Positions 1 through 64,000 of a DNA stretch of 64,000 bases are shown here, piece after piece. Within the stretch, counting starts at the first letter, position 1. Every line of letters starts with the position of its first letter. The position numbers were made by a program, and so were the translations under genes. The notes under the pieces are model-generated. The model did not search any database. It was not told where the DNA came from and saw nothing but the letters and a program-made list of their open reading frames with translations. This DNA is from Octopus bimaculoides (lineage: Eukaryota): positions 63,143,798 through 63,207,797 of the forward strand of contig NC_068982.1 of NCBI RefSeq assembly GCF_001194135.2, given 5' to 3'.

Positions 1-32
<32 letters not shown>

Positions 33-2151
33 TGTTCAAAGACGAAAATAGGTGAAGGAACAACAAGCAGCTGTATTATATTGAAGCTCGGGAAGAATGG
101 AAAAGTCTTTGACGTTTCGAGCATACGCTCTTCCACAGAAAGGAAGTGAGAAAAATACGGAAAGAGAGCGAAAACAAACGAAAACGGAAAGAGAAAAATG
201 TGTAGAGATTAATGGTTCAACATGATGAAATAGCCGGAAGAAAGAAGCTGACATACATAATATAATATAATATAGTATAATGTAATATAATATAGTATAA
301 TGTAATCTAATATAATATAATACATACATATGCAGGTAGTTGCATCGTAGTATTTGCGCATAATATTACAATATATCTATTATTTTATATATTCTTCGAC
401 AGGCCTCTTAGTTACATTATTTTAATGATAAATGAACAATATTAGAAAATAACATAAAAATAAAACACCATAAAAGGAACGTGAAAATAAACGTGAAAAT
501 TAACAACAGCTCGAAATGAATATTAGAAGCATCTCAAGAACATTTATAATCTCTTGATGACATCAGTGGCATTAAAACTTTTATGAATTTTAGTTTACAA
601 TTTTAAAGCTTTCTGTTACATTGGAAAATCCAGGATGTAGTGTCTATAATGAATGTAAGTTATTGTGTTGTAATTTCAATAGACACAGCAACAAGACTGT
701 ATCCTTGATTTTACCACATCTTCGTACGATCAAGTCAGGGATTTCCAGTAGTGGCAGAGTAACATTTCTTCAAGTGCACTGTGTACTCGAATGGTAAAAA
801 CATGATACTAGTTGTGCTGCTACAATGTAAAAAACATTGCGTGCAGGAATAGAATGTATAACAATAGAGAACAAAAACAAATGTATTTGACTGTGTCCAC
901 CTTGCCCATTTCTACGCTTGTAGAAATCACCCTCAATCACCCTCAATCAGAGATACAAACGAACGACAGAGACCTCTACAGAAACTGTCAACCGGTTCGG
1001 AATAATATCCAAATCTTCCTCAAGTGATATCCTTCCCGTTTCTAAAAATAGAAGGTAAACATTAGATAACATAGTCCTCGATACTCCACCTGGAATATGC
1101 TTGACTTAAGCTTAAATAGCAATAAAAGTAGGGGTACAGAAGCACACTCCGTCATAGGTGTATGTCGAATTGCGCAGCATGACGGTGAACTAGATGGTAC
1201 TATAGTATATCTGGAGTAACAGATTCGTGGGTCGAATATGATCTTAGAGCGAAAGATCTGTATAGGTCTAAGTATTCAGAGATGCTCCTATGAGCTTCAA
1301 TAACATGAACAACAATAATCACAATCCCCCCCCCCCATCTCTTTCCTCTCCGTTGAATTGCCGGTATATAATGGACTCCTTCCGCATGGTATCCCGACTA
1401 CTGTTTAATTACCATGGAATTGTTTATAGATAATAGTAGTCTTAGAAATTAATTAGCTTCATGAAAACAATAGTTATATGCTTTTAAACAGTCGGATATT
1501 TGACAGTTTAAGAATAATAGACCTTATTTTCGACCATACACTCACAACAGGGGATATTATATATATATATATATATATATATNNNNNNNNNNNNNNNNNN
1601 NNNNNNNNNNNNNNNNNNNNNNNNNNNNNNNNNNNNNNNNNNNNNNNNNNNNNNNNNNNNNNNNNNNNNNNNNNNNNNNNNNNNNNNNNNNNNNNNNNNN
1701 NNNNNNNNNNNNNNNNNNNNNNNNNNNNNNNNNNNNNNNNNNNNNNNNNNNNNNNNNNNNNNNNNNNNNNNNNNNNNNNNNNNNNNNNNNNNNNNNNNNN
1801 NNNNNNNNNNNNNNNNNNNNNNNNNNNNNNNNNNNNNNNNNNNNNNNNNNNNNNNNNNNNNNNNNNNNNNNNNNNNNNNNNNNNNNNNNNNNNNNNNNNN
1901 NNNNNNNNNNNNNNNNNNNNNNNNNNNNNNNNNNNNNNNNNNNNNNNNNNNNNNNNNNNNNNNNNNNNNNNNNNNNNNNNNNNNNNNNNNNNNNNNNNNN
2001 NNNNNNNNNNNNNNNNNNNNNNNNNNNNNNNNNNNNNNNNNNNNNNNNNNNNNNNNNNNNNNNNNNNNNNNNNNNNNNNNNNNNNNNNNNNNNNNNNNNN
2101 NNNNNNNNNNNNNNNNNNNNNNNNNNNNNNNNNNNNNNNNNNNNNNNNNTA

Positions 2152-2187
<36 letters not shown>

Positions 2188-3187
2188 CGTACGTACGTAC
2201 GCACGTCTGCTTGTGACCATGAATATATAGGTGTGCGTGTGTGTGTAATTTCAGGAATAAATATTTAAATAAATAGATACATTTTTGACAATAAAGATTT
2301 GTATTAATCCATTATGCTTGAATCACTGGCTTCTTTCTTTTAGAAGTAAATGGTACTGCTTCTACCATCTTATCCAAAGTTCATCATCATTATGAATATC
2401 ATCATCACCATCGTCATGCATATCACCACCGCCACCACTACCACCATCATCATCATCACCATCACCATCATCATCATCATCATCATCATTAACAAGCAAC
2501 TGATTTCCTTGTAGCTTATTTCTAATGCCTATTTGCGCTACTTATTCGTCTACTTTGCTTATATGCAATGTGTTATTTTGGTATTGCAGCTTTTTATTGC
2601 AATGTGTCTACTCGTGTTATTTTCTGCATGTTGAACATATTTGTAAATGCTGGCGTTTTGATATTGCATTTGCTTGAAGATTTTATATATTTTCCAAAAC
2701 TTCTATTGACATATTGTTTCTACTTTCAAAATTATTATAATCATTATTAAATCATTATAATAAAAAAGAACAAAAGACATCATCATCACATCATCATCAT
2801 CATCATCATCATCATACGTGTGTGGCAACGACTAACCAAATTGTACTTCACTTATGCTTTGTAAAAACTTTTGGTACATACTTTGTTGCAGAAGTCAATG
2901 CGTAGTGAAAAAGAGAATTGCTCCATTTTTAAAGTCATTTAAAAGCTCATATTCCAATAGAATGATGAAGGCAAAACGTTGTGGAACATTGAAAGTTGGA
3001 AGACTGGACAGGCATTAAAGAACCCGCCAATCACTCATCTACCACAATTACAGCAACAAAACAACATAAACATGAACTAAACTCCAAACCATCAAAAACA
3101 AAAGCAGCAACATAAATATTCAAAAGCTCTAAAAAAGAAGATCGTTGAAGTGATGACGTATGTAGACCAAGATATAAAGATATAGCA

Positions 3188-3570
3188 ATGCAAGACGATG
3201 GTATCGACGAGATTGTCTCAAGAGCAACATTCGCTAAATATTTGAGTAGAACAAAAGCTAGCGGTTTACAAACATTTGCTGAATACGATTACAGGTGTTT
3301 TGAAGGATTTGAAAGTGAAAGTAACTCACAAAATTCTGAAAGGAACCTTTGGAAATCTCCGGAAACCAGATTACCCCATCTATCCCAAATAAAAAGGATA
3401 CTACCTTTACACTTTTTCGTCTAATATGGCTACACTAAAACAAGATTATATAAATTCACGTTAGTGCTAGCTGTGAAGCAGCGTTGCTTGCTTTACGTCC
3501 CCAGGTCACTAGGTAGTTATCTTCAAAAACACTCAAAGTTATGGTGTCCACAAAACGGTTATTGAAAGGT
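3188..3570 (+). pseudogene. Possible very decayed hAT-like transposase C-terminal (dimerisation) remnant
   Basis: LWKSPETRLPHLSQI followed, in another frame, by VSASCE...VTR*LSSKTLKVMV loosely resembles the hAT W...P.L / SASCERxFS...R..L...TL pattern; weak. Confidence 0.25.
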
Positions 3571-4271
3571 CAAAATTTAGGACGTTCTGGCAGATGAACT
3601 TTACGTAAACAAGCCGGACTTGTTTGCTGATATTTTGGCAGCTGAGAGGAAAGCAGTGTTTCGTATTTCTGGTGGAAATGACGAAAGTGGTTTTGTGGTG
3701 AACATAACTAAAAATACTTTCCTTTCCTCTTTGACTAATCCTCTACCAATTTCTTCATGTTTTAATTCAAGAAGAAAGTGATAATAGGGAGTAACGTGCT
3801 GTACTTCCTTTCTAGAATATTTACTGAAAGGTAAAAGGAAGTAGAGGTTATGAACCGTGTGAATAGGCCTACTCTTAGCATTCGTCTGTAAGTTGAAGAA
3901 TAATAGCTGAAAGAAGGCATTTGATTTTGATATTAAGTCTAGTCCTGCACCTGTGGGATTCCCCTGATTCTTCCTACCGACGATTGTTTCTTCATTAGGA
4001 TGTGCTTTACTTTTATTTCTCCTTTTATTGGTGTTTTCTCATACATGGTTCTCTAAAAGACTCTCTCTCACTTAATTTGTCCCTATACTGTTCCTCGATT
4101 CATCGCCCATTTGATAAATAAATAAATGATAATGATAACGACTACTACTACTACTACTTGGGTATATGTACATGGAATGTTGATATATTTATAATATAAT
4201 TCTAACAATAAGAATACTTTTGGAAATAGTGTAGCGTTGATTGCAATAAAATAATATTTCTACAATTCGCA

Positions 4272-4455
4272 CAAAGCCAGGAATTTGGGGTCAGGGTGTT
4301 TAATCTGTTAAATCGACCTCGATATTTGCCTGCTATACTTTATTTTATCGAGTTGAGAGGGATGAAAAGCAAAGTTAACCTCGGCGAGATTTAAACTCAG
4401 AACGTAGAGTTGAGCACTTAAATACCGCAAGGGTCTAACGTGTCTGCCAACCCAC
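4272..4455 (-). mobile_element. SINE family A copy (core GTTCAAAT..CCGAGGTCGACTTTGCCTTTCATCC..GTCGATAAA..AAGTACCAG)
   Basis: Reverse-complement similarity to the well-preserved copy at 46812-47025. Confidence 0.7.
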
Positions 4456-4718
4456 CACACAATAATTACATAAATATATAATAAACAATAACAACAGCGA
4501 CGACGATGACGACGACGACGACGGTGATGATGATGATGTTGTTGATGACGACGACGACGACGATGATGGCGATGGTGGTGGCGATGAGGAGATGACGACG
4601 AGGACGTGGAAGAGGACGACGATGATGATGATAATAAGCTGATAATAATATTAATTAAAAATGCTTGCGAAGACAAACAACTTGTTATAAAATTTCAGTT
4701 GCAGGTTTCTTTTGACAT

Positions 4719-7700
4719 TCATAGTACGTTCATATGAAAAGATTTCAATCTTGGCAAACCATCATTAGTTGTTATTGGTTTTATTGAACATTCTACTGCA
4801 GAGGGACTCGCAGTAATGGCTGCAGTCATTTTTACATCATCGAATTTGACCTTGTTTTCAGAATTGTTGATCAAATTATTGTCATTGTCTGTTTCGAGAA
4901 CATTTTCTTCTCTCAAAGAGAGTGTTTGACATTGTATTATGTCAGTTTTGTCCTCATTATTATTGGACGATGATATGGCTTGGCACTTTGGAGAAACCGA
5001 GTTGTTGAGGCTACTGTCAAAGGAGGTTTTATGTTTTCGTTGTGGAATGTTTGAGTTATCGACATCCGTAAGAGAATGACTCGCGATATGAGTAGAGGGT
5101 AAAGTAGGACTGGAATAATTTTTGTTTAAGCGGAACTGTGACTGAGTGTCTTCAGAATCTAATGTTTGTAGTTTGTTGCTAGCTAATGTATTTTCACTGA
5201 GGTTTAATTGCTCACACGTTGAGCGTAAAACCGAAGTAGTAGAATTGGATGACTGTGGATTTGTGAAAGATTCATATTTTAATATTTGATTTGAGTCGTG
5301 TGTCATTGATGAATCTGGTTCGTGACTTTTTACGCTAATTTCCTCGAGGTTAAACTGATCACTATTCATGTCAGTATCTGAATCAACTACATTGCTATTA
5401 TCGTCGAAAACAAACCTCTGAGCTAATATATCTGAAGTGAGTGAATTATCTGCTGCACTTACCATATCATCTGTATCAATAACAAAAGACTGACTACAAA
5501 GATCGTTCGTCTGAGAATTTGTTGGAGATTCGGAAAAATGCTCGTAGCAAGATTCAAAGTATATATCGGAACCGGAGTCAGATTCTGATTCAGGTTTTGT
5601 GTCCGATTTCTTAGTCATTGATTTATTGTCAATATTTTGGATTGTTTCAGCTTGACTAGATTCAGAGATGATTTCAGATCGCCTGTGTTCATTGACTTTT
5701 TTGTCTAAATCTGCATTTCTGTTTCGTCTTTTATCACCTTCGAAAATATCTTGCTGTATTTGAGATGATATTTGCTTTTGCGACTCAGATTGTGTATGGG
5801 CACCTAGAATCTTTTCAAAATGCCTTTCTGCCCATCTATTGAGGGCTGTATTGCTGAGATGTGGTATCTCATCTACTTCACAAATTTCAGAACAATCACT
5901 ACTTGCGTCTTGTAGTTTCTGTCTTGAACTTTTAGCTTCCATAAAGTCAATTCCTTCCTTCTTGTTATGTACATCTGGATTTAGTTCTGAATCATTTACG
6001 CTTTCCCTTTCTTTGTGGCCACTGTCAATAACATCTGCTTGTTTATCCTCTATAATTAATTCGTTTTTATCGGTTTCATCGATTACGTCTTTGAATTTAA
6101 TATCAACTTTATCCATGACTTTTTTATCAGTTGTTTTTGAAGAATTACTTTCACTATCTTCAGTCTCTTCCGGAAGGTCACCAATACTATGAGTATCTAT
6201 TTGGTTTTCTTCACATTTTTGCAATTCAAGTTTATCTTCCTTAGACTCATCCCCTTGATGATTTGGTGAGTGTGCATCATTGGGTGAGCTAATTTGCAAA
6301 TTCATGTTTAATATTCTAGTGTCAGCAAACGGAGTTTGCGTATCTGATGCTAGCGACCCATTTTTGTGTTCTAGCTTCGGATGGTCTTCACTGACTTTTG
6401 AAGAATTAAATGTATTTTCACCTGACAAACTATCCCTCTGGACAGAATTACGTCTTGATCCAGAGTTCAAATTGGAATTCATTTCAGAAATAATATTCAC
6501 ATGTTTTTCAGCCCAATTTTTGATACCATTATGACTTTCTGCAATTTTTACAGTTGAAGTAGGTTTACATTTTTTCTTTGTTTCATCATTATTTTGAGGG
6601 GAATCAAGTGTAGGATTAGTTGTCACATTAGAAGTCATGCTGGAAATTTTTCGTGCATGTCTCTCTGCCCATTCACTCACACTAAGTTTATTTTGTATAC
6701 ATTGCTGTTCTTGTTTTCTTTTTTCTATTCTCGTTCGTTCGACATCGAGTTCAGAAGCAACTGGCGAATTAGAAGCCATACTGGAAACTCTTCGAGCATG
6801 TCTCTCTGCCCACTCACTTACATTTAATGTTTTATTTGCATCATTTTCAAATTGAACATTGTTAACATTATCTAAAGTGTCAACAGGGATATTTCTAGAA
6901 GAACTAATATCAGACTTTCCTTCTGAGATCAATTTTACATGTTTTTCTGCCCATTGACTTAATGGAAGTCTATTTTCAATTTTCTCACTGTCGTTATCAT
7001 CATTAGAGCTTTCACTGTTTTTGCGAGAATTAGTTTTCACTGGAGTAACTGGCGGAGTTATGAATTCCGAAATCAATTTCAAATGCTTTTCTGCCCAACC
7101 TTTCAGACTCACTTGTTTTTCAGTTTTACTTTCTTTATCGCTTGTTAGGGAAGACGCTTTAGGGCTGATTTGTGGACTGCCTTCTGTGGAATTCATGCCA
7201 CCTGGTAAAACAATTTCTGATATTGTCTGCAAATGACGTTCTGCCCATTCATTTAGACTAAGACTTGTTTTGGACGGACTATTGGGTGTGTCTGTATTGG
7301 TGTTTTCTTGCTTAGGTTGAATTTTATTTGGTGATAATCTTATGTCTTTTGATTCCTTTCTCGAATTAATTGTCGGAGGTATGTTGCTGCCGGAGCTAGT
7401 TCGTGAGTTTTTGGACTCAGATAAAGGAGTTGATGAAAACTGCGGATTTCTTAATCCAATTTTACTGAAATGTTCATTAATAGCTTTCTTTGATTGTAGG
7501 AAAGACGGACTGCTTGTGACAATGCTTGTCTCAGCACAGCATAAAGAGGAATTTCTACGATTATTGTCTCTTGAATCTTTAGTATATTCTGGGCTAGTTG
7601 ATTTAGTATTTTCGTGTCTCCCTGGGGAGATTTGAGATGATTTGTAAGGGTAGATTGGGGCTCCAGGAAGTGGTATAATTGGACGAGCACCCATACTCAT

Positions 7701-9200
7701 TCTGAATGCTGATTTTGAGAAATGTTCTTCCATTAGCTTTCTAGACTCCAAAAAAGAGGCACTACGATTTACAACTGACTCTTCATTAGAGTCCATTCTG
7801 TGTGGTTTTTTAATTCCAACGCTTGGTTCCCGATCATCTTTTCTTTCCTGTGGATTTAATTTTTTGTTGAGTTTTTGAACTAATTCTGAATGTAATGCCT
7901 GAACATTAACAGGCAAATTACTATGTTCGTTTGACTTCGAATTATTTAGTGAACTGTAGTCAGATCTTTTATTTAGAATCGAATTTTGCGAAACATTCTT
8001 CATTGACGCTGTGTCATGGGAAGAATCTTTCAAAAACATACAATTCTTTTCTTTCTCCTTAACCGAGGTGATAATAATTAATTCTTCTTCACCAAGATAG
8101 TCAAGTGAGTCACTCCGTTGACGTCCCAAGGCTAACGTGACAGATGGTTTGGTGTTTGCTGGACGGTTACCATGACTGTGTTTACTGTTAATGTCTACTT
8201 CTTGTCTATTCACGCCGTTTTTACATTTCCGATCAAAAGAAGACAAACTCTTTGGATACAGAGTATGTGTCTCCTCCCGTCTATTGTCTGAAGACTTCAA
8301 TGTATTTTGCGAGAGTTTGTGCGGTAAGATATTGATATCATTGGTTTTGTTTTTACATGTGCCACTTGTCTCTTGGTTGTTCAGTTGTGATTCTTTAACA
8401 TAAGATTCTTTACAATTTTCAAAGATATTAATATCCTCAAATGACGGTATATTCATGTTCTTTACCTCAATATTGTTTACGCTCCTTGTTTCGCTTGAAC
8501 TATTTACCTGCTTGTTAGATTTATCAAACAGTTCGTGGAACTCTTCTGCACTCACATAATGATTCTGACCATATTGGTCTTTATAAATATAATAACCTCC
8601 TTCCGATTCTTCATATTCATAACTAGCATTGTCGTAACCAGTGACAACGCCTTTCTTTAACCTGCATCTATATCTCGCAGCGTTTCCTTCCCTTTGACTG
8701 GGACTTGTTTTAGATGGAATCGTGATAATTACTTCATCTTCATTGTCTTCTCCTTCTTCTTCTTCTTCTTCTTCTTCTTCTTCTTCTTCTTCTTCTTCGT
8801 CTTCTTCTTCTTCTCCTTCTTCTTCTTCTTCTTCTTCTTCTTCTTCTTCTTCTTCTTCTGCTTCTGCTTCTTCGTCCTCATGTTTCCTTCCTTCCTCCTG
8901 TTCTTCTTCCGCACACCTCGGTGTGGCTTCTGTATGTACCGAGGCCCATTTGTGCGTGTAAGCCTCAGGAGATGGTGTTTGTTCCTCACCTTCCGGTGAA
9001 GGCTCGAACTGCTTCTCGTTCACCGCTGATCTTTGTGGTGTTTCTATTCCTTCTTCAGCCAATTCTTTTACATCTGGCAGTTTATGTGATCCACGCGAGC
9101 AAATAAATTCCAAAATAAGTTTATTCACTTTGTCCGGTGCTTCCAACATAACCATATGGCTAGCCTCATCTACTATTTCCAGCTTCGATCCGTGGATAGT
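4719..9200 (-). CDS. ABHD8: ABHD8 terminal coding exon: end of the hydrolase domain (SHMVMLE, catalytic His) plus a ~1,460-aa low-complexity C-terminal extension
   Basis: Acceptor actattttag|ACT at 9200, phase 0. TIHGSKLEIVDEASHMVMLEAPDKVNKLILEFI continues without a stop for 1,493 codons to the stop at 4721-4719. An ORF this long in AT-rich DNA is not expected by chance. Confidence 0.9.
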   Translation of the reverse strand, partial: TIHGSKLEIVDEASHMVMLEAPDKVNKLILEFICSRGSHKLPDVKELAEEGIETPQRSAVNEKQFEPSPEGEEQTPSPEAYTHKWASVHTEATPRCAEEEQEEGRKHEDEEAEAEEEEEEEEEEEEEEGEEEEDEEEEEEEEEEEEEEEGEDNEDEVIITIPSKTSPSQREGNAARYRCRLKKGVVTGYDNASYEYEESEGGYYIYKDQYGQNHYVSAEEFHELFDKSNKQVNSSSETRSVNNIEVKNMNIPSFEDINIFENCKESYVKESQLNNQETSGTCKNKTNDINILPHKLSQNTLKSSDNRREETHTLYPKSLSSFDRKCKNGVNRQEVDINSKHSHGNRPANTKPSVTLALGRQRSDSLDYLGEEELIIITSVKEKEKNCMFLKDSSHDTASMKNVSQNSILNKRSDYSSLNNSKSNEHSNLPVNVQALHSELVQKLNKKLNPQERKDDREPSVGIKKPHRMDSNEESVVNRSASFLESRKLMEEHFSKSAFRMSMGARPIIPLPGAPIYPYKSSQISPGRHENTKSTSPEYTKDSRDNNRRNSSLCCAETSIVTSSPSFLQSKKAINEHFSKIGLRNPQFSSTPLSESKNSRTSSGSNIPPTINSRKESKDIRLSPNKIQPKQENTNTDTPNSPSKTSLSLNEWAERHLQTISEIVLPGGMNSTEGSPQISPKASSLTSDKESKTEKQVSLKGWAEKHLKLISEFITPPVTPVKTNSRKNSESSNDDNDSEKIENRLPLSQWAEKHVKLISEGKSDISSSRNIPVDTLDNVNNVQFENDANKTLNVSEWAERHARRVSSMASNSPVASELDVERTRIEKRKQEQQCIQNKLSVSEWAERHARKISSMTSNVTTNPTLDSPQNNDETKKKCKPTSTVKIAESHNGIKNWAEKHVNIISEMNSNLNSGSRRNSVQRDSLSGENTFNSSKVSEDHPKLEHKNGSLASDTQTPFADTRILNMNLQISSPNDAHSPNHQGDESKEDKLELQKCEENQIDTHSIGDLPEETEDSESNSSKTTDKKVMDKVDIKFKDVIDETDKNELIIEDKQADVIDSGHKERESVNDSELNPDVHNKKEGIDFMEAKSSRQKLQDASSDCSEICEVDEIPHLSNTALNRWAERHFEKILGAHTQSESQKQISSQIQQDIFEGDKRRNRNADLDKKVNEHRRSEIISESSQAETIQNIDNKSMTKKSDTKPESESDSGSDIYFESCYEHFSESPTNSQTNDLCSQSFVIDTDDMVSAADNSLTSDILAQRFVFDDNSNVVDSDTDMNSDQFNLEEISVKSHEPDSSMTHDSNQILKYESFTNPQSSNSTTSVLRSTCEQLNLSENTLASNKLQTLDSEDTQSQFRLNKNYSSPTLPSTHIASHSLTDVDNSNIPQRKHKTSFDSSLNNSVSPKCQAISSSNNNEDKTDIIQCQTLSLREENVLETDNDNNLINNSENKVKFDDVKMTAAITASPSAVECSIKPITTNDGLPRLKSFHMNVL

Positions 9201-9863
9201 CTAAAATAGTGATAAAAGAAACGATGACATTATACATATTTTAAACAATGATTGACGAACATAGAAACCAATTACTTATTCAAATATATCGATTAATTCG
9301 AAGCATTGGAATGGTTGACAGGAAAACGCTTCTCTTTAATTTTTAAGGGAAACGTTTGGTGAAGTAATATCCTAAAGAGCATGTTGAGGAATTGATATTT
9401 GTATTTTTTTATCATATATTTCACTGGTTGATTTAATAATTTTGGGAGGCGTACACGGACGAAATCATAACTCAATTAGGTAGGTAAACGCTTTCTATTT
9501 TTAACAAGAGAGACGTAAAATAGTAAGTAAACTACATCACAAGATACTATAACAGGTAACAATATATTACAAGTTAAGTGACATAATATTATACATCAAG
9601 TATCATAATAATATACAATAAGTAATATATCTTAAAACATGTTTGGGAAAGTAGTGTAATAAAGTATTCCATAGATATTTCTCATGTGTTGATCCCTGCC
9701 CTAGCATGTAACTGTCAATTTTAAGATTTACATTTAAATATCAAATTTCAGATGTTTTGTCTATTTGTGATCAAGTGTAATTATTCAACAATATTACTCC
9801 AAATATTTTCGCTATACTTACTCAATTAAAATCTATAGTCAGTTTATATAGAAAAATACCTAC

Positions 9864-10071
9864 CGCTTTCATTAGCTTAGCATCCTCTAATGTGGCAAAA
9901 GTATCATCTCGACCGTTTATAAGTAGTGTGGGGACGCTAATCCAACTGTGATAGACTTCATCGCCTTCGGGCCAGTCTTGACCATTGATGACATAATGTA
10001 GAACAAAAGACGGTATGTTAAAGGAAGCCCTCTTCAACATCTCGTTTTTTTGTTTGGTCTTGAAAGCTGAC
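9864..10071 (-). CDS. ABHD8: ABHD8 coding exon 4 (SAFKTKQKNEMLKRASFNIPSFVL...WPEGDEVYH...INGRDDTF...MKA)
   Basis: Acceptor cttttgtag|G at 10071, donor GCG|GTAGGT at 9864. 208 nt, phase 2/0. WPEGDEVYH is characteristic of ABHD8; candidate catalytic Asp in GRDD. Confidence 0.93.
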
Positions 10072-10211
10072 CTACAAAAGCAAAATACGAATAAAAGAAA
10101 AACGGAGAATAGTATATAATTACCTTAATCATTTGAAAGCGTGTTTAATGTTTGAACCACGAAAAAGTGAAACTAAGATCGAATATGCAATGAAAAGAGA
10201 AGATTTACAAT

Positions 10212-10410
10212 AGGTGTAAGGCATGAAATTTGGGGGTAAGGTGGAAGTAGATTACATCGACCCCAGTGTTCAACTCGACCTTATTTTACCGAACCTGACA
10301 GAATGAATGGTAAGGTCGACCTCAGCAACATTTGAACTCAGAACGCAAAACAGGAAGAAATGCGACTAAACATTTTCTCCGGCGCGGCAACAACTCTGCC
10401 AGCTGGACAC
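10212..10410 (-). mobile_element. SINE family A copy
   Basis: ATCGACCCCAGT...GGTCGACCTC...TTTGAACTCAGAACG...CTCTGCCAGCT matches the family core. Confidence 0.75.
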
Positions 10411-10800
10411 CATTGAAATCACAGTATATTATCTAACTAAAAATATTGAGTCAAGTGTACGAAACAACTTTGGACTGTCGGCGGAGATCGTCAGTACACG
10501 TGTAGTATTGATTTTTAAGTAAATATTCAGAACTGTATACACAGGTTTGTTATAAGGAAATAATTATTTTTAAATTATTTTGAAATTAAGGTAATTAATT
10601 ATCAAATAATATTTTGAATTTCAATGCTATTTTATATTCCTTGCATTAGATATTGATTCACGCTGATGACACATCAAAAATATCGAATTTTGATATAATT
10701 ATGTATAATGAAATCTAAAATGAATAATTTCACAATACACATATATACATCCAAACAATCAAGCGTATGAGCATACACATATACGCATATACGGACGAAC

Positions 10801-10869
<69 letters not shown>

Positions 10870-11119
10870 TGTATGTATGTATATATGTATGTAAGTATGT
10901 ATAATGTTTACTTGGCGGCCCATTGGTACTTGAGATTCTTAGTATACTCTTGTAGCTCGGACTTCGCTTCGCCGCCATTGAGACATGGGGAACAAAGTGA
11001 ATTTGAGTTGAGATGAAATAGAATGGCGCAATCATGACTTAATTGGAAACGCATTGTGACAAGCGCTCTATTACAGCATCTGATGGTGTGGTCGTTATTG
11101 TGTTATATATATAATAGTC

Positions 11120-11337
11120 TCTCTCGTCGAAGACGACGTATGGGCGTTCAGCTTTTGCCGAATGACCTGTACAAATGATTTGTTTTATAGTGATCAGATG
11201 TTCATGCCGTACATTAGCTCACTCTCTCCATCAGATCGACGTTTTCTGAACAGGTGCACTGTGTACCATGCGTCAGGTGTTGAAGTAATCGCAGAGCAAC
11301 GCGAGATGGAGTGTTTTGCTCAAGAACGCAACACCAC
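11120..11337 (-). mobile_element. SINE fragment with the family C core
   Basis: GAGCAACGCGAGATGGAGTGTTTTGCTCAAGAACGCAAC is the reverse complement of the family C core. Confidence 0.5.
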
Positions 11338-11593
11338 GACATAGCTATTGAATTACAGAGACTATGGGAAGTGCGGGTTAAATGTATCCCAGTAGTTATA
11401 GGTGCACTCGGAACTATCTCTAAAGATCTGAGCAGATAGATAGAGGTAATAGGCATAAAACCCAGTTTAGTACAGCTCCAGTAAACAGTGTCATTTGGGA
11501 CAGCTAGGATACTTAGCAGGGTTCTTGGCATCTAAGGTTACTTGTTGTAGCATAATTTTCGGATTTTTTCCAACAGTCTAATCTGTTGAGTGC

Positions 11594-11638
<45 letters not shown>

Positions 11639-11643
11639 TAATC

Positions 11644-11713
<70 letters not shown>
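11335..11713 (+). mobile_element. R4/Dong-like non-LTR retrotransposon 3' end with (TAA)n tail
   Basis: HDIAIELQRLWEVRVKCIPVVIGALGTI...GTARILSRVL is the C-terminal REL-endonuclease end, followed by a long (TAA)n run. Confidence 0.8.
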
Positions 11714-12334
11714 NNNNNNNNNNNNNNNNNNNNNNNNNNNNNNNNNNNNNNNNNNNNNNNNNNNNNNNNNNNNNNNNNNNNNNNNNNNNNNNNNNNNNNN
11801 NNNNNNNNNNNNNNNNNNNNNNNNNNNNNNNNNNNNNNNNNNNNNNNNNNNNNNNNNNNNNNNNNNNNNNNNNNNNNNNNNNNNNNNNNNNNNNNNNNNN
11901 NNNNNNNNNNNNNNNNNNNNNNNNNNNNNNNNNNNNNNNNNNNNNNNNNNNNNNNNNNNNNNNNNNNNNNNNNNNNNNNNNNNNNNNNNNNNNNNNNNNN
12001 NNNNNNNNNNNNNNNNNNNNNNNNNNNNNNNNNNNNNNNNNNNNNNNNNNNNNNNNNNNNNNNNNNNNNNNNNNNNNNNNNNNNNNNNNNNNNNNNNNNN
12101 NNNNNNNNNNNNNNNNNNNNNNNNNNNNNNNNNNNNNNNNNNNNNNNNNNNNNNNNNNNNNNNNNNNNNNNNNNNNNNNNNNNNNNNNNNNNNNNNNNNN
12201 NNNNNNNNNNNNNNNNNNNNNNNNNNNNNNNNNNNNNNNNNNNNNNNNNNNNNNNNNNNNNNNNNNNNNNNNNNNNNNNNNNNNNNNNNNNNNNNNNNNN
12301 NNNNNNNNNCAAACTTCTTACAGAGAATCGAACC

Positions 12335-12540
12335 CTGTTTCAAATTTTGGCACAATGCTAATCATTTTATGGGGAACTATTAATCGCTTCAATCGACTCA
12401 AGTACTTGACTGGTACTTTATTTTATCGGTCCCGGGAGAACGAAGGGCAAAATTGAGCTTGATTGTATTTAAATGCAAAATGTCGGAACAAATATTGCAA
12501 AGCATTTTACCCGACGTTCTAACAATTCAGCCAGTTCACT
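12335..12540 (-). mobile_element. SINE family A copy (diverged)
   Basis: TTTCAAATTTTGGCACAA...ATCGACTCAAGTACTTGACTGGTACTT...TCAGCCAGTTC matches the family core. Confidence 0.65.
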
Positions 12541-12577
12541 GCTGTAGCAATAATGAATGAATGAATGAATGATGATG

Positions 12578-12641
<64 letters not shown>

Positions 12642-13388
12642 TATTGACAATATGCCAATTGGTATTCTTTGAAAGATTTCAAGCTAGCAGGAAATGTATT
12701 TTCTATTGGCGAGGGTCCAACAGGAGATATTGATTTCCTTAAATACTTATTACAGTAAACTGTAATTTAACTTGTACGCACACGCACAGATAAACAGTCA
12801 CACATTGTCTCTCAATCTTTCTCCTCCTCTTCCCCTCTCACTGATATACAGAGAACGAAACTCATATGCGTATATTGGCGTCATATGTTAAAAACGTGCC
12901 TTGAAATTGTGCCTTTGCATTTTAGTTGCCGCCACACTCAGTTATAAACACTTCAATACACAAGCACCTATATTTAAGTGAATACATTAGTCATACATAT
13001 ACGCACACATATATACACGCAACAACTGACATACCCACTTGACGAAACACAGATGCATAACCACTATGAAAAATGTATATAATTTAATTCATTTATTATT
13101 GTAATTGAGAGAAATATAACGTCATTCATTATAGATCTCCAAGGGGCCAATCACTCTCTGAGAGCAAGAATAACAGGGGAGTATCTATAATTGCATATCT
13201 ACTTCAGATTATATATATGTAGATAGGCGTAGGAGTGGCTGTGTGGTAAGTAGCTTGCTTACGAACCACATGGTTCTGGGTTCAGTCCCACTGCGTGGCA
13301 CCTAGGTACCAAGGATGTTACAGCTTACTTATAAAGCTGGAAATTCCAGGGTTTAGTGAAATAAATACAGATATGGAGTTAAATGCAG

Positions 13389-13514
13389 GTGTTATTCAAA
13401 TCTTTATAATTCCGACATATGTTTCGAAGACAACATTGGTATTATTCCAGAGGGAATAAAATGATGTAAAACAATGCGATCTTCTCATCAGGGAGAAAAA
13501 GAGAAACAAAACAC
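13389..13514 (-). ncRNA. Type I hammerhead ribozyme motif, intact core, extended stems I and II
   Basis: CUGAUGA (13491-13485); stem II starting with a G-C pair, 12 of 13 positions paired, plus a 7-bp apical hairpin; GAAA (13425-13422); palindromic stem III ACAUAUGU; GUC cleavage triplet (C17=13414); three-helix stem I. Confidence 0.8.
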
Positions 13515-13595
13515 ATCAATAAGCAATTTTAACCGAATGTGATTACTGCGTATATGATGAAGGGAACACTGGCGTGTTATTTATATATATCTATA

Positions 13596-15380
13596 GGCCA
13601 TGGGAACGAAAATGTGCCCCAACTATGCGAACCTGTTCGTTGGCTACGTTGAGGCCCAAATATTCTCAAGTTTCACTGGTCCCACTCCCGAACTATACGG
13701 CCGTTATTTTGACGACTGTATCGGTGCGACCTCACTCTCCCGCGAACATCTAGACTCCTTCCTCTCTTTTGTCAAACCTTTCCATCTGCCCTTCACTTCT
13801 CCTGCAATATCTCTGACACTTCTGTCTCCTGTCTTGACATTTCGGTCAGCATTCATCACTCCACTCTTACCACCTCCATACACTACAAACACAGAGACTC
13901 ACACTCATACCTCAGCTTCTCCTCCTCCCACCCTAAAAACACCAAGCCTTCCATCCCCTATTCCTAATTCCTCCGTCTACGCAGGCTCTTCAGTGACGAC
14001 CATGACTTTGAGACTAGTCTCAACTCATGGCTCGCCACTTCATCCTACGTGGTTATCTCCTCACCACTATCCACACCGCCCTTGCCAGAGCACACTCTGT
14101 GGACTGTGTACCTGCTCTCTCTCCTCGCAGCCGCCCCGTCGTCTCCCGTTTCCCCTCACCTACCACCCCACCACCCTACCTCTTCAACGCACCATTCTCC
14201 GAGCCTTCCGGCGACTCCAGTCTGACCCCTCCACTTCGCACACCTTCCTTAACAGACCCCTCCCCTCCTTCAAACGAGTCCACAATCTACGAGACNNNNN
14301 NNNNNNNNNNNNNNNNNNNNNNNNNNNNNNNNNNNNNNNNNNNNNNNNNNNNNNNNNNNNNNNNNNNNNNNNNNNNNNNNNNNNNNNNNNNNNNNNNNNN
14401 NNNNNNNNNNNNNNNNNNNNNNNNNNNNNNNNNNNNNNNNNNNNNNNNNNNNNNNNNNNNNNNNNNNNNNNNNNNNNNNNNNNNNNNNNNNNNNNNNNNN
14501 NNNNNNNNNNNNNNNNNNNNNNNNNNNNNNNNNNNNNNNNNNNNNNNNNNNNNNNNNNNNNNNNNNNNNNNNNNNNNNNNNNNNNNNNNNNNNNNNNNNN
14601 NNNNNNNNNNNNNNNNNNNNNNNNNNNNNNNNNNNNNNNNNNNNNNNNNNNNNNNNNNNNNNNNNNNNNNNNNNNNNNNNNNNNNNNNNNNNNNNNNNNN
14701 NNNNNNNNNNNNNNNNNNNNNNNNNNNNNNNNNNNNNNNNNNNNNNNNNNNNNNNNNNNNNNNNNNNNNNNNNNNNNNNNNNNNNNNNNNNNNNNNNNNN
14801 NNNNNNNNNNNNNNNNNNNNNNNNNNNNNNNNNNNNNNNNNNNNNNNNNNNNNNNNNNNNNNNNNNNNNNNNNNNNNNNNNNNNNNNNNNNNNNNNNNNN
14901 NNNNNNNNNNNNNNNNNNNNNNNNNNNNNNNNNNNNNNNNNNNNNNNNNNNGCCGAACACACACACCACCCTTCCTTTCCCCACTCTCACCTCCTCCACA
15001 TCCCAACACCACCACACCATACCACACATCACCACATCATACACCACCATACCACACAGCACTACATCACATCACACCACCACGCACACACTAGCACTGA
15101 CCACTTCCCAGCCCCACACCATCATCCACACACATACACATACACGCACACATCAAGGTCACCAGCCCTCTTCCTCACGCACATACATGCTCTCTTATAC
15201 CAACGCACACTCACCTTCGTTTTGGGATCACCACTATATAAGTATCTCCCCTTCTTCCTAGCTGTCCTGTGTGATCCCTCTGTCCGGCATTCGCCATGAT
15301 AGCTCGCTGGCCACCACTACACATGCCTTATTTTCTCTACTTGTCTCTTTCTTTTCACTTCCCGAATGTTAAACTAATAC
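13596..15380 (+). mobile_element. Penelope-like element remnant (RT fragment plus terminal repeat region), interrupted by gaps
   Basis: AMGTKMCPNYANLFVGYVE...YGRYFDDCIG is Penelope-type RT; frameshifted downstream. 15120-15310 is homologous to 25040-25240 (shared CACCTTCGTTTTGG(G/A)ATCACCA). Confidence 0.85.
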
Positions 15381-17239
15381 NNNNNNNNNNNNNNNNNNNN
15401 NNNNNNNNNNNNNNNNNNNNNNNNNNNNNNNNNNNNNNNNNNNNNNNNNNNNNNNNNNNNNNNNNNNNNNNNNNNNNNNNNNNNNNNNNNNNNNNNNNNN
15501 NNNNNNNNNNNNNNNNNNNNNNNNNNNNNNNNNNNNNNNNNNNNNNNNNNNNNNNNNNNNNNNNNNNNNNNNNNNNNNNNNNNNNNNNNNNNNNNNNNNN
15601 NNNNNNNNNNNNNNNNNNNNNNNNNNNNNNNNNNNNNNNNNNNNNNNNNNNNNNNNNNNNNNNNNNNNNNNNNNNNNNNNNNNNNNNNNNNNNNNNNNNN
15701 NNNNNNNNNNNNNNNNNNNNNNNNNNNNNNNNNNNNNNNNNNNTATATATATAATGGGACAAGAACGCAAAACATCCGGACAGTTAGGTGATACAAAAAT
15801 GGGACAACAAAACATCCAGATAGACGCTACAAAGAAAATAAGGACGGGTCATTCAAAGTTTTCTTTCCTCAGTCGAGTACCAGATTATTTTCGCAATTTC
15901 GGCTGATTATACTCGAGATTGCTCCAATCTGGCCAGCCCCAAGGAAAAACTAAGCTAAGAGCATTAGATTCCTTGGAAGACAGCAGCAAATGTATACAAA
16001 AACAAGGACGAAAAAAACAGACAATGTCACACAAACACAATAAAAATAATCACAGGAGTTAACAACAGGTGTCTTTCGACTAAGGACGAATTAAATTAAG
16101 CTGGCGCGTGTGGTAATAAAGCCTTAGGGCAGGGATACAAGGTTTCACAAGCACAGGGAGGAATATCGTCTGAATAATTGTTAAAAACGTGTGAAATAAG
16201 TCAATGCAAACCCTTTATTTTTCTCTGTTCCAAAAAAAAAAGCAAGACTTAAAACGTACCCGTTATAAACTGCAATCCATCTTTTCTAATAGTTATCTTA
16301 GGTTCTTATACACAATGTTTATGCATGAAAATATCTAATCACACTGCCGAATTATATACAACATGAAAATTAGTCCAGTTATTTCTGGCACTAGACTGTA
16401 ATTGCTTTATATACCAGTTGATAGACAAAAGGGTGGAAAGTATTTAAGTTTTAAGAAAGGCCACGAACAATAATATATGTTAAAGTGATCACCACTGTTT
16501 TCTTTGGGCTAAAAGATGCGCAAGAAATATTAGCGTTTTGCTTCTCACAGTGCAGTGCTACCAATGGTACTAAAGTAATCTTCGTTCCCTTTTCCTTCAA
16601 ACTAGACACGATTATTTCACAAATGAGATAGTAAATCTGCTTATATTTATAGCCGCCTCTACTTCGAAATATAGTGTGAAATTACTTATATATTTATTGA
16701 TGATGTAAAGACATACAGATATATGGCAGAATGCGCCAGAATAATTAATTTATCAAAACGCTGCATAGTGAAAATGCCCTTTCTTTTTTTAGCTTAGTTG
16801 CTAGTTTGCAGCATTTGCCACAACTATTAAATAAATATATATCTTCTCAGTTAAATGCAATGCAGAATCATGGCGACTGGCACTTTGTACAGAAATCTAT
16901 TTCAACTGACCAGCAATAGCAAGATGGCATCTATTGCATTTTTGGCAAAGACGTGTAGTTTTAGTTGGTGAAGACTTATATGCTTGTTTTGATTTATGTA
17001 CATACAATAGTTAAGAAGATTTAAGTTAGAAACCCAAACTCGATTAGAAGCTGAACATATTAATATATTCCATGCGTCTTGTTTTGATTTTATATAATTA
17101 CTGCGATTCTCTTTAAAATATATATTACCTTCGTGTTTGTCTATCTTTTCTTTTTAGATCCGATTTGAGGCAGTAGTTGGATATCTAGTTCAGTGTATAA
17201 TGGGATATTACTATATACTTGTATCAGTATCTCCATAAA

Positions 17240-17274
<35 letters not shown>

Positions 17275-17297
17275 GTCTGTCTGTCTATCTGTGTGTA

Positions 17298-17397
<100 letters not shown>

Positions 17398-17922
17398 CAC
17401 ATATATATATATATATATATGTGTATGTATATATATATATATATATACAGTTAAAACACATCTGTCAGACGGCAACTTGATGACTGCTATAAAGTAGGAA
17501 AGTATACTAGTCCTTATATATATAATACTCAATATTTCATTTATTTAGTAAGACATTCAATACTTCATTTCATTTTACTATTTATATTATATATTCCATA
17601 TTCTATATCCCACATTAATTTATAAGAATATAAATAAAACATAAAAAATAGACGGAGTTGGAACTCTTTTAAATAATATATTCCTCTACACACTATCATA
17701 CAAACCCTTTTTAAAAATTTTCTCATATGTATATATATATATATATATACACACGCATATATATATATATATATATGTTTGCTTTCATTTATATACGTAT
17801 GTATTTATGTAAGCAATCAAGTAGTATACTTAAACGTATGCACGCATATTTATCAAAGTTTGTGTATATGTATGAGAGCGAGTATTTCTGTGTGTGTATA
17901 CACACTCTCACACACACACACA

Positions 17923-17999
<77 letters not shown>

Positions 18000-18004
18000 A
18001 CGTT

Positions 18005-18042
<38 letters not shown>

Positions 18043-18721
18043 CCTAAATACTCATGTTCGGTTTTGTGTACAAATCTACAAAGTCTATAAATAAAGTCCA
18101 TAAATTATTCTTTATTTTGTGTACTAAACCTAACATATCTAAAATTTATATTATTATTTTATTAAGTGTTGCAAACAGCAGTAAACCCTCTGTTTTTATG
18201 ATTAATGAATAGTATGTTTGTCTGTTTTATTGTTTCTTCTGGAGTTTTATAGCAGTTATTATTTGTTCTGTTTAGTCCAGTTATTATTTGTTTATGAAAT
18301 ATAAAACAAATGTATTGTTTAAAATTACGAAAAAAAAAAAAACATTAAAGTCTACGCATTGTTTGTCTGTCTTAAGTATTGTCATGTTATTAGTTAAAAA
18401 TGAAATCCAAAAAAAAAAGAAATGAAAAGAAAAACGGAAGATACGCTGCAATATTGTTTTACCTTTTTAACTTTCACGTTAAACTTACTTTTCCTTTTGT
18501 TTGAGTCTTTTGAAGATTTGTCAATATCATTAATTTGAAACAATTTTTTTTGTTCATTGCTTTAGCAATGTCTACGGTTTAGTGATTGATATTCGAAAAA
18601 TATTAAAGTAGATTTTCGAACGAAGCACTTGTGATGTGCATATAAGAAAAATATTTCGTTAATTACTTAGATAAGGTGTGGCAGCATCTATGAATTTTGC
18701 AGGCCTTCTAAGTTTCGTAAT

Positions 18722-18930
18722 AATGGTTTCAAATTTTAGCACAAGGTCAGCAATTTCGGTAAGTCGATTACATCGACCCCAGTGCTTGACTGGTTATTAT
18801 TTAATCGATCCCGAAAGGATGAAAGATAAAGTCGACTTCGATGAAATTTGAACTCAGAATGTAAAGACGGACTAAACACCGTTAAGCATTTTCCCGGTGT
18901 GCTAACGATTCTGCCAGTTTTCTGCCTTTA
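18722..18930 (-). mobile_element. SINE family A copy
   Basis: GTCGATTACATCGACCCCAGTGCTTGACTGG...AAAGGATGAAAG..AAAGTCGAC...TTTGAACTCAGAA...GCTAACGATTCTGCCAG. Confidence 0.8.
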
Positions 18931-21900
18931 AGTTTTATAATATTAACTTGATTGATACTGCGTTTGGATATCTGTAGTTGATAACACACAAAAAAGTAAC
19001 TTCGGCGGAAAGAGAACCCAAGAGGAATACAGTTCTATGATGAAATAATGAAGTAAAATCTTTAGTGAGTTGTTTGGAAAATGAAAAAGGTCAGAGTTCA
19101 CCACAAAAGGAAATATGAACGCATTGGGTAGACATCGGTGAGCGGGGTTTAAATATGATTAATTTAAAATATCAGTGGCCATTATTGTTAATGTGGAAGA
19201 AATAAGGTTTTCTAATGAGCTTTAACAATCAACTAGATGACTTCTTTGGGGTGGGTTTATATCTGTACCAACAGCACCATCCTATATATACGTACAGTAC
19301 TCTAAAATCGGTTTCAACACTTCAAGAATTTTTGCAGTAGTAGCACTAGAGAATCTAAATCGCAGTTCAATGAGGCTACGACCCAGTGGTAACAGCGAAA
19401 ATTTTGCGCGAATTGTAAGTTTCTGTTGTGTATGATTTAGGGTGTTTCAGTATGTAGTAGCTACACCAACCCATATGCGAGAGCAGAATGTCAATGTGTT
19501 TTGGGTCAGCAAATGTTTGAGGCTAAAATAATTTCTAATTTTGATGAACTTTAGACTTTGGGATGTGGTTTTAGGAATGTTATACATGTGAAACCGCAGT
19601 GAGTGTTACTGGTAATAGCAGCGGATTGCATTCTTCGCTTGAATTGTTACGGAGAAGCCATGACAGAATCACGTGGGCATTTTATATTTAATATTGGTTA
19701 CATAAGAGATGCGGAGAGATATGCTTAAAGATGTTTCTATTTACTTTATTGCCTTTGATCAGTCTGAGATGAAACACATTTGATCCTAAAATATTTCGGT
19801 ATAATTTTGACAGAACTCTTGCCTGCCAGCTAACGCGAAGTATGAAAAATAAAGCGTTGCATGAAGAGTCGTGGGAAAATGTAAGTAGTTTTGATTGCAG
19901 TAGTACATATTAGGGTTTTATATGAAACAGCTATCTAGACAATTAAAAAAAAACAATGAATAACAAATTGAAATCCTAACATTTAATCTCGTGGAAAGCG
20001 GGAAAAGAGACAAGAGAGAGAGGGAGAGAGAGAGACAGACAGACAAAGAGACAGAGCGACAGACTGACAGGGAGATAGAGAGAGAAAGAGAGAGAGACAG
20101 AGAGATAGAAAGATATAGAAAGTGACAAAAGTGTTAAAAGATACTGAAATTGAATGGGAAAAAAATAAAAGAATCAATCATTTTATTGGAAATGGGGACG
20201 TGGGTGAGCTTTTAAATCCAATATGCTATGTATTTTGTAAGACTTTATACACAAAAGTAGTTTCCTGGATGCTGCTTTCCAGATGGGCATGTAAATTAAA
20301 TATGACTCTAGTGGATTTGATAATTTAAACAGCTGTGAAGTCTAATGCACTGAGTTAGTTAACATGTCCAACCGCATGATGAAACACAAGCATTAGATTT
20401 AAACTGACGTCATTTAAATTGACCGACATCTACTTATCTATTCTCTTCTACTAGTGAAGAAAGTTTTCAACGAGGGAATCTAAACGTTGAGGCTCAAACT
20501 ACAAGAAATAGTAAGCAACTCAGCGAACTCTTCTTTCCTCAGATCACATCTTACAATCATCAAAAACAGGAAGATATGTCTGGAAAAAAAATAAAAGAAC
20601 ATAAACAGTTTGAACGTCTTTGAACATAAACCTGCTCGACCAGGGGTTAAACAGCAGTAATGGCAACCACAGTAACGACCATAATGAAAGAGCAAACATC
20701 TAATGGAAGAAATGGCCGTCTGGACAGAGAGGGTGTGGTGAGGAATGAGAAGTATATGATGGAAAGTAACAATGAGCTTTTGAAACATGTATGTGTATGT
20801 GTGTTTAAAGTGAGTATGTGTGTATGTGTGTATGTGTGTTCGTATGTGTGTATGTGTGTTCGTATGTGTGTATGTGTGTTCGTGCGAAAAAAGGAAGGAC
20901 AAATTAAAGAATGAGAACAAAAAATGGGGGAAAAGACATAGAAGAATGAAAAGTGGAGAAAAGAGAATAGAAAGAATCAGAGAAGAAAATTGAGGAAATA
21001 CAAATGAAATAAAGAGAAAATAAAAAAGGAGAAGAAGAAAATAAAAATATAAAACGAAGAGGAAGAAATGGAAGAGAGAGAGAGAGAGAGAGATAAAAAG
21101 GGTGGAGGATTTTCAATAATATATTGTTACAGACAGAAAGCGAAATTATCCAGGGACATCATTCGCATGGAAAGTTACTGTCTAGTTAGTACCGTCATAA
21201 ATAATTTTGCGAGAGAAACATCAATTACTTAATGATACTTTTGCAGTTAACAGAAGACGACATTGAAAGCAATACATAACGTAAGTAATATTTTGGAAAG
21301 AAAGGGTGATTACTCCGTTAATTGTCTTAACCGAAGACATCTTTCGGTCTTATTAGACTTTATTAGCAAAGCTTAACTTTCACTATATTAATGCACGAAA
21401 AGAGCAGCATCTAAAGGAAGAAAGAGTTGTGAAATATGTACAAATGGCGTCGTAACGATAGAAAATAACTGAGGAAAAGCTACCCAGAGTCGATATCCGC
21501 ATGAAAAGGTGACAAGTTAGAGACATTATAATTAATATAGTGAGGAACTAATACTTCTGCGTCCCATCAAGTTTTCACCTCTAACTTGACCTTCTAAACG
21601 AACTGATAAAATGTTAAATACAGACACTTCCTCTACTTCCAACATAAATTACTTTTTTCATACATTTTGCCGCTGATGACAGAGACTGAGAGAACTTAGC
21701 CTGATTGATCTTAGATAGCATGAGAAAGTAAAAGATATTGTGCCTCATCTTTACTAGAGTATAAATATAAAAATGGATTATAAGCTATAAATGTAGTCAT
21801 AGAAATTTCGAGAAGTATAGAAAGGTAATGTATATGAGAAGATGAAATAGATTAGAATAAAAATAGTGCGTATAGTTAATGAATCAACTGAAAGAAGGTT

Positions 21901-22249
21901 ATATAAAGAAGAGAGTACGTTAAATATATGAACTGGCTGACAGAAGTTTATAAAAGGGAGAAGAAATTTAAGAAACTTTTGTAAAGAACAATATAAAAAT
22001 AGTTTATAATTTATGGATCCATATTTAGAATGCTGTCTAAAGGAGAATAGAAAGCGAAGAGTAAAGCTGTTTTTGATTACTGAAGCAACTACCCAGTAAG
22101 CATAGAGATGTAATGTCAATAATGTTAGTCAAAAAAGTGTCACGATCTGCCTTCCTTTATATGCAAAAAGAAACAAATATCACCAGAACAGTAATTCAAA
22201 AGCAGGGGTTTATGTTCTGGGTCGATACTTTAATTTTCATTTCTCGGAG

Positions 22250-23480
22250 GGCAATAAAAGAAAACAGCGATAAAATACTTAAGAAAGCAATAGGACCGGC
22301 ACAATGCAAGATAGCACCACCGAAAACCAAAGCTGGGGAGACCATCACAGACCAGCTGAAGCAAATGGAGAAATGGGTGGAGCATTAATCCGAGTTATAC
22401 TCCCAAGATAGCTCCATTTCGAAAACATCACTGAACAGCTTGGAAAGTTTGCTGGTCATGGACGAACTGGACATACCCCCAACCGTAGAGGAATTAGAAA
22501 AAGCACACGACTCATTATCAACTGGAAAAGCACCAGGACTAGATGGGATACCAGCTGAAGTTATCTAGTGTTCGAAAGAAGACATCCTGTATCAACTCCA
22601 CCATATCCTGCCATTGCTGGGAGGAAGGGGAGATACGTAGTGATTTGAAAGACAGTAAAATTGTCACGTTGAATAAAAACAAAGGAAGCAGGAGTCACTG
22701 TGACAGCTGTAGAAGTATATCGCTGTTCAGTGTCGTCGGGAAGGCATTTGCTCGCGTGACTCTCGACCAAGTTCGGAAACTTGCTGAAAGGATCTACCCA
22801 GTTTCTCAAAGTGGCTTCAGATCGGAACGATCTACGATGGATATGATTTTCTCTCTTATGCAGTTACAAGAGAAGTGCAGGGAACAGAACTAACTGCTCT
22901 ACATTGCATTCGTTGACTTGACGAAGGCGTTCGACATGGTGAGTAGGAATGGGTTATTCCTAGTTCTTGAGAAGATTGGGAGTCCTCCTCGACTGCTCCG
23001 CATCCTTCAGTCTTTCCATTTGTACATGAAGGCCACAGTACAATTCAACGGAAACACCTCAGAATCCTTTGATGTTCGACGTGCGGTAAAACAGGGATGC
23101 GTGTTTGCTCCTACCCTGTTCAACATCTACTTCGCTATCATGCTGAAGTATGCATTTGGTACGCAAAACGACGGCGTTTGCCTCCACACAAGGTCGGACG
23201 GTAAACTATTCAATCTGTCAAGGCTCAATGCGAAGATCAAAAACTGCAGGGTTTACGTCCGGGAGATGCTGTTTGCCGACGATGCAGCTCTAGTAGCTCA
23301 TTCAGAACTGCAACTGCAAACAATGATGGACAATCTCAACCGGGCGTGCAGTGACTTCAGCTTAACAATCAGCCAACAGAAGACCAAGGTAATGAGCCAA
23401 GGCATCTCGGATCCCCTCATCATTACAATCGATAACCACTCACTCGATGTGGTCCGTGAGTTTACGTACCTTGGCTCAAC
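22250..23480 (+). mobile_element. RTE-clade (BovB/RTE-1-like) LINE reverse transcriptase fragment, pseudogenised
   Basis: KAPGLDGI, FVDLTKAFDMVSR, VKQGCVFAPTLFNIYF, SDGKLFNLSRL, LFADDAAL, FTYLGST; stops and frameshifts; truncated by a SINE at 23491. Confidence 0.9.
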
Positions 23481-23490
23481 ATATATATAT

Positions 23491-23820
23491 GGTGAAGGCT
23501 CAGTGATTAGATCGTCGAGCTTACGATCGTGAGATTGTGAGTTCGAATCCCGGACCGGGCTGCGTGTTGTGTTCTTGAGCAAGACACTTTATTTCACGTT
23601 GCTCCAGTTCACTCAGCTGTAGAAATAAGTTGCGATGTCACAAGTGCCAAGCTGTATCGGCCTTTACCTTTCCCTTGGATAACACTTGTGGCGTGGAGAG
23701 GGGAGGCTGGTATGCATGGGCGACTGCTGGTCTTCCATAAACAACCTTGCCCGGACTTGTGCCTGGGAGGGTAAATTTCTAGGTGCAATCCCATGGTCAG
23801 TCATGACCGAAAGAGGTCTC
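23491..23820 (+). mobile_element. tRNA-derived SINE family C with a CORE-like central block
   Basis: B box GAGTTCGAATCCC, then CTTGAGCAAGACACTTTATTTCACGTTGCTCCAGTTCACTCAGCTG. The same block is at 32470-32510 (-) and 11300-11335 (-). Confidence 0.8.
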
Positions 23821-23829
23821 AGCATATAT

Positions 23830-23864
<35 letters not shown>

Positions 23865-24378
23865 CACGCACATACACAGATACACACATACACTCTAGCG
23901 AAAATGATGAGATCTTTCATGTGTTCACAAATTTGAAATAAACGTATTAATTCTAGATTAATACAATTATTTAATTATTTATGCAGTCATTCACAATGCC
24001 ATGAGATCTCTTTGAGAAAGTGTCTCTTAGTAACACTTTTCACTAATGACCGCAACATAAGAATTCATTTCTTGAAAACATAATAGGATGTTTGTTATAT
24101 CGAATCTCCTCCAACTCGGAAATATTTTCGGCAAATTTAAATTGTAAAAGATTTTGCTGTCCAGCTTCAATTATTGATTTCTGTTTACTGAAGTTTCCAT
24201 AAGGATGAAAACAAATTAGTCCTGGTTATTTTGATGTATTCTTTGTTGTAGAAAATTACATATGTTCTACTTCTTGTTATGCATCGTTTACATTCTTACA
24301 CAGAATTATATATATGTGTGTGTGTGTGTGTGTGTATAAGTATACGTATGCATATACATACATACATACACACACACG

Positions 24379-24444
<66 letters not shown>

Positions 24445-24450
24445 CATATA

Positions 24451-25400
24451 TCCCTCTCCCACCCACGCTGCCGCACTTGCCCCTACATCTCCAATACAAC
24501 CATCCTCACAGGCACCCATCATTGTCCCTATCATATTACCGACTCCTTTACCTGCACTTCTAGCAACGTAATTTACTGCATCTCTTGCTTTTTCTGCCAT
24601 TCTCTGTACATCGTCAAACGTGACGCCGCTGGCTGACCGGTTCGCGGACCACCTTCGAGACGTAAGACTCTCGCTATTTCCGCTCTACCGGTCATTCACT
24701 ACAACACCTGTCCACCCGAACTCCCGCCTTCGCCGTGAACTGGAATTAATCTTCTCTCTTCACTCCTTTGCACCATGTGGGCTCAACTCCCCTCCTCTCC
24801 TCTCTTCACTCCAACCCACCTCTCCTCTCCTCTCATGCTCTGATACCTACTTCCTCTCTTCACTCCTACCCTCCTTCTCGCTTCATTGATACCCCCTCCG
24901 CTAACACACCCCATCTCTATCCCTACATCTCCACCCCACACCCACATCTTCATTCGCTCCATACCCCCACGCACCCATATCAAACCACCCACACCGCCAC
25001 ACTACATCACATTACCCCACACACACTCCACACACCCACACATTATAGACGGAGACACGCACGTACACATTCACGCGTCAAAGTCACTAGCCCCTATGCA
25101 CACACATACTTTCTTACATACAATACGCACGCGCACCTTCGTTTTGGAATCACCAATACTTTATTATCTACCCTTCTTTCTACCTCTCCTGTCAAACCAT
25201 TTTTTTCCCAACCAGTCGCCATGATTAATCGCTAAATTCACAAGTTCTTTTATTCTATCTCCGTTTATTTTCTCCTATTCCTTTCTGTTGAAGAGCGCTG
25301 GCTCGAAACGTCAAAGACTTTCTCACTTCCTGAGCATCAAACTAATACACTTGCTTGTTATTCATGCACCTGTCTTCGTCTTTTGTTTTTCTGTAAATTA
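24451..25400 (+). mobile_element. Penelope-like element 3' remnant (GIY-YIG endonuclease plus terminal region with hammerhead)
   Basis: CRTCPYI...FTCTSSNVIYCISC..C..LYI / LADRFADHLRDV / ELIFSL..FAPCGLN are Penelope GIY-YIG motifs; frameshifted. Confidence 0.85.
25281..25316 (+). ncRNA. Minimal hammerhead-like motif at the 3' end of a Penelope-like element (A6-to-U core change)
   Basis: CUUU-CUGUUGA-A-GAGC(GCUG)GCUC-GAAA-CGUC-AAAG: 4-bp stem I, 4-bp stem II, ACGU palindromic stem III. Confidence 0.6.
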
Positions 25401-27649
25401 CAACTACACACACACACACACACACACACGCACATATATATGTATATATATATATATGTATATATATATGTGTGTATATATGTATTTATATATATCAAGA
25501 AGAGGTCACATATACATGTATGTGTGTGTACGCCTTTTCGTGCATTAATAGATATCAACAACTATTGTAGATCAACATTGAAACCATCATCTCAGAAGAA
25601 ATTATACGTCTTACATATAATTATGATTTATTGTTGATAAGGTGTACAATGAAGCAAAATTATTAAAATGCATTTCTCTTAAACAGTAATTCTATCGAGT
25701 CCAGGTTGAATTAATAATGAGTACATGTATAAGACATAATTTGTTATTGAGAAAATGGTTGTGAGTATCAATACAATGGAATTATAAAGCTAAGTACACA
25801 CTAAGCTAAACAAAATAGTAAATAAGTTAAATGGAAGCGGTGAGATAATGAATACATTGGAATATATATAAAAAACGCTACGCAAACGAATAGAATGAGA
25901 AATACAATGAGAAAACAGTGTTAACTTCTTCCTTAGTTACGAAGCTCAGTTTAAAAGAGACTACACTTCAGATAACCCCTTTCTGAAAAAAATCCAGAAC
26001 AAGTACATCTTGTCAACCGCTGTCGCTATGTTTGCATAACGTAGCTGTTCTGCAGAAGAGAACGATAGAATAAGTACCAGTTTTAAGAAGATAGTACTGG
26101 AGTCAAATTATTCGACTAAAACCCTTCAAAGCGGTGCCCCAGATGGCTGCAGTCTAATGACTGAAACAAGTAGAAGATATAAACGATAAAAATATAGAAA
26201 TACACTTAAATGTGTAGACAATAAAACGGTATCTACATATACAGACATATACACACACACACACTCATTACTTGTACATACAGTTTATGCTCATTTGCGG
26301 TTGTATGTATATAGTACGATGGAGTAATACGAAAAATATTGAATAACCGAAGAGTATAAATTAATTATATATTATAAGGCAATTGCTATGTTGCACATGA
26401 TATAGATATAAAAGCATAAAATAACATGATAAAATAAATGAAATACTACAATATAAATGCACCAAAGTAGAGAATATTAAAGTTCTGATGAATAATTATG
26501 ATAATCTTATTTAGCTAACATCTAATTCAAAATGAATCACATATTAGGATAATTGATTAAGCTAGAACAATGGATTAAATCATGGCAGTCTGGTAAAATA
26601 TAAAGTAAAAAATATGGAATTATTGCGTGTAAATGTTACTTAATACTATTAATGTTAAATATGACATAAGCACTTGAAATCTACTTTGCAGGAAAAATGT
26701 GCTTGCACAGTCTTTGCGGGTGTAATATCTGGAAGAGTAATGTAATATATTTGGTATAAGATAAAACAGTAAGATGAATCAGAATGAACAAGAAAATCAA
26801 TCAACGACTAATAAGCTGAATGAAATCATCGGTAGGGAGTTACTGCCTGTAAATGCCAATTCAATTTTATATTATTAATATAATATTATTAATAATGTTA
26901 TTGATATTTATAAGTTGATTTAGACAATTTCATGTACACCTGTATATTTCTGTCTAAATGGTTACAAGTATAATGTAATATAAATTCATATAGACATGAA
27001 ACATTATAGTAATAACTTTTTCGTTTTGCAAATAATTAAACATACATAAATTTTGAATCGAATTACAGTTTTGTTCTTTGTGCTCTTCTTTTTTCAGCAG
27101 GTTTCTATCAGCCCTTAAAATCTCAAGTGTTTCATGTGTACATCACAATGACAGTCTTCCCCATCTCCTTGTTATGATTCGACTAATTTTATAAAGCTCC
27201 ATTCCAAATCATATTCTCGGCCTTTAGATCTTAAATCAAATGCATGTTCTCCAAGAGAGACTGGGTGCGTTAACTTAGGGTTAGAGAATGAGTGACGATG
27301 TTTAGACTAAGTTATTTCTTTTTAAATAGTTGTTGTAGACGCTAGGTATAATTAGATGCATTTTGTGTTCTTAATGTTCATTTGCAAACAATATTTTAGC
27401 ACGCTAAGTTCCCATTTAACAGACAGCTATTAGGTTCACTACAGTTACACCTAAATGTGTTATTCCTATTGTATTAGGCAGGATTCACTAAATTATTAAA
27501 TAATATCTCGAAACTTGTTCTTGATTCATACTACTAGGATATAACATTTCTTCAATCAACTATATTAATACTAACATTGTTATAACATGCGATGAAACTA
27601 TTACAACAGAAACGATTTTCTATCATAGAGAATTTATTTACACTTCTTA

Positions 27650-28764
27650 GGAAATCTTGATCACATTTCGTGGCACTTCATGCTTGAACCTAAGTATTCT
27701 CAATTACTTTTATTCATCACTAAATTCCTAAACATTGAATTTAATAGTAGCCCTCTATTGCTCTTATTTGCAATGTGCTTGGTGCTGCTACTATAGAAGC
27801 TAGGTTATGTGTAATAGAGTAGGAAAGTTTTACGTTATAAATGTAGAGATCTACTTGTATATGTGAGGTAAAGTTGTCCTCAGAATTCCCAAAGAATATT
27901 GTTGGACCAAAGGTTTTCCTGTACGAAAGATAGAGAATGAAGGTAGGTAAGGTTTCTCTTTTTGTTTCTATTTTGAATTCTAACATTGGTTAAAACATCC
28001 ATAAGTAAAGTAGTGATATGCCTTATAATTTATTTTAGTTGAGAATCCTTCAATAAAAGGATGCTATGTCTTCTTTTCCAATCTATAAGAATGGCTTTAT
28101 CCATCAAGTAGTAATCCTTCGTATCTTCACTTCTTTGCAACCTTTTGTTCTTCTAGTAGGATGTTTCATTTTCCAAGAAGAAATACATGCTTTCAGACGA
28201 AATTCATGTGAATAATATCCAAAGAATTGGAAGGAAAGAAACAAGGCAGAAATTGTTTACAATTAGGAATTTTGCGGCACGGCATCTTGACCATCCCTTC
28301 CGCGATATTAACTTTGTCTTGGATCTTACGTGTTGACTCTTGTTTTCATTTCATTAAGCCATTATGCATCCGATTTATGTGCCTTTCTTCTACTTCACAA
28401 TTCGCCCCAAAATCTCTTACTTTCCTCTGCATTTAGGATTGTCTTCATGTTGGTTTTCATCGTTTAACACTTGATGTAGCTTCTTTTGAACTACCTGGAA
28501 AAGTATATTCTATCTGAACTGTTTCACTCATTGTTCGTACTTCTTGACTTTGTCTACTTTAGCCACCATACTCTGGTTTAATTCTTCAAAAATTTTACCT
28601 AATCCCTTGTTCTTGATTTTGCATTTGCGATCCAGATCTCTGTATTTCCCTGCTTAATTCAACTGTTTTTCTTTTTTTTTTTTTGTCCCACCAACAGCCT
28701 GGTATCTCTTGTGAGTACTTTCATTGAATCTAGGGTTCTTCTTTTCCACCATGGTTTATCATTT

Positions 28765-28770
<6 letters not shown>
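27650..28770 (-). mobile_element. R4/Dong-like LINE fragment (N-terminal ORF region to the start of RT), degenerate
   Basis: KPWWKRR...KCKIKNKGL...KKYEQ..KQFR and LEEQKG-like motifs on the minus strand with many stops. Confidence 0.65.
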
Positions 28771-28814
<44 letters not shown>

Positions 28815-28849
28815 CATTATTATCATCATTATTATTATTATTATTATTA

Positions 28850-29215
28850 TTATATGTTTGACTTTTGCTTTGAATTTGTACAAGTTGGCTCCAAGTTTCA
28901 CCCAGAGACCTCAACAGACAACAAGTTAGAAGTTCATCTTGGTGTTATGCCTAGGGTATCATATACTTGGCTTATAATTATTATTGTTCAGTAATTTTAT
29001 TTTTATAACGTGCTTTCACTTCACTACCGAGCGCAGCTCTGTGTGCCTTGGGTATGTGCTGTGGTTTGCTGTGGTGCTCTTATGGTTACTGTATTGAAAG
29101 CGTTTTGCGTAGGATGTGTGCAGTGCCCAGTAGTGCAATTTTCTGTATGTTACATATATATTTGTAAGTCCTGGTGTTTTTGTTATGTATTTGTCTGAAT
29201 ATTTTTTAAATTATA
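28850..29215 (-). mobile_element. R4/Dong-like 3' end fragments with an adjacent ATT/TAA tail
   Basis: The minus strand encodes TKTPGL...IQKIALLGTAHILRKTL, followed by UTR-like sequence and the simple-repeat tail at 28770-28850. 29010-29210 is a near copy of 29350-29540. Confidence 0.7.
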
Positions 29216-29217
29216 CC

Positions 29218-29333
<116 letters not shown>

Positions 29334-29334
29334 T

Positions 29335-29961
29335 AGGCTTATTTTTATCACGTGCTTTCACTGCACAACCGAGCGCAACTCTATGTGCCTTGGGTATGTG
29401 CTATATTTTGTTGTGGTGCTCTTATTTTCATTGTATTGAAAGTGTTTTACGTAGGATGTGTGCAGTGCCTAGAAGTGCTATTTTTGTATGCTATATATAC
29501 TTGTATGTCCTGGTGTTTTTGTTATGTATTTGTCTGAATGCTTTTTGTCATACCTAATGTGCCTACTATGATAGGAATTGTTTCTGTTTTTAAGATCCAC
29601 CTTCGAGTTACCTCTATTTTCAGATCTTTGTATTTTGAAGGTTTCTCCGTTTCTTTTAGAGAAACATTGTCATCTGTTGGTATTGATATATCGATTAGAA
29701 AGCATTATCATCATCATCATCATCATCATTAATATTAAGGTGTCAAGCTGTCAGAATCGTTATCATGCTGGGCGAAATCATTAGCATGCTGGGTATGTCG
29801 TTTGTTGCTGCGCCCTGATTCCCAATTCCACCGAGCTCAACTTTGCCTTTCACCCTTTCGGATCGATAAATTAAGTACCAGTGAAACTCTTTGGTTGATA
29901 TAATCGACTAGTCCCCTCCCACCACATTGCAGGCCTCGTGCCTTTCATAGCAGGATTATTA

Positions 29962-30008
<47 letters not shown>

Positions 30009-31870
30009 TGACATTTGGTAGTTTGCTCAGGTGCTCTCTTTGTTGGTGTTGGGAAAGTATAGACATTTCCCATTAGTGTTTGCCTTGTATGTTGTGTGCG
30101 TAATGCGATTTATGTTTTTCTGCTGGTTGTCCTACCTGTAGAGTACATGTATTTTTTTTAGATATTTACTGTATAGAGTGTACCTTGTGCTTGTGGATTA
30201 TTTTATTCGGTTTGTGCTATTGAAGGGATGGTAAACTCGGCATTCTGAGCAACTTGTGGTGGCTTGTGTTCCCAGCAAGTCTTTTTGTGAGGGAGGCTGT
30301 ATATGCAGCAATTTATGTACTGAGCTGCCCTGTCCTCTGCCATACTTTTACAAGTATTCTGTTGGTGCTAGTCTGCTGCATCAAGACATTATGTGATCGA
30401 TTGTCTCTGGGAGCTCTCCGCATAAGCGGCATGATGAGTCATTTTCATATTTCAGGACATTACTCTGGTAATCCTTGTTGGAAAGGACTGATCCTAAGCA
30501 TCAATGATATACCCTTCAGTTTCCGGTTTCAGACCGGAGGAGCATGAGAACCACTGATGTGTAAGGGCTTAATGAACATCATGGTCCCTGATTCAAGTCG
30601 GGTATTTACCATGTAGCGACCATTGTTCCAATTTCTTCTTAATATCTTGGAGGTTGGATTGTTTGGCTACGGTTTTCATTTGTTGTGCCTTGTCTGTTGG
30701 GGATATATTTACTTATGGTAGTGGCGCGTCTAGTTGTATTTCTAGGAGGTATATTTTCGAGTTTTTAGTCACTGAGTGCAACTTCTAGGTATCTTCATGT
30801 TTCAGAGTCAGTTTTAATATCCAGTGGTTTGTTTGTTGCAAGTAGGTAGAAAGGCCCATGGTTGTAATTTTCAATGAAAGTTAGGACTGTATCAACCTCT
30901 GACCGCCTTCTTTTCCCGGAAAGTATGTTTTGTTTGTGTGATGTATATGGTGCATTGTCATCAGCTTTCGTATTCTGACATCAACTTTGTTGATTTCAGA
31001 GAGAAACTAGTTTATAATCTTGAAGCTATATATGATTAAAGGCATGAATACTATTTATGACCCCAATTTTGTTTTTGGCGTTCAACTCGGTTTTCAGAAT
31101 GGCACTCACTCCTTAACTTTTCTTTGGTTAGTGAGCGTTTAATCCTATTTCCTTCACATACATTTAGATACTTGTAATTACCCTGAGGTTCTAATTCTTC
31201 TATCTCGGTGTGTACCAAAGGTGATGTTACATGTGTTTGATTGTTTTCCCTTAGTAAATGTTGCCTTGGCGCATTTGTCAAGCCCAAATTTCATCTTGAT
31301 GCTATCACTTAATTGCTTGACTGTGTATTGGAATGCCTGCAGTTATTGGTCATTTTTTTGTGAACAAGTCATCCATGTAGAGATGACAAACTGTTTTTCC
31401 ATAGGCACTGTATCCATAATTTGTTTCATTCAAGAGTTTACTAAGAGGAAACCGTGCAAAACAGAGTAACAAAGGAGATAATGAGTATCCTCGAGAGATT
31501 CCACAATCAATATTGAGTTGTCCGGTGTTTATAGTTGTCGTGTCAATGTTGAAAATTAATGTAGTTTTTCAGAGCTTCGTGATGCGAGATACACACTTTC
31601 TCATTACTGGCGAGAGTTTAAACATCTCCAAGCATTCATTTATCCAACTGTGAGGAAGACTATCAAAGTCCCTTTTGTAGTCTATCTAGGCCACTAAAAG
31701 ATGCTTTTTCCTGCTGTGAGAGTTTTCTGAATTCATTCTTTTACTGAACAGTTAATATCTGCATTAACCCCCACCTTTACATATTTTTTGTTCATCAGAG
31801 ATGATGTTGCTGATGAGAAAAGCACATGTACATTCCATTAGGAGATATGTAAGGGTATTGTACATTGTTG
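29335..31870 (-). mobile_element. R4/Dong-like LINE remnant (RT plus REL endonuclease), interrupted by a SINE and microsatellites
   Basis: IDYK..FDSLPHSW, HLYMDDL, MKFGLDKCAKATF, LIDISIPTDDNVSLKETEK..KYKDL.IE, LGTAHIL; multiple stops and frameshifts. Confidence 0.8.
29772..29950 (+). mobile_element. SINE family A copy nested in the R4/Dong remnant
   Basis: CAACTTTGCCTTTCACCCTTTCGGATCGATAAATTAAGTACCAG...ATAATCGACTAG. Confidence 0.75.
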
Positions 31871-32125
31871 TAAGGGGTTTTTTGTTTCCTCATTTATTAT
31901 TATTGCCATCATTATCATTATCATCATCATCATCATCATCATCATCATAAAGGCAGCTAGCGTTCCACCTTGATGTTTCTGCATTTTTAACTATTTAGCT
32001 ACCGTACTTCACTATTTCATTACGTATTCTCGTAGTTAAAGCTTCAAAATTTACTACATATAATGCACGTTTTACTTAGTCGTTATATCATTATGCATAC
32101 AGGTTATTTTCTCGACGCATACACA

Positions 32126-32210
<85 letters not shown>

Positions 32211-32289
32211 ACACACACACTCACACACTCACACACACACACACATATCCATTCAATTTAAACAGGTATTCCTTTGGCTGCAACGAGTG

Positions 32290-32575
32290 TTACAGTTGAT
32301 TCGATCGATGGAACAGCCTGCACGTGAAATTAACGTGCAAGTGGCTGAGCACTGTACAAACCTGCGTACACGTAACGTAATTCTTAGGGAGATTCAGCGT
32401 GACACAGAGTGTGACAATGCTGGCCCTTTGAAATACAGGTACTGCTCATTTTTGCCATCTGAATGAGGCAGCGTGAAATAAAGTGTCTTTCTCAAGAACA
32501 CAATGCGCTGCGGAGAATCGAACTCACTACCTTATGATTGTGAGCCGAATATCCTAACCACAAAGCCACACGCAT
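32290..32575 (-). mobile_element. tRNA-derived SINE (family C head and core, different 3' tail)
   Basis: Minus strand: GTGGCTTTGTGGTTAGGATATTCGGCTCAC...GAGTTCGATTC...CTTGAGAAAGACACTTTATTTCACG, then tail CAGCCACTTGCACGTTAATTTCACG shared with 61160-61513. Confidence 0.8.
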
Positions 32576-32941
32576 TTACATTCAGTTACATATAAAACAT
32601 TCTCAGAGATGAAGGTAGTTATATACACTTGCACATACATAATCGGAATTAATCGAACGACATTAAAGAGAATATCTGTAACCATTTGTTATCTGTACTT
32701 TGTATTATTTATTCAATTTATTTTCGAATTCCATTCATTGGAGTGCGCACAAGCTGTAGCGCTATCTTTATTCCTGTATTCGAGTATATCACTCATGGTT
32801 TAATAGTAATTTTATTTCTATTTTGAAGGCGTAAGGCAAATTCGTTGGAGTGCAAAGGACCATAACTTGGACGGAACCAATATCACATTGTGTTCTTGTC
32901 CAACACACTGATGCTGTCACACTACCTGGTACATACATACG

Positions 32942-33021
<80 letters not shown>

Positions 33022-33459
33022 TGGGTTACACGAACCAAAGGTAATGTATTATGATTGAACTTGGAGACGCTTACTAACAAAGCGAACTTATTAACTGTAC
33101 GGCCATGCCTGAGCCCCTCACAGTCGGATTGGTAAGAAAATGAACAGTGTTTTGGAAACTAAGGCCATAAGTGCGGTTCGTTTATTATTTATTTGCTGTA
33201 CTAACAATAACATCAGTACATTGAAGTAAATAAGAGAATTAAATATTTAGTTATATAGTTGTATCTGTTACGTCTTGTAACGTACACGAACTAGTTTCCG
33301 ATATTCATATGGTTTTTATTGTAATAATAAAGTATGAAGCGGTCAGTTGTAGCTAATTATATTAGTAGTCAATTTACCGTAATATATCGTCCCAGTGATC
33401 AAATGATCTTTTAATTTAATTTTGGTACATAGTCATTTACTTTGTCGTCTTATTTATTT

Positions 33460-33730
33460 TTATTACGTGCTTTCACCGCATAGTTGAGCACGGGTTTGTA
33501 TCTCTTAGTGTTATGTAGTCTTTAATTTTGTTTTCTATTATGCAGTGTTTAATGTTGCTGTTTCTAATATATTGATAGTGTTTTACATAATGTGTCTAAT
33601 AATCGTATTTACAGTGTGTTGTATATTCTTGTAAGTAATGACGTTTTAGTTATAAATTCATTTGCATCTCTTGCTATCATTATTACCGAAGCTTTCATGG
33701 AGATTGTTACTGTTTCCAGTACCAAATGTC
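33460..33730 (-). mobile_element. Older, decayed R4/Dong-like 3' end fragment
   Basis: Begins with ACGTGCTTTCAC like 29010 and 29350, with a similar but more diverged downstream sequence. Confidence 0.4.
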
Positions 33731-34055
33731 TAGATATTTTGCGAATATAAATTCAAATAAAGTAAAGGGATTATGCGTGTGGGTGGGAAGACAGCGAAGA
33801 AGAAGAGGAGTAGACTCCAGTAAGAAGTAGTGAGAGTATTGTGTACAGAGAACAATGGGGGAAGAAATAGAGATTGAAGGAAAGATCGTTGATGGGAGAA
33901 GTTTGTAAAAAAATTGAGATCAGTTGAAATGGCATGCAGAATCTGGAGGGAATGAGATGTGAGGAAGAAAACTGAAAATAAAGACTGAAGTGAGGACTCA
34001 GAGATTTGTAGCTGACCGATGTAAGAATGTGAAGAATGTAAAGTGAGTGAGAGAG

Positions 34056-34101
<46 letters not shown>

Positions 34102-34119
34102 NNNNNNNNNNNNNNNNNN

Positions 34120-34166
<47 letters not shown>

Positions 34167-34704
34167 AAGAGATGTCCCAAAAACTGACGAATCTATTAGA
34201 GATGGTCTAAGTGAATTTCAGTGAGGGATGGGGGAAATTACCGAAGAGATTTTATGTAAATATTGAAATCCTCTTTGGTTTGTGAAGTGTCAAATAGAAA
34301 TATCGTTGTATGATCGTATAGTTTAAAGTTGGGTCCTATAAGATGGAAAACATTTGGACTTCAACAAAGAACTATACTTACAAAAGCCCATCTTGGTTCC
34401 TGCATCTAGTTTGCTCCTGCATTTTTTGAAGGAAAAGCTACATGATAGTGCGAAGGCAATTGATTCTATTATGGATTTTGGAAAGGAAACGTACAATGAA
34501 AATGTGGAATGCTTTGAAGATGTAGCTGGTAGAATGCTACAGAGATGAGATAAGCTGCCTATAGTACTAGAGACGAGTTTTTGATTTGGAAAAGTACTGT
34601 CCTTAGGAAATTTTAGTATTTGTAAAGTTTCTCCATTTTTTGCAGAAATATTATGTTTCTTGGAAAAGACTTAACTTCTTTGGTGATAGACATCTTAAAT
34701 GATT

Positions 34705-34850
34705 TGTATAAATATTAAATCGACCCTAGTTCTTGACTTCGGAAGTCTTTATTTCATCGACTTCCGACAGATGAAAGGCAAAGCTGATTTCAGTGGGATT
34801 TGATCTCTGAACATATATAGTCGTAAGCAGACACTGCAAATATTTTGTTC
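34705..34850 (-). mobile_element. SINE family A partial, diverged copy
   Basis: AAATCGACCC...ATCGAC..GATGAAAGGCAAAG. Confidence 0.5.
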
Positions 34851-35167
34851 AATACTCGAAATCTATTCCTATTAGAGCAATTTATCTCCCTGTCTGTATG
34901 AATTACTATTATACAGATTTTGTTTATGATGTTATTGGTTTTTCATAAATACTATTAGTTTTATTATCGTGTTTCAATAGTTTTCATCTAGTTGCTACTA
35001 TATTACAAGTTGCCTTTCATGTTCCTAAGCGTGAGTATAATTTCCTTCTGGGAGTGAAGAATTATGTTTAAGTCAGCTATACTGTGCTGCGGGATTTGCT
35101 TGTTGTTTCTAGTATTATTTCGGTGTTTTTCTGTTAGGCAGAGTATGTATAATGCGAGTTGTAATAT

Positions 35168-35380
35168 GGATTTCCAAATCTGTCACAAGGTCAGCAACTT
35201 CGGGGGAGAAGTTAAGTCGATTACATCGATCCCAGTGTTCAAATGCTACTTATTTTATAGACCTCGATATGATAAACAGCAAAGTCGACCTGCGCAGAAT
35301 TTGAACTCAGAACGTAAAGACGTACAAAACGCGTTAAGCATTTTGCCCGGCGTGTTAACGATTCTGCCAGCTCGCCACTT
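35168..35380 (-). mobile_element. SINE family A copy
   Basis: GTCGATTACATCGATCCCAGTG...AAAGTCGACC..AATTTGAACTCAGAACGTAAAGACG...AACGATTCTGCCAGCTCGCC. Confidence 0.8.
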
Positions 35381-35670
35381 CAATTCGATATTCAAGAGAA
35401 TCGAGAAGGAAATTGATCTGGGACTGGGATTGAGATCATAGTTAGGATAAAACTGGAAACATAGTAGAGAATTCGCAAACTTATTGAATGAGGTACAACC
35501 ACAGGTCATAGTACAATATAGCGGGGAAACACCCACAATTCACGACAACAGAAAGAAAACCAACCGTGATATCAGAAGCATTAGTTCCGCCTATTACTCT
35601 AACAAAAGTGGCAACATTGATAGCAGAAGTAGCATTGCAAACAACAGATGCAACGCTGAAGAGCAGCCCC

Positions 35671-35704
<34 letters not shown>

Positions 35705-36049
35705 GCCATAGTGCGGAGACCAATAGCGCAATTACCTCTTTCTTTCTAAACTGGTATGGTAGATGAAAATACGAGGCAGTTACAAAAAATATGTTTCAAG
35801 GTCGAGTGGGAGCACAGCTGAGAAAACGCAAAAGGAAAGACAGAGAAAAAAAAAACAATCCTCCCATCTTCCACTAACACGTAAACCGTAAGACCAATCA
35901 CAATATACTCACAAATACAATCAATAAATACAAAGAAAGTCCGGAAAGGTGTAGGTTTCAACGAATTTCTGACAAAATTTTGCAGAAGAGACTGTTAATT
36001 CAAACTGACGCAAACATATATTCTTTCATTCTTTTGGTGCACCGCTCGT

Positions 36050-36358
36050 TAGTCGAAGAAATTGAGCCTTGGACTTATTCTTTGTAAACCTGGTACTTAT
36101 ACTATCGGTCTCTTTGCCGAACCGCTAGTTACGGGGACGTAAACACACCAAGATGGTGGAAGGACATACACAGACACGAACACACAAATATATACATATA
36201 CATATACATATACGACAGGCTTCTTTCAGTTTCCGTCTACCAAATCCACTGACAAGGCTTTGATCGGCCAGAAGTTATAATAGGAGACACTTGTCCAGTT
36301 GGACTGAACCCGGAACCATTTGGTTGGGAAGCAAGCTTCTTACCACACAGCTACGCCT
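36050..36358 (-). mobile_element. tRNA-derived SINE family B, near-complete copy (head-only copy at 13225-13312 +; 3' fragments at ~25995-26190 + and ~39630-39720 +)
   Basis: Minus strand: GGCGTAGCTGTGTGGTAGAAGCTTGCTTCCCAACCA..GGTTCCGGGTTCAGTCC (A/B boxes)...GGTAGACGGAAACTGAAAGAAGCC...TTTACGTCCCCGTAAC..GCGGTTCGGCAAAGAGACCGATAG. The head matches 13225-13312. Confidence 0.8.
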
Positions 36359-36419
36359 GACCTTTAAAAAGTATAATACATACTTTGGGCTCTTAGGTAA
36401 AACCGGACAAATTTAAGCC

Positions 36420-38020
36420 TTTCACTATTTCTTATTCGGCTAACGACACTGGATCAGAAGGAAATCCCACAGTCTAAAGGGAGTGGTATCTGCACTCTTC
36501 TTTTCTAACTTCTCTTAGAGTGGGCTAAAATAATCTAGGTAACCTGAGAACGGCTTCGAACCAAGTATATATACTCAACGACTTCAAGTCACTTGACACA
36601 GATGTTGTAGCCATTAATGAGAGCAAGATATCTGGAGAACACACTCCGTCACGCATATTTTTGATGAACAAACATGTCGCAGTCTTTCGGGGTCGAGTAG
36701 CAGAGTGGCAGCGTTACTCAGAAAATCCTTAAATTCTTACCGGAGCTGGATGTTAACGTGATGGTCTTAAACATGAGAGGTAGTGAAGTTAGTGCTTTCA
36801 GACTAGCAGTCGTCTATACCCCAACAAGTGCAGGACGGTCCTATTTCTTCAGAAGTTTGCCTTATTTCTTATAAAAGAAAAAGATCGGAAATGTATTTTG
36901 GATGCAGAACTATATTATGCTCAGCTTGCACATAAGAGGGGGCAGAAGCACCAAGAATCACTCAGATTTTAAACTGTCAGACAGATATCGAGACAGATTC
37001 CTGAATGTGCCAGCCTAGACACGGAGTAGCTGCAATTGGTTATCCAGTTCGTATTTAGAGATTTCGTTATTCCAGTAGATTAGAATAGTGTAAGTTGTCA
37101 ACTGTTCAACACAGTCAGTCGGCTACACAGACAGCAAATTTGTGACATGCAGAGTCGAAAATGGTATGACCAGTAGACAGGGATCCAGTTACTGGAAGCT
37201 GGACGCATCTTTACCTGTACACAAACACAGCAGGGACTGGATTAATGATTGAAATAATCGAGGGCAATCGTTCATAACTAGTCTCGCAGTGCACTGAAGA
37301 TGATGATTACAACAAAATCTATAGCAATTAGCAAAAAATTATCGAAAGAGAGGATTATACTGGAAGTGATATTGTTAGCAATCAAGAAGAAGCGATTAAT
37401 GAAGGTACTGCGACCAACGTGCAAGCTACGAGAATGGTTTTTGACTATATTTTGATTCAAAACTCTACTGCTGCAATATCAAAAATATCAAAGCTAGGGC
37501 TCGTGCATTAAAACACGTTGCAAAAAGTCTACTGCAAATCTCGGGAAAAAGCACGGGAGTCTTTGAAAAGTTAATAACAGCAGATGAGATTCAGGAGGCG
37601 ATGAGCTGTTGCGCGGGAAAAAAATCATCCAGTTTGGCAGGTAATTTTTCGAGTCACACGATTATATACCTGCCTTGACAATCCTATGGTAGACGTCTAG
37701 CACCATTGGGAGCTGAATGTAAGAATTTCTAGTGCTGTTAGCCGTTATGGAGTAAAGCTGCCTAGAAAGAACGCTGAAAGGGCAGATGATGCGGACAATT
37801 TTGACCCGGAGGAGAATTGAAAATTTGGATCAAAACTGGCGCTTGTTATCAGTGGACTGGTTAGTGAAGCGTGAATATGCATAATTCCAAAGAGTTCGTA
37901 CACGACAAACTCCACCTTCTGCGATACATAATGGAGAGGTTTGGTAACGAATTTTTTTTCGGTGGGGCTCTAATATATATTGATCACTAATCATTTGGAA
38001 AGTTTTGACAGTCGCCATCA
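36420..38020 (+). mobile_element. Degenerate APE+RT LINE, probably Tx1/L1 clade
   Basis: Remnants such as LAVVYTPTSAGRSYFFRSL (endonuclease) and ERADDADNF / NLHLLRYIMER-like RT segments; heavily disrupted. Confidence 0.5.
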
Positions 38021-40110
38021 TTAGTGAGTAGCTGTACTGCTGTAATGTACAATGGCACTTGCTCGGTGGGTAAAGTAAATATACAAGTACATATAATCAT
38101 TTTCTGGGATGCATCTTATAGGTAATGAATGAAGATTACCTATATAACACATGACAAAAATAGTTGTGTAGACCAATTATAAATGGGACAATGAACAGAT
38201 TCTTTAAGTTACTTCATTCAAAAGATAAACTGGTGTAATTACTTAGCTTTTCAGCTCGCTTCTGTAATGCATTACATACACTTGTTATGGCTATGTCTAT
38301 TATTAATAATTTACCTCATATTTTGAACCCCTGAAATAACTTTCTAGCATTGAAGAATGAAAGAGAATAAAATTATTGGTTTGTGTCGAACATCCTATTG
38401 TTTTAAAATCCAAACAAAGACGATAGTTATTTAAACAACAATTTTTATGTATAATTAATATGTTATTGCTTGTTTTGTGACTAATTTTATTTCATCGAAC
38501 GAACTGTGTATCCACTTTTATTGCAGAATTTGCTTTTATCTCTATCATTGCCTCCCCACTGTTCCATCTATTTTACTATTTGTTTGTTCACTTCTCTTTG
38601 TCTTCTTTATACAGTTTCCACCATGGCTATTTGACAAAGTATGTATGCATGTTTGTATGTATGTAAGTACGTATGTTTGTGTGTATGCAAGTATGTATGC
38701 CTCTGCCAATAAGTCGATATTTCTGTTCTTTCTATCTGTGTATAACTGACGTTAATGATGCGTCTGAAAATTATCTGGCGAGCTACAGTGTTTCTATGTT
38801 TAACACGTTGTTGGCTTAGGCCATGAAACCTGTTATTTTGAAAAGGGGAATTCAAGACTAAAATATCAAATTATAAAGTGACAAATTGCGGTTCACTGCC
38901 CTTCGAAACTAGTTATCGGATAAAACAATTTGGCAGTGCGCTGGAGAAAATTAAAACAAAACTCACTCATTACACACACACACACACACATATACACAAC
39001 ACACACATACACGCATATGTAGCCACATTAATATGTACACATACACAAGACCGTGTATATATATGCACATATGCATCCATGCATAGATACATACAAACAC
39101 TTATAGCCACATTTCTGCATCGTTCCAATTTTACTGTATGCATTGCCAAAGCAATACCACATATAACCACATAGCCACGATAACATATATACGTAGTTTT
39201 TGCATATACAAATTCGCGTAGATATACATACATGCATATATATGAGTGTGTGTGCGTGTATGTGTGTTGTGTGTGTGTTTGTGTTTGTGTGTGTGTGTGC
39301 TGTGTGTATGTAAGCGTGAGTTTGTATGTGTGTATGCATGTATGAATGTAAGAAATGTAAGGTGTACCATTTTAAATAAAGATAAATCTTAGCTTCGAGC
39401 TGAAAAGTAAACAAAATTATTATACCATAACTTCTCTTAACTATTTTCTGAAGTCCCACTCGGAAGAAGAATACCCTCTTCTGTACACAATGAGATTATT
39501 AACTTGAACAAGGATAGACTTAATAGTTAAATTACATGCGCTCTCAAGAATATTTAACGAAAGATTGAAGATTTTATGAAAAGTAAAGTATATCTTTTTA
39601 TTTTAACGAAGATAAAATAAGTACGAGGCTTAACATATAGATACTGGGGTCAATTCGTTCGACTAAAACCCTTTAAGGACCTGTCCCAGCATATCCTTAA
39701 ACTAGTGACTGAAATAAGGCAAATATAACATTGAGATATATCTGACTAGTGTTCTAGATTCGTATACATTTATGAGATAAAGAAATGCCATCTTCTGTCC
39801 ACATAGTAATAGGTATTATTTATACGAACTAGAATTCAGCTAAATTGGTAGGTATAAAGGCTCTGATAAGCATATATTGTAGAAAATTAGGGAACAAGAA
39901 AATTCATATGAAAGGGAATCAATTTTTTAAAAAAGTGTTTTATAACTGACAAAAGTGTAAAATAAGTTATTATATTTACGTCTACTTTACGTTTCTATTG
40001 AATCTTTAATCGACATTCTGTGTCATATAAATAAGAGGTTAAATAAAGAGGTGAATAGTATATTTAAAAAAAAAGATAATTAAAAATAATTTTGAAAGAT
40101 TTGGACTCAC

Positions 40111-40278
40111 TTTTCAAAGACCTGGTCCAAGCATGGTCGGATACAGGAAACAATCCATAAAGGCAGAGCAAAAATCCCAATTTCTGGTGCTAGAGGAATC
40201 GGTCCACCACCACTTATCATGATAAGCCTCCAGACACGCCTGGCTCGTTCACGAGCCAGTACCGTGGTGAAAGCACAT
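40111..40278 (-). CDS. ABHD8: ABHD8 coding exon 3 (CAFTTVLARE...IMISGGGPIPLAP...VFEK)
   Basis: Acceptor tatctcttttag|A at 40278 completes the Gly codon of GHSYG. Donor AA|GTGAGT at 40111. 168 nt, phase 2/2. IMISGGGP matches ABHD8 IMINGGGP. Confidence 0.92.
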
Positions 40279-40799
40279 CTAAAAGAGATAATTAGAAATA
40301 TTACATAAAATATTACAAATAATTTCAAGCAAGTTAAGAATGAAAATGCATAAGGACTTCATAAACTTTCGGCTTTCTTTATTTGTATCCATTGTTTAAC
40401 GTATCTCTCGAGAGGCAAATATATGAGAGTACGTTGGCACGTATCTATATATTCTCTTTCTCATTAAAGTTTCAATTCTTATTTTGACTGATCATCTCTT
40501 TTCTGCTGTGGTAAAGTAGGAAAGTAAAGATAATGAATATAACTGGAATAATTCATTCGCTAATATATTCACCCTTAAAATGTTTAGGTTCTGTATATTA
40601 TTTATTGTCCTAAGCAGGTTGGTTATATTCGTATATATATTGCAGAGTTATATTCGTATATATTCGTATATATATTGCAGAGTTTAAATACACTTGAATC
40701 TATGCATGTTGGTACACATTATGCTAACCTTATTGTAAATTAACAGAAAGATGACATACTCGTATGATTGTGGTATCCATTTTGTATTCGTAATCCATT

Positions 40800-41620
40800 G
40801 TACATTGTGAGTAATGATCTCAGGTTCTGGGCAAATGGACTTAGAAATTGTTCATCTCATCGTACTCCGTTTGGATAACTATAGAAGCCTTAACTTTTGC
40901 TTCCTATTTAGGATGTTCAACGCTTGTCTCGCTTGGTTTTTAGTCTAAAGCAATTTTGTTGAGGTTTCAGGATAACCTCAGATTTTGGGTCTGCTTCCGG
41001 CTGATAGCCAGAAGCCCGAATTTCTGGTGTAAAATAAAATATGGCTTCCCCATCAACAGCTTTATAATATCAGGCATTTGTAGTACTACGTTAGGTATGA
41101 AAAATACACCTACGAGTGTATTTGATAAATGTTCTTGAAGTCATATTAAGACCCTGTTGTTACAACGTTAGGTCGTTAGCATGACATCTTCCGACTAGTT
41201 TTAGTTATTTCTTTCAGTGATTGGAGGAATTACCTAGAAGTCCTTACCTCTTGATTTTGCTACTTATGAAACGGTTCCACAAATGATTTGTAAACAAATA
41301 TTGAACCCACCACTCAAGCCTCTGGCTAAATCTTTAACTGTTATTTGGAGCCTTCGTTTTCACTTTTCTCTATTTAATCTTTCTTTCCTTCTAATAGATT
41401 CTCCTGTTCGATTTTTCCTCTGTGTAAGGCTAACTTCAGTCCAAGCATTTTTAATTTTGACTTTTATTTTGTCAAGGATTCTCTTTCTCTTTCTCTCTAT
41501 CTCTCTCTTAACTAAGAAAGTTCTATACTTCATACGAATTATCTTGAGTCTAGATTCGCAATAATCTTCCAATTTCTTTTTAAATTAGCCACTAAATAAG
41601 AAGCAAAGCTCTATAGCCGA
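40800..41620 (-). mobile_element. Degenerate CR1-like LINE fragment
   Basis: ERKRKRILDKIKVKIKNAW...RKNRTGESI and KPQQNCFRLK resemble the CR1 linker and QQHGFR regions; many stops. Confidence 0.35.
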
Positions 41621-42499
41621 CTGGAGAGAAATATTCGCAGAATATATTTCATCAAATTTTATATATAGCCTCTTCGTTATCTCTTAAATCAAAATGATAG
41701 AAAGCTAATAATACGTTAAATACGTTATTTTCGTTTTTAAAATTTGTAATGCGGATGATAATGTCACTGAAATAATTTTAGTTGAGAGGATTTAGTGTGA
41801 GTGTGCAAAAAATAACGTCCGACACTAGAGCTTTGAATTTGGTTGATGATGAAAGCTTTGTCTTTCAAGTGTGTAGTCATTTGGTTTTGGAAATATATGA
41901 AAGTTCTCTGATGTTTGGCTATTCAGTTTCTTATGAAAAATATATTTGATATTCTTACAATAGGTGATCTTTTAATTGTTCTTGAACAACATTATCTGCT
42001 GTCATACATCAACACATTTAAACATGTGTCGTTCGGTTATTATTGTATCTTATCTCAGAAGATATTACATTTCGCCATTGATTATAAAATTACCTATATA
42101 TTTTGACGTGATCATATTCCATTTTCGACAAGTTTCTAGAACCTTCGATTGTCAATGACAATAAATGACTATAACTGTAACATTGAGAAAGCCCAGCTGA
42201 TAAGTACTTTTTGAGAAAAATCAGAGAAAAGGACTTTATTAATAAATTCCAACCCAAACTAAATAAACAATAATACTAATACTAAGAGATACTATTTCTA
42301 ATGCTAGGACCACTACCACTAACAGCAACAACAATACTAAAGGTGCCCATGATGACGATAGCAGGAAAATACCAGCTAAATCAAGAGAAAAGTCAATAAA
42401 AATAATCTTATTTAGTTCTATTATCACAACGACCCGTACCACCACCAACAACAATAATAAAAGTGATGATAATGGTGATGATGATAATTGAAATGTAAA

Positions 42500-43200
42500 A
42501 ATCCATGGGAAATGTTACTTACAGCATTTCTAAAAATAACCAAACGATTACTGTTTCGGCTAAAGTCAAAATACAGGTCTCTTGACATTGTCAACAAACC
42601 GTGACGCCTAAACCAAACACCAACCAACTTAGGTAATTTAGTAAAGCGATACACTGATTGGTCTGAATACGGTTTGTAAAACTTGGCATTCTGGAGCCTA
42701 TGCAAATATATTAAACTGCTTGGTGGAAGTCTGCGGAGGATGACATGACAAACCTTGACTATTGGGATCGGCTCAAAAGCTCAGGCTTTGCTCCCTCCAC
42801 CGTCACTGTGAGCTCTATATCATCTGTATGATGTGGAAAATATTCCACCAACATTGCCCATCTTTAAAATTTGTCCGAGGCTTAGCCCCCGTGCCATCCG
42901 TCCACTATAGAAATGTTTATGTCGTATCACAACACTATTTCACCTCAATTCGCCCGCTCTCTTCAACATCGTGCCAGACACACATAAAGGAGGAAAGTGA
43001 CTTCACAGCATTCAAACGATCCTTAGACGATTACCCTCAACAAATACCAGATACACCACCCATACCCACACCTGTGAAAACAATAACTCTCTGCTTGAAT
43101 GGGCTACGATTCCCCAGAAGTGACTGTGTATCTCTTCCAGGTGGTGCTATTAAATTAGGCATGGCCTGAGTCAACTTCCGCCGAAACTTATCTAAGTAAT
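42500..43200 (+). mobile_element. CR1-like LINE 3' end fragment
   Basis: LDYWDRLK / LCSLHRHCELYIICMMWKI resembles the CR1 C-terminal YWERLK.L.LYSL.RRRERY.II..WKI motif, followed by a UTR-like end. Confidence 0.6.
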
Positions 43201-43813
43201 TTAATGTATGCTGTAACCTTTTAATCAAAACATGACACCGTGGGTAGAGGCTGATATCTTACCATTTCTGATGGTCATAATTATTAAAAAAATTATTAAA
43301 GATTTATATAGAACTACATTCAGAATATGTCTATAAGCTATTGTGTTTAGACCTGGTTTAGACCTCTAAATGTTCCGTTTTGTAGATGCAATTTTTTCTT
43401 TCTTAATAAAGCACTCCGAAATTAGAAAAATAAAAAATCTGCAACAATNNNNNNNNNNNNNNNNNNNNNNNNNNNNNNNNNNNNNNNNNNNNNNNNNNNN
43501 NNNNNNNNNNNNNNNNNNNNNNNNNNNNNNNNNNNNNNNNNNNNNNNNNNNNNNNNNNNNNNNNNNNNNNNNNNNNNNNNNNNNNNNNNNNNNNNNNNNN
43601 NNNNNNNNNNNNNNNNNNNNNNNNNNNNNNNNNNNNNNNNNNNNNNNNNNNNNNNNNNNNNNNNNNNNNNNNNNNNNNNNNNNNNNNNNNNNNNNNNNNN
43701 NNNNNNNNNNNNNNNNNNNNNNNNNNNNNNNNNNNNNNNNNNNNNNNNNNNNNNNNNNNNNNNNNNNNNNNNNNNNNNNNNNNNNNNNNNNNNNNNNNNN
43801 NNNNNNNNNNNNN

Positions 43814-43849
<36 letters not shown>

Positions 43850-44368
43850 GCGGGTGCGCCTATAGTTGATAAGTACATTTTATACATAACTGTGAATATT
43901 ATTCCTCTGGGGTTAAACCATAGAGCTTTCAGTAGCCAAGGGATGAGAGTGAGTTGGCTACAAATCGGTTTAGTTATTGGCATGACCAACACTGCACAGT
44001 TATGCAAACAATTTCTAGCCTAGACTTATGAGGCTTATGCAGAACGATAGCTATTGATTCGGAGCAATCACGGCTGCCTATATCCTATCTCGTTATTGTC
44101 CAGTTAATCCTTTCTTTTTTATTTCACACATTGTATTCTAACCTTATAATCTTGTATTCTTGCCTGCTTTTAGAAAATCACACAGATTGTCATCGATTTA
44201 CACCGAGTATTCTGTTTTTTTGCTTACAAATTTACCTCGAACTTACATGTTTTATATCGTTTTTTACTTATTCCTCTTCCTATTTCTGCAACACATTCAT
44301 GCTTAAATTCTTCCTCAACAAACTTACGCATGCGCCTGAACATGTAGTTCTTTATTCTCATTTTCCCG

Positions 44369-44406
44369 CTTTCTGATGAAATGCTGAAGTTCGAAACTTG
44401 TCAGAC
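44369..44406 (+). ncRNA. Decayed minimal hammerhead-like motif in a Penelope-type terminal fragment (~44090-44440)
   Basis: CUUU-CUGAUGA-A-AUGC(UGAA)GUUC-GAAA-CUUGUC-AGAC. Flanks are homologous to those of 25281-25316; stem II is mostly broken. Confidence 0.45.
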
Positions 44407-46147
44407 GTTTCTATATTCATTTCTTGAGCGCAAATATATCTGGCAATTCAAGTTATTTTAGTTATTAGTTTTGTACTTCAATCTGTCTGCCTGTCTGTCT
44501 GTCTTTTCCCCCATTCTTTCTATTTTCTCTCTTTCTATCTCACTCTAGCAATTTATATATGTAAACATAATATACTTCCATACACACATACACTTATGTA
44601 TATATACATATACACACATATATGCATATGCATATTAACGCTTGCATGCGTATATGTGAGCGTGTATTTCTGCGCATGTGTGTATGTTCATTTATGCCAG
44701 TAGAGAATGTATTTCTTTATGTAATTATATGTAATAATATAATTATACATATATGCATTTAATATAACTAGGCCACTATATATCTATCAGAAAGTGAATT
44801 ATCATTTCTTTCTAAAATTAAATTAAAGAGTTAGATATGATCTGTAATTTGGTGTAAACATGCGTTATATAAGATGATAAATAAATACTTTTAATATTCA
44901 TTCTGTGAACACCTTAGTTTCACACAATAATCGTCACACGCAGATGCTATAATTCTATTTTTTCATCAGAGTTGCTTGATGCTTTTTTTGTTTATAAGCA
45001 GACAAATTAATATGTATTAATATATTGCTTGTTAAATATATTAACTCCCCTTTGTTAAAACGCAAGTTCTCTTTCTTTGTCTCTCTTCTCTCTCTCTCTT
45101 CTCTCTCTCTTCTCTCTCTCTCTTCTCTCTCCCTCTTCTCTCTCTCTCTCTGTCCCTCTTCTCTCTCTCCCCCTCTCTCCCTCTCTCTCTCAGGGTACAA
45201 CTGTCAAGCACGAGTGTAAATAAGGAGTAACGTAATAATTTATCGTTATTTTCCTGGCCTTCCGTGATACATGATTGACATAATGATAATTAGCTTAGCT
45301 ATGGTAATCTGTTTTCAAATCGCAATGATCCACAGATCACATTTATCTCCGGTTTCAGAAATGTTAAGCGGATGAAAGGTTAATGTCACCAATGCGTAGG
45401 ATAATAAGCTATCGAAGTTAGCGTTTCTTGAGCAATGTACTTAAGACGTGAAATAACACGTCAATTAAATTATCTACTCCTTGTTAATGAAACAATTGTT
45501 ATCAACTCTTGAAACTTGAATGTCCGAGTCACTAAAAGACACCGTAAATTGCAGATGACAGGCAGTAGTCCAATAATTCATTGTATGTTTATATTATACC
45601 CAAATGGTTCGATTATTTAAGACAAGTACACATACATAAATTCTTGAGTGCAGCAATGCTGTGAATATTGAAGTGGTTATATAAATATAATATTCTCAAA
45701 ATAACGATATGTGAAATGCTTCCTTTATATCTTCTAATGCTTGGCAATGTTATTCTGATACATTCTAAAAGATATAAAATATGTAACGGTAATATCGCAA
45801 ATATAGTAAATTCCCTAAAGATCGTGGTCTCTGTCTCTTTTCCTCTAAGTAATTTAAAATAGAATATTAAATTTAAAAATATATTACTTGAGAAAGAGAA
45901 CAATTTTTACTGTATTTCTTCCTGAAAAATTAAACGAAATTAGACTAAGTAGTCCTTGTATAAAACATTACATTATGAGTGAAAAATACATATCTAATAT
46001 ATTAGAATAAAAAGCTTATTAGATGCTCTGGAATGTTGTTTAAAATGTTTTGTATCGATGAGCATTAAAAACTTTCCAAAATTATCATATTGCTTTTTTA
46101 TGCTTTCAACATATTGTCGCCAAATATTTGAAACAGTCTGTACTTAC

Positions 46148-46481
46148 CCATATGAATGTCCGATGATTAAATTTTTCTTTTTGCAATATCTGTCAAAAAT
46201 TGCAAGGACATCGGCCAAAATCTCTCGGAAATGGTAAGCTCTCTTTTTTAATGGAATTTCACTCATACCATGACCGATTAGATCAGGAGCCACAATTTCG
46301 AAACCGAGGCTGGAGAAATAACTGATTTGTGTCTGCCAAATATCGGAACTTCCACCGACGCCATGAAAAAAGAACAGAACGATATTCTTCAAGGCCGAGG
46401 CTGAACGTATACCCATTTTGAAAAGCATTCTCTTTTGGTCTTTGGATAATCCAGAGAAAAGTACATTCGACCTCGCCTTGC
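46148..46481 (-). CDS. ABHD8: ABHD8 coding exon 2: HGVGGS oxyanion region, APDLIGHG, nucleophile elbow GHSYG
   Basis: Acceptor ttctttaag|G at 46481, donor GG|GTAAGT at 46148. Its 334 nt fit phase 1 in and phase 2 out. Translation IVLFFFHGVGGSSDIWQTQISYFSSLGFEIVAPDLIGHG...IIGHSYG is typical ABHD8; catalytic Ser codon at 46155-46153. Confidence 0.93.
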
Positions 46482-46811
46482 CTTAAAGAAAAAAAAATAT
46501 TGAAGTTAAGGATGGACGATTAATTTGATAATATATTGCAATAATCAAGTTGTTTATAATTTCCAATGAAGAATAACATTTCTTTTCTATCGTTTCCTCT
46601 CTCTTTTATCTTTATCTCACTCACTCTCTCTCTCTTACTCTTTCTCTCTCCCTCACACAAAATTTAATTTTTTTTTTTACATCTTTCTCTTTCTATTTAA
46701 TTAGTCACTGATTAAACAAATATAACCATTATAGTTTCGAAACTAAACCTAATTAAACGCTAGTTTATCAGAGGGGATCTCACGTGTAAACAAATTGAGG
46801 ATTCCTATAAA

Positions 46812-47025
46812 GCAGTGAGTTGGCAGAAACGTTAGCACGCCGAGTGAAATGCTCTGCGGTATTTCGTCTGTCGTTACGTTCTAAGTTCAAATTCCGCCGA
46901 GGCCGACCTTGCCTTTCATCCTTTCTGGGTCGATAAATTAAGTACCAGTTGCGTACTGGGGTTGATCTAATCGACTGGACCCCTACCCCAAAATTGCGGA
47001 CCTTGTGCCTAGCATAGAAAAGAAT
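46812..47025 (+). mobile_element. SINE family A copy (best preserved)
   Basis: GGCAGAAACGTTAGCACGCCG...GTTCAAATTCCGCCGAGGCCGACCTTGCCTTTCATCC...TAAGTACCAGTTGCGTACTGGGG. Confidence 0.85.
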
Positions 47026-48595
47026 ATTCAGTATAGTGTTTAATCAAATTATCGAAGTATAAACTAAAAGTTTTCACATTTAGCTGCTAGGTGTTTTATT
47101 TAATTAGTATTCTTCGTTAGAATATAGTTTTAAAACTCTTTAAAAAGATAACAGATAATAGATTATTAGAGGACACATATAGAGTGTTGAACAAGAAATA
47201 AATGACAATGATGAAAGAAAATTCGACTGCGTTGAAAGTTAGGTCTATTCTTAAATGTATTAAAGGCACATTTTTCAACCAAAGATCTTGGAAATACATC
47301 ATGTCCTTTTATATATAATGTATTAAGTGGTGCACGAAAATTAGAAGTATCTTTCATTTTGGTACCTTAGGGGTTAAACTTATTTTCATATACATTTGGA
47401 GCACTGATTCCAAAAGTGTCATTCATTTTCCTCTGTTGGCTATAATTAATTAAAGGTAAAAAAATAAATCAACCACATATAACTAAACCAGTTTATCCCA
47501 TCTACTGAATTTGAGTGCATTGCAGTAAGATCTACTGTGATTGTAACTAAAAAAAAAATTAGTATAAAAGGTATACAATATTCTTGTATACCTTCGTTCA
47601 TACATCTTTCTAGAGTGAGGTTTATCAGAACTCTAGCAGTGAAGTTTCCTGTCATAATATCTCCTCGAGTGTGCACCGCGCTTTCCCTTGTATTTCTACT
47701 TCTCTTTCATTGCTTTATACACCGGTTGGAATCCATTTCTCGCTTTTAACTAAAATCATCATGTTTTTCTGGATAGCAATCTGGTTGATTATAGAGATAA
47801 TAGAGCTTGATGCTCATGCTACAGTTAAAATAACCAAAATTGGAAAGCAGGTCTTCCACTAATTTAGAACACATGTCTGCATAATATCTGTTAAAAAAGT
47901 TTTTGAGAACTTGAACAAAAAAAACAAAAAAACTACATGCCAAATATCGGGTTTGTCAATTACATTCATGAAACATTCAGAAGCTCTTTTATCTGAGGGT
48001 CATTAAAAGCCTCTGCCGTATTCTTTCTTTGCTGAATCCAGAGAATTTACTGCATAATATTCAAGCTCGACATTCACGTTCCAACAATTTGTTCTCTTTG
48101 GAAAACAGAAGAGTCATGCATTTTAAGTTATCTAAATTTAAATAACTGCAAAAAGCGAAAAAAAAAAAAAACGGTGGACTATATCATGAACGCATATATA
48201 CAGACTAGAAAAGTTCTGAATTTGTGATATTGCGAAGGGAAAAATAATTGAATAAAAAACTGAGTGTCCATTAGTTTATCTAACCCCTGTATATGTCGAC
48301 CAGAGAGAAAAACAGTTTGTACAAACATCCTTTTAGCTTTTACTGATTTCCCAAACATTTCCAAGATATGAAGAGTAAGTACACATCGAGTACTTCATGT
48401 TTTGCTGCTAATCAGAAAACTGAGGAATTATAAAATCATTACGTGTCTCTATGTTCAAGAAGCATTATCCTTAGATGCATTGATAGTAAAAGAATACATT
48501 ATCACTCATGTTAGTATTCTTCTAAGTTATATATGTAAAAATTGCATGAGTCATTAAAGACACGTAAAAAAATAGTCAAATTTGTAAATACATAC

Positions 48596-48938
48596 CATCA
48601 TATGGGATATGTCTTTTGTGTTGAGCCCCTGGAGCATTTGAGGAAGCAGACATCTTGCTGAATCCATTCCGAACGTTGTTTTGGTTTGCATTAGGATCGG
48701 CAACGATACATTTGTTGCCGTAGAAATTGACACGTGGCACACGAAGTTCTACAGGCGGAAGTGACGAATTCTTGATCTGTTTTGCTTGCGGAAGTTGTTT
48801 ATTGCGCATACGTGGATTGATATGTTGTATTCGCAAAACCCGACCTTTGCGAACTTCCACCAAATCTACATCGAGATTGGCGTTCGGTGCGGGGAAGACC
48901 TTGGAAGACCGACGAGGTTTTAAACAGGGAAAAGGCAT
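48596..48938 (-). CDS. ABHD8: ABHD8 coding exon 1 (MPFPCL...VEVRKGRVLRIQH...PYD|G); the exon extends as 5' UTR to an acceptor at 49042
   Basis: VEVRKGRVLRIQH resembles the N-terminal VEVKPGRVLRVKH block of vertebrate ABHD8 (recalled). ATG at 48938 is the first in-frame ATG after an in-frame TGA. Donor G|GTATG at 48596/48595 (phase 1). Upstream acceptor tttctttatctttccag| at 49043/49042. Confidence 0.8.
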
Positions 48939-49317
48939 CGTGAAATTTTCCTGGTGGGTGTTTATCGAAAATCTCCCACCTCAACGACTTTGGTTAACAT
49001 GTCCGCGATCCCTGAATTTCGCTACCCCATGTTGGTACACAACTGGAAAGATAAAGAAAAATTATTATTTAAAGTTATTTTCATGAGTTCTTTGTCTTTT
49101 TATCATATACATTTAAAATAATTCAGTTTTGCACGTACAACGAAAGTTACATTTTTTGTGACGTAGAAATGTGTAAGACCTGTTCAAACGCCTTCTCAAA
49201 CTCTAGTAAAATATCTTTAACAACAGTTTGATTAGCATACATCAGCAGAAATTCTCTACATAATTTACAGCAATATTATCAATATTATTCCCTGGAACCT
49301 ACATTTTTTTAAAGTAG

Positions 49318-49397
49318 GGAGCATGCAGAATCGCTTGCATGCTGGGCAAAATGCCTAGTGGCATTTCGTCCGTTATTACCTTCTGAGTTCAAATTTA
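49318..49397 (+). mobile_element. SINE family A 5' fragment
   Basis: GCAGAATCG..GCATGCTGGGCAAAATGCC..CATTTCGTCCG..TTCTGAGTTCAAAT. Confidence 0.6.
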
Positions 49398-50767
49398 TTT
49401 ACTGCATATTCTCAAGAAGTTCAGCCTAAACCATCTTGTAAATTGCTCGGATGCGGCAATTCTGAGTGAATCAATATTCCCGGAACAATTGTCATAGTAG
49501 TAGTTTTAAAGCAATCAATCTAAAGTATACTGAAATCATTTGATTACATATTCACGGGATTAATTCAAATTAATCAATCCAGTTATGTGCATAAAGACAA
49601 ATGCGAAATCGAAGTATTTCTTTTTATAGTTGGTAATTCTAGATATGTTCAAAAATGTTCTACTCGAAATAATAGGTCATAAGTGCAAATATTGTCGAAT
49701 ATATCAACTCCTCCAGTACTTGATTGTAAATTGAGTTCAACTTTCCATTCAGACTACTCATAGCGTTAGTTAAGTCCTCGAGATTCTTCTCAAATATTGT
49801 AATAGTTAAAAAGTTCAGATCAATTCTATTAAAAATGAAATTTCAATGAATCGTGGAAAGTATTGAACATGAACACGTCTTATGGTGTTCTAATCGATTT
49901 CGAATACTAATGAACACATATCTGGAAAGTGAAATCCTCGTGGATAATAGGCAGTAACCATAGAAATAAACAATTCTGCAAAACCCGCGATATGGCGACT
50001 AAGTCGATTACAAATGTCATTTTTATATTTTTCTCTTCAATATCATGAGTCTGAGATATTTTTAAATAATGACGGATAATTACTGGTATCCACAATACAC
50101 AAAGAAAGCTAACGTAATCTATATTGGTTACCCTAAATCATAATATATTCTGCATATTAAGCTCCCGAGAAAATGGAGAAATATTTGCTACACAGATAGG
50201 TACATTAACTTTCAATTACTTCATATACCTCATATACATACATACAAGAAAACAAAACAAAAAACTGCTCTTGATTAAGAGCCGAGAAGCTGCTCATTGT
50301 ATGCAGGATACCACAAACATATATAGCAGCAATAAAAATATTAGCAATTAATCTTTACTTCCTTTTATTTTGCGTTAACCGTGGCGACAAAGAGCTGCGT
50401 AAAAGTACATGCCCACAATACACTGCAATAAAAGCAAGGGCAATGAGAAAACCAATAAAAACATTTCAATATGGCAGTTTATCACAATATTGGAAATTAA
50501 CCTTTTCAAGAAGAATATAGAAGTGAACAATCTAGATTAGAACGAACAATACATTTAAATGTGAACAATAAAATGCACACAACATAATAAGCACTTGACA
50601 TGATCTAGACTCACAAAACTACGTTAATTTGTGGAGTTAAAGATGTAAAATAATTAAGGTTACTGAAATGATAATGCTAGTTAGAATTTAAAGGTTTTAA
50701 ACGCTTCAGAAATATTAACGAGGACTAAAGATGATGATAATCTTGTGTTAGATAAATGATAATAATT

Positions 50768-50805
<38 letters not shown>

Positions 50806-53800
50806 TACGACTATGACAACGCTTTTAGCGGTGTTGTTAATGGTTATACTAGTGATGGTTGTGTTGTTGCTGGTGGTGATTCTGCTGCTGTTGATGATGA
50901 ACATAATTGTTCCCTCTTCTTCGCTGGTATTTCATTTATAATGAAATTTACTCATATCTTAAATGTAAGCTGATTCATCATATAGTTATAAAGCTTTAAA
51001 GTTTTTCAAATAGTATGAACTGGTATTATTATTTTAGTCTTTATTTTATAGACATTTTCATCTCACAACTGTTCCGTGTACCTAGGTCAGTCTGCATGAT
51101 TTTCTCAAAAAGCTAAACAAAGAAAGAATGAGAAAAAGGTGTGTTATTGGGTAACAAGTAGAGATGTGTCATATTTATGGCTTTTCCAAGAGACCTAAAC
51201 AAAATAAACACATCCAAGTTTAAGTGGTTGTGTTAAACAGAGAAACGTGTTTGGTCCGCTATTCAAAGATGACTCAATGTTCAGATGGTATTATTGAACC
51301 CAATGAAAACAAAATTTTGTCTTTTGAGCTTTGAAAGCTGAGCGACAGATTTCTTTTACTTAGAATGCATTTCTATGATACCAACATAAATAATTGTTAA
51401 TGTAATAATCAAATACTACTTTTTCCATCTTGTTATCGATTTAACACCAATTACTTCACACATAAATGTAACTATATTGTTGTTAATGTTATGGAAAATG
51501 AATCTTTTCGAAAGATTCTTTGAAAAGGGCATTCCACTAGAAGAGACAGAAATGGAATCAAACGTTTATGAATAATAATCATAATCATACCAGAATATTT
51601 TGTTACGAACTACAAATAAAGGACAACTGAGGCGAAATGAGTGCAAATCACTTCTGATGATTTGACTATATAAGCAAACATAGAGAACTATAATATACTG
51701 ATTCACTGATGGAAACTATTCAGCAAGCACAGAATTAAAGAGCTATAATGGACAATCACAATTTAACACAAGACATAAATAACTAGATGGCATTGGAGTG
51801 AGAAAAATTTACTTCCAGTAAATATAATGACAATCACATTCCAGCTGTTTCGCAGTCTGTTTTATGTTTTTAAATACCAAAATACACAAACATACATCCA
51901 TGCTAATAAATACACTGATCTCTCTCTCTCACTCTTTCTCTCTCTCTCTTTCTCACTCTTGCTCTCTCTCTTTCTCACTCTTTCTCTCTCTCTCTCTCAC
52001 ACACACATACACACACACGCATATATATTTTACGTGCATGTGTGTTATATGTTTTGTATTTATGAAAAGATAATTCACTCGGTTATTACAGAAAGATTTG
52101 CACCACGTGCAAATTTCAGGCAACGTTCAAATAAGAAATTAGAAAGAGACGTACGAGTTGGACACCAAGTTAAACTGATTTTCTTTAGTTCATAACACAA
52201 AGTTGCAGCCCAAAAGAGAACGTGATGGTTACAGGATGTTCGGGTTAAATTTGACAATTTTTGGCTCCTTTTTGCAGGAATAGCTTGATTTATTGGTGAA
52301 CAGTTAACGGTGTTACGTGTGAGATAAGGCTTAAAGTTTTAGTTGATATGGCTGATATACTTAGCTGATATGGAAGATTAGAAGTCACGTGAAAATTGGA
52401 AAAGCGTTATCTGCATCATGATGATCTGCGCTTGGGTATGAAAATACTAACATCAGGATTGATTATCAATGCCCTGTTAACACTGTGAAATCTGTAAGAC
52501 ATGACGTGAGCAGCTGACGAAGACGGGGGCCAGCTAGAAGGGACGCACCAGGCGTTATGAATGCGTTAGCACACTGAAGTTCGTGCAAGCAGTAAGGAGC
52601 AGGGACTTGGGTTCAATTCAAACGTGAACAGGCCCAGAAGTGATTACCGGGGAATTTCTACGATGTACTTGGAAAAAAGCGCGAGAAGTAACTCTATTAA
52701 ATTTTAATTTATAAGTAGACATATATAATAAAATATGAGCTAGGTAGGGGCAATTGTTCTGTAGTAGAAAAGAGGGTGAGATTGGTTGAAAGTGTCTGAC
52801 TGAGTATAATTTTTATAACAGAATAGAAAATTTCCAGTTAATATATTTGGTTACAATATTAACTTGATCCACAATTCCTCATTTGATATTAGAATTAATG
52901 TGAGAAGTTTAAAAAGAACACATTCGACATACACCTGTCTCAGTTTCAATAGATACATCGCATATCTGTAACTAAGCTAGATATTCTCTCACGCACACAC
53001 TTGTTTCACCTCACGCTGATGGGAACAGGACAATTTTTACACTTAATAATAAGACATTATATCCAACTGCGCATCACATCTGACGCATGCTTTTACACTT
53101 AATATTGACATTTCTTCAATTAAAAAAACAAAAACAAAAACAAAAAACAATTCTCACAATAAAATATTTCTTTACATAAAATAGCACTGTTGATCTAATT
53201 TGACACAGCTGTCAAATAAGAAAATTTTTCTCCTTTCGCCATCTCTTTCCTCTGAATATTACATATTCCCGGAAAGTGAAGGTGAGAAACCAGCTACAAA
53301 TGTTGTTCTGTAGAGGAAGTTAAGGAGGAAAGAAGGGATGGCTGCTTAGCTATAAGTATGAGAATGCATCCATGTCTGGAAACGGGAAAAACGGAGACTG
53401 GTAGCTGTGTTAAAGTGGTGTATGTGTATAAACGTATGCAAATGTGGGGATAGAGGGGTGTTTGTTAGTGGTGAGAGGGTGTTGGTGTATGTATGAAATT
53501 GTTGGATAGATAGTATGAAGGTGCGTTTATGAAAAAGTGAGAATGTCTGAACGTATGTGTTCGTGTGTGGATAAAGATATTTATGGAACAGATGGTATGA
53601 CAAGAGAAAGGTGTAAGGTGTGATTCATGTGTGTGTAAGTATATAAAAAATTATGTAAGAGTGGAAAAATATTTTTCTATGAGTGAAAATTTCAAAAATG
53701 AGGAAAGCAAGGCTTGAAATCTTTGATGAGAAAAGACAACATCATAAAAATATAGCAGAACAATAAAATGTTCAAAGATTATGTAGAGTGTACAGATAGT

Positions 53801-54139
53801 GCTATGAGGTGTCTAAGACACTGGTATATTACATGAAGGAGGTAAAATAATTTGGGTAGAGAGGTGAAAATCCATAAATAAGGGATGTGGTGCAGAAAAC
53901 AATGAAAATGTCAAGTGGAATAAAAATGGTCTTCTTTGAAAGAAAAACGAACTGTGCGAGGAAGAAAGATGTAAGAGAGGTGTATATTTGCGTGTGAATG
54001 TTTTAGCAAACTAAAGAGTAGCGGGCAAGCAGAAGTAACATGTGGAAGATAACGAAAAGTAATGTGCGTGTGTGTGTATGTGTGTGTGTGTATGTGTGTG
54101 TGTGTGTGTATGTGTGCAGTTAATGAGAGATAGATAGAT

Positions 54140-54290
54140 ACATTATTTACATTATTTACAATTGACAGATATTTGTCCTCATCTTGTTTGTTGTTAAAAC
54201 AACGTTTCGGCTGATATACCCTCCAGCCTTCCTCAGGTGACTTGGAGAAAATTTCGAACCTGGGTTCTCATTCTTAAGGTATTTTTTCGA

Positions 54291-54347
<57 letters not shown>

Positions 54348-54456
54348 CATCATTACTCAGGTCACTGCCTGGAAGTGGTTAAGAGCGCGGGCTACTAACC
54401 CCAAGATTCCGAGTTCGATTCCAGGCAGTGACCTGAGTAATAATAATAACAATAAT
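54140..54456. mobile_element. Composite short element: tRNA-like head, (AAT)n linker, hammerhead-containing tail, with a fold-back
   Basis: Perfect 23-bp inverted repeat at 54352-54374 / 54419-54441 around a tRNA-like A/B-box segment. The left arm joins via (TTA)n to the hammerhead tail at 54140-54295. Confidence 0.6.
54197..54240 (-). ncRNA. Minimal hammerhead motif inside a short interspersed element
   Basis: CAC-CUGAGGA-A-GGCUG(GAGGGUAUAU)CAGCC-GAAA-CGUU-GUU: intact CUGANGA/GAAA core, perfect 5-bp stem II, ACGU stem III, only 2 bp of stem I. Confidence 0.6.
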
Positions 54457-55019
54457 NNNNNNNNNNNNNNNNNNNNNNNNNNNNNNNNNNNNNNNNNNNN
54501 NNNNNNNNNNNNNNNNNNNNNNNNNNNNNNNNNNNNNNNNNNNNNNNNNNNNNNNNNNNNNNNNNNNNNNNNNNNNNNNNNNNNNNNNNNNNNNNNNNNN
54601 NNNNNNNNNNNNNNNNNNNNNNNNNNNNNNNNNNNNNNNNNNNNNNNNNNNNNNNNNNNNNNNNNNNNNNNNNNNNNNNNNNNNNNNNNNNNNNNNNNNN
54701 NNNNNNNNNNNNNNNNNNNNNNNNNNNNNNNNNNNNNNNNNNNNNNNNNNNNNNNNNNNNNNNNNNNNNNNNNNNNNNNNNNNNNNNNNNNNNNNNNNNN
54801 NNNNNNNNNNNNNNNNNNNNNNNNNNNNNNNNNNNNNNNNNNNNNNNNNNNNNNNNNNNNNNNNNNNNNNNNNNNNNNNNNNNNNNNNNNNNNNNNNNNN
54901 NNNNNNNNNNNNNNNNNNNNNNNNNNNNNNNNNNNNNNNNNNNNNNNNNNNNNNNNNNNNNNNNNNNNNNNNNNNNNNNNNNNNNNNNNNNNNNNNNNNN
55001 NNNNNNNNNNNNNNNNNNN

Positions 55020-55069
<50 letters not shown>

Positions 55070-57048
55070 TTACATATGTTTGTTTGTGTGTATATTTGTT
55101 GTGTGTGTGTTTGTTGTATGTGTGTGTGTATGTTTGTTGTGTGTATGTGCGCGTGTGTGTCTGTGTCTGTGCTAACGTATAAGTGTGTGTATATAAACAT
55201 TTATAAATAGTGTACTTAAATGCTTAAATCCCGTAAAGTTATTTTGAAACAAGACTTAAATGTAAAAATATCAAATTATAATATTTCACATTTAAAAGGA
55301 GAAAGGATTAAGAAATAACTAGCGTAAATTCCCATCAATCAATTTTTGTTTTAGATTTATATATTAAATGACACTAGTCATCTTGATATTCTGTTTTAAT
55401 TATCGTCATGGTATTTTTGTCTGTAAAGTAATAATTTTGCTTGAAATAAAATGGTGAGTAGATTCCAAATTGACGTTTAAAATAAATAATTTTAATGTGT
55501 AATTTTCCTGCCTAATATTTGTACATTTCTTGTAAATTATCAAAAATTATTGAAAGCTTCAAATCGAAGAAAGTAATTTTAAAACTATAATATTTGGAAG
55601 ACTACGTAACTTACTAGAGCAATTTAAATAAAAATGAAAAAAAAAAAACATATTTGTAATTTCTCCCTCAATATTTCTTCAAATATTTTTGTACAAATGT
55701 CTTAAAAACTATTAAGCATAAACGATCACAGACATCAAATTTCAGCCTATTGTTAGTTTAGCACTTCTATTATGTATTCTATTATCTATGTGCATAATCC
55801 CGATATCCTAATTTTCATCTTGAATACATCGTCAGCACTTTCAAAGGAATTCGTAGTTTGCGTAGTTGTTCACCGAGTACGTAGGAATTCGTCATTGCAC
55901 GTCGGTAGTCGGCAGTCACTTATTCGACTTAGAGCATTCCATAAGCAACAGTATAGAACCCTCAGTTTTCTCTTGTTTCGAGCTGGCATATTATTATGAT
56001 TATGTGAACGAAAGGAATTATTAGACGAGGCTGATAGGACGTTGAAAATATAACACCTCGGTGACGGTATCCTATGATAGGAATGTTAGCATATTAAATT
56101 TAAATGCATATGTATTCGTGCATATACTTTAGAACGTACATATACATGTACATGGTTATCCTGATAGAGAGATTCATGACTGATGGAACCCTGAAGCAAT
56201 TAGCAATGGTTCAATGACGTCGTTGAAAAGAATGAATGGCTTTACACATAGCGAAGGCATATACATTCGTTATCCAATGCGAAACACTATTTGATATATG
56301 TAATACTCAATAACACATTTGTGGTTAACCATTTGACAAACGATCAAGAAAATTTATGGTAACAATACCTAATCTTGCATGAATTTATACGTTCATCTAT
56401 TGATCAGATAAACTTTGATAATATATCCAACATAAGCACAAACACTGTATAAACTGACACTAGTACTTGCTTGAATTATTTTATCAACAAGGACGAACGA
56501 AAGACAAATTGGCCCCAGCAGCATTTGTACGCAGATCAGATCATAAAAAATGTCTTTCACTTTTATCTGGTACTCCACAGTGTCAATCATATTACAAATT
56601 GCTATTAATAATAATTCATAACATCGGAAAGGTAACAGTCGACTGGATGACTTGTTACAGAGGTACAAGGGCAGAAATTTTGAGAACGTGTAAATTCGAT
56701 TATATCAACCTTAATATTTTATTCGTACTTTATTTTGTTCACCAAAGAATGATGGGATGAGAAATTGATGGAATTTGCGCTTGACACGTAAAAGCCTTGA
56801 CAAAATAATGCAACATATTCTATCCCTAATTTTGAGGTTCGTATTCTGGCAAGTCACTGCATATGTACATATATAACTACTTATATAGATGCATATTTAT
56901 CTGTATATCCAACTTAAGGTGGATCTTTAGTTTGAATGCCGAATACGTCGTTATTTACACTGTATACGGCGTTCTAGTAAAAACAAATACGCCTAAGTTG
57001 GATATAAAGATTACTTTTGCTTTAAGTATTGCTTCTGTCGCAAAAAAT

Positions 57049-57082
<34 letters not shown>

Positions 57083-57598
57083 NNNNNNNNNNNNNNNNNN
57101 NNNNNNNNNNNNNNNNNNNNNNNNNNNNNNNNNNNNNNNNNNNNNNNNNNNNNNNNNNNNNNNNNNNNNNNNNNNNNNNNNNNNNNNNNNNNNNNNNNNN
57201 NNNNNNNNNNNNNNNNNNNNNNNNNNNNNNNNNNNNNNNNNNNNNNNNNNNNNNNNNNNNNNNNNNNNNNNNNNNNNNNNNNNNNNNNNNNNNNNNNNNN
57301 NNNNNNNNNNNNNNNNNNNNNNNNNNNNNNNNNNNNNNNNNNNNNNNNNNNNNNNNNNNNNNNNNNNNNNNNNNNNNNNNATATATATATATATATAATA
57401 GATCTCTGAGCGAGGCATAAACAGTAGCTGCACGACATCGTGAAGTGTATTTGCCACCTAAATGTAGCTAACAATTAAAGGTTGATGCTACTGTAGATTG
57501 TAGCCTTAGGAAGACATCTCCAGCTGACTATTGACTCACTATCTGTACCCTATCAGTATTTGCAAAGGGTAGTCATCGTTCTCATCTCCACCATGATA

Positions 57599-57643
57599 CA
57601 CACGGACCCGAGTTCCTGGGTATTGACCCGTCATCAGCGTGTG
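57599..57643 (-). ncRNA. Type I hammerhead motif, copy 1 of an inverted pair (GAAA changed to GGAA)
   Basis: CACACG-CUGAUGA-C-GGGU(CAAU)ACCC-A-GGAA-CUCGGGUC-CGUGUG: perfect 6-bp stem I, 4-bp stem II, self-complementary stem III. Confidence 0.65.
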
Positions 57644-57842
57644 GCACATTTAGGTGAAAAATATATGGAGGTTACAAGCTACAGTAGCATCAACCCTTAA
57701 ATGTTAGCGACATTGAGGTGGCAAATATACTTCGCGATGTTGCGCAGCTACTGTTTATACCTCGCTCAGAGATTTTCGTCACTGGAAAAAGTATATATAT
57801 ATTTGCATTGAGAACCACATTCCATCGCCAACTGGTGGTAGT

Positions 57843-57887
57843 CACGTGCTGATGACAGGTCAATACCCAGAAACTCAGGTCCGTGTG
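57843..57887 (+). ncRNA. Type I hammerhead motif, copy 2 of the inverted pair (core intact)
   Basis: CACGUG-CUGAUGA-C-AGGU(CAAU)ACCC-A-GAAA-CUCAGGUC-CGUGUG: intact core and GUC site, stem I with two G-U pairs, stem II weakened. Confidence 0.7.
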
Positions 57888-58053
57888 TATCACGTCAGGC
57901 TGGAGATGGGAACGAAGACTTCCCTTTGCAAATACTGATGGGGCACAGATAGTGTGTCAATAACCAGCTGGAGGAGATGTCTTCCTCGGACTACAAGCTA
58001 CAGTAGCATCAACCATTAATGGTTAGCCATATTTAGATGGTAATTTTACTTCA

Positions 58054-58106
<53 letters not shown>

Positions 58107-58366
58107 NNNNNNNNNNNNNNNNNNNNNNNNNNNNNNNNNNNNNNNNNNNNNNNNNNNNNNNNNNNNNNNNNNNNNNNNNNNNNNNNNNNNNNNNNNNNNN
58201 NNNNNNNNNNNNNNNNNNNNNNNNNNNNNNNNNNNNNNNNNNNNNNNNNNNNNNNNNNNNNNNNNNNNNNNNNNNNNNNNNNNNNNNNNNNNNNNNNNNN
58301 NNNNNNNNNNNNNNNNNNNNNNNNNNNNNNNNNNNNNNNNNNNNNNNNNNNNNNNNNNNNTATTTT

Positions 58367-58449
<83 letters not shown>

Positions 58450-58746
58450 CTAGCAAACTGCTCCATTGTCCATTGGCAATGGCAGTTTTGGAGATAACAG
58501 TGTGATTTGCCATGTTTATAATAAACTATGGCGGGAATTTGAGCGCTCTGAATTGTGACACAGTTAGTGAGGAAGATGACAGAAGAATGAGAAATGGAAG
58601 TATGTTAAAAGAGATGAAATGATGTACTTTTTTTGTTAAATGATGTTGTAGCGTTGATATAGTACATCAATATAATGCCCATACAATTTAGTGTGAGGTC
58701 CGGTGTACGAGGTTAAGATTTGGTTCTGAATATTATTCATGAAAGT

Positions 58747-58960
58747 TAAGGCGGCGAGCTGGGAAAATTGTTAGAACGCCGGACAAAATGTGTAGCGGCA
58801 TTCCATTCTCTGCATTGTGAGTTCAAATTTTATCGAGTCCACTTTATCTTTCATCCTTTCTTTGTCCATAAAGTAAGTACCATTGAGTACTGCAGTCGAT
58901 GAAATCGACTTACCCCTCCCCCGAAATTGCTGATATTGTGCCAAAATTTGAAACCAACAT
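58747..58960 (+). mobile_element. SINE family A copy
   Basis: GGCGGCGAGCTGG...GAGTTCAAAT...CTTTCATCCTTTC...AAGTACCA...GTGCCAAAATTTGAAAC. Confidence 0.75.
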
Positions 58961-61159
58961 GATCCACAAAAGCTTGATATAACAGGGGAAGGTATAAGTA
59001 CCTCATTTTGTGAATAGAACTGACTAGAGGAGAAACTGTCGTGGATAAGGACGTGTTTAATTAGGTTGAAAAGCATGATGATAGTGGATAATGTTATCTT
59101 CGTTATAAGATATTCTGATAACAATTCTAAATCATAAAAAGAGTATAAAATGTTCATCAATAAAACAACAATTTTTACAAACCGAACCATTTTTGATGAT
59201 TAATGGAATTACAAAGTTCAAGTTCTTGGAGATGAAATTGTCTAAATTTGTCAGTGAATTCTTAAGAAGATAGATCGAATACAAATGCGTTTCTCTTCTA
59301 AAGTTCTTCAAAATCAACCAGATATATGCTGAAATATTAACTCTATTTCAAAATGTCATCGCTCAACCACACCTCCTGATATTTTAAACATGAGAATATA
59401 GAAGGCGCTAAAACCATTATCATTGTATTCCATCATTTCTAATTGAAGCTCTAATTTAAATGGAAGTGTGGAGAATAAATATATCATCAGCAGTTATTAT
59501 TAGCAACAGTAGAATCTGTTGTCATCGTCATCGTAGTAGTAGTGGTGTGATGAATAGGTAGTAATGTCCATAGTGTGATTGACAAAATACCTCCCAATAA
59601 CTTTTCACTCCTCAAATTTGATGAGCTATATTCTGGTGAAGTACTTAGTTGAACTTATTCAACAGCTGCTTCTCTAGAAAAGTTGTGAGGTTTTATGCCT
59701 ATATGAGATATATTGTCTGACATAGTACCCCCACCCCCACCCCAGCATTCCATCCGACCTGAATAATAATTATAAAATCCTCAATAATAATTCTTTCTAT
59801 TATAGGCACAAAGCTTGAAATATTGCGGCAAAGTTTAGCCGATTGTATTGATCCCAGGGCTCAAAGCCTTAAAATCATCGATGATAAAACTAATGATTTA
59901 TAATATCGGCTTGAGGTCACACATTTGGGGGAAAGATATAATTTAATAGACCGGGACCTGCATTGCTTAGTATTTATTTTGTCGATCCCGGATCGATACA
60001 CGGTAAATGAAATCGCAGTGAAATTTCTAAAGCGAACATAACAACGCATATCGATAAAAAGCATGGAATTGACTCCGATTCAGAACATTAATATTAATAT
60101 CTCTTTATTTGCTACAATCTTCCATTTATACATACAATAGAAGGCAGAGAAAAAAAACATAGAGATTCACTTAATACTTGTCTAAAAGTAGAAAAAGATT
60201 GTGTAGATGAACAAAACAAAGCTATTTTTAAAATGTTGTTTAAAGGATTTTATACAATGAACATAATAAAAAATTAATATTTATTTAAGAAATCTACAAT
60301 GAATGCACGTTTATATAAAAGACTATAAATAGAAATAGGGTAACCGACTCGTTACCATATTTCTAACTCGAGCTAGTGATATGATAGTGTTTCATCAAGT
60401 AATCTTGCTTCTAAACCAATCCCTGGCTGCATAGATTTATATATCTTATCTGAGTATGGCTTCATTCTTTAGGTAAGTGACAGAGACCAGTTTATCTGAG
60501 TTTAAAGGATCGTAGGTAATCTTACCTTCTCACTGGAGTATTTTATTTTTATGAAGGAGCCGTCGGAAAGATTTGTATCCATTTTATTGAGGAAACCTCC
60601 GAAGTCAAAAGGAGATTTTATTTGTAATTGCGTGACGTATAGGAATCTGCGAATGCTTGGAAACGAAATTTTCAGAACCCTCCCTTTTGTTCCTTGTTGT
60701 TATTATCACTGTTTGACAACTAGATGCCATTTGCTAGTTCGATCAGATCGAGGCTGATTTCGATTGAACCGGTTAGGATTAAAGACATTATAGTAGTGAG
60801 CATCCTATAAAGGAAAGAGATTGGGAGGAATTCGTGAAGAACAATAGGGAAGAGGAAGAGGAGAAGAAAATGGGATGTGCAAACTAAAGGCAAGGATGGT
60901 GAAGGATACCGAATATTTAATCTTTGAAAAACAAGGGTTACAAATCAGTAAGAATCACTATAAAAATAAAAGAGGAATGGAGGTAGGAAATAGTTTCAGG
61001 TACAGCAATTACGAATGACTATATTTGTTTGCTCCCTTTGCAAACATGCAAATTGTCTCAGTATTTTTAGACTAATAGTAGCGTCTTCTTCAGCATTTAT
61101 TTAAATTATATTTCATGCTTTAGTTTTGCTTAATCAAACTATTCTCTAAATCTGTTTCG

Positions 61160-62035
61160 TGGAGACGCAATGGCCCAGTGGTTAGGGCAGTGGACTTGCG
61201 GTCATAGGATCGCGGTTTCGATTCCCAGACCGGGCGTTGTGAGTGTTTATTGAGCGAAAACGCCTAAAGCTCCACGAGGATCCGGCAGGGGATGGTGGCG
61301 AACTCTGCTGTACTCTTCCACCACAACTTTCTCTCACTCTTACTTCCTGAATCTGTTGTGCCTGTAGTTCAAAGGGTCAGCCTTGTCACACTGTGTCACG
61401 CCGAATATTCCCAAGAACTATGTTAAGGGTACACGTGTCTGTGGAGTGTTCAGCCACTTGCACGTTAATTTCACGAGCAGGCTGTTCCGTTGATCGGATC
61501 AACTGGAACCCTCGGTTCTTTTTTAAAATGGGGGTCACATTTTTCATTAACGAAACACTTTGAAACTTGGAACACTGGTAGAATGTGTCATATAAAACAT
61601 CTTTTTCTCTTAGTCTTCTTTTAAAAAAAAGAAATCCATAAATTATTCCATGTTAAAGTTGTCGTATTTCTGTAATTTCAATCAATCACTGACGTCCATT
61701 CAACCGATATNNNNNNNNNNGTTAGGGTTAAAGCAAATTTAAAATGAAAAAAGCAAATAAAACGAAGAATCGTTTGTTTATGTAGTCGGCACTTAATGTA
61801 TATCGGCTGAATGAACGTCAGTGATTGGTTGAAATTATCGAAATAAGACAATTTTTTACATGAAATAAATTCGAATACAAAAATATTTTTCTGTTCTATA
61901 ACACAAAATAGATAAGTATACGGAGTTTGAAAGTCTTTCGGTACCAAAAACACTACGTAAAACATTAATGAAAAATGTGGCCCCCGTTTTAAAAAAGATC
62001 CGAACCCTCGACGTCGTAAGCGACGGAGTGCCATC
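61160..62035 (+). mobile_element. tRNA-derived SINE split by a MITE (SINE at 61160-61513, resuming at 62002-62035)
   Basis: A box TGGCCCAGTGG, B box GGTTTCGATTCCC; 3' tail shared with 32290-32450; the tail resumes after the MITE with a duplicated GAACCCTC. Confidence 0.8.
61514..62001. mobile_element. Non-autonomous DNA transposon (MITE) with TIRs and an 8-bp TSD
   Basis: Left end GGTTCTTTTTTAAAATGGGGGTCACATTTTTCATTAA vs reverse complement of the right end GGATCTTTTTTAAAACGGGGGCCACATTTTTCATTAA. Inner inverted repeat ~61674-61710 vs ~61800-61838. TSD GAACCCTC at 61506-61513 and 62002-62009. Confidence 0.85.
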
Positions 62036-63804
62036 ATAAATTTGTTTCAAATGTGTTTTTTTTTTTGTTTCTGTCCGCAATAATATTAGAGCTACAACCT
62101 TAAATAATCATGTTTAATGCTAGTCATACCGTAGCTAAAGTGTAAAAGGTTTATTGAAAGTACATTTATCCGAAAAAAAGAAAACGCAAACCAACTTTAT
62201 GCCAGTGATCGAACGAAAGTAAAAAGGAAAAGTTGTTGCGTGTTCAAGTGCTACCGTTGCAAATCCAGAGCGTCAAGCAAGAGATGCAGCAGCAGGAAAT
62301 TCGAAACTTTTAAACAGTATTGTAGCTGTCGTGTAACAATTCTTTTGCCGTTGAGTGAAGAGTATATCACTGAGTGAAACATTTAATAACCTCTATTGTT
62401 GTACTAGATCTCCAGTAACACACTGGAGTTTACGAGAATGTTTTCATTAGATATGTATGTGTCATGCATAAAGATAACAGTGCTTGAAAAAAATTCAATA
62501 ATTTGTAAAATTTTATTTCCCCAAAATTTCACGAAAGCTTAAATATTCACAAGTAGGAATATGTAGCATGAAGAAACTAAATGTCTTAGAACAATTTTTT
62601 TCCTGGATGTTTATCAAAACAAAATGCTTATGAGCAAAAAACAATAAAAATGTTTCCTACATATTTCATGATAAATTTCCTGTCATTAAAATAGATTTCT
62701 ATCGCGTTCACACTGACTCTAGATGTATATCCACCCCACAAAATCTACTATATTAAAGGCAAATACCTACAGCATTCTAACAGTGAAGTAAATTGCACAT
62801 AACGATGAATATTGTTTAAGTCTATTTCATAACATTTAAAATAAATAGCTTTTCATAATATATTATAATAATGCAGCAAACTGTTGCAACTTTAGTTACA
62901 TCCGCAGACACATATGGCTAGAATCCATCTTTAAAATCGTTTCATGTTTATCACTGTAATTAAAAAATAATCCTTCAAATGAGTTTGACACACGCAAAAC
63001 GTTGAAGGCAAGATAGAAGTTGAAGTAAACCAAAAGACAGATTTGTATAGCAAAAAAAAAAAAAAATTATAATAATATTCATCGTCTGAATTAGTCGTAT
63101 CTATGTGATTAACTACTTCCTGCCGTAACATGACATTATTTTTTATACAAATCACTGTATTTTCCTTTTGTTGGGAGTATAGATTTGAAGTTAATTGAAT
63201 AAATTGGATTGTTACACTTTGTAAGTATCTCAACTAAATTTGTCGATTTTCACAGCTAAAGAACATTTCTTTGCTTGAGTACACCTTTAAAGCATCACTC
63301 ACGTAAATAAAACATGGGGCACTGACTGTCTTGAATAGAGAGATGGGTAGCATATACAATGTAGAGGAGTGTATGATGCTTTTTAGAAGCTTCTGAATGA
63401 TCGTGGAACACAATTTTTCTCTTAATAAACAAATGTTTCAGATAATATTGTATCAATGTTTCATTTAAATTTGAACTTTAAACGCGTCGTTTAAGTGCTG
63501 AAAATGTGTATTAAATGGTTTTTAAAACTATGTCACCAGAAGACAAAAGGAAATACAATTAAAACGAAAGAAACAGCAATCAAAAGGAAGTGTAGTAACC
63601 AATGATTCCCAAGATCAACTCGTTATTCTTTTCACTGAATTTCGCATAACCCGAACACTTTGTTCCAATTTAATATAAAGTTATAAATAATATTATAGTG
63701 GTTTATTATTGATAAGGAACCACCAGCAAAATACATTGGCAGCAATATTTTATTATAACAACTTGTTTGAGAGCGATGAGAACTGATTTTTAATATTTTA
63801 GTCA

Positions 63805-64000
63805 GGACGGATTTGACAGAATCATTAGCACACAGAGGCAAAATACTTATCGGCGTTTCATCCGTTTTAACGATCTGAGTTCAAGTTCCGCTAAGGTCGA
63901 CTTTGCCTTTCATTCTTTAAAATAAGTACCAGCTGAATATTAGGGTCTATGTAATCGTCTTAACCCCGCCCTCGAAAATGCTGGCCTTGTTTCAAAATTT
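63805..64000 (+). mobile_element. SINE family A copy running to the window edge
   Basis: GACAGAATCATTAGCAC...CTGAGTTCAAGTTCCGCTAAGGTCGACTTTGCCTTTCATTC...AAGTACCAG. Confidence 0.8.

Follow-up and report, generated by a model that had tools for sequence, protein, structure and literature searches.

A WAE[RK]H repeat array in the long C-terminal tail of an octopus ABHD8 orthologue

Host gene and its last exon

The window analysed here is a stretch of 64,000 nucleotides of Octopus bimaculoides DNA (contig NC_068982.1, positions 63,143,798 to 63,207,797). Its minus strand contains an open reading frame (ORF) of 1,478 aa (4719-9155) in which a tryptophan-centred peptide recurs, and the locus raises the question of what this repeat is and what it might contribute to the protein that carries it. 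The frame belongs to an ABHD8 orthologue with five exons, of which it occupies the last; the spliced product is 1,844 aa long. The exons are located as follows.

48596..48938, minus strand: exon 1, from the ATG, with the conserved N-terminal VRKGRVLRIQHINPR element (compared with the N-termini of Patella and Biomphalaria)
46148..46481, minus strand: exon 2, with the HG motif and the GHSYG nucleophile elbow
40111..40278, minus strand: exon 3
9864..10071, minus strand: exon 4, with the catalytic Asp region (NGRDD)
4719..9200, minus strand: exon 5 (last), an open frame with an AG acceptor

The spliced exons match the Pfam domain Abhydrolase_1 (4.7e-24), the best protein match is ABHD8 of the cuttlefish Acanthosepion pharaonis (91% identity), and all of the ~90 top matches carry an ABHD8 annotation, so the ABHD8 label given to this locus in the initial annotation is right. 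The same annotation described the repeat as tethered to a serine hydrolase, and all residues of the Ser-Asp-His triad are indeed intact (S109, D223 and H251, invariant columns in a 12-species alignment), the catalytic His lying in the SHMVM sequence of exon 5. This exon codes for the last ~45 aa of the hydrolase fold and then for a ~1,450-aa tail (Ser 14%, Glu 12%, Asn 9%) that runs to the stop codon. The first ~30 aa of the reading frame still lie within the hydrolase fold. The chance of an open frame as long as the tail exon is very small (P~4e-48). An exact-sequence lookup of the window ORF returned no record; from the conservation of the frame and the RefSeq models of Octopus sinensis, we infer that the tail exon is probably expressed.

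The WAE[RK]H array

The ORF encodes exactly eight Trp residues (TGG codon starts at 8948, 7247, 7097, 6953, 6812, 6671, 6515 and 5834), every one of them within W-A-x-x-H. Seven of the eight sites read WAE[RK]H and the eighth reads HKWASVH. The seven motif peptides are LNEWAERHLQTISE, LKGWAEKHLKLISE, LSQWAEKHVKLISE, VSEWAERHARRVSS, VSEWAERHARKISS, IKNWAEKHVNIISE and LNRWAERHFEKILG; successive copies from 1 to 6 are 50, 48, 47, 47 and 52 aa apart, and 227 aa separate copy 6 from copy 7. On recount, the peptides, Trp coordinates and spacings first reported, together with the claim that all Trp residues lie in W-A-x-x-H, agreed exactly. The array had been placed at 5820-7260, and its location stands, but the conserved unit is ~15-22 aa long, so the copies span 5805-5849 to 7218-7262.

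8919..8963, minus strand: degenerate copy AYTHKWASVHTEATP, near the hydrolase, W-A-x-x-H only, with a low hydrophobic moment
7218..7262, minus strand: copy 1 LSLNEWAERHLQTIS, predicted helix
7068..7112, minus strand: copy 2 VSLKGWAEKHLKLIS, predicted helix
6924..6968, minus strand: copy 3 LPLSQWAEKHVKLIS, predicted helix
6783..6827, minus strand: copy 4 LNVSEWAERHARRVS, with an RRVS basophilic-kinase-type site; its unit is duplicated in O. sinensis
6642..6686, minus strand: copy 5 LSVSEWAERHARKIS, with an RKIS site; its core is degenerate (WTKRH) in the octopod species L002
6486..6530, minus strand: copy 6 NGIKNWAEKHVNIIS, predicted helix
5805..5849, minus strand: copy 7 TALNRWAERHFEKIL, isolated downstream of copy 6, predicted helix H663-681 of the model

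Given the exon composition and eight Trp residues, 1.2e-4 WAE[RK]H copies are expected by chance, and none of 5,000 shuffled exon sequences contained any copy. When the seven units were aligned with MAFFT, only the W, A, E and H columns were invariant, and the unit consensus is [LV]-x-[LVI]-x-x-W-A-E-[RK]-H-hydrophobic-x-x-[IV]-S-[ES]. The Ser at +9 from the Trp is preceded by [RK] at -3 in copies 2-5. The degenerate copy starts only ~40 aa past the hydrolase fold and aligns weakly with 'VAEWATPR' in the ABHD8 tail of Pinctada. A second helical peptide is also repeated in the tail.

7701..7763, minus strand: second repeated helical peptide, first copy SASFLESRKLMEEHFSKSAFR, self-comparison 33.5 bits, predicted helix H21-43
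7449..7511, minus strand: second repeated helical peptide, second copy SPSFLQSKKAINEHFSKIGLR, predicted helix H111-126

Its first copy is kept in L002. The second peptide, which has no Trp, may be related to the WAE[RK]H unit; the pattern common to both is hydrophobic-hydrophobic-[EN]-x-H-F.

Comparison with known motif families

The exon and the array gave nothing at gathering score in Pfam, 18 single units gave no Pfam matches at E<=10, and phmmer and profile searches of the PDB found no match to the repeat. An exhaustive search of 1.84 billion representative proteins recovered only two octopod orthologues as relatives. These results bear out the earlier impression that the motif belongs to no named repeat family. 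A literature search on the repeat peptides gave no relevant match, and none on ABHD8 in cephalopods.

Several Trp- or helix-based motifs were rejected by pattern. The pattern for the PKA RII-binding helix of AKAPs ([AVLISE]xx[AVLIF][AVLI]xx[AVLI][AVLIF]xx[AVLISE]) has no matches in the 1,844 aa, and it calls for small aliphatic residues where the copies carry Trp and His. No copy fits the W-acidic motif of kinesin light chain ([LMTAFSRI][^KRG]W[DE]), as the Trp is followed by Ala, or the Atg8-binding LIR (Wxx[LIV]), as position +3 is R/K. The centrin/Sfi1 pattern W1xxL4xxxL8 fits no copy in either direction, the paxillin LD pattern L[DE]x[LM][LM]xxL has no matches, an IQ reading is ruled out by pattern, and a WH2 reading lacks the LKK[TV] element when inspected by eye.

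Two of these families nevertheless share features with the array. Paxillin LD motifs are repeated docking helices of ~10-15 aa (L-x-x-hydrophobic-hydrophobic-x-x-hydrophobic) with disordered linkers between them, and they dock on helical-bundle domains. The resemblance is architectural only: the key residues of the octopod motif are Trp and His, and there is no homology. Sfi1 and other Trp-anchored motifs likewise form a regular tandem array in which an invariant Trp has a hydrophobic position at -3 and a basic residue close by, and each Sfi1 repeat is believed to bind a single partner molecule. Sfi1, however, forms one continuous helix, whereas the octopod array is predicted to consist of short helices split by Pro/Ser/Asn-rich coil.

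Part of the unit resembles LxxIxE, a short linear motif specific for the B56 subunit of PP2A (PMC7108865). The C-terminal halves of copies 1 and 2 match it perfectly, with Ser at position 5 (LQTISE and LKLISE), and these are the only two strict LxxIxE sites in the 1,844 aa. Copies 3 and 6 carry VxxIxE, which brings the relaxed count to four of seven; the validated consensus is not known to include Val at position 1. Together with the RRVS and RKIS sites of copies 4 and 5, this could suggest that the unit is a PP2A-B56 docking site or, more broadly, a kinase/phosphatase docking and phosphorylation module. We consider this very improbable: copies 4, 5 and 7 contain no LxxIxE, the strict match is limited to two of seven copies, none of the invariant residues (W, A, E, [RK] and H) falls within the six positions of LxxIxE, and the segment is predicted to be helical.

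Distribution among octopods and other animals

The array contains eight copies in O. sinensis, the assembly of which carries a 1-bp deletion. L002 has seven sites, two of which are degenerate (WEERH and WTKRH), so individual copies are dispensable. Across the three octopod species, all 22 copies have kept both W and H. The extra unit of O. sinensis is 47 aa long with a near-identical linker and is a young duplication. The array grew as whole coding units of ~141-156 bp were duplicated in tandem.

Vertebrate ABHD8 is orthologous to the octopus hydrolase, with 44-48% identity, the same Pfam domains and the Ser-Asp-His triad, but has a short tail without WAE[RK]H, in contrast to the 1,844 aa of the octopod protein. 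ABHD8 proteins of vertebrates and other invertebrates are 366-490 aa long, extend at most ~90 aa past the fold and have no WAE[RK]H, and the array is absent from the mollusc, echinoderm and vertebrate orthologues compared. The Acanthosepion ABHD8 locus (the gene and 10 kb on either side) yielded exons 2-3 only and no tail similarity. Homologous-protein searches with the array and with the exon start returned nothing, which is weak evidence because the index evidently contains no octopod tail sequences.

These comparisons bear on the idea that the helices act within ABHD8 itself: docked on its own hydrolase they would be autoinhibitory or form a lid that gates substrate, and docked on each other they would give oligomers or condensates. 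The array is covalently joined to a conserved catalytic domain, the degenerate copy lies close to the fold, and the tail is Ser/Glu/Asn-rich, as disordered regions prone to condensate formation typically are. The hydrolase domain is, however, ~91% identical to that of the cuttlefish, from whose examined locus no tail was recovered, and the array is missing from the orthologues compared in other molluscs, in echinoderms and in vertebrates, so no co-evolved groove is evident. Action within ABHD8 is thus rather improbable.

Selection on copies and linkers

Between paralogous copies, pS is similar in the core (0.61), the motif (0.68) and the linkers (0.63), while pN rises from 0.07 in the core to 0.33 in the motif and 0.67 in the linkers. 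The core contrast is strong (Fisher p=3e-15), although the pairs are non-independent. Pairwise alignment scores of the linkers are at the level of shuffled sequences (mean z 0.5). The initial proposal of a motif and spacing that persist as the linkers between them drift is thus supported by the difference in pN between core and linkers at similar pS. The WAE[RK]H core appears to be held by purifying selection on the protein after duplication, with the linkers having diverged beyond recognition. An RNA- or DNA-level explanation of the repeat is rejected because synonymous sites vary freely between copies (GCA/GCT, GAA/GAG, CGT/AGA/AGG and AAA/AAG).

Comparison of the tail with its L002 orthologue gives an omega of 0.46 (p=3e-13 for dN<dS), which points to purifying selection on the tail overall. 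A comparison of motifs with linkers between orthologues, suggested beforehand, covers close octopods only, at shallow depth, and gave non-significant differences for the 14-aa motif (84.7 vs 80.1%, p=0.42, in one comparison and 92.9 vs 91.0%, p=0.66, in the other). Core identity is 88.6% and 100% in the two comparisons, and the omega of the 5-aa core trends lower (0.21 vs 0.50).

The array might instead be a functionless coding minisatellite, in which the copies look alike because a fast-evolving tail has recently undergone duplication or gene conversion. Copy number varies between species, two cores have decayed in one of them, motifs and linkers do not differ significantly between orthologues, and the omega of the tail is fairly high. 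Synonymous sites are nevertheless near saturation between copies at a core pN of 0.07, the linkers are unrecognisable, and TRF found no DNA tandem repeat in the array region. Recent duplication or conversion is disfavoured because it would have homogenised synonymous sites and flanks too, and the minisatellite reading is the least probable of those considered here.

Predicted structure and possible function

All seven copies are among the 12 segments of the tail with the highest hydrophobic moment. On a helical wheel, W0, A+1 and H+4 form one face with the hydrophobic residues at -3, +5 and +8, with the His central. Two single-sequence AlphaFold2 models, of low overall confidence (mean pLDDT 52 and 44), place a helix on every copy (local pLDDT 50-88) and coil on the remainder (<50). 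The short amphipathic helix proposed at the outset therefore agrees with both the moments and these low-confidence models. In copy 3, a Pro at -4 restricts how far the helix can extend upstream of the Trp. The tail shows the arrangement expected for tandem helical short linear motifs in disordered sequence, namely short conserved, predicted-helical islands within low-complexity, low-confidence sequence.

Such helices could bind membranes or lipid droplets, with the Trp as interface anchor, the central His making binding pH-dependent and the repeats forming an avidity tether to a lipid surface. Lipids are the targets of ABHD-family enzymes, and Trp-rich arms attach ABHD5 to lipid droplets. The hydrophobic face, including the Trp, is clear, and a HeliQuest-type discrimination factor D (possible above 0.68, likely above 1.34) exceeds 0.68 in four of seven copies. 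Yet D ranges from -0.23 to 0.86, with none above 1.34, net charge is only -2 to +1, and the helices are short (~14-18 aa). Lipid-binding helices usually keep their physico-chemical character rather than exact residues, whereas here exact residues are invariant, including E and R/K on the polar face and the small Ala. That invariance would favour stereospecific recognition over general hydrophobicity. Membrane binding is accordingly a weaker reading than protein docking, and we regard it as unlikely.

The best explanation, which we hold to be about evenly balanced, is that the long disordered tail carries an array of helical docking motifs, specific to octopods and multivalent for one partner. 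Each helix would fold on binding into a groove of a single globular partner, and together the six close copies and the outliers would bring that partner to the hydrolase multivalently, through avidity. The Ser at +9 may permit regulation via phosphorylation (RRVS in copy 4, RKIS in copy 5). Vertebrate ABHD8 has been reported as a scaffold that brings zDHHC12 to NLRP3 (PMC13625376), and partner recruitment by the octopod tail would extend this scaffolding role. More tentatively, the WAE[RK]H helices could be an undescribed, octopod-born recognition module, turning a 400-aa hydrolase/scaffold into a giant hub for 7-8 copies of one partner or serving as a His-gated, pH-sensitive tether, possibly under phospho-control at Ser+9; this is conceivable, though doubtful.

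Implications

The motif is real and new, and of an ordinary kind. The array would show the birth of a multivalent interface, in which a ~47-aa unit duplicates in tandem, the linkers diverge and five residues are fixed. If the recognition-module reading is true, the array would clearly exemplify how unit duplication in a disordered tail makes a new interface. Octopod ABHD8 is in any case very unlike its 400-aa counterpart in other animals, which is poorly understood, and the motif offers a handle for seeking an ABHD8 partner. The scope is that of a lineage-specific array, which bears on no long-standing question. There is also value for annotation, as the same exon in O. sinensis is divided between two RefSeq models, one of which is misnamed 'STAT B-like'.

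Host gene and its long tail

The repeats lie in a single open frame of 1,478 codons (4719–9155, minus strand), which starts within a longer exon with an AG acceptor at 9200/9201. Joined to four upstream exons through canonical GT/AG sites in compatible phases, this exon completes a five-exon frame of 1,844 aa.

ABHD8 exons upstream of the last exon (each placed by GT/AG sites and phase)
48938–48596, minus strand, ABHD8 exon
46481–46148, minus strand, ABHD8 exon
40278–40111, minus strand, ABHD8 exon
10071–9864, minus strand, ABHD8 exon

The N-terminal ~390 aa are an ABHD8 orthologue. This part matches Pfam Abhydrolase_1 (4.7e-24), its best database matches are all ABHD8 (the first from the cuttlefish Acanthosepion pharaonis, 91% identity), and the three catalytic residues, Ser (GHSYG), Asp and His (SHMVM), do not vary in a 12-species alignment. 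The other ABHD8 proteins recovered (bivalve, gastropods, echinoderms, hemichordate, vertebrates) are 366–490 aa long and end no more than ~90 aa past the fold, so the ~1,450-aa octopus tail, in which Ser, Glu, Asn and Lys are abundant, is an addition. Judged from sequence, the last exon is almost certainly coding, since an open frame this long has a chance probability of ~4e-48 and the tail shows dN<dS (p=3e-13; dS 0.215, omega 0.46) against L002, a Logan contig carrying an octopod orthologue.

The WAE[RK]H repeat array

Re-reading of the exon confirmed the initial annotation: all eight Trp residues fall within W-A-x-x-H, seven of them within WAE[RK]H, and the coordinates, peptides and spacings (50, 48, 47, 47 and 52 aa) were reproduced exactly. 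Copies 1 to 7 run from 7218–7262 down to 5805–5849 (minus strand). Composition predicts 1.2e-4 copies of WAE[RK]H, and 0 of 5,000 shuffles produced one. When the seven units were aligned with MAFFT, only the W, A, E and H columns were invariant, within the consensus [LV]-x-[LVI]-x-x-W-A-E-[RK]-H-hydrophobic-x-x-[IV]-S-[ES]. TRF detected no DNA tandem repeat in the array region. The array is a real feature, under selection and not previously named. In keeping with the first reading, which recognised no named repeat family, neither Pfam families nor PDB chains matched the array, its single units or the exon as a whole, even with the cutoff relaxed to E≤10.

The degenerate copy (8919–8963, minus strand; HKWASVHTEATPR) bears a weak similarity to KVAEWATPRGNKTKH, from the short ABHD8 tail of the bivalve Pinctada imbricata. 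This W-A element near the hydrolase may be the ancestral single element that seeded the array. Upstream of the array lies another repeated peptide, SFL[EQ]S[RK]K..[EN]EHFSK.

Copies of the second repeated peptide (self-comparison and predicted helix)
7701–7763, minus strand, first copy, SASFLESRKLMEEHFSKSAFR
7449–7511, minus strand, second copy, SPSFLQSKKAINEHFSKIGLR

The pair scores 33.5 bits in self-comparison; both copies are helical in a low-confidence AlphaFold2 model and conserved in the L002 species. Because their hydrophobic-hydrophobic-[EN]-x-H-F pattern resembles W-A-E-[RK]-H-hydrophobic without the Trp, they may be two divergent upstream units of the array.

Age of the copies and selection

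The same residues are encoded by differing codons across copies (GCA/GCT, GAA/GAG, CGT/AGA/AGG, AAA/AAG).

Divergence between paralogous copies (21 pairs)
5-codon core: pS 0.61, pN 0.07
15-codon motif: pS 0.68, pN 0.33
21 codons downstream of the motif: pS 0.63, pN 0.67

Linker pairs score no higher than shuffled linkers (mean z 0.5), in line with the dissimilarity first noted. This and the synonymous divergence indicate that the duplications are old; recent duplication or gene conversion as the source of copy similarity is excluded on the same grounds. The proposal that the motif is kept while linkers drift holds between paralogues (pN 0.07 in the core versus 0.67 in linkers), and the core is, on this codon comparison, maintained at the protein level. 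That the array is a functionless minisatellite is extremely improbable given the contrast between core (pS/pN 0.61/0.07) and linker (0.63/0.67).

When the last 1,200 aa were searched exhaustively with HMMER against 1.84 billion representative proteins, only two reached E≤0.001, at a sensitivity that would miss a short decapodiform fragment bearing one or two copies. The first (1,459 aa, 80% identity) derives from L002, a genomic contig of run SRR11869394 that also includes exon 4 and intron. The second (842 aa, 90% identity) is XP_036356245.1 of Octopus sinensis, whose name, 'signal transducer and activator of transcription B-like', is a misnomer. No tail similarity was found at the cuttlefish locus in the sequence compared, which ends 10 kb past exon 3.

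Across the three octopods, W and H are constant in 22/22 copies. Two of the seven sites in the L002 species have changed cores (WEERH, WTKRH). WAE[RK]H occurs eight times in O. sinensis, where the additional copy is a 47-aa duplicate of unit 4 with a still near-identical linker; at sequence level, this young unit directly shows array growth by whole-unit tandem duplication. In the motif-versus-linker comparison of orthologues suggested at first reading, identity between these close octopods is higher in motifs by margins short of significance (84.7% versus 80.1% with L002, Fisher p 0.42; 92.9% versus 91.0% with O. sinensis, p 0.66). Core identity is 31/35 and 35/35, and core omega (0.21 versus 0.50 in linkers) is a trend in these shallow comparisons.

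At ~9530 of the O. sinensis locus (CM016860.1; ~7590 in the window), one base is missing from an AAA run, which changes ACTAAAGAT to ACT-AAGAT and leaves the exon as two ORFs (529 and 897 aa). This explains the two RefSeq models: one of 895 aa, the sum of those 529 aa and 366 aa encoded by upstream exons, and XP_036356245.1. Either a true frameshift or a mistake in the assembly could account for the 1-bp deletion.

Predicted structure and possible function

The short amphipathic helix originally proposed is supported by high amphipathicity (all seven copies rank in the top twelve when 14-residue windows of the tail are ordered by amphipathicity) and by a low-confidence AlphaFold2 helix at every copy. 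The runs were single-sequence and of low confidence overall (mean pLDDT 52 and 44); local pLDDT at the copies is 50–88, and nearly all other tail is low-confidence coil. On a helical wheel, W0, A+1, H+4 and positions -3, +5, +8 and +11/12 share one face, with His central, and E+2 and [RK]+3 lie opposite. The highly charged linker between copies 4 and 5 (6690–6780, minus strand; ORF aa ~793–822; ELDVERTRIEKRKQEQQCIQNK) is fused with copy 5 into one long AlphaFold2 helix, so this linker may be a single-alpha-helix-like spacer.

The best-supported reading, to which we give roughly even chances, is one of docking: amphipathic helical motifs, arrayed in tandem within a disordered tail and specific to octopods, would recruit several copies of one putative protein partner to ABHD8 by avidity. 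Membrane or lipid-droplet binding by the copies is unlikely: their HeliQuest-type lipid-binding score is weak (D -0.23 to 0.86), and stereospecific protein recognition is favoured because the Trp, small Ala and His, as well as the polar-face Glu and Arg/Lys, are strictly identical and the helix is short. Intramolecular or homotypic docking of the helices is quite improbable.

A B56/kinase module would draw on LxxIxE, the PP2A-B56 motif (PMC7108865), which occurs strictly in the C-terminal halves of copies 1 and 2, the sole strict matches in the whole protein, and on RRVS in copy 4 and RKIS in copy 5. Position 1 is Val in copies 3 and 6, and the motif is absent from copies 4, 5 and 7; LxxIxE cannot explain the conservation because the invariant residues fall outside it, and this reading is very improbable. 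Patterns for the AKAP helix, KLC W-acidic motif, LIR, centrin/Sfi1, paxillin LD and IQ motif fail in all copies.

The putative docking array would fit the scaffold role reported for vertebrate ABHD8 (PMC13625376), by analogy rather than as evidence. As a linear motif repeated within the disordered region of one lineage's protein, the array belongs to a well-known class of feature, and its phylogenetic reach is narrow.

Other features of the tail and window

A (GAA/GAG)n run at 8746–8873 (TRF period 3, 42.7 copies) encodes ~40 aa of poly-Glu. Its length is variable, and the other two octopods (O. sinensis, the L002 species) have a far shorter tract. The 15-aa LEIETTE(I/L)LLTE(G/Q)TV present in both is missing from the window at ~5110–5130 (minus strand; ORF aa ~1345, DTQSQ|FRLNK); the O. 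sinensis RefSeq product likewise lacks it, as though a 45-nt intron had been removed.

Exons 3 and 4 are separated by a 30-kb intron, which contains a degraded piece of reverse transcriptase that retains a YMDD motif (31353–31568, minus strand; Pfam RVT_1 E=0.0027, under the gathering score), with broken ORFs nearby at 29.0–31.6 kb. Ten N runs (assembly gaps) lie outside the ABHD8 exons, at 1583–2149, 11714–12309, 14296–14951, 15381–15743, 34102–34119, 43449–43813, 54457–55019, 57083–57380, 58107–58360 and 61711–61720. Dinucleotide microsatellites are plentiful across the window and give CA/TA-type runs in translations.

Follow-up and report, generated by a model that had tools for sequence, protein, structure and literature searches.

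To our knowledge, few metabolic serine hydrolases are as poorly understood as ABHD8, for which the sole mechanism so far reported in mammals is a role as adaptor. Its size is modest in the animals compared: ~380–490 aa in vertebrates, 366–586 aa in bivalves and gastropods, and 669 aa in the annelid Owenia. The mammalian protein was reported to recruit zDHHC12 to NLRP3 (PMC13625376). The gene analysed here was found in a 64,000-nt stretch of Octopus bimaculoides DNA, hereafter called the window. It has in common with ABHD8 of other animals the alpha/beta-hydrolase fold, the GHSYG / GxxD / SHMVM triad and an N-terminal motif, and it carries in addition a very long C-terminal tail, of 1,300–1,480 residues in octopus and cuttlefish.

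A likeness to this tail is found in AKAP79/AKAP5, a disordered anchoring scaffold in which short motifs dock PKA and calcineurin, the calcineurin anchor being PIAIIIT. Both are long disordered chains (by prediction for the tail) with short conserved helices and linear motifs, and an invariant LIIIT in the tail has the IIIT core of the calcineurin anchor. The two differ in that they show no sequence homology, in that the RII consensus is absent from the motif helices of the tail, and in that the coleoid tail is fused to an enzyme. The parallel is offered as a functional analogy only.

Gene model and identity of the hydrolase head

Joining of five GT-AG exons (Table 1) resulted in a CDS of 5,535 nt and a product of 1,844 aa, as predicted in the earlier note, with a mass that we estimate at roughly 200 kDa. 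The giant coding exon announced there at 9200–4719 (-) was recovered as a single frame from 9200 to 4722, comprising 1,493 sense codons and terminated by TAA at 4721–4719. Its acceptor is ttttag/ACTATCCACGG at 9201/9200, while exon 4 ends with ...AAAGCG/gtaggt at 9864/9863. The giant exon indeed opens with the last strand and the catalytic His of the hydrolase: it starts with TIHGSKLEIVDEASHMVMLE, and SHMVM aligns with that of other ABHD8s. At ~36% GC a stop codon is expected, by our estimate, about every 14 codons, and chance can therefore not account for an open frame of 1,493 codons. In four further cephalopod sequences this frame is open as well; it is conserved in L002 (SRR11869394), the second octopod used in the comparisons, in L003 (as two pieces) and in L004. 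No other ORF of more than 300 aa was found in the window except those spanning an N gap, and exact look-ups of the contiguous ORF in two forms matched no record. The intron following exon 3 measures ~30 kb and contains decayed reverse-transcriptase fragments.

The identity of the head was assigned by several comparisons. Residues 149–378 of the spliced product matched the Pfam families PF00561 (1.4e-23) and PF12697 (1.4e-17), and esterases and hydrolases of the PDB matched it with E-values down to 3.7e-15. The best of 152 matches at E<=1e-20 were to ABHD8 or ABHD8-like proteins, whose sources range from molluscs to vertebrates. The triad earlier read as intact (GHSYG Ser, GRDD Asp, SHMVM His) falls in columns that are invariant across nine aligned sequences from molluscs, an annelid and a sea urchin. 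The N-terminal VEVRKGRVLRIQH motif ([VI]E[VI]R.GR.LR[IV].H) is common to the window product and other ABHD8s, and three intron positions are common to the window and Aplysia ABHD8, i.e. after GHSYG (the end of exon 2), after ..FYK and before TI... On these sequence criteria, the gene is the octopod orthologue of ABHD8, coding for a predicted alpha/beta-hydrolase with an intact Ser-Asp-His triad.

Table 1. Features of the ABHD8 gene in the window (position 1 is the first letter of the window)
Feature	Position	Strand	Description
ABHD8 exon 1	48596..48938	-	ATG start MPFPCLKPRR..., N-terminal VEVRKGRVLRIQH motif, donor G/gtatgt; tblastn with Sepia product P0002
ABHD8 exon 2	46148..46481	-	HGVGG oxyanion region to nucleophile elbow GHSYG
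ABHD8 exon 3	40111..40278	-	CAFTTVLARE...DQVFEK
ABHD8 exon 4	9864..10071	-	208 nt, catalytic Asp (GRDD); size identical in Sepia pharaonis
Giant last exon	4719..9200	-	1,493 codons + TAA; ~36 first residues complete the hydrolase fold, remainder tail
Catalytic His codon (SHMVM)	9156..9158	-	Alignment with 8 other ABHD8s
In-frame (GAA)n microsatellite, poly-Glu run	8746..8873	-	28 codons shorter in second octopod, absent in Sepia
Conserved island YDNASYE..YYIYKDQYG..HYVSAEEFHELF	8517..8636	-	Exon residues 189-228; octopus-Sepia conservation
Island VTLALGRQRSDSLDYLGEEELIIIT	8067..8141	-	Exon residues 354-378; octopus = Sepia except two positions
First FLESRKLMEEHFSK helix motif	7713..7763	-	Exon residues 480-496; AF2 helix 481-495
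Second copy of that motif, FLQSKKAINEHFSK	7461..7511	-	Exon residues 564-580; AF2 helix 565-580
Tandem array, six 141-156-nt units	6477..7271	-	Exon residues 644-908; protein motifs, DNA repeat families D2-D5
Seventh WAERH motif, isolated	5796..5855	-	Exon residues 1116-1135; AF2 helix 1117-1133
FDDNSNVV, last Sepia-shared block	5385..5408	-	~220 residues beyond it octopod-only

Extent and distribution of the tail

Beyond the catalytic His, 1,478 residues were counted in the window product and 1,277 in that of Sepia esculenta, against 19–139 in ~115 other ABHD8s (bivalves, gastropods, annelids, echinoderms, one hemichordate and vertebrates, one chimeric rodent model excepted). The usual ABHD8 size with a short C-terminus is thus absent from the window product. 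These counts bear out a lineage-specific tail, the lineage being the coleoids (octopods and cuttlefish) and hence wider than octopus. In other lophotrochozoan ABHD8s the extra length lies before the fold, with 181–395 aa ahead of HGVGG in nearly all full-length models compared to 153 in the window product, and the C-terminus is a short S.KS.KS.P..L peptide, where the window product has the giant tail. The search with the hydrolase domain did not recover the cephalopod proteins obtained with the tail as query, and a lack of matches in this search tool is therefore no proof of absence. The proposed growth of the last exon agrees with the homologous exon of Aplysia, which begins at the same TI.. 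codon and codes for 100 residues only; this exon is uninterrupted over 1,493 codons in octopus and ~1,290 in Sepia pharaonis.

An early end of the transcript, or splicing-out of the tail, is contradicted for cuttlefish by a single RNA-seq contig which joins hydrolase and tail. This contig (L001, 5,459 nt), assembled from the Sepia esculenta larval RNA-seq run SRR20545812, has an ORF at 371–5314 (product P0002) with all four exon junctions joined. Seven more Logan products, each of 1,647 aa, belong to the 90% cluster of P0002, L001 alone having been examined directly. The S. esculenta mRNA is colinear with the S. pharaonis genome over the entire giant exon. Together with the octopus gene model, the Sepia transcript demonstrates a tail which is in frame with the enzyme and should be translated with it.

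Parts of the gene are already present in public gene models, while the giant tail itself is undescribed in the literature searched, in which no paper joining ABHD8 with cephalopods was found. When the motif letters were used as a text query, only unrelated words matched. The S. pharaonis protein CAE1309496.1 ('ABHD8', Sepia (Acanthosepion) pharaonis, 1,346 aa) represents the same gene with its giant exon in a model without the first exons. In Octopus sinensis, RefSeq splits the gene into an 895-aa model and XP_036356245.1 (842 aa), the tail half misnamed 'signal transducer and activator of transcription B-like'. The split falls at a 1-nt deletion, an A missing from an AAA run (ATATACT-AAGATTC versus ATATACTAAAGATTC in the window and L002), and the two pieces of the frame overlap and extend without a stop over 544 and 1,012 codons, the pattern expected of an indel introduced in assembly or of a change that occurred very recently. 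A STAT identity of the tail half was rejected, as neither the last exon (at E<=1) nor its separate blocks matched any Pfam family, and hence no STAT DNA-binding, SH2 or coiled-coil domain; low-complexity similarity seems to have given rise to the name. Amino-acid identity is ~92% over the giant exon between S. pharaonis and S. esculenta, and 90% between O. sinensis and the window. Very large protein collections were searched twice, and no homologue of the tail was detected outside cephalopods. The tail predates the octopod-cuttlefish split and, as far as these comparisons reach, is without detectable relative outside cephalopods.

Architecture of the tail and selection on it

The tail is rich in S, N, E and K, with a GC content of ~36%, the same as its surroundings. 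AlphaFold2 assigned low confidence to 88% of it (mean pLDDT 34.6) and placed helices at conserved motifs; as this model was built on four sequences, 'disordered' is to be read as a prediction. At this level, the tail is shown as mostly disordered, with short structured elements predicted at conserved islands only. The island at exon residues 189–228 reached a pLDDT of 64–69, with a predicted beta-hairpin (strands 203–207 and 213–217) and helix (218–228). The island at 354–378 holds, by pattern match, a basophilic-kinase / 14-3-3-like site and the LIIIT core. A further element is the amphipathic WAE[KR]H helix, four of which are present in Sepia and seven or eight in octopus, on a tandem repeat of 47–50 residues; in 28 copies from five sequences W and H are invariant, A and E nearly so. 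The core of the array unit reads L-S-[LV]-x-E-W-A-E-[RK]-H-x-x-x-[IV]-S with an AlphaFold2 helix at every core, and start-to-start spacing is 141–150 nt among the first five copies and 156 nt to the sixth. Motif helices have a hydrophobic moment of 0.34–0.55, compared to a tail mean of 0.19. The FLxSKK..EHFSK motif, with two copies in the tail, is missed by the WAE[KR]H-repeat HMM and was therefore treated as a separate motif.

The earlier statement that no known domain had been added was confirmed by the lack of a Pfam family, a PDB sequence match or a non-cephalopod homologue: Pfam gave no meaningful match on the whole last exon (E<=1) or on five separate blocks, and a phmmer comparison of the tail with PDB sequences yielded none. 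A reading of the YYIYKDQYG..HYVSAEEF block as GYF or GYF_2 was abandoned, no Pfam GYF match being obtained even at E<=10, and a profile of the block against the PDB returned chance-level matches (best E 0.11, an antibody CDR). A weak resemblance to a hemopexin blade (E 0.43) was put down to chance. The AKAP RII-helix consensus [AVLISE]xx[AVLIF][AVLI]xx[AVLI][AVLIF]xx[AVLISE] had no match in the window or Sepia tail; one unconserved match in P0001 lies outside the motif helices. Regular-expression scans were run for B56 LxxIxE, PP1 RVxF, LC8 TQT, EB1 SxIP, clathrin box, LIR, FFAT, NPF, DPW and CtBP, and the WAE[KR]H helices match none of the docking-motif consensuses tried. In the window, P0001 and P0002 alike, conservation was limited to RQRSDS, RSDSLD, RSASFL and LIIIT and to two LxxIxE-pattern matches, of which VNIISE lies within a repeat and LPDVKE where the tail begins. 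In [EQ]LIIIT, likewise conserved in the window, P0001 and P0002, the Pro of PxIxIT is replaced, E/Q-L standing for P-x. These conserved matches are regarded as leads, not as evidence.

Selection was assessed by comparing the window with L002 (dS 0.22). The dN/dS ratio is 0.45 for the whole comparison, with 0.19 for the islands and 0.53 for the remainder, the last value implying that much of the tail is weakly constrained. Differences by codon position amount to 135/138/210, and all indels are whole codon multiples. Random placement of the 483 substitutions produced 21.8 stops on average over 2,000 runs and never fewer than 9; the observed number is 0. Gap openings number 7 in a 4,262-nt alignment covering nearly all of the exon versus 14 in 1,816 nt consisting mostly of intron 4. 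The Sepia pair gave a dN/dS of 0.28 for the tail. The codon comparisons show that the tail is under purifying selection.

A proposed docking tail and its alternatives

The reading that we favour, with a probability of about 0.78, is that of an octopod ABHD8 whose last exon was enlarged to 1,493 codons, coding for a selected, coleoid-specific tail that would serve multivalent docking. A neutral read-through of the ORF into AT-rich sequence, giving a tail translated without function of its own, would be in line with the missing homologue and domain, the S/N/E/K-rich composition at the GC content of the surroundings, the ratio of 0.53 outside the islands, and the microsatellite and length changes within the exon. 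It is nevertheless very improbable, as two octopods and both cuttlefish have preserved the open frame (as has O. sinensis save for one 1-nt indel in its assembly), as ~22 stops would be expected between the two octopods alone, and as octopus and Sepia are almost identical over islands of 25–45 residues, for which dN/dS is 0.19; the invariance of W and H, and near-invariance of A and E, in the WAE[KR]H copies point in the same direction.

That hydrolase and tail are two genes, with the tail or its distal half expressed from its own start, is suggested by the adjacent 895-aa and 842-aa models of O. sinensis, the second of which begins at an internal Met within the repeat array. We consider this hardly credible: the split falls on the one missing A, both Sepia species have, like the window and L002, a continuous frame, head and tail are joined in the Sepia mRNA, and the tail matches no Pfam family, STAT domains included. 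Less remote, yet still unlikely, is that the octopus gene produces the long form as a minor isoform only, most of its mRNAs ending or being spliced just past the fold and giving a conventional ABHD8 of ~400 aa. Against it stand the full ORF on one assembled Sepia contig, the seven further 1,647-aa products from other Logan assemblies, and the selection on the tail, which implies regular translation. Such a short isoform would in any case sit alongside the long form and not displace the finding.

In the favoured reading, the last exon has grown from ~100 codons, as in Aplysia, to its present size, and the protein is a normal hydrolase head with a tail of ~1,455 residues. This growth probably took place inside the exon, from sequence without detectable homologue, and may later have proceeded by tandem duplication of the 141–150-nt unit. 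The repeated helices could bind several copies of one partner, or else an oligomer or a surface, and the phospho-site-like block could make docking regulated. In this way the tail might anchor the hydrolase or raise its local concentration, or else bring other proteins to the enzyme. A docking or scaffold function, which we infer from these features, fits the adaptor role of mammalian ABHD8 towards zDHHC12 and NLRP3. More tentatively, and with considerable doubt, WAE[KR]H may be a new docking helix born in coleoids which, with the phospho-site/LIIIT block, made of a small, possibly membrane-associated ABHD8 a large signalling scaffold and AKAP-like organiser, possibly neural, as octopus, squid and cuttlefish evolved, the tail deriving from sequence without detectable homologue.

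In practical terms, the public annotation is corrected for the split O. sinensis gene and its false STAT name, and defined peptides become available for partner hunting, i.e. the WAE[KR]H helix, FLxSKK..EHFSK and RQRSDSLDYLG..LIIIT. The tail seems a clear-cut example of how a long coding stretch without detectable homologue can grow within one exon, and its growth, apparently in part by tandem duplication of a 47–50-codon unit, bears on the origin of lineage-specific cephalopod proteins. Coleoids offer a natural experiment, in which the catalytic head of ABHD8 is fused to a tail of >1,300 residues that has been selected since before the octopod-cuttlefish split.

Gene model and catalytic head of ABHD8

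The 1,493-codon open frame described in the earlier note was recovered exactly to the base, from 9200 to 4722 on the minus strand, followed by TAA at 4721-4719. A polypyrimidine tract leads into ttttag at 9201, the acceptor of this giant exon, and the preceding exon ends with ...LMKA followed by gtaggt (border 9864/9863). The exon starts with TIHGSKLEIVDEASHMVMLE, the last strand of the alpha/beta-hydrolase fold with the catalytic His. Four upstream exons were placed using a cuttlefish transcript product as guide. The resulting model of five exons, with GT-AG borders, compatible phases and a CDS of 5,535 nt, reproduced the predicted length of 1,844 aa. Residues 1-400 of the spliced product matched Abhydrolase_1 and Abhydrolase_6 in Pfam, and the proteins most closely related to the head in the hydrolase search, spanning scallop to mammals, bear the name ABHD8. 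The Ser of GHSYG, the Asp of GRDD and the His of SHMVM align to invariant ABHD8 columns, and the triad is intact as proposed. Judged from its sequence, the protein belongs to the ABHD8 family by every tested criterion but size.

At the N-terminus, coleoid ABHD8s retain one Cys (MPFPCLKPRR, exon 1), while several other lophotrochozoan ABHD8s (among P0003, P0007, P0008 and P0017) begin with a Cys cluster (CC, CCC or CCCSC) which looks like a possible palmitoylation site. The region before HGVGG measures 153 aa in coleoids versus 181-395 aa in nearly all full-length models from other lophotrochozoans.

Regarding the surrounding sequence, both reverse-transcriptase fragments lie in intron 3 (~30 kb) and look like decayed retroelements. 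The highest GC content of the window (43%) is found at 22-24 kb. The (CGATGA)n repeat region is probably 3'-UTR low-complexity sequence. None of the ten N runs touches an ABHD8 exon; the first three yield 'ORFs' of >200 aa of X.

Coordinates of ABHD8 exons and other features (window positions unless another sequence is named)
Feature	Position	Strand	Remark
ABHD8 exon 1	48938-48596	minus	cuttlefish-guided, GT-AG
ABHD8 exon 2	46481-46148	minus	cuttlefish-guided, GT-AG
ABHD8 exon 3	40278-40111	minus	cuttlefish-guided, GT-AG
ABHD8 exon 4	10071-9864	minus	cuttlefish-guided, GT-AG
ABHD8 giant last exon	9200-4719	minus	1,493 codons + TAA
In-frame (GAA)n microsatellite	8746-8873		TCT x 42.7 on plus strand; poly-Glu run
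Extra repeat unit	L003:10271-10693 vs window 6603-6976		Octopus sinensis assembly (locus L003)
Single-base deletion in AAA run	L003:9480-9680, AAA run at about 9553; CM016860.1, about 158,105,570		Octopus sinensis
Reverse-transcriptase fragment	22918-23532	plus	Pfam RVT_1, E 1.8e-15
Reverse-transcriptase fragment	31353-31568	minus	Pfam RVT_1, E 2.7e-3
(CGATGA)n / 39-nt repeat	4498-4632		a short way downstream of ABHD8 stop
Spurious ORF from (CGATGA)n repeat	4308-4676	minus	122 aa, Ser/His/Arg-rich
N runs (assembly gaps), first five of ten	1583-2149, 11714-12309, 14296-14951, 15381-15743, 34102-34119		
N runs (assembly gaps), last five of ten	43449-43813, 54457-55019, 57083-57380, 58107-58360, 61711-61720		

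Continuity of head and tail and selection on the tail

Two proteins, P0001 and P0002, were returned by the last-exon search. P0002 (1,647 aa) is encoded on a 5,459-nt contig of run SRR20545812, which according to its source paper (PMC10466719) is RNA-seq from larvae of Sepia esculenta, the golden cuttlefish. In this single ORF the N-terminus, the complete hydrolase and the tail are joined across all four exon junctions, with 1,277 residues beyond the catalytic His, which contradicts, in cuttlefish, a transcript ending or splicing out early. Other Logan assemblies contribute seven more products, each 1,647 aa long, to the 90% cluster of P0002. In the genome of Sepia pharaonis, the mRNA alignment runs unbroken from the homologous acceptor to past the stop, and the exon before the giant exon is 208 nt long, as in the window. 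P0001 (1,459 aa) lies on L002, a genomic contig of another octopod which shares the intron and acceptor of the giant exon. That a short ABHD8 isoform would be dominant in octopus is considered unlikely.

The comparison of the giant exon with L002 gave a dS of 0.22, a dN of 0.096 and a dN/dS of 0.45, with a dN/dS of 0.19 in the islands also conserved in Sepia versus 0.53 in the remaining tail. Differences at codon positions 1/2/3 amounted to 135/138/210, and all six indels were whole codons. An alignment of 4,262 nt, made up almost entirely of exon, had 7 gap openings, and one of 1,816 nt, mostly intron 4, had 14. Random placement of the 483 observed substitutions produced 21.8 stops on average and 9 at minimum (2,000 runs), while none was observed. 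A neutral read-through fails on this simulation as well as on the conservation of the islands, and is very improbable. Between two Sepia species, the dN/dS of the tail was 0.28. Taken together, the octopod and Sepia results indicate translation of the tail, and constraint on it, in each of the two main branches of the coleoids.

RefSeq carries two models for Octopus sinensis, from which hydrolase and tail could be taken as two genes. These models are explained by one A missing from an AAA run of that assembly, a deletion which breaks the giant exon into a pair of overlapping frames, open for 544 and 1,012 codons. RefSeq calls the distal model, XP_036356245.1 with 842 aa, 'signal transducer and activator of transcription B-like'. 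Most likely the split is an assembly indel and the STAT name was then taken from low-complexity similarity; two genuine genes are hardly credible here.

Composition and origin of the tail

No Pfam family matched the tail and no match to it was obtained among PDB sequences, in line with the claim that no known domain had been added. A tail profile retrieved octopod sequences only from 1.84 billion representatives, and P0001 and P0002 only from a 5.8-billion-cluster collection. AlphaFold2 was run on exon residues 1-1200 with four sequences only, hence at low confidence, and pLDDT was <50 at 1,059 residues. The predicted secondary structure falls at the conserved islands; outside them, the model has two further long helices, one at 818-836 and one at 1139-1181, besides some shorter ones. 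The island YYIYKDQYG..HYVSAEEFHELF was predicted as a hairpin (203-217) and a helix (218-228), and helices were obtained at 7/7 WAE[KR]H and at both FLxSKK..EHFSK motifs. The hydrophobic moment of the motif helices is 0.34-0.55 versus a tail mean of 0.19.

From 28 copies in five sequences, the repeat core was defined as L-S-[LV]-x-E-W-A-E-[RK]-H-hydrophobic-x-x-[IV]-S-E, in which W and H never vary and A and E hardly do. Six copies of WAE[KR]H form a tandem array, spaced start-to-start by 141-150 nt among the first five and by 156 nt to the sixth; Sepia has four copies. One extra 141-nt unit, which shares 89% identity with the adjacent one, brings the Octopus sinensis assembly to eight copies versus seven in the window. 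Either the copy number has changed between closely related species, or one of the assemblies has a collapse or expansion there. In the second octopod the poly-Glu microsatellite has 28 codons fewer, and Sepia lacks it. A further block, VTLALGRQRSDSLDYLG.E.LIIIT, which corresponds to the phospho-site-like peptide RQRSDSLDYLGEEELIIIT, is nearly identical in octopus and Sepia and matches the RxRxxS and RSxSx patterns, and its LIIIT resembles the IIIT core of the calcineurin anchor of AKAP79; as pattern matches, these are leads only.

Long tails are not general in the family: 19-139 residues follow the His in ~115 non-cephalopod ABHD8s from the hydrolase search, the sole exception being a chimeric rodent model in which a zinc-finger domain is fused on. 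This word-index search omitted the cephalopod proteins P0002 and P0124 though they are ~88% identical to the query, so absence from it should not be taken as absence from the database. Bivalve, gastropod and annelid ABHD8s exceed the vertebrate length through the N-terminal region and not the C-terminus, and several terminate in a short S.KS.KS.P..L peptide. In Aplysia, three intron positions are as in the window, and the last exon starts at the same codon (TI..) and counts 100 codons only. The coleoid state is thus an enlarged ancestral last exon, which bears out the proposed extension. The tail may have grown from sequence without detectable ancestry, partly via tandem duplication. The octopod C-terminus LPRLKSFHMNVL (window 4722-4760) is faintly like the C-terminal peptides of gastropod and bivalve ABHD8s (SLPHNLLSKSF.., SMPHGLL.., SIPNLNL). 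If this likeness is real, the tail would have been inserted before the old C-terminus and would not be a read-through past the old stop; the Sepia protein has a different end (..EIAYTTI).

Putative role and significance

The analysis demonstrated that the hydrolase head is intact, that a tail under selection is covalently attached to it, and that this tail bears repeats predicted as amphipathic helices; most of the tail has low confidence in the structure model. The tail may serve in multivalent docking or tethering, positioning the enzyme or gathering partners around it. An adaptor role has been reported for mammalian ABHD8 (PMC13625376), which is consistent with such docking. The enzyme-scaffold fusion put forward in the earlier note thus stands as regards the attached tail, the growth of the last exon and the restriction of the tail, among the ABHD8s compared, to octopods and cuttlefish, while the scaffold function is what we infer.

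Parts of the coleoid ABHD8 are already public as unremarked or misnamed database models, and the literature library searched yielded no paper linking ABHD8 with cephalopods. Disordered lineage-specific extensions are common. The tail is notable among them for its size, its age and the lack of a detectable homologue, as well as for a well-defined new repeat motif and its fusion to the ABHD8 enzyme.
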